Assembly (NCBI GenBank): GCA_964527425.1
Contig: CAZGOA010000002.1
Span: 73,346 to 137,345 of the forward strand
DNA from: an uncultured Gammaproteobacteria bacterium
GTDB lineage: Bacteria > Patescibacteriota > Microgenomatia > UBA10105 > UBA927
Length of the DNA stretch: 64,000 nucleotides
Reading direction: 5' to 3'
The translations under genes were made by a program, and so were the position numbers. The notes under the pieces were generated by a model. That model saw only the letters and a program-made list of their open reading frames with translations. It made no database searches and was not told where the DNA came from. Of the stretch, positions 1 through 64,000 are shown piece after piece. How positions within the stretch are numbered: the stretch's first letter is position 1; every line of letters begins with the position of its first letter.

Positions 1-153
1 CTTCCCGGAAACCAGCTGCTGCAAAATATGTAGTTAACACCGGTCCTAACCTATCTTTTGCTAATTCGTCCATTATTGAATAAATTTCTTGATAATTAAG
101 TGTTTTACCAATTAATTTTTTCTTAATTGCTTCAATTGCTTCTAAATGATCAT
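1..153 (-). CDS. Partial CDS, N-terminal 51 aa only (continues beyond the window start). It resembles the N-terminal helical domain of the glycosyl-transferase family 3 fold, as in thymidine/AMP phosphorylase or TrpD.
   Basis: Minus-strand ATG at 153. The translation MNDHLEAIEAIKKKLIGKTLNYQEIYSIMDELAKDRLGPVLTTYFAAAGFRE resembles the N-terminal helical domain of pyrimidine-nucleoside phosphorylase and anthranilate phosphoribosyltransferase. Confidence 0.3.
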
Positions 154-849
154 TCATAGTCTTACCAATTTAGCTTTCACATGCAAACGTTGCCAGTAAG
201 TTCCTGGCGGGACACATGTAACTAAAGTAATATACGCATTATCAATTGGTTGATCTAGCATACTTATATCTTCAGGACCCTTCACTTCTAAATTTTCAAC
301 ACGATACCGATACGTTACCTGATCATAATTGAGAAAAATATCATTACCAACTTCAATCGTAGGTAGTGTAGAAAAAATCGTTTTATAATTCTTTGGATTA
401 AAAAATTGAGGCAGTACAGAATGTCCAAAAATTGCTGCATTCCCTATTTCACCAGGCAAAGCTGTTCCACCATAATGAATGAGTGCTTGATTGAGATCAT
501 TACCACCAATCACTACTTCCGCATTTATAATTCCCAATTGAGGAATAGATAATTTGTATATTCTTATTTTAGTATTTACTTTTTCCTGTGGCTTTAAAGG
601 AAGCCAAATATTAGGATCTGTACTAGTATTACTCGTTAATTGCGTATTGTTATCTTCTTTACTATTCCCAAATCCTATTGGAGAAACAACAGTCGTTAGT
701 AATGGAGCTGCAACTACATGAAATGAGACAATTGGCCAAGACACCCAGCCCAATATGCTCATACCTAAACTCATAATTATTAAAGAAATAAGAATAGACC
801 TCCTCATAGGTGGCCTAGGTCGTTTCTTTACATAACGATAAAGAGGCAT
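154..849 (-). CDS. Sortase family transpeptidase
   Basis: 231 aa with an N-terminal TM anchor and a TLVTC catalytic-cysteine motif near the C-terminus, plus a sortase-like beta-barrel core (LVTCVPPGTY...R). Confidence 0.7.
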   Translation of the reverse strand: MPLYRYVKKRPRPPMRRSILISLIIMSLGMSILGWVSWPIVSFHVVAAPLLTTVVSPIGFGNSKEDNNTQLTSNTSTDPNIWLPLKPQEKVNTKIRIYKLSIPQLGIINAEVVIGGNDLNQALIHYGGTALPGEIGNAAIFGHSVLPQFFNPKNYKTIFSTLPTIEVGNDIFLNYDQVTYRYRVENLEVKGPEDISMLDQPIDNAYITLVTCVPPGTYWQRLHVKAKLVRL

Positions 850-852
850 GTA

Positions 853-3117
853 TTATTGAGCTTCAATAGATACAGATAAATTCTGCTGTCTTGAAGGCAG
901 TTTATTAGGAAATAAAGAAAGTGAAGTTTTAATAGATACACCGCCAACACCATTAATATTCTTAATAATAGATTCAGCTTCTGAAATAGATTTTCCTGCT
1001 ATTTGAGAAGTTAAATCCTTTACCTCAAAAGAAGGAATTAACTTTGCTGAGCCTGTAATGGAAATAGAAATTTCACCATTTTTTTCTACTATTGGTTCAT
1101 TCGTGTTAACCTGAATTGAATCTTGGGATAATCTATATCCTTCGGGTATTTCTGCAGACAATGCTTGATTCATAACTGCTTTAATGTCGTCTTCTTTGTA
1201 GGCTGTTCCCTTAATTAAAATAGTTGCCTTCACAGTTAATTCTTTCGCTTCTTGACCAATTTCGTGCGAAAAAGAACGTTCACTTACTTCTGATGTAATG
1301 GTATCTGATATTAACTGTTCTCCTTCACTTACACCGAATCCATTCTTTGCCTGTTCAACTAATTCTGCAGTTAATTGTTTTACCGCGTTATCTTGATCAG
1401 CCCTGCTTACAACAGTAATATCTTTACTCGTTCCCCCCGTAAATGCTTGATCGTTTCTTGCTGTAGCGATACTTGTCGCAATACCGCTAATACTAAACTC
1501 TCGTCCTGAACTAATATTACCCTGTGTACCAATCTCTTTTGCTGTAACAGTACCATTTGCTTTTCCATACGTAATTGTTCCTGCAGCTAAACTCTCACTA
1601 GCAGACGCTATAGAGATATCGTCATCGAGGAGAAAATCAACTGAACCTGCTGAAACAACAGTACCTTTTTTTATTGTCCGAGGAACCTGAGATTTATTAA
1701 AAATAGTGATAGTACCCTTAGCAGGATCTCCAATAGTTTTTTTACCGGTAACTGTAACTACCTTCTCTCCATTTATTGATTCTTCTTTTTCTAGTCCACT
1801 TACTACATCGCCACTTGTTGTTCCATTTGGTTCAATAACAAACGTTTTTTCAGCTTCAACAGTACGTGGAATAACAGTAATTGCTATTGTTGCTTTAGGA
1901 AGAACAATTGAAAAAAGTATAAATCCAACTATAACTAATAGAAGTGGTACCACCACTAACGAAACCATTTTTATCTTCTTCGATTTATTACCATTCACAC
2001 CATTTCTTTTTGTTAAAACGCCTTGTACTACGTGTTTCATTGAATGTATAAGAGGTGAAAATAGTTGAGTTATTTTGTTTTTAGACGGTTTTTTAGCAGA
2101 TTCAACTATATCCTCTTCATCTACTGGACTAAACCCAATATCCTCAGGAGTTACTGGTTCTATATTGTCATATTCTTCCTCAGGTATTGATACTTGTTCT
2201 GTTTTCAATATTTCTTCAGGAGTTTCTTGTTTAGATGAAATCACTTCATTCTGATCTACTACATCATCAGTCGCAGAATCCAAAGGAAGATTCATATCTT
2301 CTTCAACTGGAGTAGATACCGCTGAATCTTCCATGCTTTCTTCTACTTGTGTCTCGTCATTATCCACATCCATGCTTTCAATTAATTCACTTGCACCTGC
2401 ATGTGACACTGCAGCAGCAGCGCCATCCCCTGGCAAAATTTCTGCTTTTGGAAAATGAAGAAAATTCGCTTTTTGCTGCCAATGATACTGTAAAATATCT
2501 CTTTTAGCATCTTCTAGTGTATGTCTATCCGTGCCATATACTAGTATTCTTGCTGGTAGTATTTCGACATCAGTAAACGTACTTAATGCATCTTCTAAAT
2601 GACCAATCAAATTACCTTCCTTGGCAAAAACTCTTTGACCAATAAAATTGCCAACCTTGTAAAGAGTTACTGTTATCCCCTTACTTGTTATCCCCATAAG
2701 TATCATGCTAGGTGGAACACCTTCTTGTTTTTTATACTGGTGAATGATCGCCTGATAAATAGAAACAAATCCTATCGGGGTCAATTCAAGTAATTTTGTT
2801 AGTTCTTTAATGTGAGGTTTAATTTCTTTCTTAACGTCTCCATCTTCAGTTAGGTATTCGGAAGGAAAACCTAATATTACTTTATTTATATTTTCAGACT
2901 TAGTTAAATCTTCAAGCGTTGATACACATTTATCAACAGCTTCTATCCGTTCCTCCCAAGAATCACTCATCAACTCTTGTGTTACTGCTCCTTCAATAAT
3001 GGCTTCTCCTTGCTTTCCTAAAGCCCAACAGGCTGCGTCAATAGCATCAGGATATATTAAAAGTGTAAGAAAAAGCTCTTGTTGTTTATTCCTTCCACTG
3101 AATGACGGCAGTTTCAT
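853..3117 (-). CDS. Large bitopic membrane protein. It has an N-terminal cytoplasmic domain (possibly actin/ASKHA-like), an acidic D/E-rich linker, a single TM helix and a ~400 aa extracytoplasmic domain. Function unknown.
   Basis: 754 aa ORF. There is a hydrophobic helix (VSLVVVPLLLVIVGFILFSIVLP) at about residue 370, preceded by a D/E-rich low-complexity segment. I could not recognise a catalytic motif. Confidence 0.45.
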   Translation of the reverse strand: MKLPSFSGRNKQQELFLTLLIYPDAIDAACWALGKQGEAIIEGAVTQELMSDSWEERIEAVDKCVSTLEDLTKSENINKVILGFPSEYLTEDGDVKKEIKPHIKELTKLLELTPIGFVSIYQAIIHQYKKQEGVPPSMILMGITSKGITVTLYKVGNFIGQRVFAKEGNLIGHLEDALSTFTDVEILPARILVYGTDRHTLEDAKRDILQYHWQQKANFLHFPKAEILPGDGAAAAVSHAGASELIESMDVDNDETQVEESMEDSAVSTPVEEDMNLPLDSATDDVVDQNEVISSKQETPEEILKTEQVSIPEEEYDNIEPVTPEDIGFSPVDEEDIVESAKKPSKNKITQLFSPLIHSMKHVVQGVLTKRNGVNGNKSKKIKMVSLVVVPLLLVIVGFILFSIVLPKATIAITVIPRTVEAEKTFVIEPNGTTSGDVVSGLEKEESINGEKVVTVTGKKTIGDPAKGTITIFNKSQVPRTIKKGTVVSAGSVDFLLDDDISIASASESLAAGTITYGKANGTVTAKEIGTQGNISSGREFSISGIATSIATARNDQAFTGGTSKDITVVSRADQDNAVKQLTAELVEQAKNGFGVSEGEQLISDTITSEVSERSFSHEIGQEAKELTVKATILIKGTAYKEDDIKAVMNQALSAEIPEGYRLSQDSIQVNTNEPIVEKNGEISISITGSAKLIPSFEVKDLTSQIAGKSISEAESIIKNINGVGGVSIKTSLSLFPNKLPSRQQNLSVSIEAQ

Positions 3118-3168
3118 ACTACATTCATACTAGCAACGATTGATTAGAAGGGCAAGAAAAGATGAAGT

Positions 3169-5040
3169 TTAAACAAATGCAGCTTTAAATCTTCTTATAC
3201 CACTTCCAACAGCTTCTTCTTTCAATATTTTAAATACTTTTCCATCATGTTGTAATTCCCCCGTATTCTGTACATGTGGTCCACCACAAAATTCAGCAGA
3301 AAAATAAGAATCAGGAGTAGCATTTTCTGGCTTAATAGATGGATTTAAACCAATAAAATATACATTAACGCGATCAGGATATTTCTGCCCAAACTCCATT
3401 TGAGCTCCGATTCGTTCTGCATCTTTTTTATTCATTACAACAAGTTTTACATCTACAGATTTCTTAATAACTTCATTTACTAACATTTCTATCTTAGTTT
3501 TTTCTTCTTCGGTTAATTTTCTCTGTAAGCTAACATCAATTCTCAACCGTTCTCCAGTAATATTGCTACCTCTTTGTTTTATTGTTGGATCAACAATTTT
3601 TTGCAATGCTGCTAACAATAAGTGATGTGCGGTATGTAGTCTCGTTGTCTGAATGCTATGATCTGCTAATCCACCCTTAAACATGCCAGCTGCTGCCGAT
3701 CTTGATAAATTCTGATGCTTTTTAAATTCTTCTTCAAACTGATCTTTATTTATCTTTTCTCCTTTTTTATTTGCTATTTCTACAATCATTTCCCAAGGAA
3801 ATCCATATGTTTCATACAATGAAAAAGCTTTCTTTCCATCTAATTTATCAATTTTATGAATTTCGTTCATTCCCTTATCTAAAGTTTTACCAAATCGAAT
3901 TCCTTCTTCTTCAATTAATGATTTTATGCTTGAAGCTTGCTTTGCAACATCTGGATATGCATCAGCATAAACCTCAGTGATTGGATCAACTAATTTACCC
4001 AAGTAAGTCCAGTTATTAACAATTCCTAACTGTCTTCCATACATAATAGATCTTCGCAATAATCTTCTTAAGACATATCCTTGTTGCTTATTAGATGGTA
4101 TTACTCCGTCAGACAGTAACATTACAGCACCTCGAATATGATCAACAATAATTCTAAATGCTTTTGTAGATTCACTATGTTCACCATATTTTATGTTTGT
4201 TATTGATTCCAGATAGTGTATTAAAGGAAGAAAAAAATCAGATTTAAACACATCAGAATCATTATTACTTGCAGCAACTATACGCTCTAAACCACCTCCA
4301 AAATCAACATTTTTTTGTGATAATTCAACTAATGATCCGCTTTCAGTTTTTTTGTATTGCATAAACACAGAATTACCGATTTCCATAAATCGTCCACAAT
4401 CACAATTTGGATGACATTTTTGATTTTTCCATTCAGATTGTTCGTGCAATGCTAACTTTTCGCCAAAATCAAAGAAAATTTCACTATCAGGTCCTCCTGG
4501 CTCACCTGGAGGCATTTTTTCAGGTTCTCCACTTCTGCTCCACCAATTTTTTTTTGCAGAATACGAAAATATCCGTTCATTTTCCAATGCGTTTATACCA
4601 ACACTGGAAAATATTTCTTTCCAAATTTCAATAGATGTATCATCTTTAGGAACATTCTCATTCCCTTCAAACACTGTTACATATAATAATTTGGGATCAA
4701 GGCCTATTTCTTTAGTCAAAAATTCAAAACACCAATGGAGTTGCTCTCTTTTAAAATAATCTCCCAACGACCAATTTCCCAACATTTCAAAAAAAGTAGT
4801 ATGTCTATTATCACCAACTTCTTCAATATCCTGTAAACGTACTGCTTTTTGACTATTAACCAAACGCTTTCCAGAAGGATGTGGTTGTCCTAAAAGATAT
4901 GGAACTAACGGTTGCATACCAGAGCTATTAAACAATGTTGTAGGATCATTTTCTGGAACGAGTGAAGCAGACGGTATTTCTGTATGTCCTTTAGATTTAA
5001 AAAAGGAAATATATTTACTACGGATAACCTGAGATTTCAT
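3169..5040 (-). CDS. alaS: Alanyl-tRNA synthetase, short form lacking the C-terminal C-Ala/DHHA1 domain
   Basis: The catalytic-core N-terminus is AlaS-like (…FFKSKGHTEIPSASLVPENDPTTLF…FFEMLGNWSLGDYFK). The editing domain carries HxxxH and CGGPHV motifs. The likely true start is the internal Met at ~5040 (MKSQVIRSKYISFFK); the track ORF extends upstream to 5163. Confidence 0.85.
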   Translation of the reverse strand: MKSQVIRSKYISFFKSKGHTEIPSASLVPENDPTTLFNSSGMQPLVPYLLGQPHPSGKRLVNSQKAVRLQDIEEVGDNRHTTFFEMLGNWSLGDYFKREQLHWCFEFLTKEIGLDPKLLYVTVFEGNENVPKDDTSIEIWKEIFSSVGINALENERIFSYSAKKNWWSRSGEPEKMPPGEPGGPDSEIFFDFGEKLALHEQSEWKNQKCHPNCDCGRFMEIGNSVFMQYKKTESGSLVELSQKNVDFGGGLERIVAASNNDSDVFKSDFFLPLIHYLESITNIKYGEHSESTKAFRIIVDHIRGAVMLLSDGVIPSNKQQGYVLRRLLRRSIMYGRQLGIVNNWTYLGKLVDPITEVYADAYPDVAKQASSIKSLIEEEGIRFGKTLDKGMNEIHKIDKLDGKKAFSLYETYGFPWEMIVEIANKKGEKINKDQFEEEFKKHQNLSRSAAAGMFKGGLADHSIQTTRLHTAHHLLLAALQKIVDPTIKQRGSNITGERLRIDVSLQRKLTEEEKTKIEMLVNEVIKKSVDVKLVVMNKKDAERIGAQMEFGQKYPDRVNVYFIGLNPSIKPENATPDSYFSAEFCGGPHVQNTGELQHDGKVFKILKEEAVGSGIRRFKAAFV

Positions 5041-5068
5041 GTGAAGGATTATAGCAGAAAAGAGTATC

Positions 5069-5464
5069 TCACTTTTTGGGAATATTCTTAAATAGCTTTT
5101 TTCTAATATTTGCAGTTGTTTGACGGCCACGTTCTTGCAAATCTTCAATATGTGACAGAGCACTATCTACACGTTTTACTGTTTCTGTAGACATTTCTTC
5201 TTTTTTTTCCTGGATTTGCTCTGCTACTTTTTCTTTTAATGCCTCACCTTTTTTTATAAGCTCTTTTCCTTGTTCTTCTAAATCGCTTAATTTATCCTGA
5301 AGTTCATCAACAAAATCAGAACCTCTTTGTTGAAGAATTTTTGTTGTTTTTTTGCCTTCTTTAGTCCCAATAAGGAAAATTGTAATGGCACCGATGATAC
5401 CACCCAAGAAAAACCCGAGAATAAATTTTATATCTGGACCTCTATGTTCACTCATCAGATTCAC
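5069..5464 (-). CDS. YtxH-like membrane-anchored protein (DUF948-type general stress family)
   Basis: 131 aa with an N-terminal hydrophobic helix (GFFLGGIIGAITIFLIG) and a charged coiled-coil remainder. This is the YtxH architecture. Confidence 0.45.
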   Translation of the reverse strand: MNLMSEHRGPDIKFILGFFLGGIIGAITIFLIGTKEGKKTTKILQQRGSDFVDELQDKLSDLEEQGKELIKKGEALKEKVAEQIQEKKEEMSTETVKRVDSALSHIEDLQERGRQTTANIRKKLFKNIPKK

Positions 5465-5708
5465 CTTTCTTTTTTAATGAAGTAACAAGTGATAAACCTG
5501 CTTTTATTCCACTCATAAGTCCAGTTACATTATTAAAACCTTCTCCAACTGCTCCAGTTACTCTCCCTGCATCATCAAGCATTTTATTCAAACGAATAAC
5601 CGTCCCTCGTATTTCCTTTAGAATAAACCAGAACTGAATTCCTAAGGCAATAAATAAACTTGTGAGGACAATTGAAATAGCAATTATGACAATTTGTGTT
5701 GGTTCCAT
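5448..5708 (-). CDS. Small DUF948-like membrane protein
   Basis: 86 aa with an N-terminal TM helix followed by an amphipathic region. It sits adjacent to and co-oriented with the YtxH-like gene. Confidence 0.4.
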   Translation of the reverse strand: MEPTQIVIIAISIVLTSLFIALGIQFWFILKEIRGTVIRLNKMLDDAGRVTGAVGEGFNNVTGLMSGIKAGLSLVTSLKKKGESDE

Positions 5709-5786
5709 AGGCAGTATTTTTTTATGACTTTATACTATTATGTCAAAATATCAATTTTTTACAACTATAACACTTTGATACATATA

Positions 5787-6437
5787 TTATTCAGATACTT
5801 CTGGCACAGTAATTTCTCGATTAACCTGAGTTGTTTTGCCATAGCGTGATGTTGCCGTAATTACTATAGTATTTTTACCCGGAAAAACTTGGACCTGATC
5901 AAAAAACTTACCATCGTCTCTTACCAAAACACCAATTCCATTTATAGAAACAGTTGCATCTGAATCAGTTTGACCTAATACTTCTATACGAGGAGCATTT
6001 AAGATAGTTTCATTTTCTTTCGGCTGTTCTATAACTAATGTTGGAGGTGCTTGTAAACGTTGGTATTGAACGACAAAATACCCCACAAATAATAACAGTA
6101 AAAAGGTAATGAAAAACACTATGAATCGACTTGGTGTTAATCTAATTCTAGAAGTCTGCAGTTCTTCTTCTGTTTTTTTAGGTAGTAATGCACTTTTAGA
6201 AATCTCGCGAGTCTGTCTCCGTAAAAACGCGAGAACATGCTTACTGTTTAAACCTAAAAACTCACTATAATTTTTTACAAATCCAATTGTATATGCCTGA
6301 GATTCTATTTGTTTAAATTCATCAGTTTCAAGTGCCTCTATATATCTTTTTTGTATTTTTGTTGCTTTTGCAACTTGATCTATAGTAAGACCTTTTTCAA
6401 TTCTGGTTTCTTTGAGTAATTGCCCAACTGTTTTCAT
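5787..6437 (-). CDS. rodZ: RodZ-like cytoskeletal protein (HTH_25 + TM + C-terminal domain)
   Basis: N-terminal XRE-type HTH (GLTIDQVAKATKIQKRYIEALE…FVKNYSEFLGL), then a TM helix (FIVFFITFLLLLFVGYFVV) and a C-terminal beta domain. Confidence 0.6.
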   Translation of the reverse strand: MKTVGQLLKETRIEKGLTIDQVAKATKIQKRYIEALETDEFKQIESQAYTIGFVKNYSEFLGLNSKHVLAFLRRQTREISKSALLPKKTEEELQTSRIRLTPSRFIVFFITFLLLLFVGYFVVQYQRLQAPPTLVIEQPKENETILNAPRIEVLGQTDSDATVSINGIGVLVRDDGKFFDQVQVFPGKNTIVITATSRYGKTTQVNREITVPEVSE

Positions 6438-8662
6438 GATTCTTCATTTTGAGAGAAATATTGTTCAACACTTTTCATTAATACATCTCTTGGTTTACTC
6501 CCTTCACCAGGTCCAATAATTCCAGCCTCCTCCAGTTGATCAAGAATTCTTGCAGCTCTGGCATACCCAACTGATAATCTTCGTTGCAGTAAAGAAGCAG
6601 AAGCCTTATCATGTTGCACCACTAACCGTAAAGCCTCTTCAAACAACTGATCTTTACCATCTACACTGTTTCCACCTCCCCCAGCACTCTTTTTCCCTAC
6701 TGTGCCCTGTTGAGTAAGAACTTCTTCAGTATACGCAACAGGAGGATTTTTCTCTTTTAGGAAGTTAACCAACACATTAATTTCTTTTTCTGAGACATAC
6801 GTGCCTTGTATACGACTGGGCTTAGAAGAATCAGCAGGAATATATAACATGTCCCCTCGACCCAATAATTTTTCTGCTCCAGGTTGATCTAACACTACTC
6901 GAGAATCAATCATTGATGAAACATTAAAAGCAATACGTGATGGAACATTGGCTTTTATTAATCCTGTAATTACATCCACACTTGGTCGTTGTGTAGCCAG
7001 CACTAAATGAATACCTGCTGCACGTGCTTTTTGAGCTAATCGACAGATAGCGTCTTCTACTTCACTTGGAGCATATGCCATCAAGTCTGCCAGCTCGTCA
7101 ATTAAAATTACAATATAAGGCATTGCTTGAAATCCAGATAACTCATTAAACCCTTCAATATTACGAACATTTACTTCAGCAAATTTTTTGTATCTACCTT
7201 CCATTTCATTAACAGCCCAACGCAAGCTCGATAATATTTTATCTGGTTCAACGATAACCGGTGTTAATAAGTGAGGAATCCCATTATATCCAATTAATTC
7301 TACTCGCTTGGGATCAATCATTATTAAACGGACCTCTTGAGGAGTCGTTTTAAACAACAAAGAAGCAATCCAAACATTGATTAACACTGATTTTCCAGAA
7401 CCAGTAGTTCCAGCCACTAATACATGAGGCATACGTGCAATATCCGCTATAAGTGGATTACCTGATACATCTAATCCTAAAGCTACTGACAATTTTGTTT
7501 TTGCTTTTTTCATAACATCAGATTGCAACATGCGTTTTAAAGTGACAAATTCAAGACCTCTATTCGGAATTTCTATACCAACTAGATCTCGTCCAGGAAT
7601 TGGAGCTTCAATACGAACAGATCCTGTAGGAGCAGCTAAAGCTAGGGCTAAATCACTTGAAAGAGACGTAATTTTTGACAACTTTGTCCCAAGGGCTATT
7701 TTTAACGTATACTGGGTAACAGCAGGACCTGCATTTACTTCAGTTACTTTAGCAGAAATGCCAAAACTATCTAACGTTTTTTCTATAATATCTGCGTTTT
7801 GTCTTACATTCCCTCTGTCTGCTTTATGACCAGGACCATCCGATAATATATGCAATGGTGGATATTCCCATGTCATTAATTCATGCGGGACAGTAGCCAT
7901 GGGCATATTTATTTTGATGTCCTGTTTTTCCTCCTTTGGAAGTGCTGTCTGAGAATTAAGAGGCTGCTTAACAGCAGAATTCACCAAAGAGGGAGTTTGC
8001 TTAAGAATAGGTTTCTCATCTACTCCTTTTATTTTTAATTGCTGATTACCCGAAACAGTAAATACTGAATCTTTCTTTTTGGTTACATTTGATAATGTAT
8101 TTCCTAAAGTATCAAATATTCTTTGGAACGTAGTAATAAAAAATCCAACAATTTTATCTAGGGAACTATTAAACGCTATAAGTAAACCTACAACCAAACC
8201 AGTTAACAATACTAACACCGCACCCTGCGTATTCACATAATTGGTAAGAAATAAAAATAATGCCTCCCCGGCTAATCCAGACTGTGTTAACCCAGCAAGC
8301 GAAATTAACAATATTCCTACCCCAATAGAAAACGGTGGTTGAGCTACTGCTGCTTTTAATTTAAAGAATAGAAGACTTAAAAAAACTAGATATGGTGGAA
8401 TAGCAAACATTACCCATCCAAAATTTCCAAACAGCTCCTCACGCAAACTCGTCATAAGACCCCCATCAGCAAAAAAAGAAAGGCTTATGATACCTGCAAT
8501 TAACCAAAACCAAATTGCTGCAACAGTAAATACAGTTTCTTTCTTTAATTTAAACTGATACGGACTTTTTCTTCGTCTATGTCCTGAACTATGTCTCCCG
8601 TGTTTCTTTTTCATAAAGTACTCTAATGAACCTAGTATAGGCGTAACTTCGCGCGCATTCAA
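6434..8662 (-). CDS. ftsK: DNA translocase FtsK/SpoIIIE
   Basis: N-terminal polytopic TM domain and a Walker A motif (VAGTTGSGKSV). A C-terminal gamma winged-helix domain is present (LFEEALRLVVQHDKASASLLQRRLSVGYARAARILDQLEEAGIIGP). Confidence 0.9.
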   Translation of the reverse strand: MNAREVTPILGSLEYFMKKKHGRHSSGHRRRKSPYQFKLKKETVFTVAAIWFWLIAGIISLSFFADGGLMTSLREELFGNFGWVMFAIPPYLVFLSLLFFKLKAAVAQPPFSIGVGILLISLAGLTQSGLAGEALFLFLTNYVNTQGAVLVLLTGLVVGLLIAFNSSLDKIVGFFITTFQRIFDTLGNTLSNVTKKKDSVFTVSGNQQLKIKGVDEKPILKQTPSLVNSAVKQPLNSQTALPKEEKQDIKINMPMATVPHELMTWEYPPLHILSDGPGHKADRGNVRQNADIIEKTLDSFGISAKVTEVNAGPAVTQYTLKIALGTKLSKITSLSSDLALALAAPTGSVRIEAPIPGRDLVGIEIPNRGLEFVTLKRMLQSDVMKKAKTKLSVALGLDVSGNPLIADIARMPHVLVAGTTGSGKSVLINVWIASLLFKTTPQEVRLIMIDPKRVELIGYNGIPHLLTPVIVEPDKILSSLRWAVNEMEGRYKKFAEVNVRNIEGFNELSGFQAMPYIVILIDELADLMAYAPSEVEDAICRLAQKARAAGIHLVLATQRPSVDVITGLIKANVPSRIAFNVSSMIDSRVVLDQPGAEKLLGRGDMLYIPADSSKPSRIQGTYVSEKEINVLVNFLKEKNPPVAYTEEVLTQQGTVGKKSAGGGGNSVDGKDQLFEEALRLVVQHDKASASLLQRRLSVGYARAARILDQLEEAGIIGPGEGSKPRDVLMKSVEQYFSQNEES

Positions 8663-8777
8663 CCAATATGCTATAATAGCCTAGAATCAAGAAGTAAGAT
8701 TAAAGAATCGAGGAATATTACTGTCCTTTTTTTCCCTGATTCTTGATTCCTTACTACTTTGGTTCTTTTTTTTTGTT

Positions 8778-10592
8778 ATGGATATTAGAAATATTGCTAT
8801 TATTGCACACGTTGACCACGGTAAAACAACACTGGTTGATGGTATGTTAAAACAAACACATACGTTCCGTGATAATCAAGCTGAAATGCAACAAACAACA
8901 ATTCTCGATCGAAATGATCTAGAACGAGAAAAAGGTATTACTATTTTAGCTAAAAATACCGCTGTTACGTATAACAACGTTAAGATTAACATTATTGACA
9001 CTCCAGGTCACGCGGATTTTTCTGGTGAAGTTGAACGGGTGATAAATATGGCTGATGGCGCTCTTTTGATTGTTGATGCTGCAGAAGGACCACTTCCACA
9101 AACACAGTTTGTATTAGAGCAAGCTCTTAAAAATCATTTAAAACTTATTGTTGTAATAAATAAAATTGATAGAAAAGATGCAAGACCAAGTGATGTATTA
9201 CATGAGGTAGAGGAACTATTCCTACGTTTAGCAAGCCACGACGACCATCTTCATTTTCCTGTTCTTTATGCAATAGGAAGAGAAGCAAAAGCCTGGAATT
9301 CACTCCCACATAATCCAGATGAATCAGCAGATCTCTCTCCTATTTTTGAAACAATTCTCACTCATATACCAGCTCCTCAAGGAGATAGGGAAAAACCGTT
9401 TAAAATGCTTATATCTACTTTAGACTTTGATCCTTATAAAGGAACGTATGCAATCGGAAAAGTCACTCAAGGAACGATAAAACCGAATCAAACAATTGTA
9501 AAAGTCCTAGAACAAGAAGTCCTAGGCACATTTAAAGTACAAGAGGTATATACAAGTATTGGACTCGAACGAGCACCAGTAAATGAAGGAGTAACCGGTG
9601 ATATTATTGCCTTAACCGGATTAGGAGATATCAACATAGGTCAAACTATCACAGATCCTTCAGACCCTGTTGGTTTTCCAGCAATCAAACTACAAGAACC
9701 TACTCTTAAAGTATTAATAGCTCCCAACACATCACCCTTTGCCGGAAGAGAGGGTAAGTATCATACAGAACGACAAATAGAAGACAGGCTAAAAAAAGAA
9801 CAGAAAACAAATATCGGACTTAGAATTGAAAAATATTCAGAAGGAGCAGGATTTTTAGTCTCAGGTAGAGGCGAACTTCATCTTGCAGTTCTCATAGAAA
9901 CACTTAGACGGGAAGGTTTTGAAATGCAGGTGGGTAAACCAGAGGTTATTCTTCATGAAGTTGCAGGAGAAACACACGAACCGTATGAAGAATTAACAAT
10001 AGATATAGATTCAACCTATGTCGGTATTATTACCGAAGAATTAGGAAAACGGAGAGCAGAATTGTTAGATACTCACACGAACGAACAACAAATGGCCCGT
10101 ATGCTGTATAAAATATCAAGTCGTAACTTACTTGGTTTTAGAAGTGACATATTAACAAAAACTCGTGGAACAGGAATTTTTGCTACTCGCTTTATAGGAT
10201 ATTTTCCTCTTTCTACACATATCCCAAAAATACGAAACGGTGTACTTATATCTTTTGAAACTGGTAAAGCAACAACCTACTCACTTCAAACAGTTCATGA
10301 GAGAGGAACCGCTTTTATAGGACCAGGAACCCCTGTTTATGAGGGCATGATTATTGGACTCAATGCAAGACAAGAAGATATTGAAATTAATGTCACCAGA
10401 GCAAAAAAATTAACGAATAACCGTTCTGCAGGAGAAGATACTATTATGCTAGCCCCTCCTACTACACTAAGTTTAGAACAATGCCTTGATTTTATAGAAG
10501 AAGATGAATTATTAGAAGTAACACCAGAAAATTTAAGACTACGCAAAAAATACTTAACAAAAGTAGACAGAACAAGAGCGAGCAGAAACTAA
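8778..10592 (+). CDS. typA: Translational GTPase TypA/BipA
   Basis: The N-terminus is IRNIAIIAHVDHGKTTLVD, with DTPGHADF and NKID G-motifs and a 604 aa length typical of BipA. Confidence 0.9.
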   Translation: MDIRNIAIIAHVDHGKTTLVDGMLKQTHTFRDNQAEMQQTTILDRNDLEREKGITILAKNTAVTYNNVKINIIDTPGHADFSGEVERVINMADGALLIVDAAEGPLPQTQFVLEQALKNHLKLIVVINKIDRKDARPSDVLHEVEELFLRLASHDDHLHFPVLYAIGREAKAWNSLPHNPDESADLSPIFETILTHIPAPQGDREKPFKMLISTLDFDPYKGTYAIGKVTQGTIKPNQTIVKVLEQEVLGTFKVQEVYTSIGLERAPVNEGVTGDIIALTGLGDINIGQTITDPSDPVGFPAIKLQEPTLKVLIAPNTSPFAGREGKYHTERQIEDRLKKEQKTNIGLRIEKYSEGAGFLVSGRGELHLAVLIETLRREGFEMQVGKPEVILHEVAGETHEPYEELTIDIDSTYVGIITEELGKRRAELLDTHTNEQQMARMLYKISSRNLLGFRSDILTKTRGTGIFATRFIGYFPLSTHIPKIRNGVLISFETGKATTYSLQTVHERGTAFIGPGTPVYEGMIIGLNARQEDIEINVTRAKKLTNNRSAGEDTIMLAPPTTLSLEQCLDFIEEDELLEVTPENLRLRKKYLTKVDRTRASRN

Positions 10593-10602
10593 ATCACTTC
10601 TT

Positions 10603-10621
10603 ATTGCAAATTACTTGCATT
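10603..10621 (+). promoter_or_regulatory. Candidate Zur/Fur operator palindrome (ATTGCAA-ATTAC-TTGCATT) overlapping a putative -35 (TTGCAT) of the zur-zip operon
   Basis: A 7-5-7 inverted repeat lies about 30 nt upstream of the Fur-family gene start. TTGCAT-N17-TAAAAT promoter-like spacing follows. Confidence 0.3.
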
Positions 10622-10650
10622 AATACTCTGTACTGTATAAAATCTTTTTT

Positions 10651-11043
10651 ATGGTATCTCGCAATACAAAAATTAAAGTGCTTGTAAACGATCTCTTTCA
10701 AAATTCTCAGACGCCTTTAACACTACGCGAAGCATTTTTACAAGTAAAAAAGCAGTATCCAACTGTTGCCTATTCAACTGTATTTCGCATAGTAAAAGAC
10801 CTTTCTCATGCAAAAAAATTAATCCAGATTGATTGGAAAGAAAGAGGCAGTAGATATGAGTGGGCGCAAAGATCACATCATCACCATCTTGTTTGCAATA
10901 CTTGTCACACGGTAGCAGATGTTAATGATGAAGAGTTACAATTAAATCTAGGTAACATTTCTAAAAAAACAGGTTTTGATATACAAGATCATTCCGTTGA
11001 ATTATTTGGAGTATGTAACAACTGTCAATATAAACACCTATGA
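10651..11043 (+). CDS. zur: Fur-family metalloregulator, probably Zur
   Basis: 130 aa with an HHHH…C…C and CxxC metal-site pattern (HHHLVCNTCH…CNNCQ). Its stop overlaps the start of the ZIP transporter (ATGA). Confidence 0.75.
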   Translation: MVSRNTKIKVLVNDLFQNSQTPLTLREAFLQVKKQYPTVAYSTVFRIVKDLSHAKKLIQIDWKERGSRYEWAQRSHHHHLVCNTCHTVADVNDEELQLNLGNISKKTGFDIQDHSVELFGVCNNCQYKHL

Positions 11044-11795
11044 GTACTCTTCTACTATACAGCTTAATAAGTGGTTTTTTTTCACTTATAGGAGGTTTTT
11101 TAGTTCTTATAAATACCAAACTGTCAAAAAAAATCATGACACCCCTGATAGCTTTTGGAGCTGGAGCGTTTTTAGCTGCTTCTTTTTTAGATATGCTACC
11201 TGAGGCAATCGAACAAGTTGAAGAAGCTCATCCTATATTTTACTCACTTCTTATCGGATTTATTGCATTTTTTATTCTTGAACGAATTCTGATGATTATT
11301 AATAAACATGCTGAGCATACGCATCATCATTCAGATCATACAGAATCATTACCTTGGTTAATTATTGTTGGTGATAGCTTACATAATTTTTTAGATGGCA
11401 TTGTTATAGCTATAGCCTACGTTGCCAATCCCGTACTCGGACTCCCAACTGCACTAGCCATAGCGGCACACGAAATTCCTCAAGAAATTGGTGATTTCTC
11501 AATCCTTCTTAGTCTTAAATGGAACAAAATAAAAATAATTTTGGTAAATATTATGCAATCTTTACTTACTATTCCCGGTGTAATAGTTGGATATTATATG
11601 AGTCAGGCAATTGAACAATACATTCCCTATTTATTAGCATTCACAGCAGGAATTTTTATTTATATTGCAGCATCCAATATTATTCCAGAACTCCATCACA
11701 GAGCAGGACATAAACAAATCCTTAGTGTTGTTATACCTCTTATATTAAGTATCATTTTTATTGCACAACTTACCACACTTGCCCACGGTCATTAA
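11040..11795 (+). CDS. zupT: ZIP-family zinc transporter (ZupT-like)
   Basis: Polytopic membrane protein with the ZIP signature HEIPQEIGDF and a His-rich loop (HAEHTHHHSDH). It is translationally coupled to zur. Confidence 0.75.
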   Translation: MSTLLLYSLISGFFSLIGGFLVLINTKLSKKIMTPLIAFGAGAFLAASFLDMLPEAIEQVEEAHPIFYSLLIGFIAFFILERILMIINKHAEHTHHHSDHTESLPWLIIVGDSLHNFLDGIVIAIAYVANPVLGLPTALAIAAHEIPQEIGDFSILLSLKWNKIKIILVNIMQSLLTIPGVIVGYYMSQAIEQYIPYLLAFTAGIFIYIAASNIIPELHHRAGHKQILSVVIPLILSIIFIAQLTTLAHGH

Positions 11796-11798
11796 ATT

Positions 11799-12656
11799 TC
11801 AACATAATTTCTGGAATATTTCTTCCATATGAGTACTTAAAATAAAATGCCCTTCATTTTGATATAGAGTTAATTTACTCCCCTTAATTTGTGAAGCATA
11901 ATACTTACCCATAGCAAGAGGAACATTTTTATCTTCTTCACCATAAAATAAAAGTACTTTAGAAGGAATATCTTTTACACTAAACCCCCAATCACTTGTA
12001 TATAATTTCAAATCATGTTTAACTCCTTGGTATCCATTCTGAAAAGCCTCCTGAAAATTTCTTGTGATAGATTGTCTCACTCTTAAATCAGAAAGCAATT
12101 GTTTATCTCTTTTTGCACCAAATAGAAATCTATGTAAACCTAATTGTGGACTGTACTTAGCGTATGCGAAATGTATCAATACTGACACTGTTCTAAACAT
12201 TGGAAATTTTGCGTAATTTGCCCAACCCAGCTTTGAGAATAAAGGCATGCCATCTAATAATCCTGGAATGTACGTGGGAGCAAGACCCGCTACTATGCCT
12301 ACCTTAGTCAGCCTTTTAGGAATTTTATATCCACATACAGCCGCGTAAGGTCCTCCACCAGAAATTCCCAGAATTGCGAAAGTATCTATACTAAGTTTAT
12401 CTGCCAGTTCTGCTACATCAGTAGGCCAATCAAGAAGCGTTCTCGCTTTCTGAAAATCAGACAATCCAAAACCAGGTCTATCAAGAGAAATAACTCTTAT
12501 ATGAAGTTCTTTAGCAATTTCATCAGTTATTCGTGCTTGTAAACGCGAAGATGGCCAACCATGAAAAAACATCAATGGTCTTCCTTGAGGATCTCCATAC
12601 TCTGCATATCCTAGCTTTCTTCCGTCTTTCAAAATGAGTATATATTCTTCATTCAT
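11799..12656 (-). CDS. Alpha/beta-hydrolase fold protein
   Basis: Nucleophile elbow GISGGG and an HGWPSS oxyanion-region motif; 285 aa. Confidence 0.6.
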   Translation of the reverse strand: MNEEYILILKDGRKLGYAEYGDPQGRPLMFFHGWPSSRLQARITDEIAKELHIRVISLDRPGFGLSDFQKARTLLDWPTDVAELADKLSIDTFAILGISGGGPYAAVCGYKIPKRLTKVGIVAGLAPTYIPGLLDGMPLFSKLGWANYAKFPMFRTVSVLIHFAYAKYSPQLGLHRFLFGAKRDKQLLSDLRVRQSITRNFQEAFQNGYQGVKHDLKLYTSDWGFSVKDIPSKVLLFYGEEDKNVPLAMGKYYASQIKGSKLTLYQNEGHFILSTHMEEIFQKLC

Positions 12657-12736
12657 AGATTGATATATGTTATGAACGACATTTAATCATTGGACACTTT
12701 AGAAACCTAGTAGTACATAGTTTGATGATATTTATA

Positions 12737-12994
12737 TTAATTCCTCTTTTTTCCAGTTTGAGAAGAACCTTCAGTAAGAGCTAATAATTTACTCAGTTTT
12801 TCTGCAAATTTTTTTGCCTGCTGTCTGCTCATACCTATTCTGGTAATAATGTGTAACTTGTTAGTGCTTCCTACTCTCTGACCAACATTAATGATTAAGC
12901 CATCTTCATTCGTAGTTACAATCATATTATCCGTATAAAAAATAGGTGTTTTTACAGGATCCAGATCAACTGTTATATCTTTCTTTTCATCCAT
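12737..12994 (-). CDS. Hypothetical small protein
   Basis: 85 aa ORF in an otherwise empty gap. No recognisable motif. Confidence 0.3.
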   Translation of the reverse strand: MDEKKDITVDLDPVKTPIFYTDNMIVTTNEDGLIINVGQRVGSTNKLHIITRIGMSRQQAKKFAEKLSKLLALTEGSSQTGKKRN

Positions 12995-13015
12995 AGAGCC
13001 TTCTTTCAGGAAGAA

Positions 13016-14188
13016 TTATAACTTAAAAGTCTTTAAAGAAGAAATTATCTGCTGGACTTCAGAATTATATGTGTCACTTTGCAAAGGAAATGAGATAAAC
13101 AGAATATAGTTTCCATCCGTATAGGTATATGTTTCAGCCATTGGTCCATAAGATGTTTGGTACGTCGTTTTTACAGCACTTCTGCCATTAAACGTAGCAT
13201 TTATAGACGACTTATTATCAGTATTAATTTCATCTTCAGATTTCCCTCCCATATCATTCAATACAATAACCAAACTGGGTGCAAAATCGTGTTCATGTTG
13301 CAAATCCACTCCACTAATTTCTGTTTGAACAGGAGTTGTTTTTGCAACTGAAGGGCCAAACGTTTTTCTTACTTTCCATGTTGTTGGATATGTAAATGTA
13401 AAAAATCCATCTGGATCTATATACGTTTGTTTTGGAATGGACGTTGGGATTGGAGTATTACTAGGATTTTGTGTAGGTGTGGGTATGTAATTGGTATAAG
13501 AAAGTGATTGTAACAAAGCATCAAACACATCTTTTTTGCTGATATCAGAAAGTATTATCACATCAGAGCCTTCTCCATAGGGAATATACGCTTTCCAGTA
13601 TGTACCTTTTCCTTGTCCTATACCTCCGATATTTTCAAACTGAACTGTAGCTTGTTTACCTCCAATCTGTAGTGTATGTACTTGAGAAACAGTAATTTCA
13701 GATGGGTTTTCCGGGCTAGCTACAGAAGTTCTATTAGGACTCATTAACCCAACAATTCTATTAATATAAATTTCTGAAATATTTCCATCAAAACCACAAT
13801 CAAGTTCTTTCTCTAAAGGTATTGGGAACCCACTGGAAAATTTATCATTGATTGACTCACCAGCAAAAATCTGATTACTTTCTTTACAACTAAAATAATC
13901 CCAATTGGTTGGTATAGAAAATTTCCAGTAATTGTAGGTAATAGTCTGCATCCCTTCTGTATTCACTGTTGTTTCATTCTCCGTATTTTCAATCATCATT
14001 TCATCTTTATGAATTCGATTTTTGCTATAAAGCACATAAAAACTAATACTTGAAAGAGCAATAAAGAAACAAATAAGAATCACAAATAAATATAATGTTT
14101 GAGGTTTATCAACTGCTTGAACTTGCTTTGATGACGGATCAATCTGTTCAGGTTGCTGAGGAAATACGGGTTTTAAAGGTTCATCCAT
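13016..14188 (-). CDS. Hypothetical membrane-anchored extracytoplasmic protein
   Basis: 390 aa with a single N-terminal TM (LYLFVILICFFIALSSISFYVLY) and a Pro/Thr-rich segment. No catalytic motif. Confidence 0.45.
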   Translation of the reverse strand: MDEPLKPVFPQQPEQIDPSSKQVQAVDKPQTLYLFVILICFFIALSSISFYVLYSKNRIHKDEMMIENTENETTVNTEGMQTITYNYWKFSIPTNWDYFSCKESNQIFAGESINDKFSSGFPIPLEKELDCGFDGNISEIYINRIVGLMSPNRTSVASPENPSEITVSQVHTLQIGGKQATVQFENIGGIGQGKGTYWKAYIPYGEGSDVIILSDISKKDVFDALLQSLSYTNYIPTPTQNPSNTPIPTSIPKQTYIDPDGFFTFTYPTTWKVRKTFGPSVAKTTPVQTEISGVDLQHEHDFAPSLVIVLNDMGGKSEDEINTDNKSSINATFNGRSAVKTTYQTSYGPMAETYTYTDGNYILFISFPLQSDTYNSEVQQIISSLKTFKL

Positions 14189-14197
14189 AGATCCAGT

Positions 14198-15955
14198 CTA
14201 GACCTCTACAATCACAGGAACAATGAGTGGGTATCTACCAGTTTCTTTTTCCATCATTTTTGCTAAATTCTCACTGACTACTTTACGTACATATTGCCAG
14301 TCCAAAATACGTCCTTTTTTCAACTTTAATGACTGCATTGTTACCTGTTTAATTTTTTGCATAAGTTCGCCTGATTCCTTCGCATACACAAATCCACGAG
14401 TAATAATATCTGGTTCTGCCGTTACCCTTCCTGTGGCCTCCTCAACAGGAACTACTACTACCACAATTCCCTCTGTTGCAATTTGCTTTCTGTCTCGCAA
14501 CACAACAGTCCCTACATCTCCAATACCTAATCCATCAATCATCACATTCTCAAGACTTACTGAAGAAATAACTTTGGGTCTTTCTCCCTCTTTAAATTCT
14601 ATAATCTGACCTTCTTCAGGAATCAATACATCCTTTTTCCGGTACCCTAAGTCCTCAGCAAGTCGTCTATACTGCATCATATGCTTGTAATTCCCACCTA
14701 TTGGCCATATATATTTGGGTCCAATCGTAGATAATAAAAGCATCAAATCTCCCTGACTCCCATGTCCTGAGACATGCAAATCTTCCATAATATCTGAATA
14801 TGCAACTCGAGCACCTTTTCTATAAATTTGTTCAATAAGCTGTTCAATATTATGTTCATTCCCTGGTATTGGATCAGCTGAAAAAATAACAGTATCTCCA
14901 TCGATAATTTTTACATACCGATGCGCATCGTTAGCAATTCTTGATAATGCGCTATCTGGTTGTCCTTGAGCACCTGCTGCAATTAAAAACTGTTTGTTTG
15001 CAGGAAGTCGTTTTAAATCCTCAGGTCTGATCATGTATTCACGAGGAATGTTCATGTAACCAATATTCACTGCTTCTTCAGTATTCTTATCAATACTTCT
15101 CCCAAAAAGTGCTATTTGTCTACCATGTTTAACAGCAATATCAATAGCAAGTTGAACTCTAGAGAGATTACTTGATTGCGTTGTAAAGAATATTTTTCCA
15201 TGAGATTGTGATAATTCTTTTTCTAGAGTTTCACCAATTACCTGTTCTGATACTGTAAAACCTCGACGTTCACTTCCTAAGCAATCAGTAAGCATACACA
15301 ATACATTCCGTTTCCCCAGCGCTGTAATTTTATCCAGTTCAGATATTTTTCCATCTAAGGGAGTAAAATCAAATTTAAAATCACTACCGTGATACAAAAT
15401 ACCTATAGGTGTTTCAATAATAATATTTGATGTATCTGGAATAGAATGTGTCATTCGTACAAATGATAAACGAAAAGGACCTATCTCAATCTGTTCATCA
15501 AACGAAACACTCTGAACTCGCGAGGAAATTTTAGCTTCCTTTAACTTAATATTTGCTAATGCGGCAGTTAACTTAGTACCCCACATGCTTGGAGCGCCTA
15601 ATTTTTCATATAAATATGGTATTCCTCCAATATGATCATCATGACCATGAGTAAATACTAACCCTCGTATGTACTGCAATTTATCCTGCAGGTAGGTTAC
15701 ATCCGGGATAACTAAATCAACTCCAAACATTTCTGGAGTAGGAAATCCTATACCACAATCCACAATTAAAATATCTTGTAATATGCCATCAATAAGATAT
15801 TCATATACGTACATATTTTTAGTTACATTTCCAGCTCCTCCAATAGGAAAGAGTCGTACACTATCTTTTCCAATAGAACTACTTTTACCTACATGAATAG
15901 TAGATGATGGTTTGTTTACCCCCGTTGAGGCTATGTGTTTGTGAGCTTTAAACAT
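14198..15955 (-). CDS. rnj: Ribonuclease J (metallo-beta-lactamase / beta-CASP RNase)
   Basis: HxHxDH motif (THGHDDHIGG), a beta-CASP region and an RNase J-like length of 585 aa. There is a ~30 aa N-terminal extension. Confidence 0.85.
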   Translation of the reverse strand: MFKAHKHIASTGVNKPSSTIHVGKSSSIGKDSVRLFPIGGAGNVTKNMYVYEYLIDGILQDILIVDCGIGFPTPEMFGVDLVIPDVTYLQDKLQYIRGLVFTHGHDDHIGGIPYLYEKLGAPSMWGTKLTAALANIKLKEAKISSRVQSVSFDEQIEIGPFRLSFVRMTHSIPDTSNIIIETPIGILYHGSDFKFDFTPLDGKISELDKITALGKRNVLCMLTDCLGSERRGFTVSEQVIGETLEKELSQSHGKIFFTTQSSNLSRVQLAIDIAVKHGRQIALFGRSIDKNTEEAVNIGYMNIPREYMIRPEDLKRLPANKQFLIAAGAQGQPDSALSRIANDAHRYVKIIDGDTVIFSADPIPGNEHNIEQLIEQIYRKGARVAYSDIMEDLHVSGHGSQGDLMLLLSTIGPKYIWPIGGNYKHMMQYRRLAEDLGYRKKDVLIPEEGQIIEFKEGERPKVISSVSLENVMIDGLGIGDVGTVVLRDRKQIATEGIVVVVVPVEEATGRVTAEPDIITRGFVYAKESGELMQKIKQVTMQSLKLKKGRILDWQYVRKVVSENLAKMMEKETGRYPLIVPVIVEV

Positions 15956-15957
15956 AC

Positions 15958-17061
15958 TTAATACACTTCGATAAAATCCTTAATATTTTCATTCGTAATG
16001 TGAAACGTGTTTCCTTTTCCTTCGACAATCAACCGAGCCACTTTTCTGCATAAACTATTCATGGTCCGCTCTAAACTACGAATTCCTGCGTCATACCCTA
16101 AAGGACGAACAAGTTTAGGCCAGATAGATTCATCAATTGTTAAATTTTCCTGACTTAGTCCCGATTCCTTCATCAAATTAGGTAAAACATATTGCTTAGC
16201 AATTGTGATTTTTTCCTCGTCAGTATATGAAGGCATTTGTATCGGTTCAAGTCTATCTAAGACTGCTGTTGCTATATGAGTTGTATTGTTTGCAGTTGCA
16301 ATAAATAATACTTCAGACAAATCAAATGGAAAATCTACATAATGATCTCTAAAAGCAGCATTTTGTTCTGGATCTAATAACTCTACTAATACACCCATAA
16401 TGTCTGCTCTTGTCTGTTCGGCTACTCTATCAATTTCATCAAGCAGTATTACTGGATTTTTTGTGCCTGCAAATCGTAACCCTTTCATGATGAGTCCCAT
16501 TTCTGCATCAGGAGTTACACGCGCTTGCCCCCGCAAATCCAATGCATCACTCAATCCTCCAAAAGGTATGCGAACAAATCGCCTTCCCATTGCTTCTGCA
16601 ATAGATTTAGCCAATGTTGTTTTTCCAGTACCAACTAACCCTACTAAACACAAAATAGGAGCTCGTCTGGCTAACATCGCATGACTTAATTTTGTATCAT
16701 CAACCACAGCCCCACCCTGTATTTCAGAATTACTTTTCCAACGGTCCAGATTTAATTTTAAAACAGAAAGATATTCTAAAATTCTATCTTTTACAGACTG
16801 GAGTCCATAATGATGCTTTTCAAAAATTTCTTTTGCGTGAGCTAAATCAAGTTGATCAGTTGTACGAATATTCCAGGGAAGATTAACAACTGAATCGATA
16901 TAGCGCAAAATCATCTCAATATGAACACGTGCAGTAATATCATGTTCAAGTCTCTCAATCTCTTCAATCTGACTTAATACTCTTCCCTCCATTTCTTGAG
17001 GAAGCTGAACTTTGGAAATTTGTTGTTTAAGACCTGCTAACTGATCGGTTAAATGAGACAT
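15958..17061 (-). CDS. Lon-family AAA+ ATPase module without a protease domain
   Basis: The pre-AAA Lon helical segment is present (LPWNIRTTDQLDLAHAKEIFEKHHYGLQSVKDRILEYLSV). Walker A is GLVGTGKTT and Walker B is ILLDEIDR. The ORF stops where the Lon protease domain would begin, and RNase J follows immediately. Confidence 0.65.
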   Translation of the reverse strand: MSHLTDQLAGLKQQISKVQLPQEMEGRVLSQIEEIERLEHDITARVHIEMILRYIDSVVNLPWNIRTTDQLDLAHAKEIFEKHHYGLQSVKDRILEYLSVLKLNLDRWKSNSEIQGGAVVDDTKLSHAMLARRAPILCLVGLVGTGKTTLAKSIAEAMGRRFVRIPFGGLSDALDLRGQARVTPDAEMGLIMKGLRFAGTKNPVILLDEIDRVAEQTRADIMGVLVELLDPEQNAAFRDHYVDFPFDLSEVLFIATANNTTHIATAVLDRLEPIQMPSYTDEEKITIAKQYVLPNLMKESGLSQENLTIDESIWPKLVRPLGYDAGIRSLERTMNSLCRKVARLIVEGKGNTFHITNENIKDFIEVY

Positions 17062-17179
17062 ACAAATCTGTAAGAACTATACGTTGATATATAATAAGTA
17101 TACCTCCTTACAGAAGAACAAAAAACTATACTTCTTTCTTACATTGAGTAGTTTATAATATTCAGGTTTCAGAAATAAT

Positions 17180-19369
17180 TTAAAACCTTTTTCTACCGCC
17201 ACCAAATCCACCTCGACGTGGTCTACGATCTCCACCTCCCATGTTCATCCTCTCTCGAGGTTCACGAGGTTTATTCGCATCTTCGCCAAAAAGCATAGAG
17301 AGATTAATACGTTTTTGGTCATCGATTTCTGCTACTCTGACTTTTACTTTTTGTCCTAGTTTTACAACTTCTTCAGGATTATTTACGTATTCAGTCGACA
17401 TTTGTGATACATGAACCATTCCTTCTTTACCAGGTAAAATTTCCACAAAAGCTCCAAAATTCATAATACGCTTTACTTCACCTTCAAATTCTTCTCCAAC
17501 TTTCACTTCACGTGTTAATCCTGTTACCCAATCGACTGCTTTTTGAACAGATTCTTCATCAGTTCCTGCAATGGTGACTGATCCGTCATCTTCAACATCT
17601 ACACTTGCTCCAGTTGAGGCAATAATGTTTCGAATCATACGTCCACCAGGACCAATAACTTCTCCAATTTTTTCAGTTGGGACTTTAACCACAACTACTT
17701 TGGGAGCGTATTGAGAAAGTTTAGTTCTTGATGCTGGAATTGCTGCCAACATAACCTCCAAAATTTTCATCTTGGCTTCTTTTGCTCGCTTAAGGGTATT
17801 TTCAACTATCTCATCACTTAATCCATCAATCTTTATATCAAGTTGGATAGCAGTAATACCATTTTTTGTTCCTGCAACTTTAAAATCCATATCTCCGGCA
17901 AAATCTTCAATTCCCATGATATCTGTTAATAATTCATATTTATCACCATCAGTCATAAGACCAATAGAAATTCCGGCAACAGGTTCTTTAATTGGAACAC
18001 CTGCGTCCATAAGTGCCAAAGTAGATCCACAGGTAGATGCCATCGATGTTGATCCATTACTAGACATGATTTCAGATACCAATCTCATGGTGTACGGAAA
18101 TTCTTCTAGTGATGGAATAACAGCCAGTAACGCTCGCTCTGCTAATGCCCCATGACCAATTTCCCGACGAGAAGATGTGCCTATTCTTCCGGTTTCTCCA
18201 ACAGAATAAGGAGGCATATTATAGTGATGAATATATCGTTTTGATTCTTCACCAGCCGGTCCTTCTATTAATTGTTCCAGAGCAGGTGTGCCAAGTGTTG
18301 CAACTGTAAGTGCTTGGGTTTGACCACGTTGAAATATTGCACTTCCATGAGTTCTGGGTAAAATACCAACTTCTGCATGGAGCGAACGGATTTCATTCAA
18401 ACCTCGTCCATCCACACGTTTTTTGTGTTCAATAATATCTTTACGTACTTTCTTTTTAAACAGTTTATCAAGGGTTGCTTCAATATCTTTGACACTATAT
18501 TCATTTGCATAAGCCTCAGCTATCGTTTTCGCCAATACTGTAACATCATCTCCTGCACTTTCTTTTTGTACATTCTTCATAAATACTGCTTCCATATCTT
18601 TATAATAATCAGCAGTAATCTTCGTTTTTAATTCTTCTAAAGCATGTTCATCAGGTACAGGAAGTTTTGTTTTTCCTACATCTGCTACCAACTCATTAAT
18701 AAGATCAATTATTTTTGCGTTCTCTTGTTTAGCACTTAATACAGCATTGTAAACAACATCTTCAGCTGTTTCACAAAAACCGCCTTCTAACATAACCACT
18801 TTTTCTTTATTGGAAGAAATAACAAAATCAAATTCACTGATTCCCTGTTCTGCCACAGTAGGATTTACTAAATACATATCTGGTTCATCATCTTTTCCTT
18901 GTATATACCCCATACGAACACCGCCGATTGGACCGTTCCAAGGAACTGGTGATATGGCAAGAGCGGCACTTGTTGCAACAAGTCCTAATATATCTGGATC
19001 ATTTTCACCATCCACAGATAAAACTGTAATAATTACTTGAACATCTCTTTTAAACGATTTTGGGAAGAGTGGACGAATTGATCTATCAATAACTCTTCCA
19101 GCTAAAACAGCGTCATCCGTAGGTCTACCTTCACGCTTAACCCAACGTGATCCTTTAATACGACCACCTGCATATAATCGTTCCACATATTCAACACTCA
19201 GCGGAAAATAATCCAGTGAAGATTCTTTACCGGAAACCGTAACGGTTGCTAACACCATGGTATCTCCATAACGTGCCATAACAGCAGCAGATGCTTGTTG
19301 GGCAACACGTCCAACTTCTAGGGTTAACGTTTTTCCACCAATTTCGGTGGATTTACTAACAATATTCAT
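17180..19369 (-). CDS. pnp: Polynucleotide phosphorylase
   Basis: Two RNase PH domains, then KH and S1 domains. The N-terminus MNIVSKSTEIGGKTLTLEVGRVAQQA aligns with the PNPase start. The track ORF (to 19426) is extended only by an alternative GTG start. The C-terminus has an RGG-rich tail. Confidence 0.9.
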   Translation of the reverse strand: MNIVSKSTEIGGKTLTLEVGRVAQQASAAVMARYGDTMVLATVTVSGKESSLDYFPLSVEYVERLYAGGRIKGSRWVKREGRPTDDAVLAGRVIDRSIRPLFPKSFKRDVQVIITVLSVDGENDPDILGLVATSAALAISPVPWNGPIGGVRMGYIQGKDDEPDMYLVNPTVAEQGISEFDFVISSNKEKVVMLEGGFCETAEDVVYNAVLSAKQENAKIIDLINELVADVGKTKLPVPDEHALEELKTKITADYYKDMEAVFMKNVQKESAGDDVTVLAKTIAEAYANEYSVKDIEATLDKLFKKKVRKDIIEHKKRVDGRGLNEIRSLHAEVGILPRTHGSAIFQRGQTQALTVATLGTPALEQLIEGPAGEESKRYIHHYNMPPYSVGETGRIGTSSRREIGHGALAERALLAVIPSLEEFPYTMRLVSEIMSSNGSTSMASTCGSTLALMDAGVPIKEPVAGISIGLMTDGDKYELLTDIMGIEDFAGDMDFKVAGTKNGITAIQLDIKIDGLSDEIVENTLKRAKEAKMKILEVMLAAIPASRTKLSQYAPKVVVVKVPTEKIGEVIGPGGRMIRNIIASTGASVDVEDDGSVTIAGTDEESVQKAVDWVTGLTREVKVGEEFEGEVKRIMNFGAFVEILPGKEGMVHVSQMSTEYVNNPEEVVKLGQKVKVRVAEIDDQKRINLSMLFGEDANKPREPRERMNMGGGDRRPRRGGFGGGRKRF

Positions 19370-19457
19370 GAAGATATATGAAGAATAGATACATTGAAGA
19401 CAGATGATGGAAGACACAATCTTCACACATCCAACTTCAATGTTACCTTATATCTTC
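19370..19457 (-). promoter_or_regulatory. pnp 5' leader with nested inverted repeats (candidate processing or autoregulatory stem-loop)
   Basis: GAAGATATA (19370-78) pairs with TATATCTTC (19449-57). ACATTGAAG (19391-99) pairs with CTTCAATGT (19435-43). The innermost hairpin is GAAGAcacaaTCTTC. The outer stem abuts the pnp start codon. Confidence 0.4.
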
Positions 19458-19489
19458 ATCCTCCTAATATATAAAAATACAATTCTGTA

Positions 19490-19882
19490 TTATTTGCCTA
19501 ATCCTAATTTTTTTGTTACTTCAGCGTATCGCTTTGAATCCTGTTTCTCAAGATAGTTTAATAATCGACGTCTTTTACTAACAATTCCAAGTAATCCACG
19601 TCTAGAATGATTATCAGAATGGTTGGTTTTTAAATGAAGTATAAGTTTTTCTATACGATTCGTTAAAAGAGCAACTTGAACTTCTGGACTACCAGTATCA
19701 CCATCTTTTACAGCATATTGTTCAATAATTGTCTTTTTCTCTGCGCTGGGTTCAGGTGTAATTTCTTCTTTTTCTGCTTTTTTAGTTACTTTTTTTGCTT
19801 TTTTAGGAGCTTCGGTTGATGCAACTGATTCTTCTTTTGCAACTTTTTTTGTTTTTTCTTCTGTTTGTTTTGCTTTTGCCAT
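19490..19882 (-). CDS. rpsO: Ribosomal protein uS15 with a ~45 aa Lys/Ala/Glu-rich N-terminal extension
   Basis: The C-terminal 85 aa match the S15 core (…[27 protein letters not shown]…). The N-terminal extension is KAKK/KKV-rich and low in complexity. Confidence 0.85.
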
Positions 19883-20147
19883 ACCTGCATTTCCTTTCTT
19901 CTTTTTAGAAGTTTAGTTATTTTACACTATTTTGGTCAGATATACAATCATAAAGGCTTTCTTAACCGAATTTCCTTTTCGATTATTGTATTCATTTACT
20001 ATTGAATATCTCCTATCACGTATTGTTACTATCGGTATATCAAAAAACGTTTTATCTGATTTTGTTGTAAATTCTATATTCTCATGAGTACGAGCTTTGA
20101 ATGCTTGAAGAAATCTTAAACTCATTCACTACCTAAAAACTTGTAGA

Positions 20148-21038
20148 TTATCCTAAATTAGAGCTTTTGAAGATCTTTGGCTTTAACCAATCTGGAGGAG
20201 TTTCTTGAGCTTGATTACTTGGTATAGTGACTGGATTAGCTTCAATTGATTCAGTAATGCCATGTTCCTCTACGGGAATTTCTTCACTAACTGGCATTGA
20301 TACAGTTCTTTGAAACTTTTTTCCTCCTAATCTGGAAACTTCTGCAGCAATCTCAAACGCTTTAGCACTTACATTTGCTGAAGTGAAATTATTTGTTGCC
20401 GAAAAAAGAGCATTTAATACATTTGTAGCCATATCTTGAGTTAACGTGACACCTAAACTCTTAATAACTTCAAAAATAAGCTCAACAGTCGAAGAAACAT
20501 GTGGATCAACGATATTTACTTGTCCATAATTACTATTGTTTGGATGTCTATCTATATTAATGACAGGCTTAGAAGCAAATAGATCTTTATTTGTTTCATA
20601 TACCTTCTTAAGACCACCTAAATGTATAGTATCTACTACAATAATTGCATCTACGTTAGCCCCAGCCTGAGAAAAATGAACTTTATCCTGTGTAAAAGAA
20701 TCAAAACCATCACGTGGTTCAATCACAAGATTAAATGTATTTCCTTCAATATTATAACTAACCTTTTCTATTGAACCCTCGGTGTAATCCAATGAAATCA
20801 CAAAATGCTTTTTGCCTACTTCATTTACAATCTTATTTGCACCAACAAAATGAGAATGTTCAACAGTAATAGGATCAGGAAGTGCAACAGTTACCTTTTT
20901 ACCTAAACTTTGAAGCGCTAAATAGATAGTAAGTAAACTCCCTATACTATCAGCAGTCGGGCGTTCGTGTGACACAATCAATAACGATTGTGCTTGTTCA
21001 ATAATTTTACGTGCAGATTCAAGATGTGTCTGATTCAT
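20148..21038 (-). CDS. nrnA: DHH/DHHA1 phosphoesterase (NrnA-like nanoRNase / pAp phosphatase)
   Basis: DHH-family N-terminal motifs (…LIVSHERPTADSIGS…). It occupies the conserved slot between infB and rpsO. Confidence 0.6.
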   Translation of the reverse strand: MNQTHLESARKIIEQAQSLLIVSHERPTADSIGSLLTIYLALQSLGKKVTVALPDPITVEHSHFVGANKIVNEVGKKHFVISLDYTEGSIEKVSYNIEGNTFNLVIEPRDGFDSFTQDKVHFSQAGANVDAIIVVDTIHLGGLKKVYETNKDLFASKPVINIDRHPNNSNYGQVNIVDPHVSSTVELIFEVIKSLGVTLTQDMATNVLNALFSATNNFTSANVSAKAFEIAAEVSRLGGKKFQRTVSMPVSEEIPVEEHGITESIEANPVTIPSNQAQETPPDWLKPKIFKSSNLG

Positions 21039-21050
21039 AAGCCTATAGCA

Positions 21051-22526
21051 TTATTTTATGTACGCAATTATAACATCTGTCTTTGAAAAAGCAATAGGCT
21101 TGTCAAATAAAATACCACATTCCTCTCCTTCTTCTACTTTATTTACCTCTAATCTCCCTTGACGAATAGTTTTGATTTTCCCTTTATCAATAATCTCTTC
21201 ACCTCGCAATACTTTTACTAAATCACCTTTAGCGAGTCGGCCATTTTCAACTTTTGTACCTGCAACCCGTTGATTATCAAAAGGAAATTCAGCCAAAATT
21301 GTACCTTTACCCATTTCCCTTTCACCAGATATGACTTCTTTCATTCCCGCCACAACATCATGGAGTTCATCAAGTAATTCATAAATAATCGTGTATGTTC
21401 TATATACTACTTTTTCCGTTTCAGCGAGTTTTGCAGCAGAACCCTTGCATTGGACATTGAATCCTACAATAAATGCATGATGAGATCGTGCAGAAAGTAT
21501 ATCTGCCTCAGTGATATCCCCGTACCCTTCACCAACTATCTGGATTTTGTCAGAAAAGGAAGCTTTTATTGCTTCCATAGATCCTGCTGTATCTGTTTTT
21601 AAGAGAATAACGAGCTTCTCTTGTTCGACCTCATGTAAAGGTTTTAAGAAATCTGGAATATCTTGTACTTGTTTTTCTGTGTTTGCTTGGAGAATGACCG
21701 TACGACTATGAGGTTGTTCTGTTAAGAGCATTCCAATGGTAGGTAATGAGTCAAACCCTAATATTTGGACTGGCTTTCCTGGATTAGCTTGTTTAACCTG
21801 TTGGCCAAATTCATCATTCATACCCCTTACTTTACCCATTAATCTATCTTCTTCGTATAATTTGGTTCCTACCTGTAATTGTCCACTTTTAACGATGACT
21901 GAAGCGACCATTCCTTTTCCTTTATCTACGCGTGTTTCTATTACATTTCCAGAAAAATACTGCTCATCTGCATGTTTTTCCTTCATATCCCATACAAGTA
22001 AAATTAAATCCAGTAACTCTTGAATTCCCTTACCAGTTTTTGCAGATACGCCAATCCAGGGAATATCTCCACCAAATCCCTCCACTTGAACACTGTGTTT
22101 TGCTAAATCCTGTTTGACTTTTTGAACATTTGCACCTTCAAGATCCGTTTTGTTTATGGCAACAATCATTGACGTATTTGATTGTTGTATCTGATGTATA
22201 GAGTCTATTGTCTGAGGCTTAACACTGTCATCGGCAGCAACGACTAAGATAGCAATATCTGCTGCATTTGCTCCCCGAGAACGCATTTGAGCAAAGGCTT
22301 CATGTCCGGGGGTATCAATAAATGTGATCAGCCGCTGTTCATTTCCTTTACTTTTTATTTCTGTTTGATAGGCACCAATATGTTGAGTAATTCCTCCATA
22401 TTCTTTTGCAGCAACTGTGGTTTTTCGAATGTAATCTAGAAGTGAGGTTTTACCGTGGTCAACATGACCTAAAACCGCTACAACTGGTGGTCTCGATGGG
22501 GTTGATGATTTTGTCTGTTTTGTCAT
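21051..22526 (-). CDS. infB: Translation initiation factor IF-2, short form (G domain plus C-terminal domains only)
   Basis: G1 motif VVAVLGHVDHGKTSLLD, plus DTPGHEAF and NKTD motifs. At 491 aa it lacks the N-terminal extensions. Confidence 0.85.
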   Translation of the reverse strand: MTKQTKSSTPSRPPVVAVLGHVDHGKTSLLDYIRKTTVAAKEYGGITQHIGAYQTEIKSKGNEQRLITFIDTPGHEAFAQMRSRGANAADIAILVVAADDSVKPQTIDSIHQIQQSNTSMIVAINKTDLEGANVQKVKQDLAKHSVQVEGFGGDIPWIGVSAKTGKGIQELLDLILLVWDMKEKHADEQYFSGNVIETRVDKGKGMVASVIVKSGQLQVGTKLYEEDRLMGKVRGMNDEFGQQVKQANPGKPVQILGFDSLPTIGMLLTEQPHSRTVILQANTEKQVQDIPDFLKPLHEVEQEKLVILLKTDTAGSMEAIKASFSDKIQIVGEGYGDITEADILSARSHHAFIVGFNVQCKGSAAKLAETEKVVYRTYTIIYELLDELHDVVAGMKEVISGEREMGKGTILAEFPFDNQRVAGTKVENGRLAKGDLVKVLRGEEIIDKGKIKTIRQGRLEVNKVEEGEECGILFDKPIAFSKTDVIIAYIK

Positions 22527-22618
22527 ATAAATTACATTGACTATTCAGGCCTTTTAAAAACACATAATGTTCAGACTTATTAAAAGGAATCACTACAGAA
22601 CATGAAAAAATCTTCATA

Positions 22619-23725
22619 TTATTCCTTTGAATCTTTATCGTCCACATCCGCTGTTTGGACTTCATCATGTTGTACTTCACTAGAGTCTGCTTTGAGTTCA
22701 TCAGTTAGAGAATTCTCTGGTGATGATGGAACATCTGTTACCTCTGTTGTTTGTTCAACAGTGGTTGTATCTTCAGCATTTTTCCCTCGTATATCAATTT
22801 TCCATCCTGTAAGTTTTGCAGCTAAACGTACATTTTGTCCTTCTCGACCTATAGCCAAAGACAATTGATCTTCAGGAACAAGTACCATCGCTGTTTTGTG
22901 TTCTTCATCAAGAGTAACCGAAATATCTTTAGCAGGTGCTAAAGCTGCAATAATAAACTGCTTTGCATCATCTGTCCATTGAATAATATCTACCTTTTCA
23001 TTGCCTCCTAGTTCATTGATAACCGCTTGTACACGTACTCCTTTTTGTCCAACACATGAGCCTACCGGATCAACCCCTGATTGACTAGAAAACACAGCAA
23101 CTTTTGTTCTACCCCCTGCTTCACGAGCAATAGCTCGTAATTCAACAGCATCCTGTGCAACTTCTGGAACTTCACGCTTAAATAATCCTTCTACCAACCC
23201 TTTATGTGCTCGTGAAACGATAATATCACTCCCTCTGGATGACTCACGAATACCATCAATATAAAAAGTTAATCGTTGATTAAGATGATATTTTTCAGCG
23301 GGATTCTGTTCTGAAGGAGGCATTACTGCTTGTGTTCTGCCAATATCCACAATGACACTTGACCCATCAAAGCGAAGTACCATTCCAGGAACGACACTTC
23401 CAACTTTCATTTGGAAATCAGACAAAACAGCTTGTTTTTCAGCTTCTCGGATTCGTTGTAATATAACTTGCTTTGCTGTTTGTGCTGCAATGCGTCCAAA
23501 TCCTGGGGGAGTAATATCATTACCATTTTTTAAGACTCTTGCTTCTCCTGTATCTCCATTGAGATCTACAGTCATTTGTTCAATTTCATCTGCACCATAA
23601 TCTTTACGATATGCAGCAAGAATAGCTGCTTTAATAGTCTCAATAACAACGTTTATATCAATACCACGCTCTGTGGCTACTTGATGTAAGGCTAATGCAA
23701 ATTCAGATCGTACAATTGCTGGCAT
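22619..23725 (-). CDS. nusA: Transcription termination/antitermination factor NusA
   Basis: NusA N-terminal domain followed by S1 and KH regions, ending in an acidic C-terminal tail. Confidence 0.85.
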   Translation of the reverse strand: MPAIVRSEFALALHQVATERGIDINVVIETIKAAILAAYRKDYGADEIEQMTVDLNGDTGEARVLKNGNDITPPGFGRIAAQTAKQVILQRIREAEKQAVLSDFQMKVGSVVPGMVLRFDGSSVIVDIGRTQAVMPPSEQNPAEKYHLNQRLTFYIDGIRESSRGSDIIVSRAHKGLVEGLFKREVPEVAQDAVELRAIAREAGGRTKVAVFSSQSGVDPVGSCVGQKGVRVQAVINELGGNEKVDIIQWTDDAKQFIIAALAPAKDISVTLDEEHKTAMVLVPEDQLSLAIGREGQNVRLAAKLTGWKIDIRGKNAEDTTTVEQTTEVTDVPSSPENSLTDELKADSSEVQHDEVQTADVDDKDSKE

Positions 23726-23796
23726 AAATGGTTATCAAAAAAATTGGTGGGTTTCCCCACCGTTAATATACGAGAGTATTATACGCAATTTATGCC

Positions 23797-24678
23797 TCAT
23801 CCGTCAATCGCAGCCAACTCTTCTAATAATTCTTTTTGCTTACGACTGAGTTTTTCGGGTATCTTAATTTTTATATGCACATATTGATCACCTCGTCCAT
23901 TTCCCCGCACATGAGGAATACCCTTACCTTTTAAGCGAATGAGCGTTTCTGGCTGTGTACCAGGTTGAATTCGTATTTTAACTGGACCATCAACTGTTGG
24001 AACATCAACCACAGTACCCAATGCTGCAAGTGTCATTGATAGTTCATATTCTACAATAATATTGTCATTTTCTCGTTTAAATTGTTGATCAGGTTTTACT
24101 TCAATAAGAATGTCGAATTCTTCAAATCGAATTCTTGAACCCGAATCCACTCCTGCTGGAATTTTAATGCTTTTTACACTTGTACCACCACCTGCTTCCC
24201 CTTTGGGTATATGTACTTCTTTAGTCACTCCTTTTATAACATCTTTAAAATCAATACTTACCTGATAAACATGACGACGAGCTCTTTGTTGAGTGCGAAA
24301 CCCTCCACCAAAAAATTGCTCAAAAATGTCAAAAGGATCAGAAAAATCAAACCCCTCAAAAGGACTTCCCCCACTACTTTGATAGGAATAAGTAAAAGGA
24401 CCTTGACGATAACTGCCGCCAAAAGGATTGCCTCCTCCAAAACCACCTGCACCTGGCTGAAAAGCACTATGACCAAATTGGTCATACATTTGCTTTTTTT
24501 CTGGATTAGAAAGCACCTCATATGCTTCATTTATTTCTTTAAATTTCTCATTTGCATCAGGGCTCTTATTTCTATCGGGATGCCACTCTAATGCCAACTT
24601 TCTATACGCACGTTTTAACTCATCAGCAGTCGCTGACTTAGAAACTCCTAAAACCTCATAAAAATCACGTTTTGTAGC
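23797..24678 (-). CDS. dnaJ: DnaJ-like J-domain co-chaperone, class B (no zinc-finger domain)
   Basis: J domain with HPD ([34 protein letters not shown]), a G/F-rich region and a C-terminal beta domain. There is no CxxCxGxG repeat. The likely start is the internal Met ([10 protein letters not shown]). Confidence 0.75.
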
Positions 24679-24745
24679 CATAGTTGGATACGACAAACCC
24701 CGCAAGTGTCTGCGGGGCGAAGGATTAATGCCTTCTTTATACTAG

Positions 24746-26635
24746 TTAACTTACAACTTCCCCTTCTTCAACTTTTTTATCGTCTGACTTTTTTTCTTCT
24801 GTTGAATCTTGTGATGCCTGATCTGTCTCTTTAGGGTTTGCACCTTGTTGCGGAAGTGTTGCACTTACACGTTGTACTTCCTGAGCAAGTTCATTCGTTT
24901 TTGCTTCAAGATCAGCTTTACTACCACTTTCTAAAATATCTTTTAATGCTTTCATTTTATCTTCTAGAGCCGTCTTGTCCTCTGGTTTTATCGCATCTTT
25001 TGCATCACTGATTGTTTTTTCCGCAGAATAAATCATACTGTCAGCCACATTTCGCGCTTCAATACGATCTTTCTTCTCTTGATCTGCAGTAGCATTAGCT
25101 TCGGCTTCCTGTTTCATTTTTTCAATTTCTTCTTTTGAAAGTCCAGTAGATCCGGTTATTTTTATATTTGCTACTTTTCCACTAGCCTTATCCTTTGCAG
25201 TTACATTCAAAATGCCTGAAGCATCTATATCAAATGTTACTTCTACTTGAGGGACACCTCGTGGTGCAGGAGGAATACCAGATAAAACAAACCTTCCTAA
25301 TGATTTATTATCCGCTGCCATAGGTCGTTCACCCTGTAAGACATGAATTTCAACAGAAGTTTGATTATCTGCAGCAGTAGAAAATACTTCACTTTTACTG
25401 GTTGGAACAGTCGTATTTCGTTGTATAAGAGGTGTCATCACCCCACCTAACGTTTCAACTCCAAGTGTTAAAGGTGTTACATCAAGTAATACAACATCCT
25501 TTACATCACCAGCCAATACTCCTGCCTGCACAGCTGCACCGACAGCTACAACTTCATCAGGATTAACAGATTTATTTGGTTCTTTACCAAAAAAGTTCTT
25601 TACCGCTTCTATTACTTTCGGCATTCGTGTCATACCACCGACAAGAACTACTTCATCAATTTGTGAAGCAGATAACTTTGCATCACTTAAGCACTTCTTT
25701 ACAGGTTCAATTGACTGTTTAATTAACTCATCTACAATACTTTCAAATTTTGCTCTGCTAATTTTCATTACTAAATGCAATGGACCCGCAGAGCCTTGCG
25801 TGATAAACGGCAAGTTAATTTCAGCCTCCATCGAAGTTGATAATTCAATTTTTGCTTTTTCTGCTGCATCTCTCAATCGTTGTAATGCTTGAGGATCTTT
25901 TCGTAAATCAATAGAGTGTTCTTTTTTAAACTCTTCGGCTAAATAATCTAAGAGTTTTTGATCAAAGTCATCTCCACCCAAATGAGTATCACCGTTCGTC
26001 GCTTTTACCTCATACACTCCTTCTCCTAACTCCAAAACCGTAATATCAAATGTCCCTCCACCTAAATCATATACGGCAATGGTATGAGCGTTTTTTTTGT
26101 CTAAACCATATGCTAATGCTGCAGCAGTGGGTTCATTTAAGATTCGAAGAACTTCCAGCCCTGCGATTTCTCCTGCTTGCTTGGTTGCTTGTCTTTGGCT
26201 GTCATCAAAATATGCAGGCACTGTAATAACTGCCTGTTTTACACTTTCTCCTAAATAGCTTTCTGCATCAGCCTTTAATTTAGCTAAAATTTTTGCAGAA
26301 ATTTCCTGAGGGGTGTATTGTTTACCCTCTACCTCTACAACTGCCATCTCATTTTTTCCAGCTACCACTTTGTAGGGCAAAAGTTTGGCATCACGTGCAA
26401 CAGAAGGGTCTGAAAACTTGCGGCCTACCAAGCGCTTTACCGAATAGAGAGTCGTTTTAGGGTTCATTACCATTTGTCTTTTAGCAACATCGCCTACAAT
26501 ATTTTTAATAGGATCTACCACAGAAGGCGTTACATTTCTTCCTTCGGCAGAATGGATAACCTTAGGAGCCCCACCCTCCATAACTGCAACACAAGAATTT
26601 GTTGTTCCTAAATCAATACCAATAATTTTTGCCAT
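24746..26635 (-). CDS. dnaK: Chaperone DnaK (Hsp70)
   Basis: [22 protein letters not shown] and the rest of the Hsp70 signature. The likely start is [10 protein letters not shown]. Confidence 0.95.
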
Positions 26636-26694
26636 AAAAACTCCTTTCAAGAGATTGTTACAGTAAATATAGAAACTATGTATACTGTTAACAG

Positions 26695-27192
26695 TTAGTT
26701 ATTACTTTTTTTACCGACTTTTACTTGTGCTACACGAAGTACTTTTTCATACATTGTGTAACCCGTTGTAACTACCTCAACAACCACACCATCTTCACCT
26801 TCAACTACTTCTATGCACTCCATAGCGAACGGATCAAACGGTTTACCAATAATATTCATACGCTTAACTCCATTACCCTCTAATGCACTTTCAAACTCTT
26901 TCATTGCTAACGTTAAGCCTTTATTTTCAATATGTTTTAATGCACGTTCTAAATTGTCTAATGCAGGAAGAAATCTTCTTAAGGTAACTTCCGCAGCAAA
27001 TTTTTTTATCTCCTCTTTCTCTGCAAATACTCGTTTTTCTAAATTTTGATAATCAGCAAGCGCACGTAAATATTTTTGCCTGTATTCCTCTGTTTGTTGC
27101 TTTAATACTGCAATTTCTTCGTTATTCTCATTATCAGTATTGTTTTCAGTTTGAGATTTATCAGGCTCATCATTTGTTTGAGTATGCTTCAT
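26695..27192 (-). CDS. grpE: Nucleotide exchange factor GrpE
   Basis: 165 aa with the GrpE coiled-coil and a C-terminal beta domain. It lies between hrcA and dnaK. Confidence 0.85.
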
Positions 27193-27202
27193 ACAGGTAT
27201 CC

Positions 27203-27931
27203 TTACTTCCACCGTGAACCTAATTCTCCAATTAATGATCCTACATATCGAACTACTGGTATTACATATGGATAATTAAGTCGCGATGGACCGACTACTC
27301 CTACAGCTCCTGAAAGCGAAGGGGTAGAAAATTTATAATATACAACACCACATTGATTCAAGAAACTCCGCGATCCAAAAGATTCCCCGAGTAATACATC
27401 AAAAGGATCAGGACGTGTAGAAAACAACTCCCACCAAAAATCTGATTGATCTAAGGTAGAAAGTAAATGATGTGTTAGTTCATAATCATAAAATTCAGGC
27501 ATGTCTAAAATATTGGCTGCTCCAGAGTAGTACAAATCTCCATTCTCGGTCGCCGTAAACGCTAACGTTTTTGTTTTCTGAGCCAACGTTTTCGTTGTTT
27601 CTCGTAAAAATTTATCCATTTCTTGCCGATAATCCCATACTTTTTCTTTTACTGAAACTTCATCTGCAACAGATAGATTCTTTGGCTTCATCATGTGCTC
27701 TACATAATATTGAAGTGCCTGAGGTGTTGGAGAGCGTCCAGCAGATGCATGTGGTTGAGCTAGCATTTTCATCTGTGTTAACCGAACCATTTCATTTCGT
27801 ATAGTAGCTGGCGAAACACCCAAATTATATTTTTTCTCCAACGTCTCTGATCCGACAGGTTCTGCTGTCGCAATGTATTCTTCTATAATTGCTTTTAAAA
27901 TACTGATTTGTCGTTCCGTTAGTTCTTCCAT
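27203..27931 (-). CDS. hrcA: Heat-inducible transcription repressor HrcA (short)
   Basis: N-terminal winged HTH (LTERQISILKAIIEEYIATAEPVGSETLEKKYNLGVSPATIRNEM). It is the first gene of the hrcA-grpE-dnaK-dnaJ operon, with a CIRCE element upstream. Confidence 0.75.
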   Translation of the reverse strand: MEELTERQISILKAIIEEYIATAEPVGSETLEKKYNLGVSPATIRNEMVRLTQMKMLAQPHASAGRSPTPQALQYYVEHMMKPKNLSVADEVSVKEKVWDYRQEMDKFLRETTKTLAQKTKTLAFTATENGDLYYSGAANILDMPEFYDYELTHHLLSTLDQSDFWWELFSTRPDPFDVLLGESFGSRSFLNQCGVVYYKFSTPSLSGAVGVVGPSRLNYPYVIPVVRYVGSLIGELGSRWK

Positions 27932-27952
27932 AAGATAAATGTTGAAATAGTA

Positions 27953-27979
27953 TTAGCAGTACTATATAAAGAGTGCTAA
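27953..27979. promoter_or_regulatory. CIRCE operator (HrcA binding site)
   Basis: The sequence TTAGCAGTA-N9-GAGTGCTAA fits the CIRCE consensus TTAGCACTC-N9-GAGTGCTAA with two mismatches in the left arm. It lies 20-50 nt upstream of hrcA. Confidence 0.7.
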
Positions 27980-27989
27980 TTTCTGTCAA
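27961..27989 (-). promoter_or_regulatory. Sigma-A type promoter of the hrcA operon (TTGACA-N17-TATAGT on the minus strand) overlapped by CIRCE
   Basis: The minus strand reads TTGACAgaaattagcactctttaTATAGT. The -10 element lies about 30 nt upstream of the hrcA ATG. Confidence 0.5.
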
Positions 27990-28042
27990 GAACCACATAC
28001 GCTACTTGCACAAAAAAAATATTCCTGTCCATAATAAAAAGA

Positions 28043-29098
28043 ATGTCCAGAAAATTTCTATTCATAATAATAACGTTATTTTTGCTAATAGCTATTCCTA
28101 TTACATTTTTTGTTATGCGTCAGCAACAAGAAATTAGGAAACAAGCTGCTCCATTAACACAGTTATCCATGAGTCCCGCTCAAATCTCCAAAAATGTGGG
28201 TGATGAATTCCAGGTTCAAATTATGATCGATACGGGAACAAACCCAGTTATTCTCACCGACATGTATATTACGTATGATCCTACCAAATTACAATTTCTA
28301 AGTGCTGTAAATTCTGCAAACTTTCCGAATGAACAAACAACAATCTCAAATCCTAATGGTGCTTTTCACTACCAATTAACCACATTAAGTTTACAAACCC
28401 CATTTACAGGTACCGGACCCGTAGCAACACTACGATTTCAAGCACTTGCACCAACAACCTCACCTATAGATATTGCATTTACTGAACAAACGGGTATTTT
28501 CGGAATTCAAGAACAAAAAGTTAATTTACTCATTGGTGCTAATCCAGCAAAAGTGACAATAGGTGGAGGTGGTTCAACAATCGCACCTACACCTTCAACA
28601 ATTCCAACAACACTTACACCAACACAGCCTTCAAGTCCTTCTGGCTTACTTAATTTAACGGTAACTTCACCTGTTAACAATTCTGTAACATCCGACTCCA
28701 CACCAACTATCGTTGGGAAAGCTAATTCTGGGAGTATTATCACTATAGTATCTTCACCCACAGGATTTAATGGAAGTATAACTGCTGATACTACAGGAAA
28801 CTGGTCATTTACCCCAACACAAGCCATAAAAAACGGTACATATACTCTCACGGTTACCGCTACAAATCCCGTTTCCGGTCAAACACAATCTACAACATCA
28901 ATTATAACAATAGGTTCATCCACAATAACGCCAACTACCACACCAACTATTATTACTTCAGATACTGACACAATTGAAGAAGACACTTCTACTTCAGAAA
29001 TACCGGTAACCGGAACAATAGAAACCACATTACTCATAGCTCTAATTGGTTTAATTATGCTTCTGGGAGGAGCTGCATTGCCATTTTTTATCCGCTGA
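28043..29098 (+). CDS. Cell-surface protein. It has a signal anchor, a cohesin-like beta domain, a Thr/Pro linker, a bacterial Ig-like domain, and a C-terminal EIPVTG motif followed by a hydrophobic helix and FFIR tail (sortase-type sorting signal).
   Basis: The N-terminus has a TM/signal helix. The Ig-like segment reads SPVNNSVTSDSTPTIVGKANSGSIITIV…TGNWSFTPTQAIKNGTYTLTVTATN. The C-terminus reads SEIPVTGTIETTLLIALIGLIMLLGGAALPFFIR. Confidence 0.5.
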   Translation: MSRKFLFIIITLFLLIAIPITFFVMRQQQEIRKQAAPLTQLSMSPAQISKNVGDEFQVQIMIDTGTNPVILTDMYITYDPTKLQFLSAVNSANFPNEQTTISNPNGAFHYQLTTLSLQTPFTGTGPVATLRFQALAPTTSPIDIAFTEQTGIFGIQEQKVNLLIGANPAKVTIGGGGSTIAPTPSTIPTTLTPTQPSSPSGLLNLTVTSPVNNSVTSDSTPTIVGKANSGSIITIVSSPTGFNGSITADTTGNWSFTPTQAIKNGTYTLTVTATNPVSGQTQSTTSIITIGSSTITPTTTPTIITSDTDTIEEDTSTSEIPVTGTIETTLLIALIGLIMLLGGAALPFFIR

Positions 29099-29100
29099 TT

Positions 29101-30501
29101 ATGAACAACATACTTGAAAAAAACACCTCTCCTAAAATCACTTCATTTATTTCAACTCTGAGTTTATTAATTCTATTACCTTTATTACTCCTTGGTGTAT
29201 ATGAGAGCGTACAGGTAATCACTCGAGCGTTTGGTACTCCGGCAAATATTATTGTTAATACAGATATTCAACTTTCTCAGGTTACAACAGATCATATGAG
29301 AGCATTTGCTCAAGGCGGAGAAGAAGCAACTGACATGCTTGAATCTATTATTCCATCAGTAAAGGCGTTAAAACCTACATATATCCGCATTGACCATATT
29401 TATGACTATCATAATGTTGTACAAAGGACTTCAGAAGGCCTTAGTTTTGATTTTTCCCGCTTAGATAAAGCAGTTGATAGTATTTTTCAAACTGGTGCGA
29501 CCCCTGTGCTCGCACTTTCATATATGCCTTCTGCTATCGCCAAAGATGGTGTAATTATTAACCCGCCAAACAATTGGGATGAATGGGCGTTAGTCGTACA
29601 AAGAACAATTGAACATTATAGTGGAAAAAATAATAAAAATTATAGAAATATCTACTATGAAGTCTGGAATGAACCAGATTTAGCGCAATTTGGAAGCTGG
29701 AAACTAACAGGAGAAAAAAATTACCTTACCCTGTATAGATATGCAGCTCAAGGAGCAAGAAATGCTGCTAATACCAATCCATTCTTCATAGGTGGTCCAT
29801 CAACTACCGGATTGTACAAAAACTGGATCATCGCATTAACAACACTCGGGAGTCGAGTTGATTTCTTTTCCTGGCATTCATATTTATTTGACCCAAATCA
29901 ATTTGCCAAAGATCAAATGAATATTTCAAGCTGGCTTTCTTCAACACCATATTATGCTCTTTTACCTCGTTTTGTTACCGAGTTTGGATTTACAGGCGCC
30001 AAGGATCCCCGATACAGTACAATGTATGCAGCAGCACATACTGCAGCTGTATTTCGCCAAACAGCTACAGGTGGACCACAAGCTTTATTTTCTTTTCAAT
30101 TAAAAGATGGTCCAAATCAGGAAGACGGATGGGGAATGATTACGCATGAATCAAAGGGCAACACTCTCAAACCCAGATACCACGTATATTCATTTCTAGA
30201 GTCTATGAATGGAACACGGTTGGAATTGTTAGGAGAAGGAAGTTGGGTAAGTGCACTTGCTACAATCAATAATGATATTATACGTGTCCTTTTAATTAAC
30301 TTTAATCACCAAAGTAGTAAATCAGAAACAGTACCAGTTACTTTCGCCAGAATTGCATCAGGCACCTATAAATATCGCGAACGATTTCTATTAGGTAGAG
30401 ACGCTACGTTTACTGAACAAATCGATAATAATACGCTTAAAAAAGAAATATTTATGCCGGCAAATAGTGTAGCGATTATAGAATTAACTAAAGAAAATTA
30501 A
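29101..30501 (+). CDS. Secreted glycoside hydrolase, clan GH-A (GH39/GH5-like)
   Basis: N-terminal signal anchor. The YYEVWNEPD motif (NEP catalytic acid/base) and (beta/alpha)8-type segments. 466 aa. Confidence 0.5.
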   Translation: MNNILEKNTSPKITSFISTLSLLILLPLLLLGVYESVQVITRAFGTPANIIVNTDIQLSQVTTDHMRAFAQGGEEATDMLESIIPSVKALKPTYIRIDHIYDYHNVVQRTSEGLSFDFSRLDKAVDSIFQTGATPVLALSYMPSAIAKDGVIINPPNNWDEWALVVQRTIEHYSGKNNKNYRNIYYEVWNEPDLAQFGSWKLTGEKNYLTLYRYAAQGARNAANTNPFFIGGPSTTGLYKNWIIALTTLGSRVDFFSWHSYLFDPNQFAKDQMNISSWLSSTPYYALLPRFVTEFGFTGAKDPRYSTMYAAAHTAAVFRQTATGGPQALFSFQLKDGPNQEDGWGMITHESKGNTLKPRYHVYSFLESMNGTRLELLGEGSWVSALATINNDIIRVLLINFNHQSSKSETVPVTFARIASGTYKYRERFLLGRDATFTEQIDNNTLKKEIFMPANSVAIIELTKEN

Positions 30502-30517
30502 CTGCTTTGTACTGTTG

Positions 30518-32209
30518 TTATAGTTGTTTTTGTTCTTGATCTGGTAATAACGGATACGTCCAGGGAATATACTTAGAACGAATTTTATCAATTCTTTTGA
30601 GCAGTCTCAAAAAAGCATCTACCTGTCCTACTCCAAAAACCCAGGCTATAAAAAGATATACCCCTAATCCTATCAATCCAACTGTCACAGTTAGAAAAAA
30701 CAGATTTATTGTTCTAGTCGTATCAAACACTAATTGATCCAACAGTCTTAATAAACCAAATAACAATAACCCCATAATTCCAGCAGCAGAAACTATCTTC
30801 AACGGCGTAAAGAAAATCTCTCTAAATGAAAACCATCCAATTTTCCTTTGCAATATCATGAGTAGTAAACCAGCCTGAAATATACTTGCGATAGAAGTTG
30901 ATAATCCTAATGACCAAACAGGAAAGTGAAAAATAGAAATAAACAAAATGCTAAAAAAAGCGTTGACAAGTATACTTGCAATACCAACATACACTGGTGT
31001 TTTTGTATCATAGAGCGCATAAAACCCTCTTGCTAATAAATGAATCAGACCCTGTGCAAATAAAGAGATACTAAAAAATGAAAGAGTTTTCCCGGTTAAT
31101 ACTGTTGATTCCCAATCAAATTGATCTGATCCAAAGACTAGTCGAGTAATTGGAATACGTAATACTATAAAAAAGACTGAAACAGGTACAATAAAAAATA
31201 AAATTTGATGAATACCTGAAATAATCTGATCTTTAAAAGATGTTGTTTCTTCTTTCGCTGTGGATCGTGATAACGAAGGTAAAGCTGCTTGAGCAATTGT
31301 TGCTCCAAATAATCCAATTGGTAAATTCTGTAAATGTTGTGCAAACTGAAACACCGTAACCATTTTACTGCCTAATAAACTTGCTAACATTAAATCTACA
31401 GTTGTATCAATTTGACCTACTCCTACCCCAATCGTACGAGGCAACATCAATCTTCCAACCTCTTTAACTCCCTCAGTTTTTGTATCCAAAGACCATGTGT
31501 GTCTGTAATGAAGCAAAAGCACAGGAATAATTTGAATGGCAAAAAATAAAACAGCACCAATTATTACACCATAAACAGGAGCAAATAGTCCTACAAATGT
31601 TGAGAGTGTAAAAATTCCAATAATAATTCCAACGTTATATAAAATAGGTGCCAATGCAGGTATAAAGAAAATTTGATACGACTGCAACATACCAGTTAAA
31701 AAATTACCTATCATCAATGGAAATACTTGAAAAACCAACATATAACGAGTGTAGAGAGTCATTTCTGTTATCTGTTCATTCGTAAATCCTGGAGCAAGAA
31801 ACTGAGAAATTTGATGAGCAAATATCCATAATGGCACCATAACAATGGCTAGCAAAAGCAAACCATAATTCATTACAACAGATGCCATTTTCCATGCATC
31901 TTCTTCACTTTTTTTAGTTAATAATTTAGTAAAAACAGGAATAAACGCAGTCGTTAATGCACCCATCACTAACAATTCAAATAACATATTTGGCAATCGA
32001 AACGCAGCAAAATAAATACCTAATTCTTCTGTTGAAAAATATCCTGCTAACATCCTATCTCTGATAAGTCCTAATATCCTCGACATACCTACGGCTACCA
32101 TTAAAATAAAAGCAGCTGATCCCACAGACGACTGTTTAGCAACAATGAAAGATTTAAATGCTCCCATGAAGATTATTATAGTCATCCATTCCTTGACCAT
32201 AAAGGGCAA
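30518..32209 (-). CDS. murJ: Lipid II flippase MurJ (MviN)
   Basis: Polytopic MOP-family protein with MurJ N-terminal motifs (…AAFILMVAVGMSRILGLIRDRMLAGYFS…). The track start is a TTG; the true start may be the ATG three codons downstream. Confidence 0.8.
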   Translation of the reverse strand: MPFMVKEWMTIIIFMGAFKSFIVAKQSSVGSAAFILMVAVGMSRILGLIRDRMLAGYFSTEELGIYFAAFRLPNMLFELLVMGALTTAFIPVFTKLLTKKSEEDAWKMASVVMNYGLLLLAIVMVPLWIFAHQISQFLAPGFTNEQITEMTLYTRYMLVFQVFPLMIGNFLTGMLQSYQIFFIPALAPILYNVGIIIGIFTLSTFVGLFAPVYGVIIGAVLFFAIQIIPVLLLHYRHTWSLDTKTEGVKEVGRLMLPRTIGVGVGQIDTTVDLMLASLLGSKMVTVFQFAQHLQNLPIGLFGATIAQAALPSLSRSTAKEETTSFKDQIISGIHQILFFIVPVSVFFIVLRIPITRLVFGSDQFDWESTVLTGKTLSFFSISLFAQGLIHLLARGFYALYDTKTPVYVGIASILVNAFFSILFISIFHFPVWSLGLSTSIASIFQAGLLLMILQRKIGWFSFREIFFTPLKIVSAAGIMGLLLFGLLRLLDQLVFDTTRTINLFFLTVTVGLIGLGVYLFIAWVFGVGQVDAFLRLLKRIDKIRSKYIPWTYPLLPDQEQKQL

Positions 32210-32261
32210 ATTTCGTATACTATACGAACGGTTGTCACATGTGTGACACTATTTTTTATTT

Positions 32262-32495
32262 ATGCCACTTATAAAACAAGCAATCAAAAAGATGCGTCGA
32301 GATAAAGTCGCGACACAACGCAACAGTGAAATTAAAGACACTGTCAAAAAAGCTGTAAAAGCCGTACGGAAAAACCCAACTAAAAAAAGTTTAGATAGCG
32401 TTTTTTCTATTTTAGACAAAGCAGCAAAGCGAAAATTTATTCATGTAAACAAAGCTTCTCGGTTAAAATCACGTCTTACAAAACTAGTTAAATAA
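32262..32495 (+). CDS. rpsT: Ribosomal protein bS20
   Basis: 77 aa basic helical protein, MPLIKQAIKKMRRDKVATQRNSEIK…. Confidence 0.85.
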   Translation: MPLIKQAIKKMRRDKVATQRNSEIKDTVKKAVKAVRKNPTKKSLDSVFSILDKAAKRKFIHVNKASRLKSRLTKLVK

Positions 32496-32579
32496 TCTTA
32501 CCTCAGTTCAATTGAGCTCTTTTTACTTGTATATATTTGAGGATTTTCTATTTTCCGTTCAGATGTATATACTAGTTAC

Positions 32580-33116
32580 ATGGCTGCCCAACCAGTTTCA
32601 GTTAATTTACTAGACCAACCAGAATTTGAAGGGTCTTCTGTGACGAGACTTTTCAACTGGGCTGTTACCTATGGTCGATATATTATGATTGGAACGGAAG
32701 TTATTGTGTTGTTGGCTTTTATTTCACGATTCAGTCTCGATAGAAAACTCACAGATCTAAGAGAAGAAATTGCCCAAAAACAAATAATCCTTGAAGCAAA
32801 TAAAAATTTTGAGGAAGAAATTAAACAACTGCAAACAAACATACTCACAGTAAATAGCCTTATTGAAACCCAGCGAATACCTCTTGATATTTTTAACCAG
32901 GTAATTTCCATTTTACCTCCCGACATAATCTTACTTTCGTATAAACAGGAGGATATAAATATTGAACTTAAATTATTAGCCGGTACGACAAATAGTTTTT
33001 CCATTTTCTTAAATAGTATTCAAAGAATACCGTCACTTTCAGGAATAGAAATAACAGAAATAAGAAAAGATGCACTAAGAGGTACAGAATTTAGAATTAT
33101 TGCAAAAATACAATAA
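32580..33116 (+). CDS. PilN-like type IV pilus assembly protein (bitopic)
   Basis: Short cytoplasmic N-terminus with a VNLLDQPEF segment (compare the PilN INLLP motif), a single TM, and a coiled-coil plus periplasmic domain. Confidence 0.35.
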   Translation: MAAQPVSVNLLDQPEFEGSSVTRLFNWAVTYGRYIMIGTEVIVLLAFISRFSLDRKLTDLREEIAQKQIILEANKNFEEEIKQLQTNILTVNSLIETQRIPLDIFNQVISILPPDIILLSYKQEDINIELKLLAGTTNSFSIFLNSIQRIPSLSGIEITEIRKDALRGTEFRIIAKIQ

Positions 33117-33780
33117 TATGGATCAACCAAATAAATCTCAATCAGTATTATCATTCAGGAGATACTCAAAACCGCTTGAACCCTTAATCACTAAACCTCA
33201 AAACAGAGTGTATACAGCCACAATTCTCTCTTTTTTGGTAGTGTCACTATTTTTATGGTATGCAATCAGACCTACTATTCAAACAATTCTTTCATTAAGA
33301 AGAGAAATAATTGACAATACAGAAGTCAGCAAACTCATGGAAGAAAAAATTAGCGCACTCGTTGAAGCTCAAGCAGTGTATCAAGAAATAAGCGCAGATC
33401 TTCCAATGCTGTATGAAGCGTTACCATCAAAACCAGAGCCAATGAGTGCTTTATTAACACTCCGTACTCTAGTATCAGAGTCGGGAGCATCTATTTCTGC
33501 AATTAACCTGCCACAAGTTGATTTGCTAAATTCCGAATCTACTTCTTCTGGTCAAAAACCTGATGATATACCTAATACTCTTCTTACTATTCATGTTGAC
33601 GGATCATATACAAATTTAAAAACATTCCTTAATCAAGTAATGAATCTTAGACGGATTATGTCTATACAGTCCCTTTTTATTACCACATCTGTAGAAAGCG
33701 AAAACTCGTCAATTGATCCTACTCTTCGTCTTATACTAAAGTTAAAACTACATCATAATCCCAAAGGAGCATCATCATGA
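33100..33780 (+). CDS. PilO-like type IV pilus assembly protein (bitopic)
   Basis: Cytoplasmic N-terminus, a TM (ATILSFLVVSLFLWYAI), a coiled coil and a C-terminal domain. It overlaps the upstream PilN-like gene. Confidence 0.35.
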   Translation: MQKYNNMDQPNKSQSVLSFRRYSKPLEPLITKPQNRVYTATILSFLVVSLFLWYAIRPTIQTILSLRREIIDNTEVSKLMEEKISALVEAQAVYQEISADLPMLYEALPSKPEPMSALLTLRTLVSESGASISAINLPQVDLLNSESTSSGQKPDDIPNTLLTIHVDGSYTNLKTFLNQVMNLRRIMSIQSLFITTSVESENSSIDPTLRLILKLKLHHNPKGASS

Positions 33781-33995
33781 ATGTAGAAGAAAGTGACCGA
33801 GATTTATTACTCGTTTCAATTTTTACATTTTTAACTGTTTTATCGTGGGTGTTCTTTGAGCTGGTAAAGACTATAAAAACAACTACAGTAAAGGCTCCAG
33901 TTCAGGAAATCATTAAACCGTTGAACCCGACTATAGATACTGCAATACTTGATACATTAAGAGAAAGAAAATCATATTTTCCAGTCAATGAATAA
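33777..33995 (+). CDS. Small membrane protein in the surface operon
   Basis: 72 aa with one TM (LLVSIFTFLTVLSWVFF). It is translationally coupled on both sides. Confidence 0.3.
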   Translation: MNVEESDRDLLLVSIFTFLTVLSWVFFELVKTIKTTTVKAPVQEIIKPLNPTIDTAILDTLRERKSYFPVNE

Positions 33996-35286
33996 ACCAA
34001 TAAGAATCCCTACTATTTTCGCACTCCTCTTCGTAGGAGTTCTTCTCTTAACAATGACATGGATTACTAAAATAATTTCACAGCCAACACAAGCAGACGT
34101 AGGTAAACTTCCTAAAGATATTCAAGTAACAAATGTGTCAGACACATCGTTCACAGTACTCTGGATTACAGAAAAACCAACACGTGGAGTAATCCAAGTA
34201 ACTCCTCCAGATGGTCAAGCATTAACGTTTTATGATGATCATGCAGTGCAATCCCAAAATCAAGAATTTACGACTCATAGCGTAACTGTACGGGGCATGC
34301 AAGCACTCACACAATACACCATCACGTTTCTAAATACTCCAGACAAAACACTTACTATAACGACAGGACCAACGCTTTCACTTAATTCAAATCAATTAGG
34401 TCCTCTCCATGGCTCAGTAAAAAATTCAGATGGAACACCTGCAGTAGGCTCTTTAGTCTATCTTGCTTTAGAAGGAAGCCAAATACTTTCAACGACAGTA
34501 AAGGATTCAGGAAGTTTTCTCATCCCTCTTAATTTATTACGAACAGAAGATACTACCGCATATCTACCTGTTAAAGAAGAACCACTACCTGTTACTCTCA
34601 CGATTATATCTCCAACAGGAGAAAAAACCATAGCAACAACAAATACAGATAACGACTCTCCAGTTCCCGATATAACTTTAGGCCAACCAAACGACTTTAC
34701 ACAATCATCTGTAAAACCAACTCCTGTACTTGCTGAAAAACAATCATCGTTTCAATCCGTACTCGGTACAATAAATACAACAGCAGTAGCTTCTTCTAGT
34801 GTAACTCTGGCAACACCGATTCAAGGAGGAATAGTACGGAGTGAATATCCGTTTATTACTGGCAAAGGTATTCCAGATGAAATAGTAACAATTATTATAG
34901 GAAGCAAAAGTCCTACTGTTGATACTGTACGAGTTAAAAAAGATGGAACCTGGCAATTTACACCAAAAAAAGGCATACCAGCAGGAAACCAAAGTGTTAC
35001 TATCTCTTCGTTTGATGAAAATAAAAATCCAATTTCTATAACGCACCTGTTTCAAATTATGAAAAGTGGTACTCAAGTACTCGGTGATGCAACTCCGTCC
35101 GCAAGTCCAACAATAATTCTTCCAACCCCAATAAGCACAATTAGCGCAACACCAATCCCCACCTTGCTAATAGAACCTACTCCTACAACCGAAATTCCCA
35201 CAACAGCAACGACAGTACCTACCTATATCTTATTAGCAGCAGGAATATCATTAAGTATTATCGGATTACTTGTTTTTATACTGTAA
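33988..35286 (+). CDS. Surface protein. It has an N-terminal signal anchor, an FN3-like domain, a bacterial Ig-like domain and a C-terminal TM anchor.
   Basis: FN3-like segment: VTNVSDTSFTVLWITEKPTRGVIQV…YTITF. Ig-like segment: IVTIIIGSKSPTVDTVRVKKDGTWQFTPKK. C-terminus: …TEIPTTATTVPTYILLAAGISLSIIGLLVFIL. Confidence 0.5.
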   Translation: MNKPIRIPTIFALLFVGVLLLTMTWITKIISQPTQADVGKLPKDIQVTNVSDTSFTVLWITEKPTRGVIQVTPPDGQALTFYDDHAVQSQNQEFTTHSVTVRGMQALTQYTITFLNTPDKTLTITTGPTLSLNSNQLGPLHGSVKNSDGTPAVGSLVYLALEGSQILSTTVKDSGSFLIPLNLLRTEDTTAYLPVKEEPLPVTLTIISPTGEKTIATTNTDNDSPVPDITLGQPNDFTQSSVKPTPVLAEKQSSFQSVLGTINTTAVASSSVTLATPIQGGIVRSEYPFITGKGIPDEIVTIIIGSKSPTVDTVRVKKDGTWQFTPKKGIPAGNQSVTISSFDENKNPISITHLFQIMKSGTQVLGDATPSASPTIILPTPISTISATPIPTLLIEPTPTTEIPTTATTVPTYILLAAGISLSIIGLLVFIL

Positions 35287-35377
35287 GCTATCGGTATACT
35301 TGACGATTGAATACAGCTCTAGTAGCGTAGATAGTAGCTAACACCAGATAGTCTATTATCTCTATTTTTATATTTAC

Positions 35378-36850
35378 ATGGATTTATACGATCAAGCACA
35401 AAAAAATAATGAACCACAATCATCAGATCTGCCTGATCTCTCCTCACTCATGTCACCACCACAAGATAGTCAACCAGTTCAAACCCAACCTCCTCCACCA
35501 CAAATTGAACCTATTTCTGCATTGGATGTTCCCGTAACCCCGCCAATTTCTGATCAACCGACAGTAGATACACCACCAGTACAATCCGCAACGCCTGACA
35601 TTTCGCCTTTACCAACATCTGTTCCACCTATTGCTAATCCAGAAACACCCATGCCCACTCCACAAGAAGTAAAACCCACAGATCTTGCTTCAGAAGCTGT
35701 AATATCGAATTCACCTGATGCCAATACTTTACCTACACCAGATTCCTCCAAGCCAGATACTGTGGCAAACACACCAGATACCCAAACATTTATGCACATG
35801 AGTGATATACCCCGTGACACAGTTCCCTCTTCTCCTGTAACCGAAACAGTCCCATCTCCAGCACCACTGGATAATTCACCACCTAATACTACCCCTCCAG
35901 TACCACCAAATGCAGCGACACCATCCAAAAAGTTCACAATGGGAAGAGGAATTCTCTTTGCAGTACTTGCTCTAGCGATACTTACCCTTCCTGTCATTGG
36001 ATTTTTTGTAACACGACCCAATTCTCAAACAGATACGCGTACCCAAGCTGCAATAAGCAATTGTGCGATCCCTGGCGATCCAGATTGTGATATAACATCA
36101 CCAACTAACACTCCTCCAAGTAGCACATCTAATTCTGCCACAACCCCCGCTACGCAAACACAAACGGTACAATCGCAAGCCGGCTGTAGTTCTTTAGGGA
36201 ATCCATGTGAAAACAACGGCTGCTGTACTGGACTAGTCTGTCAGGGAAATACCGGCAATCGTGTATGTCAACAGCCAGCAACAACTCCTGATCAATGGTG
36301 TGGGGGAACACCCGGTTCTTGTGGCAGACTAATAGCTTTCCATTGCAATAGTGATTTCCCAAGTGGAACACCCGAATCAGGTTGTTTTGATAATCCAATT
36401 TATATCCAAAATAATGATGCAGCAGGCTGGGCTCAGGCACGTGCACATGTTGCCGGCTGTGGTCAAATAGACGTCGTTTGTAAAAGTGGCCCTAAAGAAA
36501 ACCAATTATGTGGAGATTTCGAAATTTTCAAAGATAATTGTGGTCCTGGCTCACAACCGACACCTATTCCAATATCTCAATGTAGAAATTTAAAAATTTA
36601 TCGTGATGGTATAGTTGTAAAAACTAAAGATTACAATACTCTTCGACCACAACAACAAATTCAGTTCGCAGTTGTATCAAACCAAGAGGCAGCACGAGCT
36701 CGATTTTACATTAACGGTAAAGATCCAGTCATATCGACAGAAAAAAATGAAAATGGTGAATTTTTTATTAACTGGGAAATACCAGAAGTAGGTAGTCAGA
36801 GGACATTTACAGTACAAGCAGAAGTTCGAATAAATGGAGTTTGGCAATAA
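35378..36850 (+). CDS. Bitopic surface protein of an unrecognised family, paralogous to 37885-38391 at both the N- and C-terminal modules
   Basis: N-terminal DLPDLSSLMSPPQD motif and a Pro-rich cytoplasmic region. A TM at about residue 195. Cys-rich extracytoplasmic region (GCSSLGNPCENNGCCTGLVCQGN…). C-terminal beta domain ending …RINGVWQ. Confidence 0.5.
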   Translation: MDLYDQAQKNNEPQSSDLPDLSSLMSPPQDSQPVQTQPPPPQIEPISALDVPVTPPISDQPTVDTPPVQSATPDISPLPTSVPPIANPETPMPTPQEVKPTDLASEAVISNSPDANTLPTPDSSKPDTVANTPDTQTFMHMSDIPRDTVPSSPVTETVPSPAPLDNSPPNTTPPVPPNAATPSKKFTMGRGILFAVLALAILTLPVIGFFVTRPNSQTDTRTQAAISNCAIPGDPDCDITSPTNTPPSSTSNSATTPATQTQTVQSQAGCSSLGNPCENNGCCTGLVCQGNTGNRVCQQPATTPDQWCGGTPGSCGRLIAFHCNSDFPSGTPESGCFDNPIYIQNNDAAGWAQARAHVAGCGQIDVVCKSGPKENQLCGDFEIFKDNCGPGSQPTPIPISQCRNLKIYRDGIVVKTKDYNTLRPQQQIQFAVVSNQEAARARFYINGKDPVISTEKNENGEFFINWEIPEVGSQRTFTVQAEVRINGVWQ

Positions 36851-37880
36851 TATGAAAAACATTTCAAAATTCGCTGTGACTCTTGGCTTATTAATTACTT
36901 CTCTATTAATTGCAACGACGGCAGTATTAGTAATTCAATTAAGAAACCGTCAGGCAATAACAGATTTACCACCTGAGGCCGCAGTTGATGCGTGTAAAAT
37001 AGTATTTACGATTGATCCGGTGTGCAAAACTGACTTTACCCTCCTTCCTCCTGAGTCACCAGAAAATACACCAACACCTTCCGTTTTACCAACCGTAACA
37101 ATTTCACCACAATGCACAAGTGCGTGTGATCCTGCAGGAAGAAACCAGCAGTGTCCAACAAATCACAGCTGCGCACCAGCAAACCATCCTAATGCTAATA
37201 CCTGCATATTAACTGCATGTGTACAAAATCCTGATCTTTGTAACAGCACAAGCTGCTCACTATTACCAACACCGCCTTCAACTAATACACCCACCCCACA
37301 AGCTACTAACACTCCAACAGTACGTGCAACAAATACACCGATAAATACACCGACAAATACACAAATTCCTCCAACAAACACTATTGCATCCACTAGTACA
37401 CCAAATCCAACCGCAACACCAAATCCTTTATGCGGATCATCATGCGATCCTGATGGGTCAAGCAATCAATGTCCATCGAATCATACCTGTGCACCAGATA
37501 GTCATCCAAATGCCAATACCTGTATTCTCACTTCGTGTGTACAAAATCCAAGCCTATGCTCAAATAACAGCTGCACAGTCCTCCCAACACCAACAGCTGT
37601 ACGTACGTCAACACCGACTCAACCAATTGCATACTCACCGTCATCTACGCCCATACCAGGCTCATGTAATGCTAACTGTTCGACAGATAGTAATTGTGCA
37701 AACAACTTAGTATGCTCAGGTGGTACGTGCCGCAACCCAGAATGCACTGAGCAAGCTAATTGTTCATGCTCGATACAGCCAACGCCAGAAATTCCTGTAA
37801 CAGGCACAGGAACTACTCTAGTAGGTATTGGTATAATTGTTGGAGGAATACTACTCTTACTGTTAGGATTAGCATTTTAA
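36834..37880 (+). CDS. Cysteine-rich repeat surface protein with a C-terminal EIPVTG sorting signal
   Basis: N-terminal signal anchor. Two ~55 aa 8-Cys repeats (CxxxCDPxGxxxQCPxNHxCAPxxHPNANTCILTxCVQNPxLC) and a third degenerate Cys-rich module. The C-terminus reads PEIPVTGTGTTLVGIGIIVGGILLLLLGLAF. Confidence 0.5.
   Translation: MEFGNNMKNISKFAVTLGLLITSLLIATTAVLVIQLRNRQAITDLPPEAAVDACKIVFTIDPVCKTDFTLLPPESPENTPTPSVLPTVTISPQCTSACDPAGRNQQCPTNHSCAPANHPNANTCILTACVQNPDLCNSTSCSLLPTPPSTNTPTPQATNTPTVRATNTPINTPTNTQIPPTNTIASTSTPNPTATPNPLCGSSCDPDGSSNQCPSNHTCAPDSHPNANTCILTSCVQNPSLCSNNSCTVLPTPTAVRTSTPTQPIAYSPSSTPIPGSCNANCSTDSNCANNLVCSGGTCRNPECTEQANCSCSIQPTPEIPVTGTGTTLVGIGIIVGGILLLLLGLAF
37114..37598 (+). 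repeat. Intragenic duplicated ~165-nt module encoding the 8-Cys domain, two copies at about 37114-37278 and 37431-37598
   Basis: The two nucleotide segments are roughly 75% identical. Compare tgcacaagtgcgtgtgatcctgcaggaag… with tgcggatcatcatgcgatcctgatgggtc…, and …aatacctgcatattaactgcatgtgtacaaaatcc… with …aatacctgtattctcacttcgtgtgtacaaaatcc…. Confidence 0.7.
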
Positions 37881-37884
37881 CACT

Positions 37885-38391
37885 ATGAATACACAGCCAA
37901 ACAACCAAGATTTTCCAGACCTATCAATACTTATGAATACACAACCGGTTCATGATCCGACGCCACCACCAAGTCATGCACAAAAAAAGCGCTCACCAAT
38001 ACTAGGGTTGTCTATCCTGCTACTCATCTTATTTTTTGGTGCAACTAGTGCTATTCTCATCTGGCAAACTCAATCAAGAGAAACTATTGCACGAGTTGAA
38101 ACACAAGCCGAAGAACCCACTGATACAGTGCCAAAATCCTGTAAACGTCTGACCATTTATAAAGATGGAGTCGCTGTAACTGACTATAATACACTTAGAG
38201 CTGGTGACACTGTAACCTTAGCTACTCCCATTGGTTCTGCAGTTAAAGCGAGATTTACTATTAATAAAACAGAGGTAGAATCGACAAAAGTTACCTTTAA
38301 TAATGAGTTCATCGTTGACTATACATTCCCCTTGGATATGCGTGCCGTTCGTATCAAGGTAGAGCGAAAAATAGATGGCATCTGGCAATAA
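37885..38391 (+). CDS. Small bitopic surface protein, paralogue of 35378-36850
   Basis: N-terminal DFPDLSILMNTQP motif. TM (ILGLSILLLILFFGATSAILIW). C-terminal domain CKRLTIYKDGVAVTDYNTLRAGD…KIDGIWQ, alignable with the C-terminus of the 490 aa protein. Confidence 0.5.
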   Translation: MNTQPNNQDFPDLSILMNTQPVHDPTPPPSHAQKKRSPILGLSILLLILFFGATSAILIWQTQSRETIARVETQAEEPTDTVPKSCKRLTIYKDGVAVTDYNTLRAGDTVTLATPIGSAVKARFTINKTEVESTKVTFNNEFIVDYTFPLDMRAVRIKVERKIDGIWQ

Positions 38392-38474
38392 CCAAGATAG
38401 CAGCTGCCAGATGTGAGTACTTACAAATACTAATTCGATCACTTCTTAAGGTTATGAAATGATACAATAGCTCC

Positions 38475-39395
38475 ATGATTTCTTTTGTTTATAAACGAGC
38501 CCATGATACTGTTCCCCAAACCAGAGATGAATTTACTTATGGTGCATGGGTACATGTAGAATCTCCAACAAATGAAGACCTTATATATTTAAGTGATACC
38601 TTTAACTTAGAAAAAAGCTTGTTAACCGATGCATTAGATATCAACGAAGTTCCTCGTATTGAACAAGAAGAAGGTGCCATTTACCTGTTTACCCGCTTTG
38701 TGGTATCTCAAAAAGATAGAGTATTCACAACTCCTGTATTAATTATCTATAGAAAGAAAGTCATTATAACTATTGCTCCCAAAACTGTCCCTCAGGTTAA
38801 TGCCATCATGTCTCAAAAAGGAAACTGGAGTACCTATGACACAGAAGGGTTTGTGCTATTACTCCTCTCTACCTTAAACACTACAGTTGAGCGTTCATTA
38901 AATACCATCTCACGACTCATACAACAATCTAAAATAAAAGCAGAACGAATAGGTACAAAAGAACTATTATTTTTAGTAGATATGGAAAACAGTTTATATG
39001 ACATTAATGGACTTCTAGTACGTTTAGAAAATTTAGTGTCTACTCTCCTGTCTAAGTCATGGTTAAAACGTACAGAAGAACAAGAAGAAATATTAAAAGA
39101 TATTTACTTAGCAATTCAGCAAATGCTAGATATCGTTAAAGAAAATATCAGAACGGTCGTAAATACCCGCGATGCAGTATCAACAATAATGACTGCTAAT
39201 CTTAACCGCGTCATCAAACTCTTTACCTCACTGACGGTCTTGTTAACTGTCCCAATGCTTGTAGCTACATTTTATGGAATGAATGTCACGTTACCGTTGT
39301 CTCAATCTCCTACCGCATTTGTAACGATCATAATGGGTACAATAATCGTATCTTTAGGACTACTTATTTTATTTGTTAAAAATGATTGGTTGTAG
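38475..39395 (+). CDS. corA: CorA-family magnesium/cobalt transporter
   Basis: Cytoplasmic N-domain and two C-terminal TM helices with the YGMN signature (LVATFYGMNVTLP). Confidence 0.7.
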   Translation: MISFVYKRAHDTVPQTRDEFTYGAWVHVESPTNEDLIYLSDTFNLEKSLLTDALDINEVPRIEQEEGAIYLFTRFVVSQKDRVFTTPVLIIYRKKVIITIAPKTVPQVNAIMSQKGNWSTYDTEGFVLLLLSTLNTTVERSLNTISRLIQQSKIKAERIGTKELLFLVDMENSLYDINGLLVRLENLVSTLLSKSWLKRTEEQEEILKDIYLAIQQMLDIVKENIRTVVNTRDAVSTIMTANLNRVIKLFTSLTVLLTVPMLVATFYGMNVTLPLSQSPTAFVTIIMGTIIVSLGLLILFVKNDWL

Positions 39396-40431
39396 CAGAA
39401 AAAGAAGCTTCTATATATGCACGTAACGCTTCTGAAGAATTAATTGGTATCAAGACATATTTCCCCTCATAAAGTCTTTCTTCAGGATGAATAAGTTGTG
39501 ATTCAAGAGATACTTTCTGAAACGATAACACATTACGATTCTGCAGAAATAATCTAATAAACTGTAATATGTCATCCGTTTGCACGTCGGTTATTATGCG
39601 ATTAAGCAGAATGTAATAAAGTTTAGAAACTCGCTCAGCAGAATACCAATCTATCGGATTTTTTAATTTTGATAACACAGCTTCTATCAATTCTTCTTGT
39701 CTTCTTGCACGCGCAAAATCTGTACCCTCATCGCCACTTGCATGCCTGCTTCGAACATATTGTAAAGCTCTTTCTCCATCCATTATTTGATTGCCTGATT
39801 CAAAATTGATTGTTTGATACCGACATCTAAATAATGGATCTCCATTGCATGTATCATTCTCTTTTCCTGCGATTGGAAACTGATTATCAATAAATGGTGT
39901 AGTTACATTTACAGACACACCACCCAATACATTAATAGCCTCTTGAAATGCTTCAAAATCGATAAGAAGAGTGTAATGAACAGGTATACCTGTAATTTCT
40001 TTAATAATCTCTTTGGTAAATCCAATGCCCCCACCTGTGCGTCCTTGAACATTGCCATAATAATATGCAGTATTTATGCGATCTCTTAACGTATCAGACC
40101 AAAGATCCCTGGGAATCGGTAAGATGATTGATCGCTGTGCTCTATTGGTCGATAACGAAATTATTTGAATAGTATCAGTTAAATCAGATCCTTCATGTTG
40201 TTTGCCGCCAATACCTAATAACAATATATTTATTCTTCCATTATGCTGTTGTATCGAATCAGATTTAAGATGAAGGTAGAGATCCAGTATACTTAAACCT
40301 ACAGATTGTAATAGTAGTACTGAGGCAATACTAAATAATAATAGACCAACGACTACACTCATAATACCACTTAAGAAAAGCAGTTTACCTATGCGTCGTT
40401 GTTTAAAAGGCTTCTTGGGATTCATGATCAT
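39376..40431 (-). CDS. LytR-CpsA-Psr (LCP) family cell-wall glycopolymer ligase
   Basis: N-terminal TM and an LCP domain (…INILLLGIGGKQHEGSDLTDTIQIISLS…RDLW…). Confidence 0.75.
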   Translation of the reverse strand: MIMNPKKPFKQRRIGKLLFLSGIMSVVVGLLLFSIASVLLLQSVGLSILDLYLHLKSDSIQQHNGRINILLLGIGGKQHEGSDLTDTIQIISLSTNRAQRSIILPIPRDLWSDTLRDRINTAYYYGNVQGRTGGGIGFTKEIIKEITGIPVHYTLLIDFEAFQEAINVLGGVSVNVTTPFIDNQFPIAGKENDTCNGDPLFRCRYQTINFESGNQIMDGERALQYVRSRHASGDEGTDFARARRQEELIEAVLSKLKNPIDWYSAERVSKLYYILLNRIITDVQTDDILQFIRLFLQNRNVLSFQKVSLESQLIHPEERLYEGKYVLIPINSSEALRAYIEASFSATTNHF

Positions 40432-40485
40432 GAGTTTTTACTATTACGTGTGTCAAAGATTCAAATTGTGATAGGATAATAATTT

Positions 40486-42348
40486 ATGATACCGGATTTA
40501 CTATCTCAGTTAAACACATCACAAAAAAAAGCTGCTGAACATATCAAAGGACCTGGTCTAATTTTAGCTGGTGCAGGAAGCGGAAAAACAAAAGTATTAA
40601 CCTATCGAACTGCAAATCTAATTCTTCATCATCGGGTATCTCCATACAATATTCTTCTTATGACATTTACTAACAAAGCAGCAGGAGAAATGAAACATCG
40701 CATTCAAAATCTTCTAACTACCCATCAGCCAAATTTAACATTAGCAACGCCTTATGCAGGAACATTTCATTCTTTTTGTGTAAAGCTGTTGCGTATAGAT
40801 GGACATACAATAACTATTCCAGATAACTTTGTTATTTTTGATGATCAAGATCAAAGTGATGCAGTAAAACAAGTCATGAAAGAGTTAAATCTTTCGACAA
40901 AGAGCTTTAATCCAAATGCGGTAAAACATACTATCTCATCTGCCAAAAATGAACTTATTTCACCTCAGGAGTACGCGTCATTTGCACGAGGGTATTTTCA
41001 GGAAACGGTATCAACTGTCTACTTTGCATATGAAAAGCTATTAAGAGAAAATGCGGCACTGGATTTTGATGACATACTTGTATTTTCAGTTAAGTTGTTT
41101 AAAGAACGATCAGAAATATTACAAAAGTATCAAGAAAAATATCAATACATCATGATCGATGAATATCAGGATACCAATAAAGTTCAGTATGAACTCTCAT
41201 TGTTACTCTCTGGCAGTCACCAGAATATTGCAGTTGTAGGTGATGCCTCCCAAAGTATCTATAGGTGGAGAGGTGCTGATTTTAGAAATATTAATAACTT
41301 CAAAAAAGACTTCCCTGACGTCATCGAATATCATTTAGATCAGAACTATCGTTCGACACAAGTTATTTTAGATGCTGCCTATGGAGTAATTTCAAGGAAT
41401 ACAACACATCCTGTATTAGAACTCTGGACCGATAATAATGGAGGAGACAGCATAACAGTCTATGAGGCAAGAAATGAACATGACGAAGGAAATTTTCTTG
41501 TTCAAACTATTCTTCAATCTGGAAAGCCTTTTACTGATTTTGCGGTCCTATACAGAACAAATGCTCAGTCCCGCAGTATTGAAGAAGCTTTTCTCCATGC
41601 TGGGATCCCCTATATATTAATCGGTGGAACACGCTTTTATGAAAGAAAAGAAATAAAAGACGTATTAGCGTATATACGATATATAGCCAACCCAAAAGAT
41701 ATGATTTCATACAACAGAATCGAAAAGTTAGGAAAAGGGAGACTTAAAAAATTTCTTGATTTTGCACACACTATTCAACAAGATACTATTCTCGTTAACC
41801 ATACTACTCTAGAAATTCTTGATCTTACGTTAGAGGCATCAGATTATTTATCTTTATATGATGCAAATGTAGAAGAAGAAGCATACAGACTTGAAAACAT
41901 TAAAGAATTGCGATCTGTGGCAACCGAATTTCCTGATGTACTTAACTTTCTTGAAAATGTTGCCCTTGTAGAAAGAGAATATGAACCAGATACCGTTAAA
42001 AAAAGAGAAGAAAAGAGATCAGCAGTAACTTTAATGACAATCCATTCCGCCAAAGGACTGGAATTTTCTACTGTTTTTATGATTGGTATGGAAGAAGGAT
42101 TGTTCCCTCATAGTAGAAGTCTTATGGATAAAGAAGAATTAGAAGAAGAAAGGCGCCTTTGTTATGTAGGAATTACAAGAGCAAAATCATCTCTATATTT
42201 AACATATGCAAACCGACGTATGTTTTTTGGAACAAGAACACACAATATGGTGTCTAGATTTATTTCAGAAATTCCAGAAAAAGTTCTTACATTTCAAGTA
42301 TCACTAGGTTATGACAGAGGATTTCGAGAAGAAGACCTGCTAATCTAG
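40486..42348 (+). CDS. pcrA: UvrD/PcrA-family superfamily-1 DNA helicase (short, 620 aa)
   Basis: Helicase motifs Q, I (AGAGSGKTKVLTYR), II (IMIDEYQDTN), III (VGDASQSIYRWRGA), V and VI (LCYVGITRAK). Confidence 0.8.
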   Translation: MIPDLLSQLNTSQKKAAEHIKGPGLILAGAGSGKTKVLTYRTANLILHHRVSPYNILLMTFTNKAAGEMKHRIQNLLTTHQPNLTLATPYAGTFHSFCVKLLRIDGHTITIPDNFVIFDDQDQSDAVKQVMKELNLSTKSFNPNAVKHTISSAKNELISPQEYASFARGYFQETVSTVYFAYEKLLRENAALDFDDILVFSVKLFKERSEILQKYQEKYQYIMIDEYQDTNKVQYELSLLLSGSHQNIAVVGDASQSIYRWRGADFRNINNFKKDFPDVIEYHLDQNYRSTQVILDAAYGVISRNTTHPVLELWTDNNGGDSITVYEARNEHDEGNFLVQTILQSGKPFTDFAVLYRTNAQSRSIEEAFLHAGIPYILIGGTRFYERKEIKDVLAYIRYIANPKDMISYNRIEKLGKGRLKKFLDFAHTIQQDTILVNHTTLEILDLTLEASDYLSLYDANVEEEAYRLENIKELRSVATEFPDVLNFLENVALVEREYEPDTVKKREEKRSAVTLMTIHSAKGLEFSTVFMIGMEEGLFPHSRSLMDKEELEEERRLCYVGITRAKSSLYLTYANRRMFFGTRTHNMVSRFISEIPEKVLTFQVSLGYDRGFREEDLLI

Positions 42349-42349
42349 C

Positions 42350-42568
42350 CTACATAAAAAATGATATTATTTTTATGGCAGCCAAAATTAATGTACCTAA
42401 TACAATTAATAGGGATAATATAATCTCAATTTCCAGAAATAATCGAGCAATCCCTCTTACACTTCCAAAAGAAAACAACGGGGTTATAAATCGACTATCT
42501 ATCGGTAACCAACTAATAGGATATTCTATCGTTTTTTTATACGATCTCTTGCTTTTTTTTGTTTTCAT
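42350..42568 (-). CDS. Possible small C-terminally anchored membrane protein
   Basis: The internal-Met version is ~72 aa (MKTKKSKRSY…IILSLLIVLGTLILAAIKIISFFM). The longer track ORF overlaps the FemAB start, so this call is weak. Confidence 0.2.
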   Translation of the reverse strand: MKTKKSKRSYKKTIEYPISWLPIDSRFITPLFSFGSVRGIARLFLEIEIILSLLIVLGTLILAAIKIISFFM

Positions 42569-42624
42569 ATCTTCATTGTAACAAACAACACCTACATGGG
42601 ATAATACCTCTATTATAACTTGAT

Positions 42625-43599
42625 ATGCGTAAATCTTCACTTTCAAATAATTTGACAGAAAACTGGAATTCATTAGTAAATCACCCACTTCAATCATATG
42701 AATGGGGTCTATTTCGTGAGAAAACTGGTGTTAAAGTCGTTCGATTTGATGAAACACCACACCCTTATCAATTAACAATACATAAACTTCCCTATCTTCC
42801 TTATAGGATTGGATATCTACCAAAAGGACCACCAATTACTCAAACAATGATAAATACCTTATACAACTATGGGAAAGCACATAACATTATTTTCTTTCAA
42901 TTAGAACCTGATGTTGTAGAAAAATTATCAGACCATACCCCTCAATTTCCGTTTATAAAACCTTCGCATCATCCATTATTTACGAAACATACGTTTATGA
43001 TAGATTTATCAAAAACAGAAGATCAGTTACTTGCTTCTATGCACCCCAAGACTCGATATAACCTAAAAGTCGCTCAAAAACATAAAGTCGTTATAAAAAA
43101 TGATAATTCAAAAGAAGCCTTTACAGAATATCTACGGCTTGTTGAAGAAACAACAAAACGTCAAGGATTTTATGCCCATTCACTTTCCTATCACAAAAAA
43201 ATGTGGGAAACATTATCGCCATCTATCGCTCGGCTTTGGACTGCTTCCTATCAGGGAACTATTGTGGCCGCCTGGATAATATTTTTATGGAAAGAAACTA
43301 TGTATTATCCTTATGGCACCTCTTCTCGAGAATTTCGTAATATTATGGCACCAAATTTATTACTCTGGGAAATTATAAAATGGGGTAAAAAACATAAGTA
43401 CAACTATTTTGATTTATGGGGTGCACTGGGACCGAATCCTGACCAAAACGATCCGTTTTATGGATTTCATCGATTTAAAGCAGGATTTAGTCCAGAATTA
43501 GTTACCTTTATTGGCTCTTTTGATTTAGTTGTAAACCCTTTACTCTATAAACTTTATTGCATCGCAGACACCATCAGATGGAAATTATTAAAGAAATAA
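42625..43599 (+). CDS. FemAB-family aminoacyl-tRNA-dependent peptidoglycan peptide-bridge transferase (FemX-like)
   Basis: 324 aa with FemAB-fold motifs (…KTRYNLKVAQKHKV…, …YYPYGTSSREFRN…, …FYGFHRFKAGF…). Confidence 0.7.
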   Translation: MRKSSLSNNLTENWNSLVNHPLQSYEWGLFREKTGVKVVRFDETPHPYQLTIHKLPYLPYRIGYLPKGPPITQTMINTLYNYGKAHNIIFFQLEPDVVEKLSDHTPQFPFIKPSHHPLFTKHTFMIDLSKTEDQLLASMHPKTRYNLKVAQKHKVVIKNDNSKEAFTEYLRLVEETTKRQGFYAHSLSYHKKMWETLSPSIARLWTASYQGTIVAAWIIFLWKETMYYPYGTSSREFRNIMAPNLLLWEIIKWGKKHKYNYFDLWGALGPNPDQNDPFYGFHRFKAGFSPELVTFIGSFDLVVNPLLYKLYCIADTIRWKLLKK

Positions 43600-43602
43600 T
43601 AA

Positions 43603-43872
43603 GCGAAAAGGTTGGAAGCAAACCATTCCGGGATAGGTGAATATCCGATCGCGGAATGTGGAGAACCAATCACACTAAGTTTTAGCCAAATTAACAACAA
43701 ATATTTAATTAAATTCTTGAGTGTGAGCATTGAAAAAAGAATGAGTAGTTTTCGAGAGAACAATTTAGGGGGGATTCCCCACGAATTGTGGGAGGGGGGG
43801 CGGACAGTCCCCCGAATTGTGAACGAAGAAAACCATTCTTTTTTCACCAGCTCACGAGCTTTTGGTCCTTTT
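43603..43872 (+). other. Intergenic region that looks like a candidate structured RNA of unknown class. It is G-tract-rich and higher in GC than its surroundings, and ends in a small hairpin plus T-tract.
   Basis: A ~300 nt non-coding gap between the two FemAB genes contains a GGGGGG run at 43768-73 and a GGGGGGG run at 43794-800. A repeated CCCC(A)CGAATTGTG(G/A)A unit occurs twice. An AGCTCacgGAGCT hairpin (43849-60) is followed by TTTTGGTCCTTTT. Confidence 0.2.
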
Positions 43873-43888
43873 GGCGATTCAAAAAGAC

Positions 43889-44749
43889 ATGAATAAATGT
43901 ATGGAACTCCAACAATCTCCACTTTATGCAGCATATGTAAAAAAGCTAGGATGGACAATCGAACGGATTGATTCTACAAATATTTTTCTCAAGAAAATTC
44001 CTTTTATAGGAACATTTGCAAAAATACAAAGAATAGAACAACTGCCTGGAGTAGAATCAGTATTAACGTTATTCAGAAAATATCATATTAAGCGAACAGT
44101 CCTAGAAGCAGGACCAAATGTAAATGAACAAGAATTTAAACACTGGTGCAATGAAATTAGTAAGCATGTTACCGTTATTTCTTCCCCTTATATTCCAACA
44201 AAAACCTTACTTGTTGATTTAACTCTTTCTGAAGAAAAAATATTCCAACAATTTTCTGAAGCAAAACGACGAGCAGTAAGAAGAGCCAAAAAAAATAATG
44301 TTATTGTTACGGAGTCACAAAACATTCAAGAACTTATTACCATAAAAAACCGTTCTGCTGGTTTGTTTGGATTTATTACCACACATGGAGTTAAACAATT
44401 ATGGGAAGTATTTTCACCTGAAAAAGCAACTTGTGTATTAGCATACACACAAGATAAAAAACTCATAGGAGGAGTTTTACTTATTTTCTGGGAAGATATA
44501 GCCTATTACTGGATTGCTGGTTCAATCAAACAAGGCAAAAAACTTTTTGCACCAACCCTTCTTGCATACGAGGCCATGAAAATAGCAAAAAAAAGAAATG
44601 CCAAGCAATTTGATTTTGTTGGTGTTTGGGATGAACGCTTTCCCAAAGAAAATAAAGAATGGTTAGGTTTTACTAAATTTAAAGAAGGTTTCGGAGGAAA
44701 AACTCTTTATTATCCAACACATAAACACAGAAATATTAACGCAGCATAG
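43889..44749 (+). CDS. FemAB-family peptidyltransferase, second tandem paralogue
   Basis: FemAB motifs (…KRRAVRRAKKNNV…, …YYWIAGSIKQGKK…, …LGFTKFKEGFGG…). The track start is an alternative TTG codon; ATG at 43889 or 43901 is more likely. Confidence 0.65.
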   Translation: MNKCMELQQSPLYAAYVKKLGWTIERIDSTNIFLKKIPFIGTFAKIQRIEQLPGVESVLTLFRKYHIKRTVLEAGPNVNEQEFKHWCNEISKHVTVISSPYIPTKTLLVDLTLSEEKIFQQFSEAKRRAVRRAKKNNVIVTESQNIQELITIKNRSAGLFGFITTHGVKQLWEVFSPEKATCVLAYTQDKKLIGGVLLIFWEDIAYYWIAGSIKQGKKLFAPTLLAYEAMKIAKKRNAKQFDFVGVWDERFPKENKEWLGFTKFKEGFGGKTLYYPTHKHRNINAA

Positions 44750-44812
44750 AAAAAGAATAATTTTAACCAATACAATATCTCTACGTCTTCAAATAATTAA
44801 CACTGTTAGTAA

Positions 44813-45286
44813 TTACCTTAAGATTGGTATGTTTTTAGGAGTTACCTTATGTTCTAAATATAACTTAATACTCTCTCCATGATCAAAAGCTAAAGACGTA
44901 AAATCGTACTGTAAATCAATAGGTTCCCACTTAATTTCAGGAGTTTCCCAATCTGGTTTACCTGATTGTTTAATAGGTTTCACAATATAATCGATAGAAA
45001 TATTTTGTCTATCTTCATGAGGTCTATCAGGTTTACTATTTATTCTAAATAAACAAACTACTTCACCTTCCCACCCTGTTTCTTCAAATAATTCACGAAC
45101 TACTGCTTGCTCTAACGTTTCATTCCGTTCAACATAACCAGCAGGTAATCCAAACTTACCACCTTCTAGAAAAGACTCATGTCGTTTACCTAATAAAAAT
45201 AAACCATTTTTTTCTACAATTGCATGCACCACTACATGGCGCAAATTATTTGTTGTATTCCCATTCTCAAATGTACACGTCATCAT
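44813..45286 (-). CDS. Nudix hydrolase
   Basis: Nudix box GX5EX7REUXEEXGU is present as GKFGLPAGYVERNETLEQAVVRELFEETGW. Confidence 0.75.
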   Translation of the reverse strand: MMTCTFENGNTTNNLRHVVVHAIVEKNGLFLLGKRHESFLEGGKFGLPAGYVERNETLEQAVVRELFEETGWEGEVVCLFRINSKPDRPHEDRQNISIDYIVKPIKQSGKPDWETPEIKWEPIDLQYDFTSLAFDHGESIKLYLEHKVTPKNIPILR

Positions 45287-45295
45287 AACAATATT

Positions 45296-48244
45296 TTATT
45301 GCCACGCTTCACAAATTAATCTAAACTCGCAAAAATCACATTGTCTCCCTGGTTTAGCAGGAAAATCACTATTTTTCATTTCTTCAGCCGTTTGAATTAT
45401 TTTGTCTTTCGCAGTTTGTAGTTGATCGGCCGTTCTTGTCCCAGAAATTTTTTCTTGGTTTTCCAAAAAATAAAATGAAACAATAACATCTTCAGGTCTA
45501 TAATTATAAATACCCTCGCTTGTAGCTGCCATTGCATAGACAGAAAGTTGCAAATCATTTTTTACATTTTTTTTAACCCTCGTTGACTGACCAGTTTTAT
45601 AATCAATAATTTCGATTTTCTTATCTGGTAAAACGTCTACCCTATCTACTTTCCCTCCGATAGTTAACATTGGTGTTATTTTTAACTTAAATGATTCTTC
45701 AAGTTTTTTAGGAATTTTCCCGGGAACATACCCAGAACGATAAAATTCACTCAAGAGCTTTTCTCCATGTGCCTTCATCTTTGATTCATACGTTTTATTC
45801 CCATATCCAACAGATTTCCATTTTTCTGCATATTTTGTTAATAATTCTTCTTGACTGGGATGTTTGCCATCTTGAACTATTTTATAAAACGCTTCCAATG
45901 TTCTATGAATGGTATCTCCAAATGTCAATGCTGCTGATGGAGGAACAGGTATTTTTATAATATATCGATACTTATACTGTAGAGGACAAGTTAAAAACGT
46001 TTCTATTTGTGAATACGACAAATACGTAAGTTTGTTGAGTTGACTTTCTTTCATACGTTTATGAACTACTGTTTCTTTGGGTGCCCATTCCAGTAAAGAT
46101 AATTGTTTTGTATCTCCAACTGGTTGTGCTTTTGCTACTTCAATAGCTTCCAGTCCTATTGATTCTGCTATAAATGGTGATAATTTCTTTTCCCTCTTTC
46201 CATCACCATAATATTTAGCCGCAGTAAAATATAACTGATCACGAGCTCTTGTCATGGCAACATAAAATAGTCTACGTTCTTCCTGTAAGTGATAATCACC
46301 TGTAGGTAATATTTCAGTAACTAATTCTCTAGGAATAGGAATTTGTTCTTTTCTTTCTGTCGAAGGAAATCGTGCGTCAACTAAATTTACTAAAAATACA
46401 TAAGGAAACTCTAATCCCTTAGATGAATGAACAGTTAATATATTCACAGCATTATGCTGATTCCAGTCATTATTACTTGCGAGCGGTGATTCACCAAGCT
46501 CTAAAGATAAATTAAGCCAATCAACTACAGCAAATACACTTGATTCTTCATGTTCTGCTTCATAGGTTTTTAATCTATCAAAAAATTTAGCGATATTGAG
46601 TGCTTTTTGTTCGTCGCGTTCGTTTTTATACTGTGTTAACTGAGTTAACATCCCTGTTTCTTCAAGAAAATAATATAAAATTTGACCAGCCGTCTCTTTA
46701 CGAATTAAACCTAAGTGTTTTTCTATCATTTGTGTTAAACGCACAATCTTCTCTTTACTTGTTGTATTGAGTAGACGAACGACTTCCTTTTCCTGTTGTT
46801 TACTTGTGGAAGGATTCACAATTAACTGACATACGTCAAATAAAGTCATACCCTGTCTTTTCGCAAAAGCAACAATGATCGCTATGTCTTTAGGATCTAT
46901 ATCTAACCAATTCATAGTAAGTATCCGATAAAATGCAACGGTTTCATCAACTTGAGATAAAACAGTAAGATATGAAATGAGATCTTTTACCTCTGGTTGC
47001 CGCAGTAGTTGTCCGGGTCCTAAAAATTGATATGGTATACTATGCCGTTCTAATGCGCGAGTAAAAGGTAATGCATGATTGTTGGCGCGAACCAAAATAG
47101 CAATATCTTTCCACAATAGAGAAGTGTTTGAGGTAGTTATTTGAATTATTTCTTTTGCAATTGCCTCAGCTTCATTTTCAACTCTATCTGCATAAATAAG
47201 TTTTACATTCTCCCCATTCACTCTTCTCATGCTTTCTAATCGTTTATCTATGTTTTCTGTTATCTCTAAACGATCAGGATTATTATATTGAATCAAATCG
47301 TAAGATCTATCTAAAATCTCTTTCGTTGAACGATAATTTTTTGTAAGTACTACGGTTTTTGTTTCTGGAAAGTGTGTCCGAAATTGAATCATGTTTGAAA
47401 TTGCAGCACCTCTCCATCTATAAATTGCCTGATCATCATCTCCAACAACAGTAATATTTTTACGTTTTCCTGCCAGTGTAATTGCTAGTATATTTTGAGC
47501 ATAATTTGTGTCCTGAAATTCATCAATCAATATATATGTAAATTGTTCTTGATATCTCTTTAAAACATTAGGGCGCTCTCTAAACAGCTTCAGTGAATAT
47601 GATATAAGATCCGCATAATCAAACATTCCTTCTTTTAATTTCATTTGCTCATACAAAACAAACGCATTTGCTAATTCTTTATATTTTTCCAGTTCTTCTT
47701 TTTCTCCTTGAATATCTAACTGTTCATTCTTTATTTTTTTTTCAATCCAATGCACATATTGTTCAGGTGTAACATCCTCATCTTTAAGCCTAGAAAAATG
47801 ATTAATCATACCATCAATAAACTTATTTGGATTTCCTAAAGGACGAAAGTAATTTAGATTAAATTTAAATAAATGAGTACGGAAAAAAAGAATTGTTTCA
47901 GCTTCATTCATTAACCGATACCCAGGGTTTATACCAATATGAACTCCTTCTTGTTTTAATAGTCGGTCACAAAAAGCATGAAACGTAGAAATCCACATTT
48001 GTGTTATTCCATAGGGCATGGCTTGATCTACTCGTTCTTCCATTTCTCTACTCGCTTTTTCTGTAAAGGTAAGAGCAAGAATTTCTGAAGGAGTAGCAAG
48101 CTTAGCACTTATTAAATGTTTTATACGTTCGGTAACAACAGTAGTCTTACCAGTTCCAGCACCAGCAACAATCAATAACGGACCTTCTCCAAACGTAATT
48201 GCAGCGATTTGTTCTTCATTAAATTTATTGTTTAGTGATTTCAT
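45296..48244 (-). CDS. UvrD/Rep-type SF1 helicase fused to a C-terminal RecB/Cas4-like PD-(D/E)xK nuclease domain with a Cys-cluster (AddA/AdnB-like helicase-nuclease)
   Basis: N-terminal helicase motifs (AGAGTGKTTVV; ILIDEFQDTN; VGDDDQAIYRWRGA). C-terminal nuclease motifs (…GKVDRVDVL…EIIDYKTG…LQLSVYAMA…) with a terminal CDFCEFRLIC cysteine motif. Three-Cys motif seen: C-x2-C-x5-C. Confidence 0.75.
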   Translation of the reverse strand: MKSLNNKFNEEQIAAITFGEGPLLIVAGAGTGKTTVVTERIKHLISAKLATPSEILALTFTEKASREMEERVDQAMPYGITQMWISTFHAFCDRLLKQEGVHIGINPGYRLMNEAETILFFRTHLFKFNLNYFRPLGNPNKFIDGMINHFSRLKDEDVTPEQYVHWIEKKIKNEQLDIQGEKEELEKYKELANAFVLYEQMKLKEGMFDYADLISYSLKLFRERPNVLKRYQEQFTYILIDEFQDTNYAQNILAITLAGKRKNITVVGDDDQAIYRWRGAAISNMIQFRTHFPETKTVVLTKNYRSTKEILDRSYDLIQYNNPDRLEITENIDKRLESMRRVNGENVKLIYADRVENEAEAIAKEIIQITTSNTSLLWKDIAILVRANNHALPFTRALERHSIPYQFLGPGQLLRQPEVKDLISYLTVLSQVDETVAFYRILTMNWLDIDPKDIAIIVAFAKRQGMTLFDVCQLIVNPSTSKQQEKEVVRLLNTTSKEKIVRLTQMIEKHLGLIRKETAGQILYYFLEETGMLTQLTQYKNERDEQKALNIAKFFDRLKTYEAEHEESSVFAVVDWLNLSLELGESPLASNNDWNQHNAVNILTVHSSKGLEFPYVFLVNLVDARFPSTERKEQIPIPRELVTEILPTGDYHLQEERRLFYVAMTRARDQLYFTAAKYYGDGKREKKLSPFIAESIGLEAIEVAKAQPVGDTKQLSLLEWAPKETVVHKRMKESQLNKLTYLSYSQIETFLTCPLQYKYRYIIKIPVPPSAALTFGDTIHRTLEAFYKIVQDGKHPSQEELLTKYAEKWKSVGYGNKTYESKMKAHGEKLLSEFYRSGYVPGKIPKKLEESFKLKITPMLTIGGKVDRVDVLPDKKIEIIDYKTGQSTRVKKNVKNDLQLSVYAMAATSEGIYNYRPEDVIVSFYFLENQEKISGTRTADQLQTAKDKIIQTAEEMKNSDFPAKPGRQCDFCEFRLICEAWQ

Positions 48245-48276
48245 GACGTAGACCGATTATAATCTTCTTATACCAT

Positions 48277-48822
48277 ATGAACCAACCATTATCTTTACAT
48301 GATATAAACCAAGATATTCGAGACAAAGTAAACTCTCAAGAATATCAAAAACAACACATTGAAGGTGTAGAAATCTTTCATTTACACAAACATCTTACTG
48401 AGGATGGATCATTTACTGAAATATTAAGAATTAACGATTCAGGTGCATTAGCACTAGTACCTGATATGAAGATAGCCCAGATTAATAGATCTATTATGCT
48501 TCCTTCTTCTGTTAAAGCATGGCATTTACATTTCAATCAAGATGAAGTCTGGAATGTTAGTGGTGATTCACACTTACTACTTGGATTGTGGGACGTAAGA
48601 GAACATTCAACAACAAAAAATGTTTCTGTAAAAATTCCTTTAGATTCAACCACACTCGTATATATTCCCAGAGGTGTAGCTCACGGTGCTGCAAATATTA
48701 GTGGCAATAACGCAGAAATTCTGTATTTTGTTTCTAATCAATATAATCCAGAACAACTTGATGAAAAAAGACTTCCGTGGGACAGCTTAGGGAAAGACTT
48801 CTGGGAAGCAAAAAAAGAATAG
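48277..48822 (+). CDS. RmlC-like cupin (dTDP-4-dehydrorhamnose 3,5-epimerase family)
   Basis: Matches RmlC motifs in order: AWHLHFNQ; IPRGVAHG; YFVSNQYNPE; RLPWD. 181 aa. Confidence 0.55.
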   Translation: MNQPLSLHDINQDIRDKVNSQEYQKQHIEGVEIFHLHKHLTEDGSFTEILRINDSGALALVPDMKIAQINRSIMLPSSVKAWHLHFNQDEVWNVSGDSHLLLGLWDVREHSTTKNVSVKIPLDSTTLVYIPRGVAHGAANISGNNAEILYFVSNQYNPEQLDEKRLPWDSLGKDFWEAKKE

Positions 48823-48823
48823 G

Positions 48824-49825
48824 TTATTTTTCTCCATCAGTTAATTGATTTGTTTTACTCAATTTTTGACCAATCTGTTCTATAGTCTGTGAAACAGTAG
48901 ATGTATTATTATACGCGTTCGTAACATGTTTCGTTAATGTAAAATATTGTTCCGTAAGTTTTACATAATCACCGGAAATAGCTCGTAACAACTTAATAAC
49001 ATCCTGAGTTTTCTTTTCAATTTCTTTTCCTTGAAAACTAACAAGTAATACTTGAAGGTGTGCATATAATGTATTTGGTGACACTGGATATATCCTGTGT
49101 TTTCTTGCTGTTGTCATTAAACTTGGATCAGTAACGATTTCGTAATACACCGCTTCTGAGGGAATATACATGAGAGCAAAATCGAGTGTTCCTTCATCAG
49201 GTAAAATGTATTTATTAGCAATATCTGTTACATGTTTTTTTACGTCACTTGCAAATTCTTTCTTTGCCCGCATCCTCTCAGCTTCTAATTCTGCGGAATG
49301 CATTGCAATATAATTTGACATTGGAAATTTAGCATCAATAGGGAGTATACCAGCATCTGTTTTTATAGCAGCATCAACTTTTACTCCAGTCTTAAAGGCA
49401 TATTGTAAGTGAAACGATTGTTTAGGAAATAATTGTGCAATCATATCAGCCAATACTTCTTCACCTAAACCACCACGTAGCTTAGGGGATTGTAGAAAAG
49501 CCTGAAGATCTTTAATACCACGACCCACTTCAGATAATTCACCCATATTTTTTTTGAGTTCGCCAATAACATGAGCGGCTGAATCTAATCGTTCATTTAA
49601 TTGTTTAGAGTTAGTTACTAATACACGATTTGTCTCAGCTGTAGAACCACGAAGAGTACTTTGTAGAGCTTCATTAGTTCGATCGAGAGAAGTCTGCATT
49701 GTTTTAAGCCATTCAACTAATGCAGCTTGATCATTTCCTTGTGATTGTTTTCTACTAACTAAATAACCAATTATTGCAAAACCAATAAGGATACCAGAAA
49801 GAAGAATAAGGGTATCTGCTTGCAT
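48824..49825 (-). CDS. rmuC: RmuC-family DNA recombination protein
   Basis: N-terminal TM, a coiled coil and a C-terminal RmuC nuclease-like domain. 333 aa. Confidence 0.5.
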   Translation of the reverse strand: MQADTLILLSGILIGFAIIGYLVSRKQSQGNDQAALVEWLKTMQTSLDRTNEALQSTLRGSTAETNRVLVTNSKQLNERLDSAAHVIGELKKNMGELSEVGRGIKDLQAFLQSPKLRGGLGEEVLADMIAQLFPKQSFHLQYAFKTGVKVDAAIKTDAGILPIDAKFPMSNYIAMHSAELEAERMRAKKEFASDVKKHVTDIANKYILPDEGTLDFALMYIPSEAVYYEIVTDPSLMTTARKHRIYPVSPNTLYAHLQVLLVSFQGKEIEKKTQDVIKLLRAISGDYVKLTEQYFTLTKHVTNAYNNTSTVSQTIEQIGQKLSKTNQLTDGEK

Positions 49826-49881
49826 ATAGGTACTATACCACGAAGATCAAGTTAAACTGCAAAATAGTACTCCACAAATTC

Positions 49882-50259
49882 TTGATATATACTGATACTA
49901 TCGTTATTCTTATGAATCCTATAATACCAAGACATCAGTTTTACAAATTCACCTTCAATCTAAACTCATTTTTAGCTGGATTTATTGGATTATCGATTTC
50001 AGCTTGGTATTTCAATACCATTTCACCAAAACAGGGGAGTGTAATCATTCTGTTAGGAATTACTTTAATCGCATTTACCGTATGGACAATATTATTTTCG
50101 TTTCTAAATAATGTGCGACGTTCATCGCTCCTTACTCTCGGTGTTGCTCTTTTTTTAAGTCTCAGAGTTCTCAAGTTGTATGACATTTTATATTACTTAA
50201 TCATGTTTGCTTTTTTAATTACCTTGAATTTTGCATTAAGAAAACAACGGACGTTTTAA
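49882..50259 (+). CDS. Small polytopic membrane protein
   Basis: 125 aa with three predicted TM helices. No motif. Confidence 0.3.
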   Translation: MIYTDTIVILMNPIIPRHQFYKFTFNLNSFLAGFIGLSISAWYFNTISPKQGSVIILLGITLIAFTVWTILFSFLNNVRRSSLLTLGVALFLSLRVLKLYDILYYLIMFAFLITLNFALRKQRTF

Positions 50260-50301
50260 TCACTCCTTATCACAATTCTCTTTTTACTGTAAAATCGCTC
50301 T

Positions 50302-51735
50302 ATGTTAAATAAATTCTATATTACGACAGCTATTCCATATGTGAACGCAAAACCTCATATTGGTCATGCACTAGAGTTTGTTCAGGCCGATACCATAGCT
50401 CGATATCAAAAATTATTAGGAAAAGAGGTAACCCTTCTCTCAGGAGGGGATGAAAACGCTCTAAAGAATGTACAGGCTGCTGAAACAGTTGGTAAAGATG
50501 TCCAGACTTTTATAGACGAAAATAGTCAAAGTTTTAAGGAACTCGCAGTTAAACTATCAGTACAATTTGACATTTTCCAAAAAGGTTCTGATAAAAAACA
50601 TCACTACCCTTCAAGTCAAAAATTATGGCAATTATGCGATAAAGCTGGTGATATATACAAAAAATCATACGAAGGTTTGTATTGTTTAGGCTGTGAAGCT
50701 TTTTATACAGAAGATGAATTAAACGAGAATGGGGAATGCTTCGAACACCCTGGTAAAAAACTACAAATGATTAAAGAAGAAAATTATTTTTTTAAACTCA
50801 AAAAATATGAATCAGAAATTGTACGACGTCTTGAATCAAAGGAAATCAACATTATTCCAGAGTTCAGAAAAAACGAAGTATTATCGTTTCTTAAACAAGG
50901 ACTTCAAGACATAAGTATTTCAAGGTCTAATGAACGAGCAAAAAATTGGGGTGTCCCAGTACCAGATGATCCAAATCAAAGAATTTATGTTTGGTTTGAC
51001 GCGCTGAATATATACCAAAGTGGCATTGGGTTTGGATGGGATGAATCTTCCTATAATAAATGGTGGCCAGCAGATGTTCATGTAATTGGGAAAGGAATAT
51101 CCAGATTTCATGCAGTATATTGGATAGCTTTTTTATTATCAGCTCAGCTTGAATTACCTCGTTCAATTTTTATTCATGGATATTTTACCGTAAATGGACA
51201 AAAAATGAGCAAAACCCTCGGAAATGTCATCGATCCCCTCCTTCTCATTAATTACTATGGGATAGATCCTCTGCGCTATTATTTTCTTCGTGAAATCCCC
51301 GCATATAATGACGGTGATTTCACAGAGGACAGACTGAAAGAAATTTATAATGCAGATCTGGCAAATGGATTAGGTAATCTTGTATCTAGAATTGCAAAAT
51401 TAGCATCTACTATTTCTGTACCCTACTCTTCTATTGAATTTGAAGCTATCCAACCATCTGAATATAAAAAAGCCATGCAAGAATTTCGTTTTCATGATGC
51501 GTTAATAATCATCTGGAAACAGATTAAAGAACTAGATATCTATGTTAACAACAAGGAACCGTGGAAACTTAAAGGAAAAGATTTTGAAACAGTCATTATC
51601 CATTGTGTAACTCAAATTCGAATTATTGCAGTACTTTTACAACCATTTCTGCCAAATACAGCAGAGGCCATACTAAAACAATATAATTCTGAAAATATAC
51701 AGCCTAATACTCCCCTCTTTCCGAGGTTAACGTAA
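50302..51735 (+). CDS. metG: Methionyl-tRNA synthetase (short form without the C-terminal tRNA-binding domain)
   Basis: HIGH-region motif (PYVNAKPHIGH) and KMSKS (KMSKTLGN). 477 aa. Confidence 0.9.
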   Translation: MLNKFYITTAIPYVNAKPHIGHALEFVQADTIARYQKLLGKEVTLLSGGDENALKNVQAAETVGKDVQTFIDENSQSFKELAVKLSVQFDIFQKGSDKKHHYPSSQKLWQLCDKAGDIYKKSYEGLYCLGCEAFYTEDELNENGECFEHPGKKLQMIKEENYFFKLKKYESEIVRRLESKEINIIPEFRKNEVLSFLKQGLQDISISRSNERAKNWGVPVPDDPNQRIYVWFDALNIYQSGIGFGWDESSYNKWWPADVHVIGKGISRFHAVYWIAFLLSAQLELPRSIFIHGYFTVNGQKMSKTLGNVIDPLLLINYYGIDPLRYYFLREIPAYNDGDFTEDRLKEIYNADLANGLGNLVSRIAKLASTISVPYSSIEFEAIQPSEYKKAMQEFRFHDALIIIWKQIKELDIYVNNKEPWKLKGKDFETVIIHCVTQIRIIAVLLQPFLPNTAEAILKQYNSENIQPNTPLFPRLT

Positions 51736-51736
51736 T

Positions 51737-52507
51737 ATGTTTATTGATACTCATTGTCATTTAACATTTCCTGAATTTGACATAGATAGAAATGAACTCA
51801 TAGGAAATGCAAAAAAAGCAAAAGTTAAATATTTTATAGTTCCAGGTATAGATCTCCTTTCATCAAAACAATCTATCGAACTAGCAATGAAACATCCTTC
51901 CTGTATTCGATCATCGATAGGATTTCATCCGTATGAAGCTCAAGACAATCCAGATAGCACAAAACTTCAGCCACTCATAAATGAATTTGTCGTAGCAATT
52001 GGTGAATGCGGATTAGATTACCACATGTATAAAGGGGAAGAAGCAATAAGCAAAAAAACAAATCAAATACGAATATTCAGAGATCAAATTGAAATAGCTA
52101 TAGCTCATTCTTTACCGCTTATTATGCATTGTAGAGATGCATTTGATGATTTTTTTGATACATTGGATAACTATGCAGGACAAATAACTGGTGTAATTCA
52201 TTGTTTTTCTGGGGGCTTACAAGATATACGAGCTGCTCTATCAAGAAATTTATATATGGGAATAGATGGTAACCTTACCTATTCTAAATATCTACAAGAA
52301 ATAGTACCTTCTATACCATTACCATCACTCCTACTTGAAACTGATAGTCCCTATTTAACTCCCCTACCAAATAGAGGTAAACGCAATGAACCAAAATATC
52401 TAACCTACACTGCAAAAAAAGCTGCTACTTTATTCAATGTTTCTGTAAACGAAATCGCACTTCAAACGACAGCGAATGCAAAAAATCTCTTTCATCTTCC
52501 CATATAA
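51737..52507 (+). CDS. tatD: TatD-family metal-dependent DNase
   Basis: The N-terminus is MFIDTHCHL, with conserved His/Glu/Asp positions. It sits in the conserved position immediately after metG. Confidence 0.85.
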   Translation: MFIDTHCHLTFPEFDIDRNELIGNAKKAKVKYFIVPGIDLLSSKQSIELAMKHPSCIRSSIGFHPYEAQDNPDSTKLQPLINEFVVAIGECGLDYHMYKGEEAISKKTNQIRIFRDQIEIAIAHSLPLIMHCRDAFDDFFDTLDNYAGQITGVIHCFSGGLQDIRAALSRNLYMGIDGNLTYSKYLQEIVPSIPLPSLLLETDSPYLTPLPNRGKRNEPKYLTYTAKKAATLFNVSVNEIALQTTANAKNLFHLPI

Positions 52508-52631
52508 ATAGGTATTCCCTCTACTTTCAACCACAAAATACAGGTATGATAATACTATCTCTGTTATACTTACAACCTGATGCAGCTACAAAGTAATTGA
52601 TGATTGTTAATCATTGTAAAATAGTAACCTT

Positions 52632-54113
52632 ATGCGAAGAATTGTTACAAGATATCCAGAAAAAACAAGACGATTAATAGAAATTCTTATTCCTTTAACT
52701 TCATGGATTATTATTACAATGCCATTTTGGCTTTCTTTTTGGAATCCTGTTGCTATGGGATACATATTAATCACTTTCAACGTTTATTGGTTTTATAAAT
52801 CATTAACACTCGCGATTAGTGCCATTAAGTCCTTTATAACTTTACAGGCTCATATTAAAGTTGATTGGTTAGCTCAAATCAAACATCACCCCGATTTTAA
52901 TAAAATACATCACATAATTATTATTCCCGAATATAAAGAACCAATTCACATACTAAAAAGAACAATAGAAAATTTATTAACTACAGATTTTCCTAAAGAA
53001 AAAATCACTTTAGTATTGGCAACAGAAAGCAAAGATACTGAAGCAACAGAAACTGGAAATGTTCTTTCTCATGTATTCAAAGATAAGGTCGGTCATTTTC
53101 TTATTACTACCCACACACTATTACCCGGTGAAGTAGCAGGAAAATCATCTAATATGGCAGCCGCAGCAGAAATCATAGAAAAAAAACTGGAAGAATGGAA
53201 TATTCCGATCGAATGGACTACAGTCACATCTTGTGACGCCGATGCACTAATTCATCCAAAATATTTATCTTGTGTTACACAGAAATTTCTCACAAATAAA
53301 GACAAATTCGAAACATTTTATCAAGGTGCCATAATGTTTTATTCAAACATTTGGCGGATACCTCTCCCTAATCGTTTTCTAAATATTCTCAATAGTATCT
53401 GGAATTTAGCATCACTATCACAACCTTCAAGACTCATTAATTTTTCAACCTATACTCTCCCTTTTAAAACAGCTAAAGATGCTGGATATTGGGGTAAAGA
53501 TGTTATACCAGAAGATTACCATATGTTTTTTAGAGTATATTTTAATAAGGGTGAGAAAGTTAAAACTCAGCCTATTTTTTTACCAATACTTGTTGATGCT
53601 GCCGAAAGCAAGGGATTTTTTAGAACTATGGTAAATCAGTACGAACAATCTAAACGTTGGGCATGGGGAGTTTCCGATATACCTTTTGTAGTGAAAGGTA
53701 TGATTATACATTCAAACATTGCTTTGATAGATAGAGTTATTCGCTTGTTAAAATTACTTGAACATCATATTTTCTGGCCAGCTAACTGGTTTTTACTAAC
53801 TATAGGAGGAATCGTGCCGGGATTGGTAAATCCAAACTTTGCAAGAACAAGTTTCGGATTTCAACTTGCCCAGTTATCTTCAGGAATATTAACACTTTCT
53901 ACAATTGTACTTTTGGTTGTCTTTTATATAGATTGGAAATTAAAACCACCAAAACCTGAACATATACGGAATTGGACGCTACCGTTTTTATATTTACAGT
54001 GGTTTACTCTTCCTATTATTTCATTTTTCCTTGCAGCTCTCCCTGGGTTGGATGCACATACTCGTTTGCTTTTAGGTAAACGACTAGAGTATCGAGTAAC
54101 AGAAAAGGTATAA
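52632..54113 (+). CDS. Membrane-integrated family-2 glycosyltransferase (cellulose-synthase-like topology)
   Basis: N- and C-terminal TM bundles flank a GT-A domain (IIIPEYKEP…LVLATESKD…GKSSNMAAAAE…TSCDADALIHP). Confidence 0.6.
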   Translation: MRRIVTRYPEKTRRLIEILIPLTSWIIITMPFWLSFWNPVAMGYILITFNVYWFYKSLTLAISAIKSFITLQAHIKVDWLAQIKHHPDFNKIHHIIIIPEYKEPIHILKRTIENLLTTDFPKEKITLVLATESKDTEATETGNVLSHVFKDKVGHFLITTHTLLPGEVAGKSSNMAAAAEIIEKKLEEWNIPIEWTTVTSCDADALIHPKYLSCVTQKFLTNKDKFETFYQGAIMFYSNIWRIPLPNRFLNILNSIWNLASLSQPSRLINFSTYTLPFKTAKDAGYWGKDVIPEDYHMFFRVYFNKGEKVKTQPIFLPILVDAAESKGFFRTMVNQYEQSKRWAWGVSDIPFVVKGMIIHSNIALIDRVIRLLKLLEHHIFWPANWFLLTIGGIVPGLVNPNFARTSFGFQLAQLSSGILTLSTIVLLVVFYIDWKLKPPKPEHIRNWTLPFLYLQWFTLPIISFFLAALPGLDAHTRLLLGKRLEYRVTEKV

Positions 54114-54142
54114 TACAATTGAATCAGTATTAATTTTCAACT

Positions 54143-55516
54143 ATGTTAGATTTTATTATTAATCACTCTCCAATTTATTACTTAGTACAAAGCTTATGGA
54201 GAGATGAAGCATTTTCAGTGTTAATTGCAGAGCGTCCGATTGCTTCATTCCTTGGCTCCTTAAATTTTGAGCCACCAATTTATTATGTTCTCCTTCATAT
54301 TTGGGTAAGAATATTCGGAACCAGTGAAATTTCAGTACGTTCACTTTCGTTTGTGGGATTTGTTTTAGCTACAATTGTTGTAATTTTTTGGGCTGAACAG
54401 TTATTTAAAAAACATTGGTTGTCATGGATGACACCGGTGCTTTTTTTCTTTAATCCCATGTTACTGTATTACGCCTTTGAGGTAAGAGCCTATGGGTGGT
54501 TTATGTTTTTTTCAACACTTTCTCTGTTTGCCTATACATCAAAAAAATATAAGTTATTGTTTATTGCAAATGTTTTAGCCTTTTACACCCACTCCTATGC
54601 TATTTTTATTCCTTTTGTGCAATTAGCCCATTATCTTATGATAAATGTAAAAACAAAACACTTTTTTACATTTAAACAACTCTATACTAGTCCAATTATT
54701 AGAATGCTGATTGGATATTCGCTAGTCATCGCTCCATGGACCTTTGTTATTGCTCAAGAAGCTTTAAAAGGTAGACCAACATGGTATTATCCAGTAGATC
54801 TTCAGTTAGTATTTGCAGTATTAGGAAATATGTTTGTAGGGTACGATGGCACACCGGGAGGAATGTGGAAATATACCTCAATTCTATCAGTATTGTTACT
54901 TATACTTTTTTTAATAGGAATCAGGCAAAAACAATATCGATTTAATACTTCTTATTTACTACTTGCTGTTCTATTACCACTTTGTATAGTCATTGGCGTA
55001 TCATTCCACAAACCCTTATTTGTAAATAGATATTTAATTTATGTCACAATCGCACAAGTTATACTTATTGCATATAGTATTTATCAAATGAACTCCAAAA
55101 TAATACAAAAGGGAATTCTGGTGGGTTTAATTATGTTATACCTTTTTGTAAATACTCAGTTCCCATTAAAAAAAGCCAAGTTAGATATCCGATCAACTTT
55201 ACAAATAGCAAATTCTTTACGAGGACCCAAAGACCTTTTATATGTTTCTAGTCCTCTCATTTTTTTCGAGGCAATCTACTATACAAAAGATCGTCAACAT
55301 GTATATCTATACAATCCAGAGAATAATACCTTCCCCTGGTATATAGGTGAAAGTGCGTTTGATGTAAAACAGATGACCAATGTGTATCCTGAATACCCCT
55401 CTAGAGCAGTTATTGTTGGAGAAGATAACTCTATAACAATTGCATATCGTACTACTCAAAACCCAATACCGATCACTGAAACTATACAGTCATCTCCTTC
55501 GGATTCAACACAATAA
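54143..55516 (+). CDS. GT-C fold glycosyltransferase (ArnT/PMT, GT39/GT83-like). It is polyprenyl-phosphate-sugar dependent.
   Basis: About 11 TM helices. The first extracytoplasmic loop carries an RDEAF (DE) motif, as in ArnT/PMT. Confidence 0.5.
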   Translation: MLDFIINHSPIYYLVQSLWRDEAFSVLIAERPIASFLGSLNFEPPIYYVLLHIWVRIFGTSEISVRSLSFVGFVLATIVVIFWAEQLFKKHWLSWMTPVLFFFNPMLLYYAFEVRAYGWFMFFSTLSLFAYTSKKYKLLFIANVLAFYTHSYAIFIPFVQLAHYLMINVKTKHFFTFKQLYTSPIIRMLIGYSLVIAPWTFVIAQEALKGRPTWYYPVDLQLVFAVLGNMFVGYDGTPGGMWKYTSILSVLLLILFLIGIRQKQYRFNTSYLLLAVLLPLCIVIGVSFHKPLFVNRYLIYVTIAQVILIAYSIYQMNSKIIQKGILVGLIMLYLFVNTQFPLKKAKLDIRSTLQIANSLRGPKDLLYVSSPLIFFEAIYYTKDRQHVYLYNPENNTFPWYIGESAFDVKQMTNVYPEYPSRAVIVGEDNSITIAYRTTQNPIPITETIQSSPSDSTQ

Positions 55517-55518
55517 CC

Positions 55519-55905
55519 ATGATTGCAAAAATCAAAAAAACGATTTCAGCAATAAGAAAACGAATAGAAATACTAACAACCTCACCAATTATGAGAGTAG
55601 TAGTGATACTTCCTCCTGTTTTAATTCTGATCATGACTATATTGATTGTTATGTATCTATCTCAATTGCCTCCCAAATTACCCTTCTTTTATTCACGACC
55701 ATGGGGAGAAGAACAATTAGTAAAACCGATATATCTCTTTATGCTTCCAATAAGTGCTCTTTTTTGGTATGTAAGTTCAATCTTGCTTATACATGTACAA
55801 ACATACCAATATAGAGTATTTGCTCAAATACTATTAATAGCACAAGCGATTTTATCAATCGCTATGATCTATGTTTTAATACGTATTATGCTGTTAGTAA
55901 CCTGA
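55519..55905 (+). CDS. Small polytopic membrane protein within the glycosylation cluster
   Basis: 128 aa with four hydrophobic helices. It is tightly packed between the GT-C and WecA-like genes. Confidence 0.35.
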   Translation: MIAKIKKTISAIRKRIEILTTSPIMRVVVILPPVLILIMTILIVMYLSQLPPKLPFFYSRPWGEEQLVKPIYLFMLPISALFWYVSSILLIHVQTYQYRVFAQILLIAQAILSIAMIYVLIRIMLLVT

Positions 55906-55906
55906 T

Positions 55907-56980
55907 ATGTATATACTTTATGCATTTCTTCTTTCATCATTAATTACTCTGCTATTTACTCCTCTTGCTATTATTGTTGCAAAAAAATATAAGCTGCTTG
56001 ATAATCCCAAAACTCGTTATCATCCTGCAAGGACCCACATTGGTACTATCCCAAGAGCGGGTGGACTCTCTATCTGTTTCGGTTTACTTCTAACAATGAT
56101 GATATTCCTTCCATGGAACACGATTACGATGAGTCTTATTATCGGGTGTATTATATTAACTATTGTTGGATTATTTGACGACAAAAAAGATGTTTCTCCA
56201 AAAATACGATTACTAACAAATGCATTTGTTGTATTCTTAATACTAGCCTCAGGTGTATCAATTCCATATATCACTAATCCCTTTAATGAAGGTGTTATTT
56301 ATTTAAATACCTGGACCATAACCATAGGAATGTTTACTTTTTCTCCGATCGCTTTTATAGCTGCGTTTATATGGCTTTACTGGACTATGAATGTTGTTGG
56401 CTGGTCAGCTGGGGTTGATGGACAACTACCTGGAGTGGTTGTAATAGCGGCAACGGTATTAGGAATACTTTCGTTACGATATAGTGCAATCGATGCGAGC
56501 CAAATTCATGTAACAATATTATCTGCTATAGTGGCTGGAAGTTTTTTAGGCTTTCTTCCATGGAATTTTTATCCACAAAAAATAATGCCAGGATATAGTG
56601 GAAAAACGCTTGCCGGATTTTTACTTGGAATCTTAGGAATATTATCTTACGCAAAATTAGGAACTGCTCTCTTAGTACTCGGTATTCCTATGATTGATGC
56701 TTTATTTACACTGAGTAGACGGTTGTTATTAGGTAAGTCTCCTATTTGGGCAGATAGGGGCCACCTTCATCATCATTTACTAAACCTCGGATGGAGTAAA
56801 AGAACTATCGCCTTGTTCTACTATAGCATCTCGGCTATACTTGGCCTTGTAGCACTTACCGTTTCATCAAAAGAAAAAATCGTTTTTTTTCTGATTTTAG
56901 CTTTTGTCTTAGGTGCTTTTCTTATATGGGTAAATTGGGCATGGCAATCCTTAAAGCAGCCAGACCAAGACAATGGCTGA
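55907..56980 (+). CDS. Polyprenyl-phosphate N-acetylhexosamine-1-phosphate transferase (WecA/TagO/MraY family, GT4)
   Basis: Polytopic protein with a DDxxD-like motif (GLFDDKKD) and the family NVVGWSAGVDGQLPG motif. Confidence 0.7.
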   Translation: MYILYAFLLSSLITLLFTPLAIIVAKKYKLLDNPKTRYHPARTHIGTIPRAGGLSICFGLLLTMMIFLPWNTITMSLIIGCIILTIVGLFDDKKDVSPKIRLLTNAFVVFLILASGVSIPYITNPFNEGVIYLNTWTITIGMFTFSPIAFIAAFIWLYWTMNVVGWSAGVDGQLPGVVVIAATVLGILSLRYSAIDASQIHVTILSAIVAGSFLGFLPWNFYPQKIMPGYSGKTLAGFLLGILGILSYAKLGTALLVLGIPMIDALFTLSRRLLLGKSPIWADRGHLHHHLLNLGWSKRTIALFYYSISAILGLVALTVSSKEKIVFFLILAFVLGAFLIWVNWAWQSLKQPDQDNG

Positions 56981-57864
56981 AAAACTTTGCACTATTCTCC
57001 ACTATTTTTTTTACTGGACATTTATTTGAATTTACTCCAATTATTCAGACACTTTCTGCTTTTGCAGCATTTTGTTTTTTAGCTTCATCGAATTATATTT
57101 TTAATGATATTCTCGATATACATCGAGATAGAAAACATCCTTTCAAAAAATTTAGACCTATTGCAAGCGGTGCTCTTCCAATATCAATGGCATGGGTTAC
57201 TTCTATTATTTTTCTCTTAATTGGACTAGGCATCAGTGCATCCTTAGGTCAAATGTTTTTTATAATGGCTGCACTTTTTTCTATTCTAGAATATTCATAT
57301 TCATTATACTTAAAACATATTAGTGTTATCGATATTTTAACTATTACACTCGCATATTTTCTTCGAGTATACGCGGGAGAAGCTGCTACCGGTTATCATA
57401 TTTCTATATGGCTTGCACTTGCTGTTTTATGTTTAGCACTGTTTCTAGCAATTGGAAAACGACGTGCAGAACTAACACTGATACAAGGATTTGAAGGGAT
57501 TATTCCTCGTGATACTAGAGAGACGTTATCCAATTACTCAGAAAAATTACTGGATACATATACTGCTATGTTTGCGAACTCTACCTTTTTATCGTATGCC
57601 ATGTTTACATTTGTTACGCAAACCTCTCATAGGGGATTTCTATTCACAACTAGCTCAGATTTTGGGATTGAAGTACCTGATAGAAAATGGATGATGTTAA
57701 CGATTCCTTTTGTACTATATGGAATAATGCGCTATATGCAATTAATTTATGAAGGGAAGGGTGAATCTCCAGAAAAACTTGTAACTTCAGATACACCGTT
57801 ACTAATTACTATAGTTTTGTGGGCTTGTAGCACATTCACGATCTTATACATTATTGGTGGTTAA
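56926..57864 (+). CDS. UbiA-family prenyltransferase resembling decaprenyl-phosphate phosphoribosyltransferase (DPPR synthase)
   Basis: ARPRQWLKN, followed by NDILDIHRDRKHPFKKFRPIASG (NDxxDxxxDRxHPxKxxRPIASG). Its start overlaps the end of the WecA-like gene. Confidence 0.6.
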   Translation: MGKLGMAILKAARPRQWLKNFALFSTIFFTGHLFEFTPIIQTLSAFAAFCFLASSNYIFNDILDIHRDRKHPFKKFRPIASGALPISMAWVTSIIFLLIGLGISASLGQMFFIMAALFSILEYSYSLYLKHISVIDILTITLAYFLRVYAGEAATGYHISIWLALAVLCLALFLAIGKRRAELTLIQGFEGIIPRDTRETLSNYSEKLLDTYTAMFANSTFLSYAMFTFVTQTSHRGFLFTTSSDFGIEVPDRKWMMLTIPFVLYGIMRYMQLIYEGKGESPEKLVTSDTPLLITIVLWACSTFTILYIIGG

Positions 57865-57877
57865 TGTTTCTTAAGCG

Positions 57878-58879
57878 CTATTCGATTTCTTCTGCATACT
57901 GAGAACTAATCCATCCTTGTTGTTGTTCAAATGTAATCTGATACCATGTCCCTTGTGTAGATACTACATCATACTCTTGACCAGGAGTTGCTCTCCCGAT
58001 TTCTGCAGAAGCAGTCGTTGGTTCTTTTCTTACTCTCAAAAACCCTACAGGAGTATCCGTAATCCGTACTCTCGATGGAGTTTCTGATGTTGATGGTATT
58101 GTTGGTTTAATGGTTGGCTTAATGGTAGGTTTTATAGCTGGTGTTGATTGAGCTACCTGTTGTGAAGGTGTTGGTTGTATAGAGGACGATGGTGTTGATT
58201 CTTGAATTTCAAATAACGTTGGTGAAGCAATTTGACTTGGAGATAATGCAAGAGAAGCAGAAATAATAGCTTTATATCCAGATGTTAATTTTACTTTGAC
58301 AGTTCTTGGTTCAAATCCAGGCGAGTTAATAACAACAGCATGATCTCCTTCAGATATATCAATTAAAGAGAGAGGTGTAACGCCTCTAGCCTGATCATCT
58401 ATTATGACATTTGCTCCATCTGGAACTGATATTATTGAAAGTTCTGCTTTATTACTGGTAGTCTTCTCTAACCAAAGTTGTTCTCCAGCAGACGTTAACT
58501 CTGATTCAGATAAATCTCGATTAATATATGTTAATGTGTTTCCTCCTATTTTCACCCTTCCCTGCCAGGATGTTAAAGGCACTGTTGAAGTTTCTGGTAC
58601 CAATCGAATTGAATATTCGCCAACATCTACTTTCTGTTCAAGTGGAGTTTTACCAATATCTCTATTTTCTAACAACACTCTTGCAGCTGTATTACTGGAA
58701 ACTTTCAATACACCTTGTCTATTGCTTCTTCCTAAAACAATATACCGTATACTTAGTACTAAAATTACAATTAAAACGATAAAAATAACAAAAAAAACTA
58801 TTTTACGCCTCATGATACTGTTAATGGTAACATCGATATCTACTTCATTCAATGTATATCCACTATAATAAGGATACAA
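57878..58879 (-). CDS. Membrane-anchored PEGA-domain protein with a C-terminal bacterial SH3 domain
   Basis: N-terminal TM. PEGA-like segments (PDGANVIIDDQARGVTPL). A KPTIKPTIKPTI linker. C-terminal SH3b-like segment (…YDVVSTQGTWYQITFEQQQGWISSQY). Confidence 0.45.
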   Translation of the reverse strand: MYPYYSGYTLNEVDIDVTINSIMRRKIVFFVIFIVLIVILVLSIRYIVLGRSNRQGVLKVSSNTAARVLLENRDIGKTPLEQKVDVGEYSIRLVPETSTVPLTSWQGRVKIGGNTLTYINRDLSESELTSAGEQLWLEKTTSNKAELSIISVPDGANVIIDDQARGVTPLSLIDISEGDHAVVINSPGFEPRTVKVKLTSGYKAIISASLALSPSQIASPTLFEIQESTPSSSIQPTPSQQVAQSTPAIKPTIKPTIKPTIPSTSETPSRVRITDTPVGFLRVRKEPTTASAEIGRATPGQEYDVVSTQGTWYQITFEQQQGWISSQYAEEIE

Positions 58880-58896
58880 TATAAACTATTCATATT

Positions 58897-59667
58897 ATGG
58901 AATTGTGGCAAGCAATACTACTGGGGTTAATTGAAGGAATTACAGAATTCCTCCCAATTTCTTCAACCGGACATATAATTTTAACAAGTCACATTTTAGG
59001 ACTAAAACACACACTATTCTTATCATCATTTGAAATTATTATTCAATTAGGTGCAATATTGGCAGTACTTCTTTATTATAGTAAGAGACTATTACTCAAC
59101 GTAAAAACAGCAATATTCCTCATCATATCGTTTACACCTACAGCTTTGGTAGGGATTATACTTTATAGACCCATTAAGCAGATACTATTAGGTAACGTAC
59201 CAATCACTATTACGTCTCTAATAGTAGGTGGAGTGTTATTTTGGATGCTAGAGATTTATATTAAAAACAAAAATAATACGTATCAGATTAAAGATATGAA
59301 ACCTATTCAAGCATTCATTATTGGTATTGGCCAGTCAGTTTCAATTATTCCGGGAGTTTCTCGTTCAGCAGCTTCAATGTTTACGGGTATGCTTACCGGT
59401 CTTACAAGAAAAGAAGCAGTTGAATATTCTTTTCTACTTGCAATTCCAACCATACTTGCCGCAAGTGGTTATGACCTCATTAAAATGTCGTATCAGTTTT
59501 CTAGAAATGAATACATGTTGTTATTTGCAGGGTTATTTACAGCATTCATATCATCACTAATTACCCTTCAATGGTTTTTACGCTTTATTAGCACTCACTC
59601 ATTCATTCCCTTTGCTATCTATAGAATAGTATTAGGATTGATCTTTATATTAGTGTGGTTACTCTAA
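58897..59667 (+). CDS. uppP: Undecaprenyl-diphosphate phosphatase
   Basis: The N-terminus is MELWQAILLGLIEGITEFLPISSTGH, with a second conserved motif PGVSRSAASMFTG. Confidence 0.85.
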   Translation: MELWQAILLGLIEGITEFLPISSTGHIILTSHILGLKHTLFLSSFEIIIQLGAILAVLLYYSKRLLLNVKTAIFLIISFTPTALVGIILYRPIKQILLGNVPITITSLIVGGVLFWMLEIYIKNKNNTYQIKDMKPIQAFIIGIGQSVSIIPGVSRSAASMFTGMLTGLTRKEAVEYSFLLAIPTILAASGYDLIKMSYQFSRNEYMLLFAGLFTAFISSLITLQWFLRFISTHSFIPFAIYRIVLGLIFILVWLL

Positions 59668-60555
59668 TTAAGATCCAACTGCATAGAGAATATCTCCTTT
59701 TTTAACCCAACCTCCTTTATGTCGCCATAAAAACGTCCCATTCCCCGTAGAAGAAATCCTACTATTACGAGTAGAAAGTAAAGACGAAAAAACCCCCAGG
59801 ATATCATTTTTCTGTATATAGCTATCTTTCTGATACAATTGCCATATTCCATATTCTGGAGCAGTATAATAATGAATTTTTGTTAATAACTTTTCACTAG
59901 TGATTGTTTGTTGACCCCAATTATTTATTAATGCATTAACCCAGCGAATATGCTCATTAACATCAATATCTTCTGCAGTACCTAGCTGACCACATTCTAA
60001 AACAAGATAGACGATTCTGTCTTGCGCTATAGTTTTTACTTTTTCCCAAGGTGCAAAAACTTTTGTTACTGACTGGATAGAATGCAATAAATGAATCGCC
60101 TTCTGTTGTAGTACTTTATCACCATAAGGAAATGCCCAAATGAATGGTGACAATTCTTCAGCATTACTGCCACCATGTAAATCCAACCACAGATCTATCT
60201 GATTGTTAATACTATTAAATATATGAAATATTATTTTCTCTGAGTGAGTTCCTTCTTTCTTTCCTGGATAAATATGTTTGAGAAATTTATTATCTAGAGG
60301 ATTGTAACTCAATCCAACAGCATGACCATGGATGTTTACTCTCGGGAATATAATCCTCCTACCTTTCCAGGTGTCATCATCAAGGAACTGTTTACTTAAC
60401 CGCCAAGCCGCTTCTTGTCCAGCATATTCATCTCCATCCATCCCAGCTGTAATAAGAATTACTGGTCCATCGCCTCGCTGAATATCTACATACGGAAGTT
60501 CAACAGTGTTATCGATATGTAAGACACGTACTTCCGTAATAGGCACATTAATCAT
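59668..60555 (-). CDS. Succinylglutamate desuccinylase/aspartoacylase (AstE/AspA, M14-like) family protein
   Basis: ILITAGMDGDEYAG (metal-site motif, with Asp in place of the first His) and LDLHGG. 295 aa. Confidence 0.4.
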   Translation of the reverse strand: MINVPITEVRVLHIDNTVELPYVDIQRGDGPVILITAGMDGDEYAGQEAAWRLSKQFLDDDTWKGRRIIFPRVNIHGHAVGLSYNPLDNKFLKHIYPGKKEGTHSEKIIFHIFNSINNQIDLWLDLHGGSNAEELSPFIWAFPYGDKVLQQKAIHLLHSIQSVTKVFAPWEKVKTIAQDRIVYLVLECGQLGTAEDIDVNEHIRWVNALINNWGQQTITSEKLLTKIHYYTAPEYGIWQLYQKDSYIQKNDILGVFSSLLSTRNSRISSTGNGTFLWRHKGGWVKKGDILYAVGS

Positions 60556-60634
60556 ATGGTTTTATACAGGTAAAGATTACTTATAAGAATCTAACTACAG
60601 TATATCTCTACGATGTATAATAGAGAATCTACTC

Positions 60635-62119
60635 ATGAATAACGATAAAGATAACATCATAGAACAAACAAAACTGGACCTGCTGGATGACTTAGAATTG
60701 GTAGAATATCTTCTCAAAGATCGTCAGCAAATTCTCGAAACGAAAAAAAATATACTTAGTAGTACTATTCATACTAAAGAACTTCTTACTCTGATACTAA
60801 CCCACCTTAATACAATTAATAATGAATCAAAAAAACTAAGTATCTCTATTACTAATGCACAATCCCAGGCTGAATTATACGCAGCTTGTGATCAAGTAGG
60901 TATTCTCTATAATCAAATACGACAGCAGATGAGTTCTATTGCTACATTAGCATTAGCAACTGATTGGCAATCACCTTCATTTTCAGCTTCTCTTACCCAA
61001 CAAGCAGGTTCACAAGAAGGCATGATTTATCAGTCAATTAACGATTATAAGAGAGACCAGCATCATGATGCAAAAAATTACGAAAAAAAATTCAGGAAAC
61101 AATATATCCGCTACCCTTTTATAAATCCGGTAAGAATTTTTGCTGTTAATTCTGGTATGGCTGCATTAACTACAATTATTAGTTTTCTGATAGGTCAAGA
61201 TATTACAAAAAATAGATCAATCGTTGTTGGAGCTCATTCATATTTTGAAAATAAAATACTGTTAAAGCGTTTTTTTCTCTCTCAATATAAAGAAGTCAGT
61301 GAATATGATCTTGAACGTATTAAAGAAATCGCTCTAAAAGAGAAGCCAGCAGTATGGTTTTTTGATTCTCTATGTAACGATCAAACGGTACTTATTCCAC
61401 CACTTAATCAAATAATCCCACTCCTTCATAGTATTAAAAATTATCATCCTTACATTGTGGTCGACAATACAGGTTTATCTATAACATATCAACCATTTTC
61501 AAACATCTCTTTTACTCCTAAGCAACTTATTGTATGGGAATCACTACTTAAGCACCATCAATTCGGCTTAGATCGAGTAAATGGAGGAATTATTTATGCC
61601 TCATGTACAAATGCATCTGAATTATACACGTATCGTGACCATGGAGGCACAAATATTTCCGATTTACAAGTGTTATCTCTACCCACACCAAATAAAAAAA
61701 TACTCTTAAAAAGACTGCAGCGACATCAAAGAAACCATATGCTGTTAGTAAATTCATTACATACTCTACTTAATAATCTTCCAAATTTATCAGTAGATTC
61801 TGTAATATCCCCTCATTTACAAGATCTCACGCAAACTTCTTATAAAGGAACGGTTTGTACCCTACAATTCACCCCACCTTATAGATCTGTAAAGGGATAC
61901 AACCGGTTCCTTAATACTATTTTATCAACTGCTAAACAGCACAATGTTAATATCGTTGCTGGTACAAGTTTTGGATTACCTACAACCCGGATTTATATTC
62001 CTGCTTCAAGAAAAGGACAAGGTATACCTTTTTTTCGTATCGCTGTAGGAACAGAACCCTATCTGATCGCTAATACAGTAAGCCACGTATTTAAAGAAGT
62101 AATTTCGAATTATACATAA
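60635..62119 (+). CDS. Divergent Cys/Met-metabolism-type PLP-dependent enzyme with a ~150 aa N-terminal coiled-coil extension
   Basis: Motifs align with the cystathionine gamma-synthase/lyase family in order: NSGMAAL (NTGMSAI); VVDNTGLSI (VVDNTFLSP); LLKHHQFGLDRVNGG (CTKYLNGHSDVVAG, Lys conserved); AGTSFGL (AESLGGVESL). Confidence 0.4.
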   Translation: MNNDKDNIIEQTKLDLLDDLELVEYLLKDRQQILETKKNILSSTIHTKELLTLILTHLNTINNESKKLSISITNAQSQAELYAACDQVGILYNQIRQQMSSIATLALATDWQSPSFSASLTQQAGSQEGMIYQSINDYKRDQHHDAKNYEKKFRKQYIRYPFINPVRIFAVNSGMAALTTIISFLIGQDITKNRSIVVGAHSYFENKILLKRFFLSQYKEVSEYDLERIKEIALKEKPAVWFFDSLCNDQTVLIPPLNQIIPLLHSIKNYHPYIVVDNTGLSITYQPFSNISFTPKQLIVWESLLKHHQFGLDRVNGGIIYASCTNASELYTYRDHGGTNISDLQVLSLPTPNKKILLKRLQRHQRNHMLLVNSLHTLLNNLPNLSVDSVISPHLQDLTQTSYKGTVCTLQFTPPYRSVKGYNRFLNTILSTAKQHNVNIVAGTSFGLPTTRIYIPASRKGQGIPFFRIAVGTEPYLIANTVSHVFKEVISNYT

Positions 62120-62172
62120 TTCTTCTCTTTTCTTGACTTCAATTCTTACTATCAAGTATTCTCCCTAGGCAC

Positions 62173-63504
62173 ATGGTATTATATTTACATTTATTCTTAT
62201 TATTCCTCCTTCAAAGCATACTTATTATTACACGTCCAATTTACTTCTATCCCGAAATGTATTTACTTCCCTGGATAACATCATTTGGGAATATCCCGTA
62301 TGTTAATTTCCTAGATCATCATGGATTTTTACTCAATATAATATTGGCACCTTTCTCAAGAGACCAGAGTTTTACGGCATTGCAAATAATTTTTCTTTTT
62401 TTTCAAACAGTAAATCTCGTTTGTATACTCTATATTCTAAAAGCATTCCTGCCCCGGATTATTAGTATTCTTTTTGGACTATTTTACATAACATTAAATT
62501 TCTTCTTCGTTGAAAATATCTTATGGTATGAAACAATTATTACCTCATGTTTTTTGCTCATCTATATTGCTATCCGTATAAATCATTCTTTCAAACGAAA
62601 TATTCTTATTGGTCTCATTACCGCTACAGCAAGTTTTATAAAACCAAATGCATTACTTATTATCTTGCCTTTACTCGTTTTAAAAAAATCAATGTATATA
62701 CTAATAACAATTTTCCTGTTATGGATATTTGTGATACTGTTCTATATCTCTATCGGAGGATTTGATTCATTCTATTTAGGACTCTTTACCTACAATAAAT
62801 ATTTATTCGAAGAATATTCTGGGTTACCACTTTCCCATGTAAAATTTTATCTCGTTCTTCTCATAACTCTTATACTCGGGGTTTGTTTAACAAACTGGAA
62901 TAACAAAACAAAATATGTATTCTATTCACTCTCATTTTTATTTATATCACTTATTTTTTTAGGAATGGGTTACGGAAAAGAACATATGGTACCTTTAAGC
63001 ACGTTTTATGTTATTACTTTGGCTCATCTTTGGTCCATGAGCACTTCATATAAAAAACACTTATTACTTTGTATTATTCTACTTACCTTTCTTCTGTCAG
63101 CATTTCAAGTCAAAAGAACATACAGTAGTCTTACGAATAGACCTAGTGTTCAACATGCTCCCTACACCCAACAAGTTTCACATCTTCTTAAACCATATGT
63201 ACATGATATGCCATCTTTGTTTGTAATCAGTCATCAAGTTGAACATTATTACCAATATTATTACTTTGATATTCTTCCACAAACGCAGTATCCAATCGCA
63301 TTTCCTCTTATCGAAAATATTCTGCCGGATTATGAAAAAACTGTTGTGCATGAACTACAATCGAAACATATAGTCTATATTTTAATCGAGCATTCTAAGT
63401 ACAATACGTATCTTACTCGATGGCCTCATCTAATGAGATATATCCAACTATATTATTCTCCGGTGCTCATACAACCCACATTTACGTTATACAAACTGAA
63501 TTAA
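62173..63504 (+). CDS. Polytopic membrane protein, possibly a GT-C-type glycosyltransferase
   Basis: 443 aa with at least 10 hydrophobic helices. No soluble domain. Confidence 0.35.
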   Translation: MVLYLHLFLLFLLQSILIITRPIYFYPEMYLLPWITSFGNIPYVNFLDHHGFLLNIILAPFSRDQSFTALQIIFLFFQTVNLVCILYILKAFLPRIISILFGLFYITLNFFFVENILWYETIITSCFLLIYIAIRINHSFKRNILIGLITATASFIKPNALLIILPLLVLKKSMYILITIFLLWIFVILFYISIGGFDSFYLGLFTYNKYLFEEYSGLPLSHVKFYLVLLITLILGVCLTNWNNKTKYVFYSLSFLFISLIFLGMGYGKEHMVPLSTFYVITLAHLWSMSTSYKKHLLLCIILLTFLLSAFQVKRTYSSLTNRPSVQHAPYTQQVSHLLKPYVHDMPSLFVISHQVEHYYQYYYFDILPQTQYPIAFPLIENILPDYEKTVVHELQSKHIVYILIEHSKYNTYLTRWPHLMRYIQLYYSPVLIQPTFTLYKLN

Positions 63505-63776
63505 TTAATTATTCGAGGCATATCTCCTAACACATACAACACTTTTCTTGCCATTTTTATCCTATGGGCTGATTTTAATACTGATTGCTGCATCGTGCTT
63601 TTTGTAGTTATAGCGTCCCACTGCGCACTCATTGAGCTAGTAAATTCTTGTTCAGCTTCTTTTAAACTATTAAATATAGCTTTTGAGTTTACTTTTTTAT
63701 ATTTACTTCTGTAACTATTGTTCTTCATATTAATTACGCAGAAACGCCTCACTATTGTGAGGTGTGTCTGCATCAT
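63501..63776 (-). CDS. Hypothetical protein
   Basis: 91 aa basic ORF with no motif. Confidence 0.25.
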   Translation of the reverse strand: MMQTHLTIVRRFCVINMKNNSYRSKYKKVNSKAIFNSLKEAEQEFTSSMSAQWDAITTKSTMQQSVLKSAHRIKMARKVLYVLGDMPRIIN

Positions 63777-63788
63777 TCTAAAAGTAAA

Positions 63789-63986
63789 TTAAACACTAAG
63801 AGAATCGTAAACATCTTTTGAAACAAAGCGAGTTAACGATCGACCATCTTGTGTTTTTCCTTTAACAGCGTACCGTACTTGACCTCTACTGTTATATTCT
63901 TGTTTTTCAGTTACTTCAGTCTCTACATTTTGTCTTGTTTTTACATCATAAAATTTCATTTTCATGCTCAACTCACCTCCCTTCAA
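63789..63986 (-). CDS. Small basic hypothetical protein
   Basis: 65 aa, Lys/Arg-rich with predicted beta strands (KFYDVKTRQNVE…RYAVKGKTQDGRSLTRFVSK). Confidence 0.3.
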   Translation of the reverse strand: MKGGELSMKMKFYDVKTRQNVETEVTEKQEYNSRGQVRYAVKGKTQDGRSLTRFVSKDVYDSLSV

Positions 63987-64000
63987 TACATTCTTGCTTA

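Follow-up and report, generated by a model that had tools for sequence, protein, structure and literature searches.

A490 and C168, two proteins encoded in the stretch of 64,000 nucleotides analysed here (the window), are true paralogs as judged from their sequences, and they belong to a large and so far unnamed family of N-in bitopic envelope proteins that will be called the A-family. The module that terminates both proteins is proposed, with somewhat more confidence than doubt, to dock through an intermolecular disulfide on a short element of a third protein, B348, whose gene lies between theirs. CPR/Patescibacteria represent a large share of bacterial diversity and live in attachment to other cells. 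For most of their conserved envelope genes, the annotation is 'hypothetical'. To our knowledge, the architecture of their envelope is essentially unknown. Starting from a pair of such genes, the analysis arrives at a defined family that comprises hundreds of clusters and is encoded in a conserved gene block linked to PilN/PilO.

The A490 and C168 paralogs

The open reading frames of A490 (490 aa, 35378..36850, + strand; orthologues P0004-P0009) and C168 (168 aa, 37885..38391, + strand) were recovered exactly as they had been noted in the first-pass annotation, which considered them as a paralogous pair. Pairwise BLASTP bears this out, since both alignments are significant: the C-terminal stretches share 36/100 identities (36%, E=9e-15) and the N-terminal stretches NNEPQSSDLPDLSSLM of A490 and NTQPNNQDFPDLSILM of C168 share 15/32 identities (E=1e-4). 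Across all six reading frames of the 64 kb window, the patterns P[DE]L[ST]..[LM]M, YNTL[RK] and G[VI]WQ-stop were confined to these two proteins, and exactly two copies of the module were found in the window by tblastn and HMM. Moreover, both shared elements are kept in orthologues with only 35-65% overall identity, which indicates that the similarity of the pair is not due to chance.

Hydropathy revealed a single hydrophobic segment in each protein, at aa 191-211 of A490 (35948..36010, + strand) and at aa 39-60 of C168 (37999..38064, + strand). In both, a K/R cluster is located on the N-terminal side of the transmembrane segment (TM) while every Cys is located on its C-terminal side with none before, and because of this placement the two proteins fit an N-in bitopic topology. 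The previously suggested arrangement, namely one TM, a common cytoplasmic peptide and a common extracytoplasmic C-terminal module, is therefore retained.

A490 is composed of a cytoplasmic tail (aa 1-190), the TM, a Cys-rich ectodomain and the C-terminal module. The ectodomain contains a conserved core with 12 invariant Cys, CCxGLVCQG...GCGQIDxVC...LCGDF (36179..36553, + strand). C168 is reduced to one of the cytoplasmic motifs described below, the TM, a 25 aa linker and the module. The region between the two ends of A490 had been described as a Pro-rich and Cys-rich insert. The Cys-rich part is indeed exposed outside, but the Pro-rich part precedes the TM and is cytoplasmic. Nor is the middle region an insertion in the long copy: it was rather lost from the short one. 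The long form is ancestral and universal, and the C168-type short form is a clade-restricted derivative devoid of the middle.

A large family in Microgenomates

A profile search for the C-terminal module, a check that the first-pass annotation had put forward, was carried out exhaustively and returned 589 cluster representatives (E<=1e-3), or 176 with the stricter threshold of E<=1e-10, and in essentially all of them the module is C-terminal. The size of the family is taken from this search, a word-indexed homology search giving only 3 and 9 matches. The family occurs in Microgenomates-type Patescibacteria, namely Gottesmanbacteria, Woesebacteria and related groups. A GTDB scan based on the alignment of full-length long-type proteins yielded 4 loci and a metagenome scan at least 4 loci. 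No description of the family was found in the literature on PilN/PilO, sortase and disulfides in Patescibacteria/Microgenomates or on Gottesmanbacteria pili.

Among 107 long members, the architecture consists of cytoplasmic peptide motifs, a Pro-rich linker, the TM, a variable Cys-rich ectodomain and the module in last position. Alignments place motif 1, M.DDILDAAQKAINDAA, at the extreme N-terminus of 76/107 long members and 0/8 short ones; A490 carries a degenerate version, MDLYDQAQKNN (35378..35410, + strand), and C168 lacks it. Motif 2, a cytoplasmic short linear motif of the PDLSxLM type, reads DLPDLSSLM in A490 (35426..35452, + strand) and DFPDLSILM in C168 (37909..37935, + strand). It had been regarded as a conserved cytoplasmic tag, but it is not the main one of the family: motif 2 is present in only 16/107 long members as well as in 5/8 short-type proteins, being decayed or absent in the other short ones. 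PDLSxLM is, on this count, a second motif specific to a subclade, and M.DDILDAAQKAINDAA is the dominant one.

The Cys-rich middles of the family are variable, with gain and loss of whole modules.

Several classes of envelope proteins were considered for A490 and C168 and rejected. Pilin, lipoprotein (lipobox), sortase substrate, thioester-domain and anti-sigma assignments were ruled out by sequence features and by zero Pfam/NCBIfam matches. For instance, the class III signal peptide of type IV pilins and pseudopilins does not agree with the 190 aa that precede the TM in A490, and no G-F/M-x-x-x-E was found at either TM. In the same way, both proteins end in a soluble module, which does not correspond to an LPXTG-type sortase substrate. 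As for a thioester-domain (TED) adhesin, only the terminal Gln is a candidate, most members have K, R or H in its place, and the domain is a small Ig-like sandwich. Finally, membership in the PilP/GspC HR-domain family was discarded, homology of the beta-sandwich not being found.

The C-terminal module

The module spans aa 402-490 of A490 (36581..36847, + strand) and aa 86-168 of C168 (38140..38388, + strand). It proved to be an Ig/FN3-like beta-sandwich of ~85-90 aa that is always located at the extreme C-terminus. An invariant Cys, which is the first residue of the module in A490 (the unpaired Cys402), opens it at the first strand, just after a Pro/Thr-rich linker and at the edge of the Ig-like domain, and the module closes with a conserved NG.W[KRQH]. 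Both proteins match the family profile (8e-26 for A490 and 6e-23 for C168, profile search and HMM) and end with G[VI]WQ-stop.

In A490, C168 and 10 further members, no Pfam/NCBIfam model matched the module, and fn3, Big_x, PKD and CarboxypepD_reg remained below the gathering threshold. Searching the PDB with a sequence profile of the module likewise returned nothing (best E=1.3). Among the weak structural neighbours of the module are CBM56, CBM48 and beta-GRP, a beta-glucan-binding domain. The first-pass annotation had envisaged that the shared end might turn out to be a generic Ig domain, an outcome that would speak against its reading. This holds at the level of the fold; at the sequence level the module forms a distinct family outside Pfam/NCBIfam. 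Unlike generic Ig-like, FN3-like or CBM modules (Big_x, fn3, PKD, CBM56/48), it is always the last domain, ends with NG.W[KRQH] and carries a partnerless Cys.

Gene block and neighbourhood

The A-family gene is part of a six-gene block that is seen in the window and in loci L002, L003, L005-L013, L015 and L016. In the window, all its genes are on the + strand. It starts with a PilN-like bitopic protein (32580..33116; PF05137, 22.2 bits, just under the cut-off of 22.8) carrying an N-terminal VNLL, a PilM-binding-type motif. This gene is found in every locus covering the position and the INLL-type motif is conserved in 11 loci. It is followed by a PilO-like bitopic protein (33100..33780; PF04350, 33.1 bits, above the cut-off of 22), present in all covering loci, by a single-TM protein of ~70 aa (72 aa in the window, 33777..33995) and by an anchored fn3/Ig protein of ~430 aa. 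The latter, D432 in the window (33988..35286), has a signal/anchor, fn3/Ig-like domains, an IPTTA motif with a C-terminal TM and zero Cys. The A-family and B-type genes complete the block. A490 occupies the A-family position before B, whereas C168 is encoded after B. The A490, B348 and C168 genes are almost contiguous, with gaps of 1 nt (counted from the ATG at 36852) and 4 nt and no terminator inside.

The conserved linkage of A and B to the PilN/PilO-like scaffold speaks for a functional connection but is not absolute, as locus L001 contains A and B while the PilN/PilO-like genes are absent from the available 6 kb upstream. A Pfam survey of ~38 further ORFs of the window revealed no PilM, FtsA, PilB, PilC or PilT. 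A conserved LCP (LytR-CpsA-Psr) gene adjoins the block, and a sortase gene is located at 154-849 of the window. Sortase is near-ubiquitous in Microgenomates and disulfide machinery of the MdbA/VKOR type is enriched in CPR bacteria (PMC6744442). B348, D432 and the protein encoded at 28043 all end with an xPxTG-like motif and a hydrophobic segment.

B-type proteins and covariation with the module

B348 (36834..37880, + strand, with a likely true start at the ATG at 36852) is composed of an N-terminal signal/anchor, two CxPhixF elements, three 8-Cys modules, an IPVTG motif and a C-terminal TM. The element of B-type proteins is a short strand-like C[KTE]-Phi-x-F-[ST]-Phi located near the N-terminus, and it carries a partnerless Cys. 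In B348, the first putative docking element, CKIVFTI (36993..37013, + strand), corresponds to the one universally conserved in B-type proteins. The second, CKTDFTL (37023..37043, + strand), is a tandem duplicate that is found only in loci encoding two module proteins. The two element Cys are separated by 9 residues and each opens a strand-like segment. At the other end, the sorting-signal-like IPVTG with its hydrophobic segment (37791..37877, + strand) is devoid of the basic tail of canonical sortase substrates, which makes wall anchoring of B348 uncertain.

Module number equals B element number without exception across ~12 operons, a base that includes two independent duplication events only. 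One element accompanies one module protein in 9 loci (L001, L006-L011, L015 and L016/17), and two elements accompany two modules in 3 (the window, L002 and L005). Two elements are also present in L003 and L013/14, the contigs of which stop short of the position of the short paralog. The second module arose in two independent ways, as a short copy downstream of B in the clade of the window and as a tandem full-length copy upstream of B in L005. The two L005 copies are almost identical, so an assembly artefact is possible at this locus. The duplication covers the whole 7-residue element and not merely its Cys (CKVTFTI...CKVTFRL in L013). Moreover, for P0267, a window-like B with one element, the short paralog was predicted to be absent and was found to be so; in L015, B is directly followed by CorA.

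Cysteine parity

The number of Cys after the TM is odd in 117/119 full-length A-family proteins, over a range from 1 to 73 (binomial p=2e-32). Cys before the TM are lacking in 118/119, and 101/119 have exactly one Cys within the last 100 aa. The invariant Cys of the module is thus left without a partner in its own chain. A490 contains 17 extracytoplasmic Cys and C168 a single one, Cys86; in short paralogs, the module Cys is the sole Cys. In the same way, the Cys count is odd in 113/114 full-length B-type proteins, six of which carry only the element Cys, and the sole even one is B348 of the window (26 Cys). The PilN-like, PilO-like, ~70 aa and D432 proteins have zero Cys, with the exception of one D432-type ORF in L012 (2 Cys). 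In the other proteins of the window, parity is at a background of ~50:50.

A proposed disulfide-locked tether and competing explanations

The first-pass annotation had postulated a common partner outside the membrane, and Cys parity together with the co-duplication of the elements points to B348 as a concrete candidate. We lean towards the view that each module docks on one B element, B348 being the shared outer partner. After export and oxidative folding, the module would dock on the element and be locked by an intermolecular disulfide, with A490 Cys402, C168 Cys86 and B348 Cys54 and Cys64 as the predicted participants. As there is one module per element, B348 would be held twice at the membrane in this genome, with A490 as the long anchor and C168 as the minimal one. 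Its other end is probably fixed to the wall by sortase, given the IPVTG-plus-TM sorting signal, or else would stay in the membrane. The A-B complex would then tether the membrane covalently to the surface, in association with the PilN/PilO-like scaffold. It would also offer a clean case of stoichiometric co-evolution, in which docking sites are duplicated with their ligands, and a clue to the role of orphan PilN/PilO-like proteins in organisms without outer membrane.

The same unpaired Cys may instead join two modules to each other in the manner of an antibody hinge. A locus with a single gene would then yield a homodimer and the window an A490-C168 heterodimer, the element Cys of B pairing elsewhere or, when there are two, in cis with its neighbour. 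The hinge-like position of the invariant Cys, where a Pro/Thr-rich linker meets the edge of the Ig-like domain, would suit such a dimer. The counts of the window (17+1 and 26) are compatible with it, and parity is equally satisfied by A490 pairing with C168 while the two element Cys of B348 pair mutually. We nevertheless regard it as rather unlikely, because the universal unpaired Cys of B would be left partnerless in one-copy genomes; 113/114 B-type proteins are odd and some have it as sole Cys. Moreover, the duplication of a whole strand-like element, twice and independently, is unexplained where the gain of a single Cys would do, and the cis bond would be awkward across the 9 residues between the element Cys of the window if a hairpin forms.

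A role of the lone Cys other than a protein-protein disulfide appears improbable. It could bind a metal, sense redox state, become covalently attached to a wall or lipid component or act as a nucleophile, with A and B proteins being alike only as substrates of the same modifying enzyme. The similar strand-like C-x-Phi-x-Phi context in both families might be a recognition motif, and the conserved LCP gene adjoins the block. However, there is no lipobox context, the Cys being far from the signal-anchor, and the signature of thioester domains is absent, with a terminal Gln that varies between members and a fold that is simply a sandwich. Nor does such a role predict the one-to-one and two-to-two match of modules and elements. 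Very little probability is given to the module being an adhesin or carbohydrate-binding domain of the Ig/CBM type that recognises some shared ligand outside the cell, for instance on a host, while the N-terminal tag would dock the cytoplasmic ends of the PilN/PilO-like proteins. The weak resemblance to CBM56, CBM48 and beta-GRP, the conserved operon linkage to PilN/PilO-like genes and the variable Cys-rich middles, whose whole-module gain and loss recall host-interaction proteins, are consistent with it.

Relation to known systems and cytoplasmic contacts

Like PilP/GspC (HR-domain) of the alignment complexes of type IV pili and type II secretion, A-family proteins are membrane-tethered, are encoded with PilN/PilO(-like) genes and combine a disordered Pro-rich segment with a small C-terminal beta-sandwich, which in PilP/GspC binds the next outer component. 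They also share with PilN, in the PilN-PilM pair, and with FtsN-FtsA and RodZ-MreB, the succession of a short conserved cytoplasmic N-terminal peptide, a TM and an extracytoplasmic domain. On the contrary, their motifs DDILDAAQKAINDAA and PDLSxLM differ from INLLP and are carried at the end of a Pro-rich tail of 30-190 aa. By analogy with the N-terminus of PilN, which inserts into PilM, motifs 1 (DDILDAAQK-like) and 2 probably recruit a cytoplasmic partner, acting as short linear motifs at the end of the disordered tail. Since C168 retains motif 2 alone, the two anchors would share one cytoplasmic contact and differ in the other.

The exported Cys-rich proteins, the extracytoplasmic disulfides, the xPxTG-like neighbours and the sortase of the window are reminiscent of sortase-anchored surface proteins of Gram-positive bacteria and of MdbA-dependent folding in Actinomyces and Corynebacterium. 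Unlike the substrates of these systems, A490 and C168 have no sorting signal and end with ...GVWQ and ...GIWQ. In addition, disulfides are intramolecular in sortase/MdbA systems and subunits are joined by isopeptide bonds, whereas the bond proposed here is an intermolecular disulfide that links a membrane protein to an anchored one.

More tentatively, the block might encode an unrecognised envelope-spanning assembly of Microgenomates. The PilN/PilO-like scaffold would hold the A-family protein, the cytoplasmic motifs would recruit an intracellular partner and the module would capture the N-terminal strand of a wall-anchored B through strand docking secured by a disulfide, and evolution would have matched the docking strands of B to the anchors in number. 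If so, this would represent a principle of covalent membrane-to-wall coupling undescribed for any bacterial envelope, and the assembly could be, in monoderm CPR bacteria, the equivalent of the PilP-PilQ link or the base of a structure for host attachment.

Finally, the TM region of A490 is conserved as LPVIGFF...Q..ADTR.RA, and the juxtamembrane stretch TRPNSQTDTRTQAA directly follows the TM (36011-36052, + strand). The conserved Q..ADTR.RA after the TM could be a processing site, and cleavage at this point would leave the ectodomain no longer joined to the cytoplasmic tail.

A family of membrane proteins with a shared C-terminal module

Two forward-strand ORFs, A490 (35378..36850, 490 aa) and C168 (37885..38391, 168 aa), encode a paralogous pair, in agreement with the first-pass annotation. 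In pairwise BLASTP their C-termini align with 36/100 identities (E=9e-15) and their N-termini with 15/32 (E=1e-4), the D.PDLS.LM peptide included. A six-frame scan of the window found P[DE]L[ST]..[LM]M, YNTL[RK] and G[VI]WQ-stop confined to these ORFs, and tblastn and HMM searches agree on exactly two copies of the C-terminal ~85 aa module in the 64 kb. Each protein has a sole hydrophobic segment (aa 191-211 in A490, aa 39-60 in C168), with basic residues on its N-terminal side and all cysteines on its C-terminal side, so that a bitopic topology with the N-terminus inside is a reasonable reading. Between them lies a third ORF, B348 (36834..37880). An in-frame ATG of B348 follows the A490 stop after 1 nt and the ATG of C168 follows the B348 stop after 4 nt; within the gene block, no terminator-like site exceeded the shuffled-sequence level.

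Neither paralog has a match in Pfam or NCBIfam, and a word-indexed search returned 3 relatives for C168 and 9 for A490. A profile search of the kind proposed in the first-pass annotation, run exhaustively with the module alignment (A2), uncovered a large family: 589 cluster representatives match at E<=1e-3, and 176 of these at E<=1e-10. In virtually every one the module terminates at the final residue of the protein. Source annotations call these proteins only hypothetical and assign them to Patescibacteria group bacterium, Candidatus Gottesmanbacteria and Candidatus Woesebacteria. Ten further members gave no Pfam match apart from one Hint domain within the variable middle, and no description of the family was found in the literature searched.

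The 150 best of the 589 matches display a stereotyped architecture. They begin with a motif at the extreme N-terminus, M[AP]DDILDAAQKAINDAA(K), and continue with 30-200 aa of Pro-rich tail, a patch rich in K, a single TM and a juxtamembrane Q..Q.AD[IT]R.RA; then come a Cys-rich middle of highly variable length, a Pro/Thr linker and the module itself, which is delimited by an invariant Cys at its start and NG.W[KRQH] at its end. An AF2 model of the module built on an 8-sequence alignment is confident and all-beta (pLDDT 87.8), and Foldseek returned nothing at E<=1e-3. The module is therefore an ordinary Ig/FN3-like sandwich by fold, yet by sequence it forms a distinct family. The PilP and GspC HR domains were considered for the module, and neither is among its structural neighbours.

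The ectodomain middles gain and lose whole modules, even between very close relatives, as seen in the middle region of A490 and in P0005, P0006, P0009 and P0073, the last of which carries the Hint domain. For instance, P0005 is 94% identical to A490 across the aligned part (46% of A490) and is nevertheless 146 aa longer. Turnover of this sort is what surface proteins under diversifying pressure typically show. In addition, the post-TM motif Q..Q.(A)[DE][IT]R.[RKQ]A of the A-family proteins (36011-36052 and 38065-38109) is seen again in the Big_13 protein encoded at 28043-29098 (aa ~25-40, FFVMRQQQEIRKQAAP) and, beyond these, in exported proteins that are unrelated, P0010 among them. A processing or recognition site characteristic of the lineage is one possible role.

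Cytoplasmic motifs and origin of the short form

The extreme N-terminal peptide (motif 1, consensus MADDILDAAQKAINDAAK) is found in 76/107 long members, and MDLYDQAQKNN of A490 is a degenerate version of it. The PDLSxLM peptide (motif 2; DLPDLSSLM in A490), initially taken as a conserved cytoplasmic tag, is present in only 16/107 and is therefore a subclade feature, not the main tag. Carried on a Pro-rich tail that is disordered, both peptides have the behaviour of short linear motifs; a putative cytoplasmic partner could be a PilM-like protein or the N-termini of the PilN/PilO-like proteins. Short one-Cys proteins resembling C168 are rare, at 8/115 among the full-length members that were scored. 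Seven of these are mutual nearest neighbours when modules are compared; motif 1 is missing from all eight and motif 2 is retained in five. The short form is therefore derived, a duplicate from which motif 1, the greater part of the cytoplasmic tail and the entire Cys-rich region have been lost. The middle of A490, first described as an insert of the long copy, is thus a region lost from the short one.

A lone cysteine in the module and in its neighbour

The first strand of the module contains an invariant single cysteine, ...[QS]C.N[IL]K[IL]Y..., which is the only cysteine of C168. Among 119 full-length, single-TM family members, the number of cysteines after the TM ranges from 1 to 73 and is odd in 117 (binomial p=2e-32); 118 have none before the TM and 101 have exactly one within the last 100 residues. 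The variable middles always add an even number of cysteines, and the module cysteine is thus left unpaired within its own chain. Other window proteins are split roughly 50:50 in cysteine parity. In all loci the PilN-like, PilO-like and ~70 aa proteins encoded upstream lack cysteine, as do proteins of the D432 type (the ~430 aa anchored fn3/Ig protein of the window), except one L012 ORF with 2.

The B-type proteins, a family of 255 database matches to which B348 belongs, present the same parity. Their cysteine count is odd in 113/114 full-length members, six of which have a single one, and the lone cysteine always lies shortly past the N-terminal signal or anchor, in a conserved element of strand-like character, C[KTE]-Phi-x-F-[ST]-Phi. 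The only even-count protein is B348 itself (26 Cys), because its element is tandemly duplicated (DACKIVFTIDPVCKTDFTLL).

Co-duplication of modules and elements

For all loci, an HMM was used to count modules and a pattern to count elements. Two modules accompany two elements in the window (A490 and C168), in L002 (long and short) and in L005 (two tandem long copies). Two elements are likewise present in L003 and L013/14, whose contigs stop inside B, ahead of the short-paralog position; L004, from the same sample as L013, holds the end of B, a short paralog and CorA. One module goes with one element in L001, L006, L007, L008, L009, L010, L011, L015 and L016/17, and there is no mismatch among the loci tabulated. 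L015 encodes a window-like B (P0267) with one element and was predicted to be without a short paralog; indeed none lies between B and CorA.

When the PilO-like, D432 and ~70 aa proteins are compared in a neighbour-joining tree, one clade comprises the window, L002, L003 and L013, with the one-to-one locus L015 as its sister, and L005 is placed elsewhere, amid one-to-one lineages. The extra copy of L005 also differs in type, being full-length and located upstream of B. Coupled gain of a module protein and an element therefore arose at least twice. The tandem genes of L005 (7647-8882 and 8885-10123) are identical save for the first few residues, next to a B with two elements. Gene conversion or a duplication of very recent date would account for this, an assembly artefact being a less probable source.

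A putative disulfide-linked tether

The simplest account of these patterns is an intermolecular disulfide between module cysteines (Cys402 of A490, Cys86 of C168) and element cysteines (Cys54 and Cys64 of B348), each element receiving one module. A490 and C168 would then share B348 as their extracytoplasmic partner in this genome, which strengthens and names the shared outer partner proposed in the first-pass annotation. The IPVTG and TM at the C-terminus of B suggest that a sortase attaches it to the wall or that it stays in the membrane, and the complex may constitute a covalent tether running from the cytoplasmic tail across the membrane to the surface layer. The main rival is that the two modules pair with each other while both element cysteines of B348 are bonded in cis. 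This is consistent with cysteine parity in the window, but it explains neither the lone cysteine of B in the many one-copy genomes nor the duplication of the whole element. A role of the lone cysteine in non-disulfide chemistry is less likely, as is plain ligand binding by the module.

The family, the lone-cysteine pattern and the co-duplication pattern appear undescribed in the literature searched.

Gene block and neighbourhood

In every fetched locus covering the region, the A-family gene has the same four genes upstream and a B-type gene downstream (window, L002, L003, L005-L013, L015, L016/17). The upstream genes encode a PilN-like protein (PF05137 slightly below threshold, N-terminus conserved and of the INLL type), a PilO-like protein (for which PF04350 exceeds its threshold), a single-TM protein of 64-72 aa and a ~430 aa protein that combines fn3/Ig-like domains with an xPxTG-like motif and TM at its C-terminus. 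Wider synteny includes a Big_13 protein, GH39, MurJ and S20 upstream and (CorA), LytR-CpsA-Psr, UvrD and FemAB downstream. The sole deviating locus is L001, where A and B are present and the PilN/PilO-like genes are absent from the 6 kb available upstream. The linkage, strict elsewhere, suggests that the A-B complex belongs to one membrane assembly with the PilN/PilO-like proteins.

The 64 kb window encodes no pilus ATPase or platform protein and no PilM, PilB, PilC or PilT, yet the PilN/PilO-like pair (32580-33780) keeps an INLL-type PilM-binding motif in 11/11 loci. The pair either serves a pilus machine encoded elsewhere or has been re-purposed as a scaffold of the envelope block.

A sortase is encoded at 154-849 on the reverse strand, adjoining a 754 aa protein (853-3117) with no Pfam match. 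Three envelope proteins end in [IV]P.[T]G/A and a hydrophobic segment: B348 (37791-37877), D432 (35194-35283) and the 28043 protein (~29000-29095). The basic tail is missing from the first two and the third finishes with a single Arg; these endings may represent a sorting signal of variant form in Microgenomates.

Directly downstream of the block, a LytR-CpsA-Psr gene (39376-40431, reverse strand) is conserved in syntenic loci, and B-type proteins contain long linkers rich in Pro and Thr; this makes it possible that LCP glycosylates an anchored protein here, as has been described for Actinomyces. A RodZ-like bitopic protein adjoining FtsK (5787-6437, reverse strand) consists of HTH_25, a TM and a beta domain resembling Glucodextran_B. 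Its overall layout is that of the A-family, in which a TM separates a cytoplasmic contact module from an outer beta domain. Finally, the GTDB loci L005-L007 (CAZVTT01, CAYNJY01, CAYNWD01) are titled uncultured Gammaproteobacteria and have the gene content and synteny of Patescibacteria/Microgenomates; these MAGs are probably mislabelled submissions.

Follow-up and report, generated by a model that had tools for sequence, protein, structure and literature searches.

What is a G-rich island of about 300 nt doing between two FemAB-family genes in a Patescibacteria genome? In the stretch of DNA that we analyzed (64 kb, referred to here as the window), 301 nt lie between the stop codon of fem1 and the start codon of fem2 (positions 43600-43900), and a first-pass annotation had singled out this spacer as a GC-elevated, non-coding island and a candidate structured RNA. 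We found such an island there. It is the most GC-rich long spacer in the window, with a GC content that peaks at 0.50 (43750-43849), compared to ~0.33 in the surroundings and to 0.25-0.37 in the 13 other gaps of at least 80 nt. The GGGGGG and GGGGGGG runs reported within it (43768-43773 and 43794-43800, respectively) are the sole G runs of six or more nucleotides in 64 kb. Our best explanation, which we hold with modest confidence, is that ~295 nt of non-coding sequence, assembled from hairpin modules, inserted here recently in one Patescibacteria (Microgenomates-like) species, to which it is confined, and that it is transcribed with the operon.

The neighbors at this locus are FemAB, NUDIX, UvrD-like, and PD-(D/E)XK helicase genes. 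The fem2 gene starts at ATG 43901, at ATGGAACTCCAACAA, and the same start is kept in loci L019, L020, L021, L121, and L122. Nine relatives keep fem1-fem2, and in six of these the order UvrD-small ORF-fem1-fem2-NUDIX-helicase is visible. Their fem1-fem2 spacers measure 1, 2, 4, 5, 5, 9, 13, 30, and 113 nt, and none is homologous to the element; the 113-nt spacer is a hairpin unrelated to it in sequence. As the relatives' spacers are 1-30 nt long, with this one unrelated exception, the element is a young insertion that is restricted to a single species. Excising 43600-43896 yields AAAGAAATAA-ATGT-ATGG, which resembles the junctions of the relatives. We detected the element in 26 contigs of the species, from many independent samples and invariably at the fem1-fem2 junction, indicating that it is not an assembly artifact. 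An identical copy of the fem1 protein is encoded in 23 contigs. The ~295 nt would have landed between two FemAB genes that formerly abutted and were probably translationally coupled. In other lineages, the same junction holds unrelated hairpin-forming sequence, both in L008 (z = -5.3) and in L005 (an 18-bp palindrome).

Table 1. Features of the fem1-fem2 spacer and its flanks, in window coordinates (helices are from the predicted fold)
Feature	Position	Strand	Description
fem1	42625..43599	+	Upstream flank; FemAB-family peptidyl/aminoacyl transferase gene, 324 aa; Pfam PF02388, E 1.2e-31
AATAA, left copy	43595..43599		Possible 5-bp target-site duplication, read from sequence; overlaps fem1 stop codon
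Inserted element	43600..43896	+	~292-297 nt; without counterpart in all relatives
P1, 5′ strand	43603..43619	+	GC.AAAAGGUUGGAAGC; end-to-end closing helix; pair probabilities 0.95-0.99; 4 G-U pairs
P2 hairpin	43624..43658	+	CAUUCCG/CGGAAUG outer stem, GAU/AUC, GG/CC, 7-nt loop; pair probabilities 0.92-0.98; coincides with inverted repeat I3
Linker	43659..43722	+	A/U-rich, without stable fold; pair probabilities <0.2
P3, 5′ strand	43723..43754	+	Long interrupted stem with perfect 13-nt arm UGAAAAAAGAAUG; arm is inverted repeat I1, 100% complementary; pair probabilities 0.89-0.99
P4 hairpin	43760..43789	+	ACAAUUU..GGGG-loop-CCCC..GAAUUGU; inverted repeats I4 and I5; pair probability 0.56
Direct repeat D2, copy 1	43778..43790	+	CCCACGAATTGTG; repeat search
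P5 hairpin	43795..43813	+	GGGGGGC-GGACA-GUCCCCC; pair probability 0.92; carries G7 run (G6 in haplotype 2)
Direct repeat D2, copy 2	43809..43821	+	CCCCCGAATTGTG; repeat search
P3, 3′ strand	43824..43855	+	Includes CAUUCUUUUUUCA; inverted repeat I1
P1, 3′ strand	43858..43875	+	GCUUUUGG.UCCUUUU.GGC
3′ tail hairpin	43877..43894	+	Small; AUUCA...UGAAU
AATAA, right copy	43892..43896		Possible 5-bp target-site duplication, read from sequence
fem2	43901..44749	+	Downstream flank; second FemAB-family gene, 282 aa; Pfam PF02388, E 3.5e-13

Folding predictions gave -97.5 kcal/mol (z = -6.94) for the + strand of the spacer and -82.1 kcal/mol (z = -4.59) for the - strand. After regression on GC, the spacer ranked first among 2,550 300-nt windows on both strands of the 64 kb. 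The proposal of a structured RNA was supported in part: folding is exceptional and stronger on the + strand, but conservation is missing. Helices P1, P2, P3, and P5 are predicted with pair probabilities of 0.89-0.99. P1 is a 16-bp terminal helix that joins both ends of the insertion, with the fem1 stop codon 3 nt 5′ of it and the fem2 start 25 nt 3′. G-U pairs account for 7 of the 73 pairs in robust helices and become A-C mismatches if read from the other strand. P4 holds the G6 run and the first copy of D2, and its 5′ arm is alternatively predicted to pair with the second copy.

A short 3′ hairpin followed by a T-tract, also described in the first-pass annotation, is present (AGCU-CACG-AGCU-UUUUGG, 43850-43865) but fails the terminator scan, and in the global fold its bases sit in helices P1 and P3. 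Scanning the + strand of the spacer revealed no internal sigma-70 promoter and no intrinsic terminator. As neither was detectable, the element is most likely transcribed within the fem1-fem2 mRNA.

The spacer has a modular build, with repeats D1, D2, I1, I4, and I5. The CCCC(A) unit that had been seen to occur twice is D2, whose pattern, CCC(A/C)CGAATTGTG, is identical at 12 of 13 positions between the copies; the second imperfect repeat, GAAG(C/A)AAACCATTC, is likewise present (43615-43628 and 43825-43838, 13 of 14 identical). As a pattern, CCC(A/C)CGAATTGTG is not much above chance, with at least two matches in 10 of 100 shuffles. What stands out is the setting of the copies, each of which lies immediately 3′ of a G/C hairpin. 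When the three hairpin units were aligned, only the duplication of the P4 and P5 tails gained support; a third copy in P2 did not.

In the model that we favor, the insertion would comprise two G/C hairpins, each followed by CGAAUUGUG, together with a perfect 13-bp A/U inverted repeat and a repeated AAACCAUUC motif. As a probable part of the fem1-fem2 mRNA, its + strand would fold into a closed multi-hairpin body that the 16-bp P1 helix loops out of the transcript, and this self-contained fold may be the reason that the insertion was tolerable. Any effect would probably be generic, that of an intercistronic stem-loop on the processing or stability of the mRNA, with fem2 translation being uncoupled or bridged. 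The element is probably neutral, or acts only on mRNA processing and translational coupling; we do not think that it senses a ligand or tRNA. The analysis shows the insertion, its confinement to one species, its folding potential, and that it is most likely non-coding; co-transcription, any effect on expression, and an origin from a mobile or foreign fragment with internal duplication are inferred. Against this model, the composition, with the only G6 and G7 runs in 64 kb, and the strand-specific G-U pairs could also point to an RNA whose structure had evolved under selection in another setting, prior to its arrival here.

Several known systems share parts of this architecture. Like rRNA IVS and hok-like type I toxin mRNAs, the element is self-contained and lineage-specific and has its ends paired in a long helix, and by analogy P1 could be an RNase III substrate. 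Unlike an rRNA IVS, it lies outside any rRNA gene, and, unlike in the hok-like mRNAs, a short hydrophobic ORF is missing from its structured (+) strand, for which reason a type I toxin was rejected. The element also resembles a retron msr-msd in that its ends pair as a1/a2, enclosing short hairpin(s) and then one long interrupted hairpin, over ~270 nt. Unlike a retron, it has no adjacent reverse transcriptase gene, and none of the genes called at the locus has an RVT domain; FemAB genes flank the element, with NUDIX and helicase genes beyond, and the closing helix has an A rather than a branching G immediately after its 5′ strand. Two further candidates that we discarded on inspection by eye were a CsrA sponge, as the GGA count equals the compositional expectation, and a DGR template repeat, as no variable-repeat copy occurs within the window.

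Small palindromic intergenic elements include the intercistronic REP/BIME stem-loops of enterobacterial operons (for example, malE-malF), BOX, RUP, ERIC, Correia, and Rickettsia RPE. Such families have many copies per genome and a recognizable consensus. Our element resembles them in being non-coding, hairpin-forming, modular, and variably present in close relatives, and in lying between genes that are probably co-transcribed; by analogy, it would be expected to act on mRNA stability, processing, and downstream translation rather than by sensing. Unlike them, it is single-copy in ~84 kb of this genome and was not found elsewhere in the sequences searched, and it is longer and more branched than a REP.

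We consider it unlikely that the element belongs to a multi-copy family of miniature mobile elements, of the MITE, REP, BOX, or RPE type, moved by a transposase acting in trans. Close species differ in whether they carry the element, although the junction is otherwise conserved; this fits such a family, as do the element's foreign-looking composition, its hairpin-rich body with the inverted repeat GCGAAAAGG/CCTTTTGGC, and the possible 5-bp AATAA duplication. The flanking AATAA repeat is A/T-rich and has a ~6% probability of occurring within 15 nt by chance, making it a weak candidate for a target-site duplication. The inverted repeat (8 of 9 positions matching) is subterminal, set back from the ends by 4 nt and by at least 17 nt; unlike a MITE, the element has no terminal inverted repeats at its extreme ends, and the G-U pairs of P1 would be mismatches in DNA. 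Further copies also failed to appear. Blastn returned only the element itself from the 64-kb window, a further 20 kb of flanking sequence from the same genome, and the loci of 13 relatives (~84 kb), and a covariance model (R1) of the 3′ domain gave the same result for the ~84 kb of the same genome and the 13 relatives' loci. When 15 billion proteins were searched, ORFs called across the element were confined to the fem context.

Searches of mobile genetic elements were similarly negative. Blastn against phages and plasmids returned nothing relevant, and two of three pattern scans of viral contigs gave 0 matches. The third, which required two CGAATTGTG copies, matched 84 loci, which we judged to be unrelated since none has the G/C hairpins. 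Translated ORFs served as a proxy for a nucleotide search; here, a concatenated six-frame query gave no match but carries little weight, as it missed the known self match too. A mobile origin is therefore unproven: neither a second copy nor a source of the inserted sequence was found in the window, the flanks, the relatives' loci, or the phage, plasmid, and viral collections, or by the translated-ORF searches.

We also doubt that the element functions as a structured RNA of recent acquisition, either a cis-regulatory leader of fem2 or a small RNA, possibly responsive to tRNA or cell-wall precursors. Such an RNA might switch between alternative pairings, in which ACAAUU binds one or the other AAUUGU copy, or CCUUUU one or the other AAAAGG copy. 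The extreme, strand-biased folding is consistent with this idea, as are the mutually exclusive helices (I4 versus I5 and, in haplotype 2, P1 versus the 3′ hairpin), the GGA motifs that P4 and P5 carry in their apical loops, and the stable retention of the element across 26 contigs from many samples. Moreover, like T-box and other tRNA-sensing leaders, the element is long and structured, has alternative helices, and precedes a gene for an enzyme that uses aminoacyl-tRNA. Unlike a T-box, it is not conserved 5′ of fem2 in relatives and has no terminator on the + strand; T-box RF00230 gave no match at E ≤ 10, and no specifier loop or T-box sequence was seen in the spacer by eye.

Comparison with relatives argues against this explanation. 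The first-pass annotation had suggested that fem2 might have a cis-regulatory leader, perhaps an RNA sensor, and had named an unconserved spacer with no covariation support as evidence against it. The comparison gave this outcome: the element is missing from all nine relatives with fem1-fem2, leaving no conservation, and no covariation among the two near-identical haplotypes that are available for comparison. The annotation's lack of a match to known RNA consensus sequences was borne out, as scanning Rfam gave no trivial explanation. Rfam 15 yielded 0 hits at the gathering threshold across the whole window, and at E ≤ 10 only chance matches to 701 nt and 305 nt (12-18 bits versus thresholds of 34-88). 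ARAGORN found no tRNA and no tmRNA. The spacer also contains neither a terminator nor a sequestered ribosome-binding site through which a switch could exert control.

Natural variation points in the same direction. Two haplotypes occur, with three spacer differences, 0 of them compensatory in all of the variation available. Two of the three polymorphisms disturb P1 without compensation. In haplotype 2, G43618A breaks one P1 pair, and the 3′ tail hairpin is predicted to give way to a 9-bp hairpin, GUCCUUUUG/CAAAAGGAC. With 3 polymorphisms in 300 nt, the spacer is no less variable than its flanks, which have 38 in 6,975, and so gives no sign of constraint, although numbers this small would also be compatible with it.

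A rather improbable reading is that the element is the first member to be seen of an undescribed class of structured RNAs, which the fem operon of a single Patescibacteria lineage acquired not long ago. In that case, its foreign composition and its strand-specific G-U pairs would have resulted from selection on the structure of the RNA. An RNA of this class might be a switch or decoy, with the two G/C hairpins, their CGAAUUGUG tails, and the alternative ACAAUU pairings answering a cellular signal. Alternatively, it might be an "RNA insert" that loops itself out, with the terminal helix re-establishing the coupling of fem1 termination to fem2 initiation.

It is very unlikely that the spacer is a gene for a small orphan protein (94 aa) and thereby forms a translational bridge from fem1 to fem2. 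The ORF in question (TTG 43612 to TAA 43896, + strand) is annotated by gene callers and spans the insertion nearly exactly, beginning 12 nt past the fem1 stop and ending 4 nt short of the fem2 ATG. A + strand ORF of this length occurs in 3% of dinucleotide shuffles, and both strands are open in 0.4%; the - strand carries an ORF of 134 aa, and the openness of both strands is partly due to the palindromic build of the DNA. Contrary to the first-pass annotation, these ORFs are not really low-complexity. Its conclusion that coding is unlikely was nevertheless upheld, since the G7/G6 indel frameshifts the 94-aa ORF between the two natural haplotypes, leaving 69 aa in a common one. The other two haplotype differences would be non-synonymous if the ORF were coding. 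Codon usage differs from that of the genome's genes, scoring 0.058 bits/codon compared to 0.374 ± 0.125 in the real genes of the window, which places the ORF under 99% of real-gene windows. The TTG start leaves no spacing for a ribosome-binding site, and the AlphaFold2 model has a pLDDT of 48. Neither ORF has a Pfam match. A homologue search with the 94-aa ORF recovered only its own 69-aa variant, and the 134-aa ORF, compared to 1.8 billion representatives, gave two repetitive spurious matches outside the structured core. The spacer is most likely non-coding.

Patescibacteria carry tRNA and rRNA group I introns (PMC13011429), and the element shares with these introns its size (~300 nt), high degree of structure, patchy and lineage-specific occurrence, and a phylum rich in them; unlike them, it is intergenic and has no P1/internal guide pairing or core match. 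We regard a catalytic RNA in the operon transcript, either an ORF-less group I intron or a small ribozyme, as the least credible explanation, since Intron_gpI (RF00028), group II, twister, hammerhead, pistol, hatchet, and HDV gave no match at E ≤ 10, no internal guide for the 5′ exon end was seen by eye near the 5′ end (AAGAAAU needs GUUUCUU), the fully nested fold closed by a long terminal helix is unlike a group I core, and splicing at an intergenic site would serve no purpose. On inspection by eye, we rejected a twister, for which the resemblance is limited to GUGGGAGGGGGGGCGG, as well as a hammerhead core, RNase P P4, a tmRNA T-arm, and an anticodon-like loop in P2.

If the spacer is a young, hairpin-built insertion, as we favor, the finding is a minor one: compact Patescibacteria genomes still gain hairpin-rich insertions between tightly coupled genes. 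It would also mean that a thermodynamically strong fold, even the best one in 64 kb, is by itself no indicator of a conserved regulatory RNA. Unrelated hairpin-forming sequences occupy this fem1/fem2 junction in three lineages, a hint that insertions between coupled genes may survive only if they are self-folding. Should homologues with covariation exist, the element would represent a new RNA class tied to cell-wall cross-bridge synthesis.

The spacer between fem1 and fem2, two FemAB-family genes, measures 301 nt from the fem1 stop to the fem2 start. The surrounding genome is A/T-rich (35% GC) and of the Patescibacteria/Microgenomates type; by protein similarity, MAGs of Gottesmanbacteria, Levyibacteria, and Woesebacteria are the closest genome records. 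The first-pass annotation had described the spacer as unusually G-rich, elevated in GC, and repetitive, and this proved correct. GC reaches 0.50 (43750-43849), compared to 0.25-0.37 in the 13 other gaps of at least 80 nt in the window; the G6 and G7 tracts are the only runs of six or more Gs in 64 kb; and both reported direct repeats were located. We also found 13 inverted repeats, including a perfect 13-nt pair, TGAAAAAAGAATG/CATTCTTTTTTCA.

Coordinates of genes, repeats, and predicted RNA helices at the fem1-fem2 junction
Feature	Position	Description
fem1	42625-43599	FemAB family, PF02388 E 1e-31
fem2	43901-44749	FemAB family, PF02388 E 3.5e-13; conserved start ATGGAACTCCAACAA
94-aa ORF	43612-43896	annotated by gene callers across the element
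Both strands open	43554-43958	134 codons on the opposite strand
Direct repeat	43778 and 43809	CCC(A/C)CGAATTGTG
Direct repeat	43615 and 43825	GAAG(C/A)AAACCATTC
G6	43768-73
G7	43794-800
P1	43603-19 with 43858-75	16-bp helix enclosing the entire element
P2	43624-58	hairpin
A/U linker	43659-43722	unstructured
P3	43723-54 with 43824-55	long interrupted stem
P4	43760-89	G/C hairpin capping P3, then CGAAUUGUG
P5	43795-813	G/C hairpin capping P3, then CGAAUUGUG
Hairpin plus T-tract	43850-65

Two other features of the window were recorded. The 276-nt gap between a UvrD-like gene and fem1 (42349-42624) contains a + strand ORF of 68 aa (42375-42581), also called in close relatives such as locus L019; in loci L121 and L122, a 66-80-aa ORF is called at this place on the opposite strand, leaving the coding strand uncertain. 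Three ORFs in a row at 35378-38391, of 490, 348, and 168 aa, code for proteins rich in Pro/Thr/Ser that resemble secreted or membrane-anchored proteins. Cys is also abundant in the first two, and a similar C-terminal module (…YKDG/YRDG…TLR…ARF.ING…GVWQ/GIWQ) is found in both the first and the third.

The decisive evidence was comparative. We gathered relatives by protein similarity and fetched their contigs, nine of which keep the fem1-fem2 pair; where flanks suffice, the neighborhood reads UvrD-small ORF-fem1-fem2-NUDIX-helicase. The fem1-fem2 spacers measure 1 nt in L019 (Fem2 identity 79%), 4 nt in L021 (78%), 5 nt in L020 (77%), 13 nt in the P0004 contig (78%), 5 nt in L121 (65%), 2 nt in L122 (61%), 9 nt in L007 (58%), 30 nt in L005 (60%), and 113 nt in L008 (55%). 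None of the nine resembles the window's spacer; fem1 and fem2 therefore abutted ancestrally, and the 300 nt are an insertion restricted to the window's species. The earlier suggestion of a conserved cis-regulatory leader or tRNA sensor finds no support here and fails the refutation test that the first-pass annotation itself had proposed. Within the species, 26 contigs drawn from many independent sequencing runs carry the element, invariably between fem1 and fem2, and Logan contig SRR35759036_3853 is identical to the window. Excising 43600-43896 yields AAAGAAATAA-ATGT-ATGG, resembling the relatives' junctions, and AATAA on either side of the element (about 6% by chance) hints only weakly at a target-site duplication.

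The two longest spacers in relatives carry hairpins of their own, unrelated to the window's element. In L008 (Ga0247842_10000798, 3888-4000), the 113 nt form a single long, perfect-type hairpin of CTCAGAA/TTCCGAG-type heptamer repeats (z = -5.3 on the + strand, -6.2 on the - strand); in L005, a perfect 18-bp palindrome, ATGGTAACATGTTACCAT (5025-5046), overlaps the fem1 stop codon. No further copies of either were seen among the fetched loci. Together, these junctions favor the idea that sequence persists between fem1 and fem2 when it can pair with itself.

Searches for a second copy of the element were negative. Neither blastn nor R1, a covariance model built on the 3′ domain, found one in the window, in 20 kb of further flanks from the same genome (L123 and L124), or in 13 relatives' loci, and none emerged from translated-ORF searches, phage and plasmid collections, or viral contigs. 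The negatives of a query that joined all six frames into one pseudo-protein with X between them are unreliable and carry little weight, since it missed a known self match (P0121). One identical stretch, ...AAAGCTTTACA-CGAATTGTG-TTGATTAATAATCA-CGAATTGTG-TTTAATGATG..., recurs in about 35 viral contigs (IMG/VR L044, L047, L048, and about 30 more). It resembles a conserved phage locus in which two copies of a 9-mer start 23 nt from each other; we judged it unrelated to the element. The element is a new example of a hairpin-rich intergenic insertion, apparently single-copy across the window, the 20 kb of further flanks, and the relatives' loci. That it belongs to a multi-copy MITE or REP family, whose other copies would lie beyond the genome sequence covered, is unlikely, if the strongest of the alternatives.

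The + strand RNA is predicted to fold at -97.5 kcal/mol (z = -6.94) and the - strand RNA at -82.1 kcal/mol (z = -4.59); the spacer is the strongest folding outlier of the window when minimum free energy is regressed on GC over all 300-nt windows on both strands. The next most stable folds, all on the - strand (19151-19500, 15551-15850, and 34501-34800), reach z values between about -2.8 and -3.2 on the regression scale and lie mostly over coding sequence. Five robust helices (P1-P5) emerge from the partition function. Because 7 of their 73 pairs are G-U, the + strand is 15 kcal/mol more stable than the - strand. The pair probability of P4 is only 0.56, and its 5′ arm (ACAAUU) has two possible partners, the two AAUUGU copies (inverted repeats I4/I5). 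The proposal of a structured RNA has thermodynamic support and none beyond it. In line with the first-pass annotation, no known family matched: Rfam 15 gave no match at the gathering threshold over the entire 64-kb window and chance matches only at E <= 10 over the spacer region, and ARAGORN found no tRNA or tmRNA in the window. A promoter/terminator scan returned no + strand signal within the spacer. The reported hairpin plus T-tract is present in the sequence but fails as a terminator.

Across samples the element exists as two haplotypes, one in roughly 17 contigs and the other in roughly 9, which differ by G43618A, G7 to G6, and A43885G. Since they differ at 3/300 nt in the spacer and 38/6,975 nt overall, nothing points to extra constraint on the spacer. 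The minimum-free-energy fold of haplotype 2 (-99.2 kcal/mol, z = -6.9) keeps P2-P5; its closing helix is remodeled because G43618A breaks a P1 G-C pair and A43885G completes an alternative 9-bp 3′ hairpin, GUCCUUUUG/CAAAAGGAC. Comparing the two haplotypes, this could reflect a switch or, equally, an unconstrained P1. An RNA or leader that is functional and was acquired recently is unlikely, slightly more so than a multi-copy family, and only a small chance is left for a genuinely new RNA class.

The 94-aa ORF might instead encode an orphan small protein. Both strands are stop-free for at least 94 codons in only 22 of 5,000 dinucleotide shuffles (0.4%), an oddity to which the palindromic build of the element probably contributes without fully explaining it. 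However, the G6 of haplotype 2 frameshifts the ORF to 69 aa, its codon usage scores 0.058 bits per codon (0.374 +/- 0.125 for the window's genes), it has no Pfam family, its only homologue among 5.8 billion clusters is its own variant, and its AlphaFold2 model has a pLDDT of 48. G43618A and A43885G would both be non-synonymous. We therefore conclude, in agreement with the first-pass annotation, that the spacer is non-coding; a protein is very unlikely. Least credible is an intron or ribozyme: although Patescibacteria often carry group I introns (PMC13011429), the element lies between genes, matches no group I core, and lacks a guide-sequence pairing to an exon end.

On balance, we lean towards an orphan, non-coding insertion of hairpin modules carried in the fem1-fem2 transcript. 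With the end-to-end P1 helix formed, the fem1 stop would lie 3 nt upstream of it and the fem2 start 25 nt downstream, a geometry that may explain how genes once coupled came to tolerate an insertion between them. Any activity would most likely be that of a generic intercistronic stem-loop, in processing, stability, or translational coupling, for which the REP stem-loop between malE and malF is a functional analogue.

Follow-up and report, generated by a model that had tools for sequence, protein, structure and literature searches.

A gene in a 64,000-nucleotide stretch of DNA (the 64-kb window hereafter) encodes a 982-residue protein that, judged from its sequence, is probably a vertically inherited housekeeping helicase-nuclease for DNA repair or recombination on a Patescibacteria (Gottesmanbacteria-like) chromosome. 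By its residues and profiles, the protein is a PcrA/UvrD-type SF1A motor followed by a flexible linker (about 60 residues) and a nuclease of the Cas4/AdnA/AddB type, with catalytic residues intact in both motor and nuclease, and the nuclease is predicted to be stapled by a four-cysteine iron-sulfur cluster. The first-pass annotation had considered both end resection and anti-phage defence as roles for this protein, and the housekeeping reading is favoured by the kept gene order, the wide spread of orthologues, the presence of inteins and the replication and recombination genes nearby. The gene is already annotated and widely conserved and is no new class of system; an identical protein is found in public assemblies (P0001, on a 132,992-bp contig). 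At present it stands as a well-conserved, annotated, uncharacterised repair gene.

Domain organization and conserved residues

The Pfam domains of the protein follow in the order PF00580, PF13361 and PF12705, with E-values far beyond those of chance matches (Table 1). The complete SF1A motor and the C-terminal nuclease with DYK, QxxxY and terminal cysteine motifs, both described in the first-pass annotation, are present in the translation: the UvrD-helicase and UvrD_C domains carry intact motor motifs, and EIIDYKTG, QLSVY and CDFCEFRLIC are all in place. Helicase motifs III to VI are likewise intact and invariant in 38 aligned orthologues, as is D867 of nuclease motif II, which lies in GGKVDRVD upstream of EIIDYKTG. 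An arrangement of one N-terminal and three C-terminal cysteines binds Fe4S4 in Cas4, AddB and AdnA (PMC12094033). The fourth cysteine, C753, was absent from the earlier list of motifs.

Table 1. Position of the helicase-nuclease gene, its domains and motifs, and selected neighbouring genes in the 64-kb window.
Feature	Position	Strand	Basis or remark
Helicase-nuclease gene	45296..48244	-	ATG start; 982 aa plus stop; ORF list and translation
UvrD/REP helicase N-terminal domain (1A/1B), residues 9-293	47366..48220	-	PF00580 UvrD-helicase, E 7.8e-76 (Pfam)
UvrD-like helicase C-terminal domain (2A/2B), residues 298-677	46214..47353	-	PF13361 UvrD_C, E 1e-58 (Pfam)
Linker, motor to nuclease, residues 678-741	46022..46213	-	Without Pfam domain; AF2 pLDDT <50 at about 722-737
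PD-(D/E)XK nuclease domain, Cas4/AdnA/AddB type, residues 742-979	45308..46021	-	PDDEXK_1 (PF12705), E 7e-41 (Pfam)
Walker A GAGTGKT, residues 28-34 (K33)	48143..48163	-	Invariant in 38 orthologues
Motif II / Walker B DEFQD, residues 241-245	47510..47524	-	Invariant columns of alignment A1; visible in BLASTP alignments
Cys753 (FLTCPLQY), N-terminal ligand of predicted 4-Cys Fe-S site	45986..45988	-	Invariant in 38 orthologues
EIIDYKTG, residues 878-885, catalytic D881-x-K883 (motif III)	45590..45613	-	D881, Y882 and K883 invariant in 38 orthologues
QLSVY, residues 899-903 (Q899xxxY903)	45536..45550	-	Q and Y invariant in 38 orthologues
CDFCEFRLIC, residues 969-978 (C969, C972, C978), three C-terminal predicted Fe-S ligands	45311..45340	-	All invariant in 38 orthologues
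PcrA/UvrD-like helicase gene, 620 aa	40486..42348	+	TIGR01073 pcrA, 708 bits
Nudix hydrolase gene	44813..45286	-	PF00293, E 2.8e-14; 9 nt downstream of helicase-nuclease gene, same strand
RmuC-family gene	48824..49825	-	PF02646, E 1.3e-48; upstream of helicase-nuclease gene, same strand

In sequence, the motor is closest to UvrD/PcrA (PcrA, E 1.1e-81), and its best match among helicase-nucleases is AdnB (E 7.6e-48); the best Foldseek matches of the motor fold are UvrD and PcrA, with E about 1e-36. Profile matches of the nuclease comprise AdnA and AdnB (E 5.5e-10), ACE1 (3e-9), Cas4 SSO0001 (0.003) and AddB (0.004). The full-length AF2 model has a pTM of 0.50 and the geometry between its domains is unreliable, so the choice of strand by the nuclease (displaced 5' or tracked 3') was not read from it.

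Distribution of the family and genomic neighbourhood

Searches with three family members gave at least 8000, at least 8000 and 7947 matches, and the best 120 matches for each query have a common architecture, intein-bearing forms apart. Identity among these best 120 is 56-100% in Microgenomates, 67-100% in Parcubacteria and 72-100% in Aminicenantes/Acidobacteriota (one query each). The phyletic distribution, proposed earlier as a check, comprises in these searches full-length orthologues throughout Patescibacteria and also in Aminicenantes/Acidobacteriota, where one orthologue aligns with the 982-aa protein over its full length at 37% identity; the family reaches beyond minimal genomes. A contig search with the single protein found at least one locus, in Nealsonbacteria (39% identity). 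Among the matches listed, many orthologues contain inteins in the motor, as is typical for conserved proteins of replication and repair. Phage records hold no full-length relative; matches there are to the helicase part alone.

Within the window are core genes for AlaRS, FtsK, BipA, RNase J, PNPase, IF2, NusA, DnaK/J, MurJ and MetRS. The order MetRS-TatD...RmuC-X-[helicase-nuclease]-FemAB-FemAB-PcrA-TIM-LytR is kept in relatives at 60-63% identity, and the syntenic relatives include contigs of 1.09 and 1.22 Mb. It had been asked whether the gene sits in a variable island; instead it belongs to a core chromosomal block whose gene order is kept at about 60% identity.

The second helicase, Nudix and RmuC genes that had been reported nearby are all found where the first reading placed them. 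The first of these is the ordinary SF1A helicase of the genome by its sequence, separate from the fusion enzyme, with which it has 28% identity over the motor region only, and it is syntenic in Gottesmanbacteria-like relatives. It lies 3 kb from the fusion gene. The Nudix gene is probably co-transcribed here with the helicase-nuclease gene. It is absent from the corresponding position in four relatives (L003, L008, L009 and L010) and accounts for 2 of the 150 neighbours of orthologues; since the only genomes in which it adjoins the gene are this one and its closest relatives, it was dropped as a functional partner. RmuC is a recurrent neighbour and a possible functional partner: 15 of 45 loci, among them loci of relatives with 38-46% identity, have it no more than four genes away from the orthologue, and in L010 the RmuC gene overlaps the start of the helicase-nuclease gene. 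Other neighbours across the 45 loci are FemAB (9), RuvB/RarA (4) and DciA (3), together with XseA and GreA; they are housekeeping or replication and recombination genes, and families of restriction-modification or defence do not recur among them. The recurrence of RmuC, RarA, RuvB and DciA suggests a housekeeping role at replication forks and in recombination. A promoter and terminator scan was uninformative because shuffled sequence yielded at least as many sites.

Comparison with known helicase-nucleases

Fusions of a UvrD helicase with a Cas4-like (pfam12705) nuclease were described in 2017 by Hudaiberdiev et al. (PMC5704561), where CPR is mentioned only for solo Cas4. They have the same order as the protein studied here, an N-terminal UvrD-like SF1 helicase followed by a C-terminal Cas4-like PD-(D/E)XK nuclease, and share with it the four-cysteine pattern (1 + 3) and the D...DxK and QxxxY motifs. 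An archaeal plasmid fusion from Methanomethylovorans (L007) aligns over both parts (the motors are 28% identical, the nucleases 26%), and pairwise alignments with plasmid and archaeal fusions are collinear over the full length at 24-28% identity. The CPR nuclease HMM gives the L007 nuclease 122 bits and the A2 nuclease profile gives AdnA about 42 bits, these being different profiles. The likeness to the published fusions rests on domain order, motifs and pairwise alignments. Their published contexts are of defence type (many, not all) or non-conserved, whereas the gene here is part of a housekeeping block that is conserved, contains genes for replication and recombination nearby and lacks type III restriction-modification or Dcm/Vsr genes.

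In mycobacterial AdnAB (PDB 6PPR/6PPU/9NP6), each chain has the motor followed by the nuclease, as here, and the 1 + 3 cysteine Fe-S "staple" of AdnA is predicted in the fusion protein too. AdnAB is a heterodimer of paralogous chains encoded side by side, whereas none of the 61 loci has an adjacent paralogue; moreover, a fully intact motor of the lead (AdnB) type and an Fe-S nuclease of the AdnA type, which are on separate subunits in AdnAB, are here joined. This comparison rests on PDB profile and fold matches, and a Nonomuraea record (L013) was left out because it is unannotated with overlapping high-GC ORFs. In B. subtilis AddAB (PDB 3U44/4CEI), AddA has an SF1A motor and a C-terminal PD-(D/E)XK nuclease, as does the fusion protein, and AddB supplies an Fe-S nuclease for cutting the 5' strand, a nuclease type also common to the fusion. 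AddA is, however, about 250 residues longer, and the fusion scores 186 and 132 bits on the AddA equivalog models TIGR02785 and TIGR02784, against cut-offs of 708 and 861. AddAB also has a Chi-scanning inactivated helicase domain and an AddB gene, neither of which was found in the 64-kb window. Publications that deal with AddAB or RecBCD in CPR/Patescibacteria were not found in the literature search.

PcrA, UvrD and Rep consist of the motor alone, to which the fusion adds a nuclease domain of about 300 residues, and its scores on the corresponding equivalog models are 437 (pcrA, cut-off 911), 346 (uvrD, cut-off 1144) and 386 bits (rep, cut-off 951). Cas4 and ACE1 are stand-alone Fe-S nucleases of 200-280 aa without a motor, located beside CRISPR-cas or Argonaute genes. 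On the TIGR00372 cas4 model, the fusion protein reaches 42.5 bits against a cut-off of 65.

Proposed mechanism

The motor may load at a DNA end or at a stalled or broken fork, and would then move 3' to 5' on one strand by ATP hydrolysis while unwinding the duplex. The tethered Fe-S nuclease would have single-stranded DNA threaded through a narrow channel and would then cut it; in AdnA and AddB, it is the 5' strand that is threaded through such a channel and cut (PMC12094033). By analogy with these two proteins, the strand cut would most likely be the displaced 5' strand, leaving a 3' tail for RecA. Alternatively, the nuclease may receive the tracked 3' strand as it leaves its own motor, as in RecB, AddA and AdnB. 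No obvious Chi-type control would be involved. With unwinding by the motor and cutting by the tethered nuclease, one chain or a homo-oligomer would do the job that AddAB and AdnAB divide between two subunits. We infer the helicase polarity, the strand preference of the nuclease, the Fe-S content and the oligomeric state.

A more specific version of this scheme is tentative: a partner-less, single-chain machine for double-strand-break resection, in which a lead-type 3' to 5' motor and an Fe-S nuclease cutting the 5' strand make a 3' tail without Chi, might carry out most or all of the end processing in CPR bacteria and some Acidobacteriota, possibly together with RmuC. If the enzyme needs no partner, no simpler bacterial helicase-nuclease that prepares broken DNA for RecA would be known, and it would show how ultra-small CPR genomes perform recombinational repair. 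It would also serve as a compact model for a coupling of motor and Fe-S nuclease that needs neither a second subunit nor a Chi sequence.

Alternative roles

The suggestion that the protein could be an anti-phage nuclease-helicase is not supported, and a role against phages or plasmids, whether alone or in support of a defence system, is very improbable. The PADLOC models for GajB and DRT-helicase match the protein, and some DRT systems contain RmuC-like proteins (PADLOC); these matches were discounted as evidence of defence because they are generic to UvrD and the neighbouring housekeeping PcrA scores higher on the same models. In Gabija, GajB adjoins GajA (an OLD-family ATPase/TOPRIM nuclease), whereas there is no GajA-like neighbour here. 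A defence role has been proposed for UvrD-Cas4-like fusions that adjoin type III restriction-modification or Dcm/Vsr genes in other lineages (PMC5704561), yet no GajA, Mod/Res, type III restriction-modification, Dcm/Vsr or CRISPR was found in the window or among 150 neighbours from 43 CPR-type loci, nor do restriction-modification or defence families recur among the latter. The window has no CRISPR repeat array and the neighbours include no cas genes. Plasmid relatives adjoin multiubiquitin/ThiF/DUF6527 genes, but they are only 24-28% identical to the protein, and those beside ubiquitin-like genes lack the catalytic D...DxK. The gene order kept within a core block, the 56-100% identity among the best 120 relatives (several with inteins) and the lack of full-length relatives in phage records also argue against defence. 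Nhi-type immunity proteins have an N-terminal nuclease followed by an SF1 helicase. The order here is the reverse, and no Nhi model is among the best 25 of the 62 PADLOC families matched. The earlier remark took a C-terminal nuclease as a departure from the order of known defence proteins; such an order is not unusual, as it occurs in RecB, AddA, AdnA, AdnB and the UvrD-Cas4-like fusions.

Within repair itself, the fusion could be one subunit of an AddAB/AdnAB-like heteromer whose partner, bearing a degenerate helicase and another nuclease, is encoded elsewhere; we consider this quite unlikely. A different resection system, such as RecJ plus a helicase, may also be encoded in another part of the genome. 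Every resection machine of this kind that has been characterised in bacteria is a heteromer (PMC5030088). The nuclease profile matches both AdnA and AdnB, some orthologues have weak ADDB_N (PF21445) matches, and the sequence inspected spans 64 kb here and 10 kb to either side of the gene in relatives. Genes for the subunits of the structurally solved AddAB, AdnAB and RecBCD usually lie next to each other. That no AddB/RecC-like partner adjoins the gene, as first noted, was borne out and extends to the whole window, and none of 61 loci has a second large nuclease-bearing gene (AddB-, AdnA- or RecC-like) within 10 kb. Each locus has one fused gene, and the only other UvrD motor nearby is the PcrA without a nuclease. 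When representatives were searched with the nuclease profile, the long top matches examined with Pfam were all UvrD fusions or tandem-nuclease proteins, and none was AddB-like with a degenerate motor. Furthermore, every catalytic motif of the motor is intact, so it would act as the lead motor, but the nuclease attached to it is of the Fe-S type that AddAB and AdnAB have on the non-lead subunit. An unlikely alternative to the housekeeping end- or fork-processing enzyme favoured here is a bacterial functional counterpart of Dna2 or MGME1 that works mainly at replication forks instead of two-ended breaks and would remove 5' flaps or process reversed or stalled forks, possibly with RmuC. This fits the linkage of RmuC in 15 of 45 loci and the recurrence of DciA (a helicase loader), RarA/MgsA, RuvB and XseA, but these associations are weak beyond the Microgenomates block and are phylogenetically non-independent. 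Such activity at forks overlaps with end resection rather than excluding it, and Dna2 has an SF1B (5' to 3') motor with an N-terminal nuclease, whereas the protein here combines an SF1A motor with a C-terminal nuclease.

Domain architecture and catalytic sites

The helicase-nuclease gene is a real ORF, with an ATG start and a translation of 982 aa. All of the motifs quoted in the first-pass annotation (EIIDYKTG, QLSVY and CDFCEFRLIC) were found in this translation, together with a fourth cysteine, and the C-terminus also has weak DUF2800 and Cas4 matches. The protein has an intact SF1A motor and an intact Fe-S-type PD-(D/E)XK nuclease joined by a flexible linker. The domain arrangement in the full-length model (pLDDT 78.7) is less reliable, with a pTM of 0.50 and pLDDT below 50 in the linker (about residues 722-737).

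Locations of features in the window, in the target protein and in related loci (L005, L006, L012, L014) outside the window
Feature	Location	Strand	Detail
Helicase-nuclease (target)	45296-48244	-	982 aa
UvrD-helicase	target residues 9-293		Pfam E 7.8e-76
UvrD_C	target residues 298-677		Pfam E 1e-58
PDDEXK_1	target residues 742-979		Pfam E 7e-41
EIIDYKTG	target residues 878-885		translation
QLSVY	target residues 899-903		translation
CDFCEFRLIC	target residues 969-978		translation
Fourth cysteine, in FLTCPLQY	target C753		translation
PcrA-like helicase	40486-42348	+	620 aa, scored against the pcrA model
Nudix gene	44813-45286	-	9 nt downstream of target, same strand
RmuC gene	48824-49825	-	upstream of target, same strand
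DHH-family protein	20148-21038	-	296 aa
ORF with weak Baseplate_J-like match	853-3117	-	754 aa
Sortase gene	154-849	-	adjoins the 754-aa ORF
Four consecutive ORFs	33988-38391	+	432, 490, 348 and 168 aa
Mesorhizobium plasmid relative	L005 6431-9784		distant relative
Klebsiella plasmid relative	L006 6314-9709		distant relative
Leptolyngbya plasmid relative	L014 5317-8715		distant relative
Stand-alone PDDEXK_1 (solo-Cas4-like) gene	L012 15358-15966	+	202 aa

Conservation was assessed in an alignment of 38 full-length orthologues, including 20 of Microgenomates type (61-71% identity) and 17 of Parcubacteria type (40-42%), using true target numbering with Met1 counted. Invariant motor residues are Walker A (G28-A-G-x-G-K33-T34), DEFQD (241-245), motif III (D269, D270, Q272, Y275 and R278), Y304-R305, H606, K609-G-L-E612 and T665-R666. 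In the nuclease, C753, Q756-Y757, H780, D867, D881-Y-K883, Q899, Y903, C969, C972 and C978 are invariant. This invariance indicates that both predicted activities and the four-cysteine site are under strong selection. In Cas4 and the nuclease domains of AddAB/AdnAB, an Fe4S4 “iron staple” is bound by one N-terminal and three C-terminal cysteines (PMC12094033).

Relatives of the motor and the nuclease

In sequence comparisons, PcrA (E 1.1e-81) and UvrD are nearest to the motor, followed by AdnB (7.6e-48) and AddA (7.6e-26). The target reached no NCBIfam equivalog cut-off (pcrA 437 vs 911; addA_Gpos 186 vs 708). Foldseek with the full-length model returned UvrD and PcrA first and then AddA, AdnB, AdnA, AddB and RecB. 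When only the nuclease domain was profiled against PDB chains, AdnA and AdnB were the best matches. According to the ACE1 paper (PMC12094033), AdnA and AddB act on unwound DNA and cut its 5' strand, which passes through a narrow channel.

Comparisons of the nuclease (the two figures of the second comparison are unlabelled)
Enzyme	Profile E	Second comparison
AdnA	5.5e-10	19.7; 240 (AdnA nuclease)
AdnB	5.5e-10	
ACE1 (Argonaute-associated Cas4-family enzyme)	3e-9	16.7; 219
Cas4 SSO0001	0.003	
AddB	0.004	10.5; 237
Dna2		16.6; 225
Cas4		13.3; 177
RecE		12.9; 180
MGME1		12.7; 165
AddA		10.7; 168
RecB		10.0; 172

Distribution and known architecture

The fusion architecture is already known, as both a published branch and collinear plasmid relatives attest. 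The largest pfam12705 branch consists of Cas4-like nucleases fused to UvrD-like helicases, reported to be monophyletic and found in many bacteria and mesophilic archaea, either beside type III restriction-modification or Dcm/Vsr genes or as stand-alone genes, and an ancillary role in defence or repair has been proposed (Hudaiberdiev et al. 2017, PMC5704561). In a plasmid collection, full-length collinear relatives share just 24-28% identity with the target. All nuclease motifs are retained in the plasmid protein of Methanomethylovorans; those of Mesorhizobium, Klebsiella and Leptolyngbya (1117-1132 aa) still have the four cysteines but lack D...DxK. The Mesorhizobium and Klebsiella genes are followed by multiubiquitin and ThiF-E1 genes, with DUF6527 also present in Klebsiella; the neighbours in Leptolyngbya are unannotated.

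The target, an orthologue from Nealsonbacteria and a relative of high GC served as queries against a collection of 5.8 billion proteins, giving at least 8000, at least 8000 and 7947 matches, respectively. The 120 proteins listed per search share a common architecture, and most are 930-1050 aa long; those with inteins reach about 1330-1420 aa. Those listed for the target are named Gottesmanbacteria or Patescibacteria (56-100% identity), those for the second query Nealsonbacteria, Staskawiczbacteria, Paceibacterota or Parcubacteria (67-100%), and those for the third Aminicenantes or Acidobacteriota (72-100%); P0241, the cluster to which the third query belongs, has 37% full-length identity to the target. 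The family is thus not rare, and it extends beyond minimal genomes. Public names include “ATP-dependent helicase”, “UvrD-helicase domain-containing protein”, “PD-(D/E)XK nuclease family protein”, “DNA helicase II / PcrA” and, once, “Cas4”. Within the known architecture, the CPR/Aminicenantes proteins make up a tightly conserved putative branch in a housekeeping context, and the target is a further member of a bioinformatically described, biochemically uncharacterised kind.

Many orthologues contain an intein matching PF14890, in some cases together with a Hint domain, which brings the whole protein to about 1170-1420 aa (P0107, P0109, P0128, P0130, P0159, P0186, P0203, P0206, P0215, P0222, P0391 and P0465). 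It lies in the motor directly after motif III, near residue 280, in the two orthologues checked.

The nuclease profile was run exhaustively with HMMER against 1.84 billion representatives and matched 1,366 clusters at E<=1e-30, rising to 10,286 at E<=1e-10. The nuclease is at the C-terminal end in the full-length matches listed, and every long match scanned with Pfam has a UvrD motor except for a few proteins of 3-5 tandem nuclease domains; no AddB-like architecture was found among these long matches. The tandem proteins, P0361 (1297 aa), P0362, P0363 (1047 aa) and P0367 (814 aa), consist of diverged Cas4-like Fe-S nuclease domains, and all those scanned lack a helicase. Reading of the P0361 and P0363 sequences showed a separate cysteine motif and DxK in most of their copies. 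We know of no description of this tandem architecture.

Genomic setting and neighbours

The window belongs to the ordinary core chromosome of a Patescibacteria genome, with a low GC of about 35%. It encodes AlaRS, FtsK, BipA, RNase J, PNPase, IF2, NusA, DnaJ/DnaK/HrcA, MurJ, PilO, CorA, LytR, FemAB, MetRS, TatD and glycosyltransferases, and no tRNA genes or CRISPR-like array were found in its 64 kb. The exact target protein is also encoded on a 132,992-bp assembly contig. The PcrA-like helicase, Nudix and RmuC genes named in the first-pass annotation are all present, with a small cupin gene on the opposite strand between RmuC and the target. Four relatives with 59-63% protein identity, of which two lie on 1.09- and 1.22-Mb contigs, have kept the gene order: UbiA, GT4, ..., TatD, MetRS, ..., RmuC, a small variable gene, the helicase-nuclease, a variable gene, FemAB, FemAB, PcrA, TIM and LytR. 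The target thus lies in a core block rather than a variable island. Among the loci compared, the adjacent Nudix gene is confined to the window's own lineage.

A metagenome scan added 80 loci, and local HMMs of the motor and nuclease located a fused gene at 61 loci. As had been noted for the window, no partner is adjacent: at none of the 61 does another large gene with a nuclease domain lie within 10 kb, and the sole second UvrD motor is the PcrA of the Gottesmanbacteria-like block. Clustering of neighbours at 45 CPR-type loci gave RmuC (15 loci), FemAB (9), MetRS (6), phosphoglucomutase (5), RuvB/RarA (4), DciA (3) and DivIC (3). RmuC lies within four genes in its 15 loci (the window, L003, L008-L010, L015-L018, L024, L027, L028, L033, L037 and L043), including relatives at only 38-46% identity, with varying position and orientation; at L010 it overlaps the helicase-nuclease start codon. 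The two may form a functional pairing, two nucleases with one motor. In Parcubacteria the gene adjoins GreA, RarA (MgsA) and XseA, or RarA. At the Parcubacteria locus L012, the solo-Cas4-like gene lies 2.4 kb downstream of the orthologue, beside greA.

Proposed function

Motors of the UvrD/PcrA type travel along single-stranded DNA in the 3'->5' direction. Single strands are threaded by nucleases like those of AdnA, AddB, Cas4, ACE1 and Dna2, which in AddAB and AdnAB cut the displaced 5' strand. In the simplest model, a single chain or homo-oligomer would unwind from a DNA end or broken fork, the tethered nuclease would degrade the 5' strand and a 3' tail would be left for RecA. Alternatively, the C-terminal nuclease of the same chain could receive the tracked 3' strand, which is the arrangement in RecB, AddA and AdnB.

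The first-pass annotation had offered both end resection, by what might be the sole such enzyme of a minimal genome, and anti-phage activity; this interpretation is supported in part. Housekeeping end-processing is favoured by the conserved gene order and by the neighbours: the repeated linkage with RarA, RuvB, DciA and RmuC, which is itself predicted to be a nuclease, suggests a housekeeping role at replication forks and in recombination. There is no support for the anti-phage reading: PADLOC gave only generic RmuC and UvrD matches among 150 neighbours, and the neighbourhood has no defence-island signature.

Other features of the window

With 708 bits, the PcrA-like helicase stays below the pcrA cut-off of 911, and the usual C-terminal PcrA/UvrD extension seems to be absent; relatives have this short form too (614-625 aa as called), in a syntenic position. 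The DHH-family protein (NrnA/RecJ-like phosphoesterase), encoded between the IF2 gene and a 130-aa ORF with PNPase farther along, is too short for canonical RecJ and bears on the genome's other end-processing nucleases. The 754-aa ORF has only its weak Baseplate_J-like match (E 5e-5). Downstream of the PilO-like gene, the four consecutive ORFs have a GC of 0.40-0.42 vs about 0.34 for most of the window; a Pfam scan of the 432-, 490- and 348-aa ORFs gave essentially no match, and the four may be pilus or surface proteins.

Follow-up and report, generated by a model that had tools for sequence, protein, structure and literature searches.

A conserved gene cluster of Microgenomates that may supply a lipid-linked ribose-type donor to an envelope glycan

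Five genes in a 64,000-nucleotide stretch of DNA (hereafter the window) from an uncultivated bacterium of the Candidate Phyla Radiation (CPR), Candidatus Gottesmanbacteria, make up a single operon (52632-57864) that is conserved throughout the CPR class Microgenomates and probably functions in the envelope. Our favored reading, to which we give somewhat better than even chances, is that the operon makes a lipid-linked ribose-type donor with which an envelope glycan is built or decorated outside the membrane. The cluster had been singled out by an earlier sequence-only reading, whose five named genes all lie where it placed them and belong to the families it claimed, according to Pfam, NF008978 and structure matches.

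Operon layout and conservation in Microgenomates

Between the first four of the five co-directional genes (Table 1) lie gaps of 29, 2 and 1 nt. The last two genes overlap by 40 nt, with the stop codon of the WecA-like gene falling inside the start of the UbiA gene; the mycobacterial UbiA gene shows no such overlap. The longest open reading frame for UbiA begins at 56926 and encodes 312 aa, versus 307 aa for the called gene from 56941. Measured against a conserved Arg codon of the UbiA gene, the WecA-like stop is further downstream in 35 of 70 related loci and only 16 nt upstream in another 25; in most of these loci the two frames thus overlap or nearly abut.

Table 1. Genes of the operon and the two genes that follow it in the window.
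Feature	Position	Strand	Basis
GT2 membrane synthase-like protein, 493 aa	52632..54113	+	Pfam, AlphaFold2/Foldseek
GT-C fold glycosyltransferase, 457 aa	54143..55516	+	Fold comparison
Small 3-TM membrane protein, 128 aa	55519..55905	+	Locus conservation
WecA/TagO-like polyprenyl-phosphate HexNAc-1-phosphate transferase (predicted), 357 aa	55907..56980	+	PF00953
UbiA-superfamily polyprenyl-phosphate 5-phosphoribosyltransferase, DPPR-synthase type (predicted), 307 aa	56941..57864	+	NF008978
PEGA + SH3b membrane-anchored protein	57878..58879	-	PF08308, PF08239
uppP, second gene past UbiA	58897..59667		PF02673, E 5e-69

Close relatives of the UbiA gene occur in at least 588 GTDB species, and the loci compared here are the best 80 with an informative title. 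All 80 belong to Microgenomates, and the core gene order is present in all but four. The cluster can therefore hardly be called unexpected for this kind of organism, as had been suggested, and the name 'decaprenyl-phosphate phosphoribosyltransferase' that NCBI gives to Gottesmanbacteria homologues also speaks against that view. The order GT2–(GT-C)–small TM–WecA-like–UbiA was found in about 60-76 of the 80 species: the WecA-like gene lies immediately 5' of UbiA in 74-76 of these best loci, a small TM protein homologue directly 5' of the WecA-like gene in 67, a GT2 homologue at the equivalent position in 62-63, and a GT-C gene in the operon slot, two subfamilies combined, in about 60. The two GT-C subfamilies that share this slot are very divergent from each other. 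GT-C is the least fixed member of the operon: of 63 related loci, about 10 have no GT-C there but retain GT2, the small protein, the WecA-like transferase and UbiA. UbiA identity across the 80 species is 43-73%, and the recurrence of the gene order despite this divergence places the cluster far beyond chance.

The sequence-only reading had described six consecutive genes on one strand, spanning 52632-59667; the same-strand run contains five, and the sixth gene is on the minus strand. That reading was right that uppP lies two genes past UbiA, but not in counting it as part of the cluster: uppP adjoins the unit in only 2 of the 80 best loci, which places it outside the conserved unit and means that the proposed span overshoots. 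The intervening gene is far more constant: in 71-72 of the 80 best loci, a PEGA+SH3 gene follows UbiA in the opposite orientation. In the window its product combines PEGA (PF08308, E 2e-19) and SH3_3 (PF08239, E 1.4e-11) domains, with a Pro/Thr-rich linker between them. This wall-binding protein is a conserved convergent neighbor whose functional tie to the operon is uncertain. Envelope genes elsewhere in the window encode an LCP ligase (39376-40431), MurJ, FemAB and a sortase. Another GT-C candidate is encoded at 62173-63504.

Predicted functions of the five proteins

The UbiA-family protein, which has no additional domain, is a predicted polyprenyl-phosphate phosphoribosyltransferase, as judged from its sequence, PRPP-binding residues and phylogenetic position. 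It carries the motif N60-D-I-L-D64-I-H-R-D68 (14 further residues not shown) and scores 212.1 bits against the DPPR-synthase model NF008978 (cutoff 207; protein residues 5-309 on model positions 32-321 of 322). Its top PDB match was Mycobacterium tuberculosis Rv3806c (8j8j, E 9e-32), followed by AfUbiA (3e-7), and BLASTP aligned it with Rv3806c at 30% identity over 226 aa (E 2.5e-35). In a neighbor-joining tree, an analysis that the sequence-only reading had called for, the window protein shared a clade with Rv3806c and 44 representatives (bootstrap 176/200), and E. coli UbiA, MenA and CyoE fell outside it.

The structure of Rv3806c identified the residues that bind the pyrophosphate and the 5'-phosphate of PRPP (PMC10994848). 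Eleven residues that contact Mg2+/pyrophosphate or phosphoribose in that structure were checked (R22, K28, Y70, N73, D77, K87, R90, Q135, Y138, K143 and Y157), and ten are identical in the window enzyme (R13, K19, Y57, N60, D64, K74, R77, Y125, K130 and Y144). The exception is Q135, a ribose O3 contact, which is E122 in the window and variable across homologues. Across 45 diverse homologues there is no variation in the equivalents of R22, K28, Y70, N73, D77, D81, K87 and R90, and the window counterparts of the pyrophosphate- and 5'-phosphate-binding residues are likewise invariant. The two enzymes (PDB 8J8J for Rv3806c) share a fold family, the NDxxDxxxD motif, the pyrophosphate K/R cluster and the 5'-phosphate-binding residues.

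The second gene of the operon encodes a protein with a GT-C fold. Its W19-R20-D21-E22 loop is invariant and has no TM helix ahead of it, unlike ArnT/PMT/ALG GT-C(A) enzymes, in which such a helix normally precedes the catalytic loop. The closest solved folds all belong to enzymes that use polyprenyl- or dolichyl-monophosphate sugars at the outer side of the membrane; the top matches are mannosyl and Ara4N transferases, and the protein is structurally nearer to PMT, ALG and ArnT than to Aft or Emb.

The GT2 protein, from its sequence and model, combines the fold with the D, DxD, ED and QxxRW motifs of processive membrane synthases. From the N-terminus it has two TM helices, then a GT-A domain and interface helices, and finally TM helices at the C-terminus; the motifs D202-A-D204, E294-D295 and Q339-S-K-R-W343 are invariant in 26 homologues. 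The score against Pfam Glyco_trans_2_3 was 25.7 bits, just below the cutoff of 27, and most close homologues have precomputed PF13632 matches. The AlphaFold2 model (pLDDT 74, with the C-terminal 60 residues at low confidence) had Chlorella virus hyaluronan synthase (7sp8, E 5e-9) and BcsA (4p00, E 7e-9) as its best PDB matches in Foldseek; a PDB sequence search, profiles included, returned no match for either the GT2 or the GT-C protein. Synthases of the hyaluronan-synthase/BcsA type normally work without a lipid primer or a GT-C, and the window GT2 may therefore act independently.

The WecA-like protein is best described as a putative WecA/TagO-type initiating transferase. It matches PF00953 (E 1.9e-21, 77 bits, cutoff 27) and, by BLASTP, is closer to E. 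coli WecA (27% identical across 294 aa, E 5e-21) than to MraY (E 3e-7). Matches to the TIGR02380 wecA (E 1e-29) and mraY (7e-14) models are both under the curated cutoffs and, with 103.8 bits against a TIGR02380 cutoff of 326, the protein is classed as a family member rather than a WecA equivalog. The small 3-TM protein has a conserved loop after TM1, LPPxxP(L/F)(F/W)YS(L/R)PWGExxL, which its basic N-terminus would place outside the cell. The only Pfam matches were weak ones to DUF1648, seen in 7 of the 47 members, the best at E 1.5e-3; a PDB sequence search gave no match, and a GtrA protein showed no similarity to it.

Proposed pathway and alternative readings

The presence in one operon of a DPPR-type UbiA and a GT-C whose fold relatives use lipid-monophosphate sugars makes a lipid-linked pentose donor acting outside the membrane the best reading, as the sequence-only reading had proposed from the same pairing. 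UbiA would transfer phosphoribose from PRPP to polyprenyl phosphate at the cytoplasmic face, yielding polyprenyl-phospho-ribose-5-phosphate. An unlinked enzyme may remove the 5-phosphate, if it is removed at all, before the donor is flipped, possibly with the aid of the conserved 3-TM protein. Outside the membrane, GT-C would add ribofuranose units from the lipid donor onto a glycan that may be either a polymer extruded by GT2 or a lipid-linked polymer primed by the WecA-like transferase; the latter could subsequently be joined to peptidoglycan by the LCP ligase. Polyprenyl-phosphate carriers would be the base on which the operon builds an envelope glycan.

An appreciably less probable explanation is that a common lipid carrier, polyprenyl phosphate, and not a common pathway brings the genes together: GT-C would take a polyprenyl-P-hexose made elsewhere, the GT2 polymer would be independent, and the UbiA product would serve another acceptor enzyme. 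The retention of UbiA in the approximately 10 loci without GT-C would be consistent with this arrangement, as would the mannosyl and Ara4N transferases among the top structural matches of GT-C, the second possible GT-C in the window and, in seven Gottesmanbacteria loci, an extra 231-aa GT2 (PF00535) that could make polyprenyl-P-hexose. However, the gene order is kept down to 43% UbiA identity, with frames that overlap or abut, and GT-C proteins of two very divergent subfamilies fill the same slot. The window operon also lacks a polyprenyl-P-hexose synthase of the GtrB type. Compared with the Gtr-type hexose system, in which GtrB has about 310 aa and two C-terminal TM helices, the window GT2 has 493 aa, TM bundles at both termini and QxxRW; GtrB was not among its top 50 structural matches, and there is no GtrA in the locus.

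It is improbable that the product is a mycobacterial-type arabinan, with the UbiA product dephosphorylated and then epimerized by DprE1/DprE2 homologues from another part of the genome, and with GT-C acting as an arabinofuranosyltransferase. Searches of the window with 10 kb of flanking sequence at either end (~84 kb), and of recurrent neighbors in the best 80 loci, detected no DprE1-type (FAD_binding_4/ALO) or DprE2-type (short-chain dehydrogenase) gene, whereas in the characterized systems of Mycobacterium, Pseudomonas and Citrobacter the epimerases are encoded at the locus itself or close to it (PMC11127046). The structural proximity of GT-C to PMT, ALG and ArnT rather than to Aft or Emb also argues against an arabinan. 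The absence of a linked epimerase in this span and among the recurrent neighbors favors ribofuranose, which is, from sequence evidence, more likely than arabinofuranose as the donor sugar, and the mycobacterial arabinose analogy drawn in the sequence-only reading found no support in these searches. The same searches of the operon, the ~84 kb and the recurrent neighbors detected no 5'-phosphatase (HAD or PAP2) and no known flippase (MATE, SMR or GtrA), leaving two steps of the proposed pathway without an assigned protein.

Finally, it is very improbable that the UbiA protein is an ordinary prenyltransferase of aromatic compounds or heme, like MenA, UbiA or CyoE, or one of the archaeal-lipid type, as its match to the generic Pfam UbiA family and the JGI names of several homologues ('4-hydroxybenzoate polyprenyltransferase' or 'heme O synthase-like') might suggest, since it passes the DPPR-synthase model but scores 17-48 bits (maximum 47.6) against other UbiA subfamily models with cutoffs of 180-420, its BLASTP matches to E. 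coli CyoE, UbiA and MenA reach only E 1e-3, 0.03 and 0.14, the tree leaves these three proteins outside its clade with 88% bootstrap, and it retains invariant equivalents of K28 and Y70, phosphoribose-binding residues whose conservation does not extend to the UbiA superfamily as a whole (PMC10994848). The DPPR-synthase assignment made in the sequence-only reading, as opposed to a quinone or heme prenyltransferase, is thus upheld.

Comparison with known systems

The preferred reading, a ribose-type donor used outside the membrane, has its closest counterparts in published pentofuranose glycosylation systems. In Citrobacter youngae O1, ORF15 is a fusion of phosphoribose synthase and HAD phosphatase, ORF14 a MATE flippase, and ORF12 a GT-C of family GT136 (Kelly et al., PNAS 2024, PMC11127046), and extracytoplasmic pentofuranosylation by phosphoribose synthase and GT-C was shown biochemically (PMC11127046). 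The window likewise pairs a UbiA-type phosphoribose synthase with a GT-C in one locus, which implies that pentofuranose would be transferred outside the cytoplasm from a polyprenyl-monophosphate donor. It differs from the systems of Kelly et al. in having neither a phosphatase domain or gene nor a MATE or SMR/GtrA protein, with the conserved 3-TM protein present instead, and in adding a WecA-like transferase and a synthase-type GT2.

A module of exopolysaccharide genes on the Lactococcus cremoris plasmid pF27D (NZ_CP068515.2) encodes a 462-aa membrane protein, DPPRS, an HAD-IB phosphatase and GtrA; an LCP ligase gene lies close by. It shares with the window a Gram-positive-type envelope context that includes the LCP ligase, and the two UbiA-type proteins are 31% identical (E 1e-24). 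However, the phosphatase and GtrA flippase of the plasmid are missing from the window operon, and no similarity was detectable between the 462-aa membrane protein and the window GT-C or between GtrA and the small 3-TM protein.

The layout of the operon also resembles, by analogy, a miniature arabinogalactan-type pathway. Enzyme classes equivalent to those of mycobacterial arabinogalactan assembly (WecA, GlfT1/2, UbiA, Aft/Emb and Lcp1) are present in this genome, and four of them are packed into one 5-kb operon. In contrast to the mycobacterial pathway, the GT2 is membrane-embedded and hyaluronan synthase/BcsA-like rather than soluble like GlfT, the ~84 kb yielded no epimerases, GT-C is nearer to PMT/ArnT than to Aft/Emb, and the locus has neither an adjacent PAP2 phosphatase equivalent to Rv3807c nor linked DprE1/DprE2 genes.

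The general mechanism is already known, its scheme having been published in 2024 (PMC11127046), and by analogy the operon would functionally be one version of the three-component pentofuranose glycosylation systems already described. Whereas those of Kelly et al. are variable, serotype-specific modules, the operon of Microgenomates is a vertically conserved, class-wide core operon that lies beside housekeeping genes.

Gene order of the cluster and its conservation

A lipid-linked pentofuranose route is the best-supported reading of this operon, whose tightly packed genes (intergenic gaps of 29, 2 and 1 nt) end in a WecA-like/UbiA pair overlapping by 40 nt. The sequence-only reading had counted six consecutive same-strand genes; our analysis confirmed the co-directional cluster and reduced it to five, with the PEGA+SH3 gene convergent to it.

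Genes of the operon and its downstream neighbors (window coordinates)
Feature	Position	Strand	Basis or setting
GT2	52632-54113	+	ORF listing and family scans
GT-C, large multi-TM protein	54143-55516	+	ORF listing
Small membrane protein, 128 aa	55519-55905	+	ORF listing
WecA-like, Glycos_transf_4 (WecA/MraY superfamily)	55907-56980	+	ORF listing and family scans
UbiA-family	56926-57864 (called from 56941 in public assemblies)	+	ORF listing and family scans
PEGA+SH3 protein	57878-58879	opposite to operon	directly after UbiA
UppP/BacA	58897-59667		after PEGA+SH3 gene

To place the operon among its relatives, one genome per GTDB species was scanned with a 13-sequence UbiA alignment, with results limited to Microgenomates, and UbiA relatives were found in at least 588 species. 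The best 80 of these (43-73% identical) were taken with 10-kb flanks, and their informatively titled members belong to Gottesman-, Levy-, Beckwith-, Collier- or Daviesbacteria. The core order of the WecA-like and UbiA genes is common to all but four, the WecA-like gene lying directly upstream of UbiA in 74-76 of the 80. The gene for the small protein with three transmembrane helices (3-TM) is present in 67/80, the synthase GT2 in 62-63/80, which represents most loci with sufficient upstream sequence, and the PEGA/SH3 gene is convergent downstream in 71-72/80. The uppP gene, which had been associated with the cluster, adjoins it in just 2/80 loci and is not a member. Further recurrent housekeeping neighbors include GroEL/ES, M23 peptidase, LepA, MurJ, HrcA, GrpE, PilN/O, MurB, LysRS, GAPDH and PGK. 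TatD (51737-52507) was considered as a possible cluster member, or as the phosphatase that the pathway is missing, for its upstream position in 61/80 loci; it was rejected and treated as a housekeeping neighbor because it pairs with MetRS (1-nt gap; MetRS in 55/80 loci), the metS-yabD genes being neighbors in Bacillus subtilis too. Many of the GTDB records (L008, L010, L012-L015 and others) are titled 'uncultured Gammaproteobacteria' or 'Pseudomonadales' and have CPR-type gene order with a 44-65% identical UbiA; such titles probably come from bulk MAG submissions that used placeholder or incorrect taxon names.

The window itself has a low GC content (about 33-37%), and close homologs of the cluster proteins bear the names Candidatus Gottesmanbacteria or Patescibacteria. 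Its envelope genes (sortase, two FemAB, LCP ligase, MurJ, PilN/PilO) indicate a Gram-positive-like envelope. These features identify the source as a member of the CPR, class Microgenomates. When 51600-59800 was scanned for promoters and terminators, promoter-like sites were less frequent than in shuffled sequence, and the terminator scan yielded nothing informative. Several other features of the window were recorded. Directly after PilN/PilO, GC rises to 0.40-0.42 at 33988-38391, compared with 0.33-0.37 elsewhere, in a segment encoding an fn3/Ig-like protein and three ORFs without a Pfam match (35378-36850, 36834-37880 and 37885-38391); these genes may be linked to the pilus or have been acquired. 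Immediately beside the sortase gene (154-849, -) lies one for a 754-aa protein (853-3117, -) that matches Baseplate_J-like weakly (E 5e-5). The 494-aa product of 60635-62119 (+) weakly matches PLP-dependent Cys/Met-metabolism enzymes over its C-terminal two-thirds (E 5e-8) and is extended at its N-terminus by about 160 aa.

The predicted phosphoribosyltransferase and the GT-C protein

The 23-residue UbiA signature picked out by the sequence-only reading and the WRDEAF loop were both found. The UbiA-family protein scored 212.1 bits against NCBIfam NF008978 (decaprenyl-phosphate phosphoribosyltransferase; cutoff 207), whereas none of the models for heme O synthase and for 4-hydroxybenzoate, menaquinone, chlorophyll and archaeal-lipid prenyltransferases exceeded 48 bits (cutoffs 180-420). 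Its nearest solved relative is the Mycobacterium tuberculosis DPPR synthase Rv3806c (8j8j, E 9e-32), followed by AfUbiA (3e-7), and BLASTP returned 30% identity to Rv3806c (E 2.5e-35) versus E values of 1e-3 to 0.14 for Escherichia coli CyoE, UbiA and MenA. In Rv3806c, the PRPP pyrophosphate is held by R22, K87, R90, K143 and Y138, Mg2+ by N73 and D77, the ribose by N73 and Q135, and the 5'-phosphate by K28, Y70 and Y157, and across the UbiA superfamily at large the phosphoribose-binding sites show no such conservation (PMC10994848). Ten of these 11 ligand residues are identical in the window protein, the exception being Q135 (E122), and R22, K28, Y70, N73, D77, K87 and R90 are invariant among 45 homologs with identity down to 34%. 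Placement with quinone or heme prenyltransferases, the outcome that would have spoken against a DPPR synthase, was not seen: a neighbor-joining tree with Poisson distances united the window protein, 44 representatives and Rv3806c in one clade that excluded E. coli CyoE, UbiA and MenA (bootstrap 176/200). The family is large (1,282 representative clusters at E ≤ 1e-30), and plasmid-borne relatives occur in Rhizobium, haloarchaea, Bacteroidota, cyanobacteria, Lactococcus and actinomycetes.

The observation made from the sequence is real and statistically solid, and its core idea is reasonable. Its framing as unexpected for this kind of organism is not supported, given relatives in at least 588 species and Gottesmanbacteria homologs that NCBI already labels 'decaprenyl-phosphate phosphoribosyltransferase'. 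The literature searched contained nothing relevant on this enzyme in CPR/Patescibacteria.

The GT-C protein returned no Pfam or PDB sequence matches, and two GT-C profiles likewise found nothing in the PDB. Its AlphaFold2 model, built with 27 homologs, was confident (pLDDT 87, pTM 0.87); Foldseek ranked ArnT first (E 1.4e-6), and the closest solved folds all use polyprenyl- or dolichyl-monophosphate sugars at the non-cytoplasmic face. Residues W19-R20-D21-E22 are invariant in the homolog alignment. Unlike typical GT-C enzymes, the window type has no transmembrane helix ahead of this WRDE catalytic-type loop (N-terminus, 54143-54280), and an N-terminal extension is impossible because the gene begins 29 nt past the GT2 stop; in a sister subfamily of Levy- and Beckwithbacteria, TM1 does precede a YGDEGIY loop. 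Across the 80 loci, the slot between GT2 and the small gene holds a 430-540-aa multi-TM protein of one of two subfamilies, the window type in 18 loci and a second type in 42, with a Pfam PMT_2 match in 26 of 37 members of the latter; the two are homologous at profile level (hhalign 94.8%, E 5e-8), and about 10 loci have a slot without GT-C. A 443-aa multi-TM protein without a Pfam match, encoded 4.3 kb downstream of UbiA (62173-63504, +), aligned over 356 columns with the PMT_2-type family of this slot (hhalign probability 38.8%, E 3e-4) and gave no alignment with the family of the window GT-C; it is a candidate second GT-C.

The GT2, WecA-like and 3-TM proteins

The GT2 carries the invariant motifs D202-A-D204, E294-D295 and Q339-S-K-R-W343, which are classical for processive beta-glycan synthases. 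A PDB sequence search returned nothing and fold searches alone were informative: the model (pLDDT 74, C-terminus poorly modeled) best matched Chlorella virus hyaluronan synthase and bacterial BcsA (E about 5e-9). The protein is not a polyprenyl-P-hexose synthase of the GtrB type. Seven other loci, all Gottesmanbacteria (L009:5000-5695 and six more), encode an extra 231-aa GT2 (PF00535, E 1e-28) between TatD and the synthase GT2 that is absent from the window and could make a polyprenyl-P-hexose donor.

The WecA-like protein passed PF00953 and by sequence comparison is nearer to WecA than to MraY, both in family models (TIGR02380, E 1e-29, with a score far below the WecA equivalog cutoff, versus mraY, 7e-14) and in BLASTP (E. 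coli WecA, 5e-21, versus MraY, 3e-7). At 56941-56980 in the window, its stop is found 19 nt beyond the position where the UbiA Arg13 codon begins. Among 70 loci, the stop falls beyond this conserved Arg codon in 35 (+19 in 29, +28 in four) and 16 nt before it in another 25, so that the WecA-like and UbiA frames either overlap or almost touch, which suggests conserved translational coupling of the two lipid-phosphate transferases.

The N-terminus of the small protein is basic, and the first of its three TM helices is followed by a conserved LPPxxPLFYSLPWGExRL loop. Its only Pfam matches were weak ones to DUF1648, its profile found no relative in the PDB, and a GtrA or SMR flippase was rejected on the three helices, the weak DUF1648 matches and the absence of similarity to a GtrA protein. 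The analysis shows the identities of the enzymes and the linkage of their genes.

A putative pentofuranose pathway and its significance

In the proposed pathway, UbiA would convert PRPP to polyprenyl-P-ribose-5-P at the cytoplasmic face, the lipid-linked donor would arrive at the outer face, and the GT-C would move the sugar onto an envelope glycan whose backbone or primer would be supplied by the GT2 synthase and/or the WecA-like enzyme; the product could then be joined to peptidoglycan by the LCP ligase (39376-40431). We infer the donor-acceptor relationships, the dephosphorylation, the flipping and the role of the 3-TM protein.

Genes resembling DprE1/DprE2 (the ribose-to-arabinose epimerase pair of mycobacteria), PAP2, HAD, MATE, SMR or GtrA were absent from the 64-kb window and 10 kb on each side, and none recurred among the neighbors in the 80 loci. 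On this evidence the analogy with mycobacterial arabinan is not supported, and ribofuranose is more likely than arabinofuranose since no epimerase is linked to the operon. In a less likely reading, because a 5'-phosphatase is likewise not linked, the GT-C might even transfer ribose-5-phosphate itself, which, if true, would yield an anionic, teichoic-acid-like polymer built from PRPP.

Biochemical work has demonstrated extracytoplasmic addition of pentofuranoses by three components, namely a phosphoribose synthase of the UbiA type, a flippase and a GT-C (Kelly et al., PNAS 2024, PMC11127046). The window operon shares this logic but is without two defining parts of that system, the phosphatase and the MATE/SMR flippase, and has in addition a WecA-like enzyme, a synthase-type GT2 and a 3-TM protein of no known family; it is also a conserved core operon, in contrast to a variable serotype module. 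A 'complete' Gram-positive module (annotated DPPRS, HAD-IB phosphatase, GtrA and LCP ligase) lies in the EPS cluster of Lactococcus cremoris plasmid pF27D (NZ_CP068515.2, 6587-11650; L092), an apparent pentofuranose side-chain module in a dairy/food bacterium; its large membrane protein is unrelated to the window GT-C and its GtrA to the 3-TM protein.

That the five genes stay in this order beside housekeeping genes in Gottesman-, Levy-, Beckwith-, Collier- and Daviesbacteria speaks for a basic envelope glycan and not an optional decoration. We consider rather unlikely a more novel reading, in which the operon encodes a vertically inherited core Microgenomates wall-glycopolymer pathway with miniature arabinogalactan-like logic and the 3-TM 'PWGE-loop' protein is a new kind of partner, serving either to flip the polyprenyl-P-pentose or as a subunit within the WecA-like/UbiA or GT-C enzymes. 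The finding is largely anticipated, as the enzyme family is annotated in such genomes and the mechanism type appeared in 2024. The envelopes of CPR (Patescibacteria) are almost uncharacterized and the organisms largely uncultivated. Three of the proteins encoded here, namely the predicted phosphoribosyltransferase, the GT-C and the protein with three TM helices, are concrete targets for expression in other hosts. With this operon, the recently described PRPP-dependent lipid-linked pentofuranose route would reach beyond Proteobacteria and Actinobacteria, and it may become apparent by what means a minimal genome manages the phosphatase and flippase steps.
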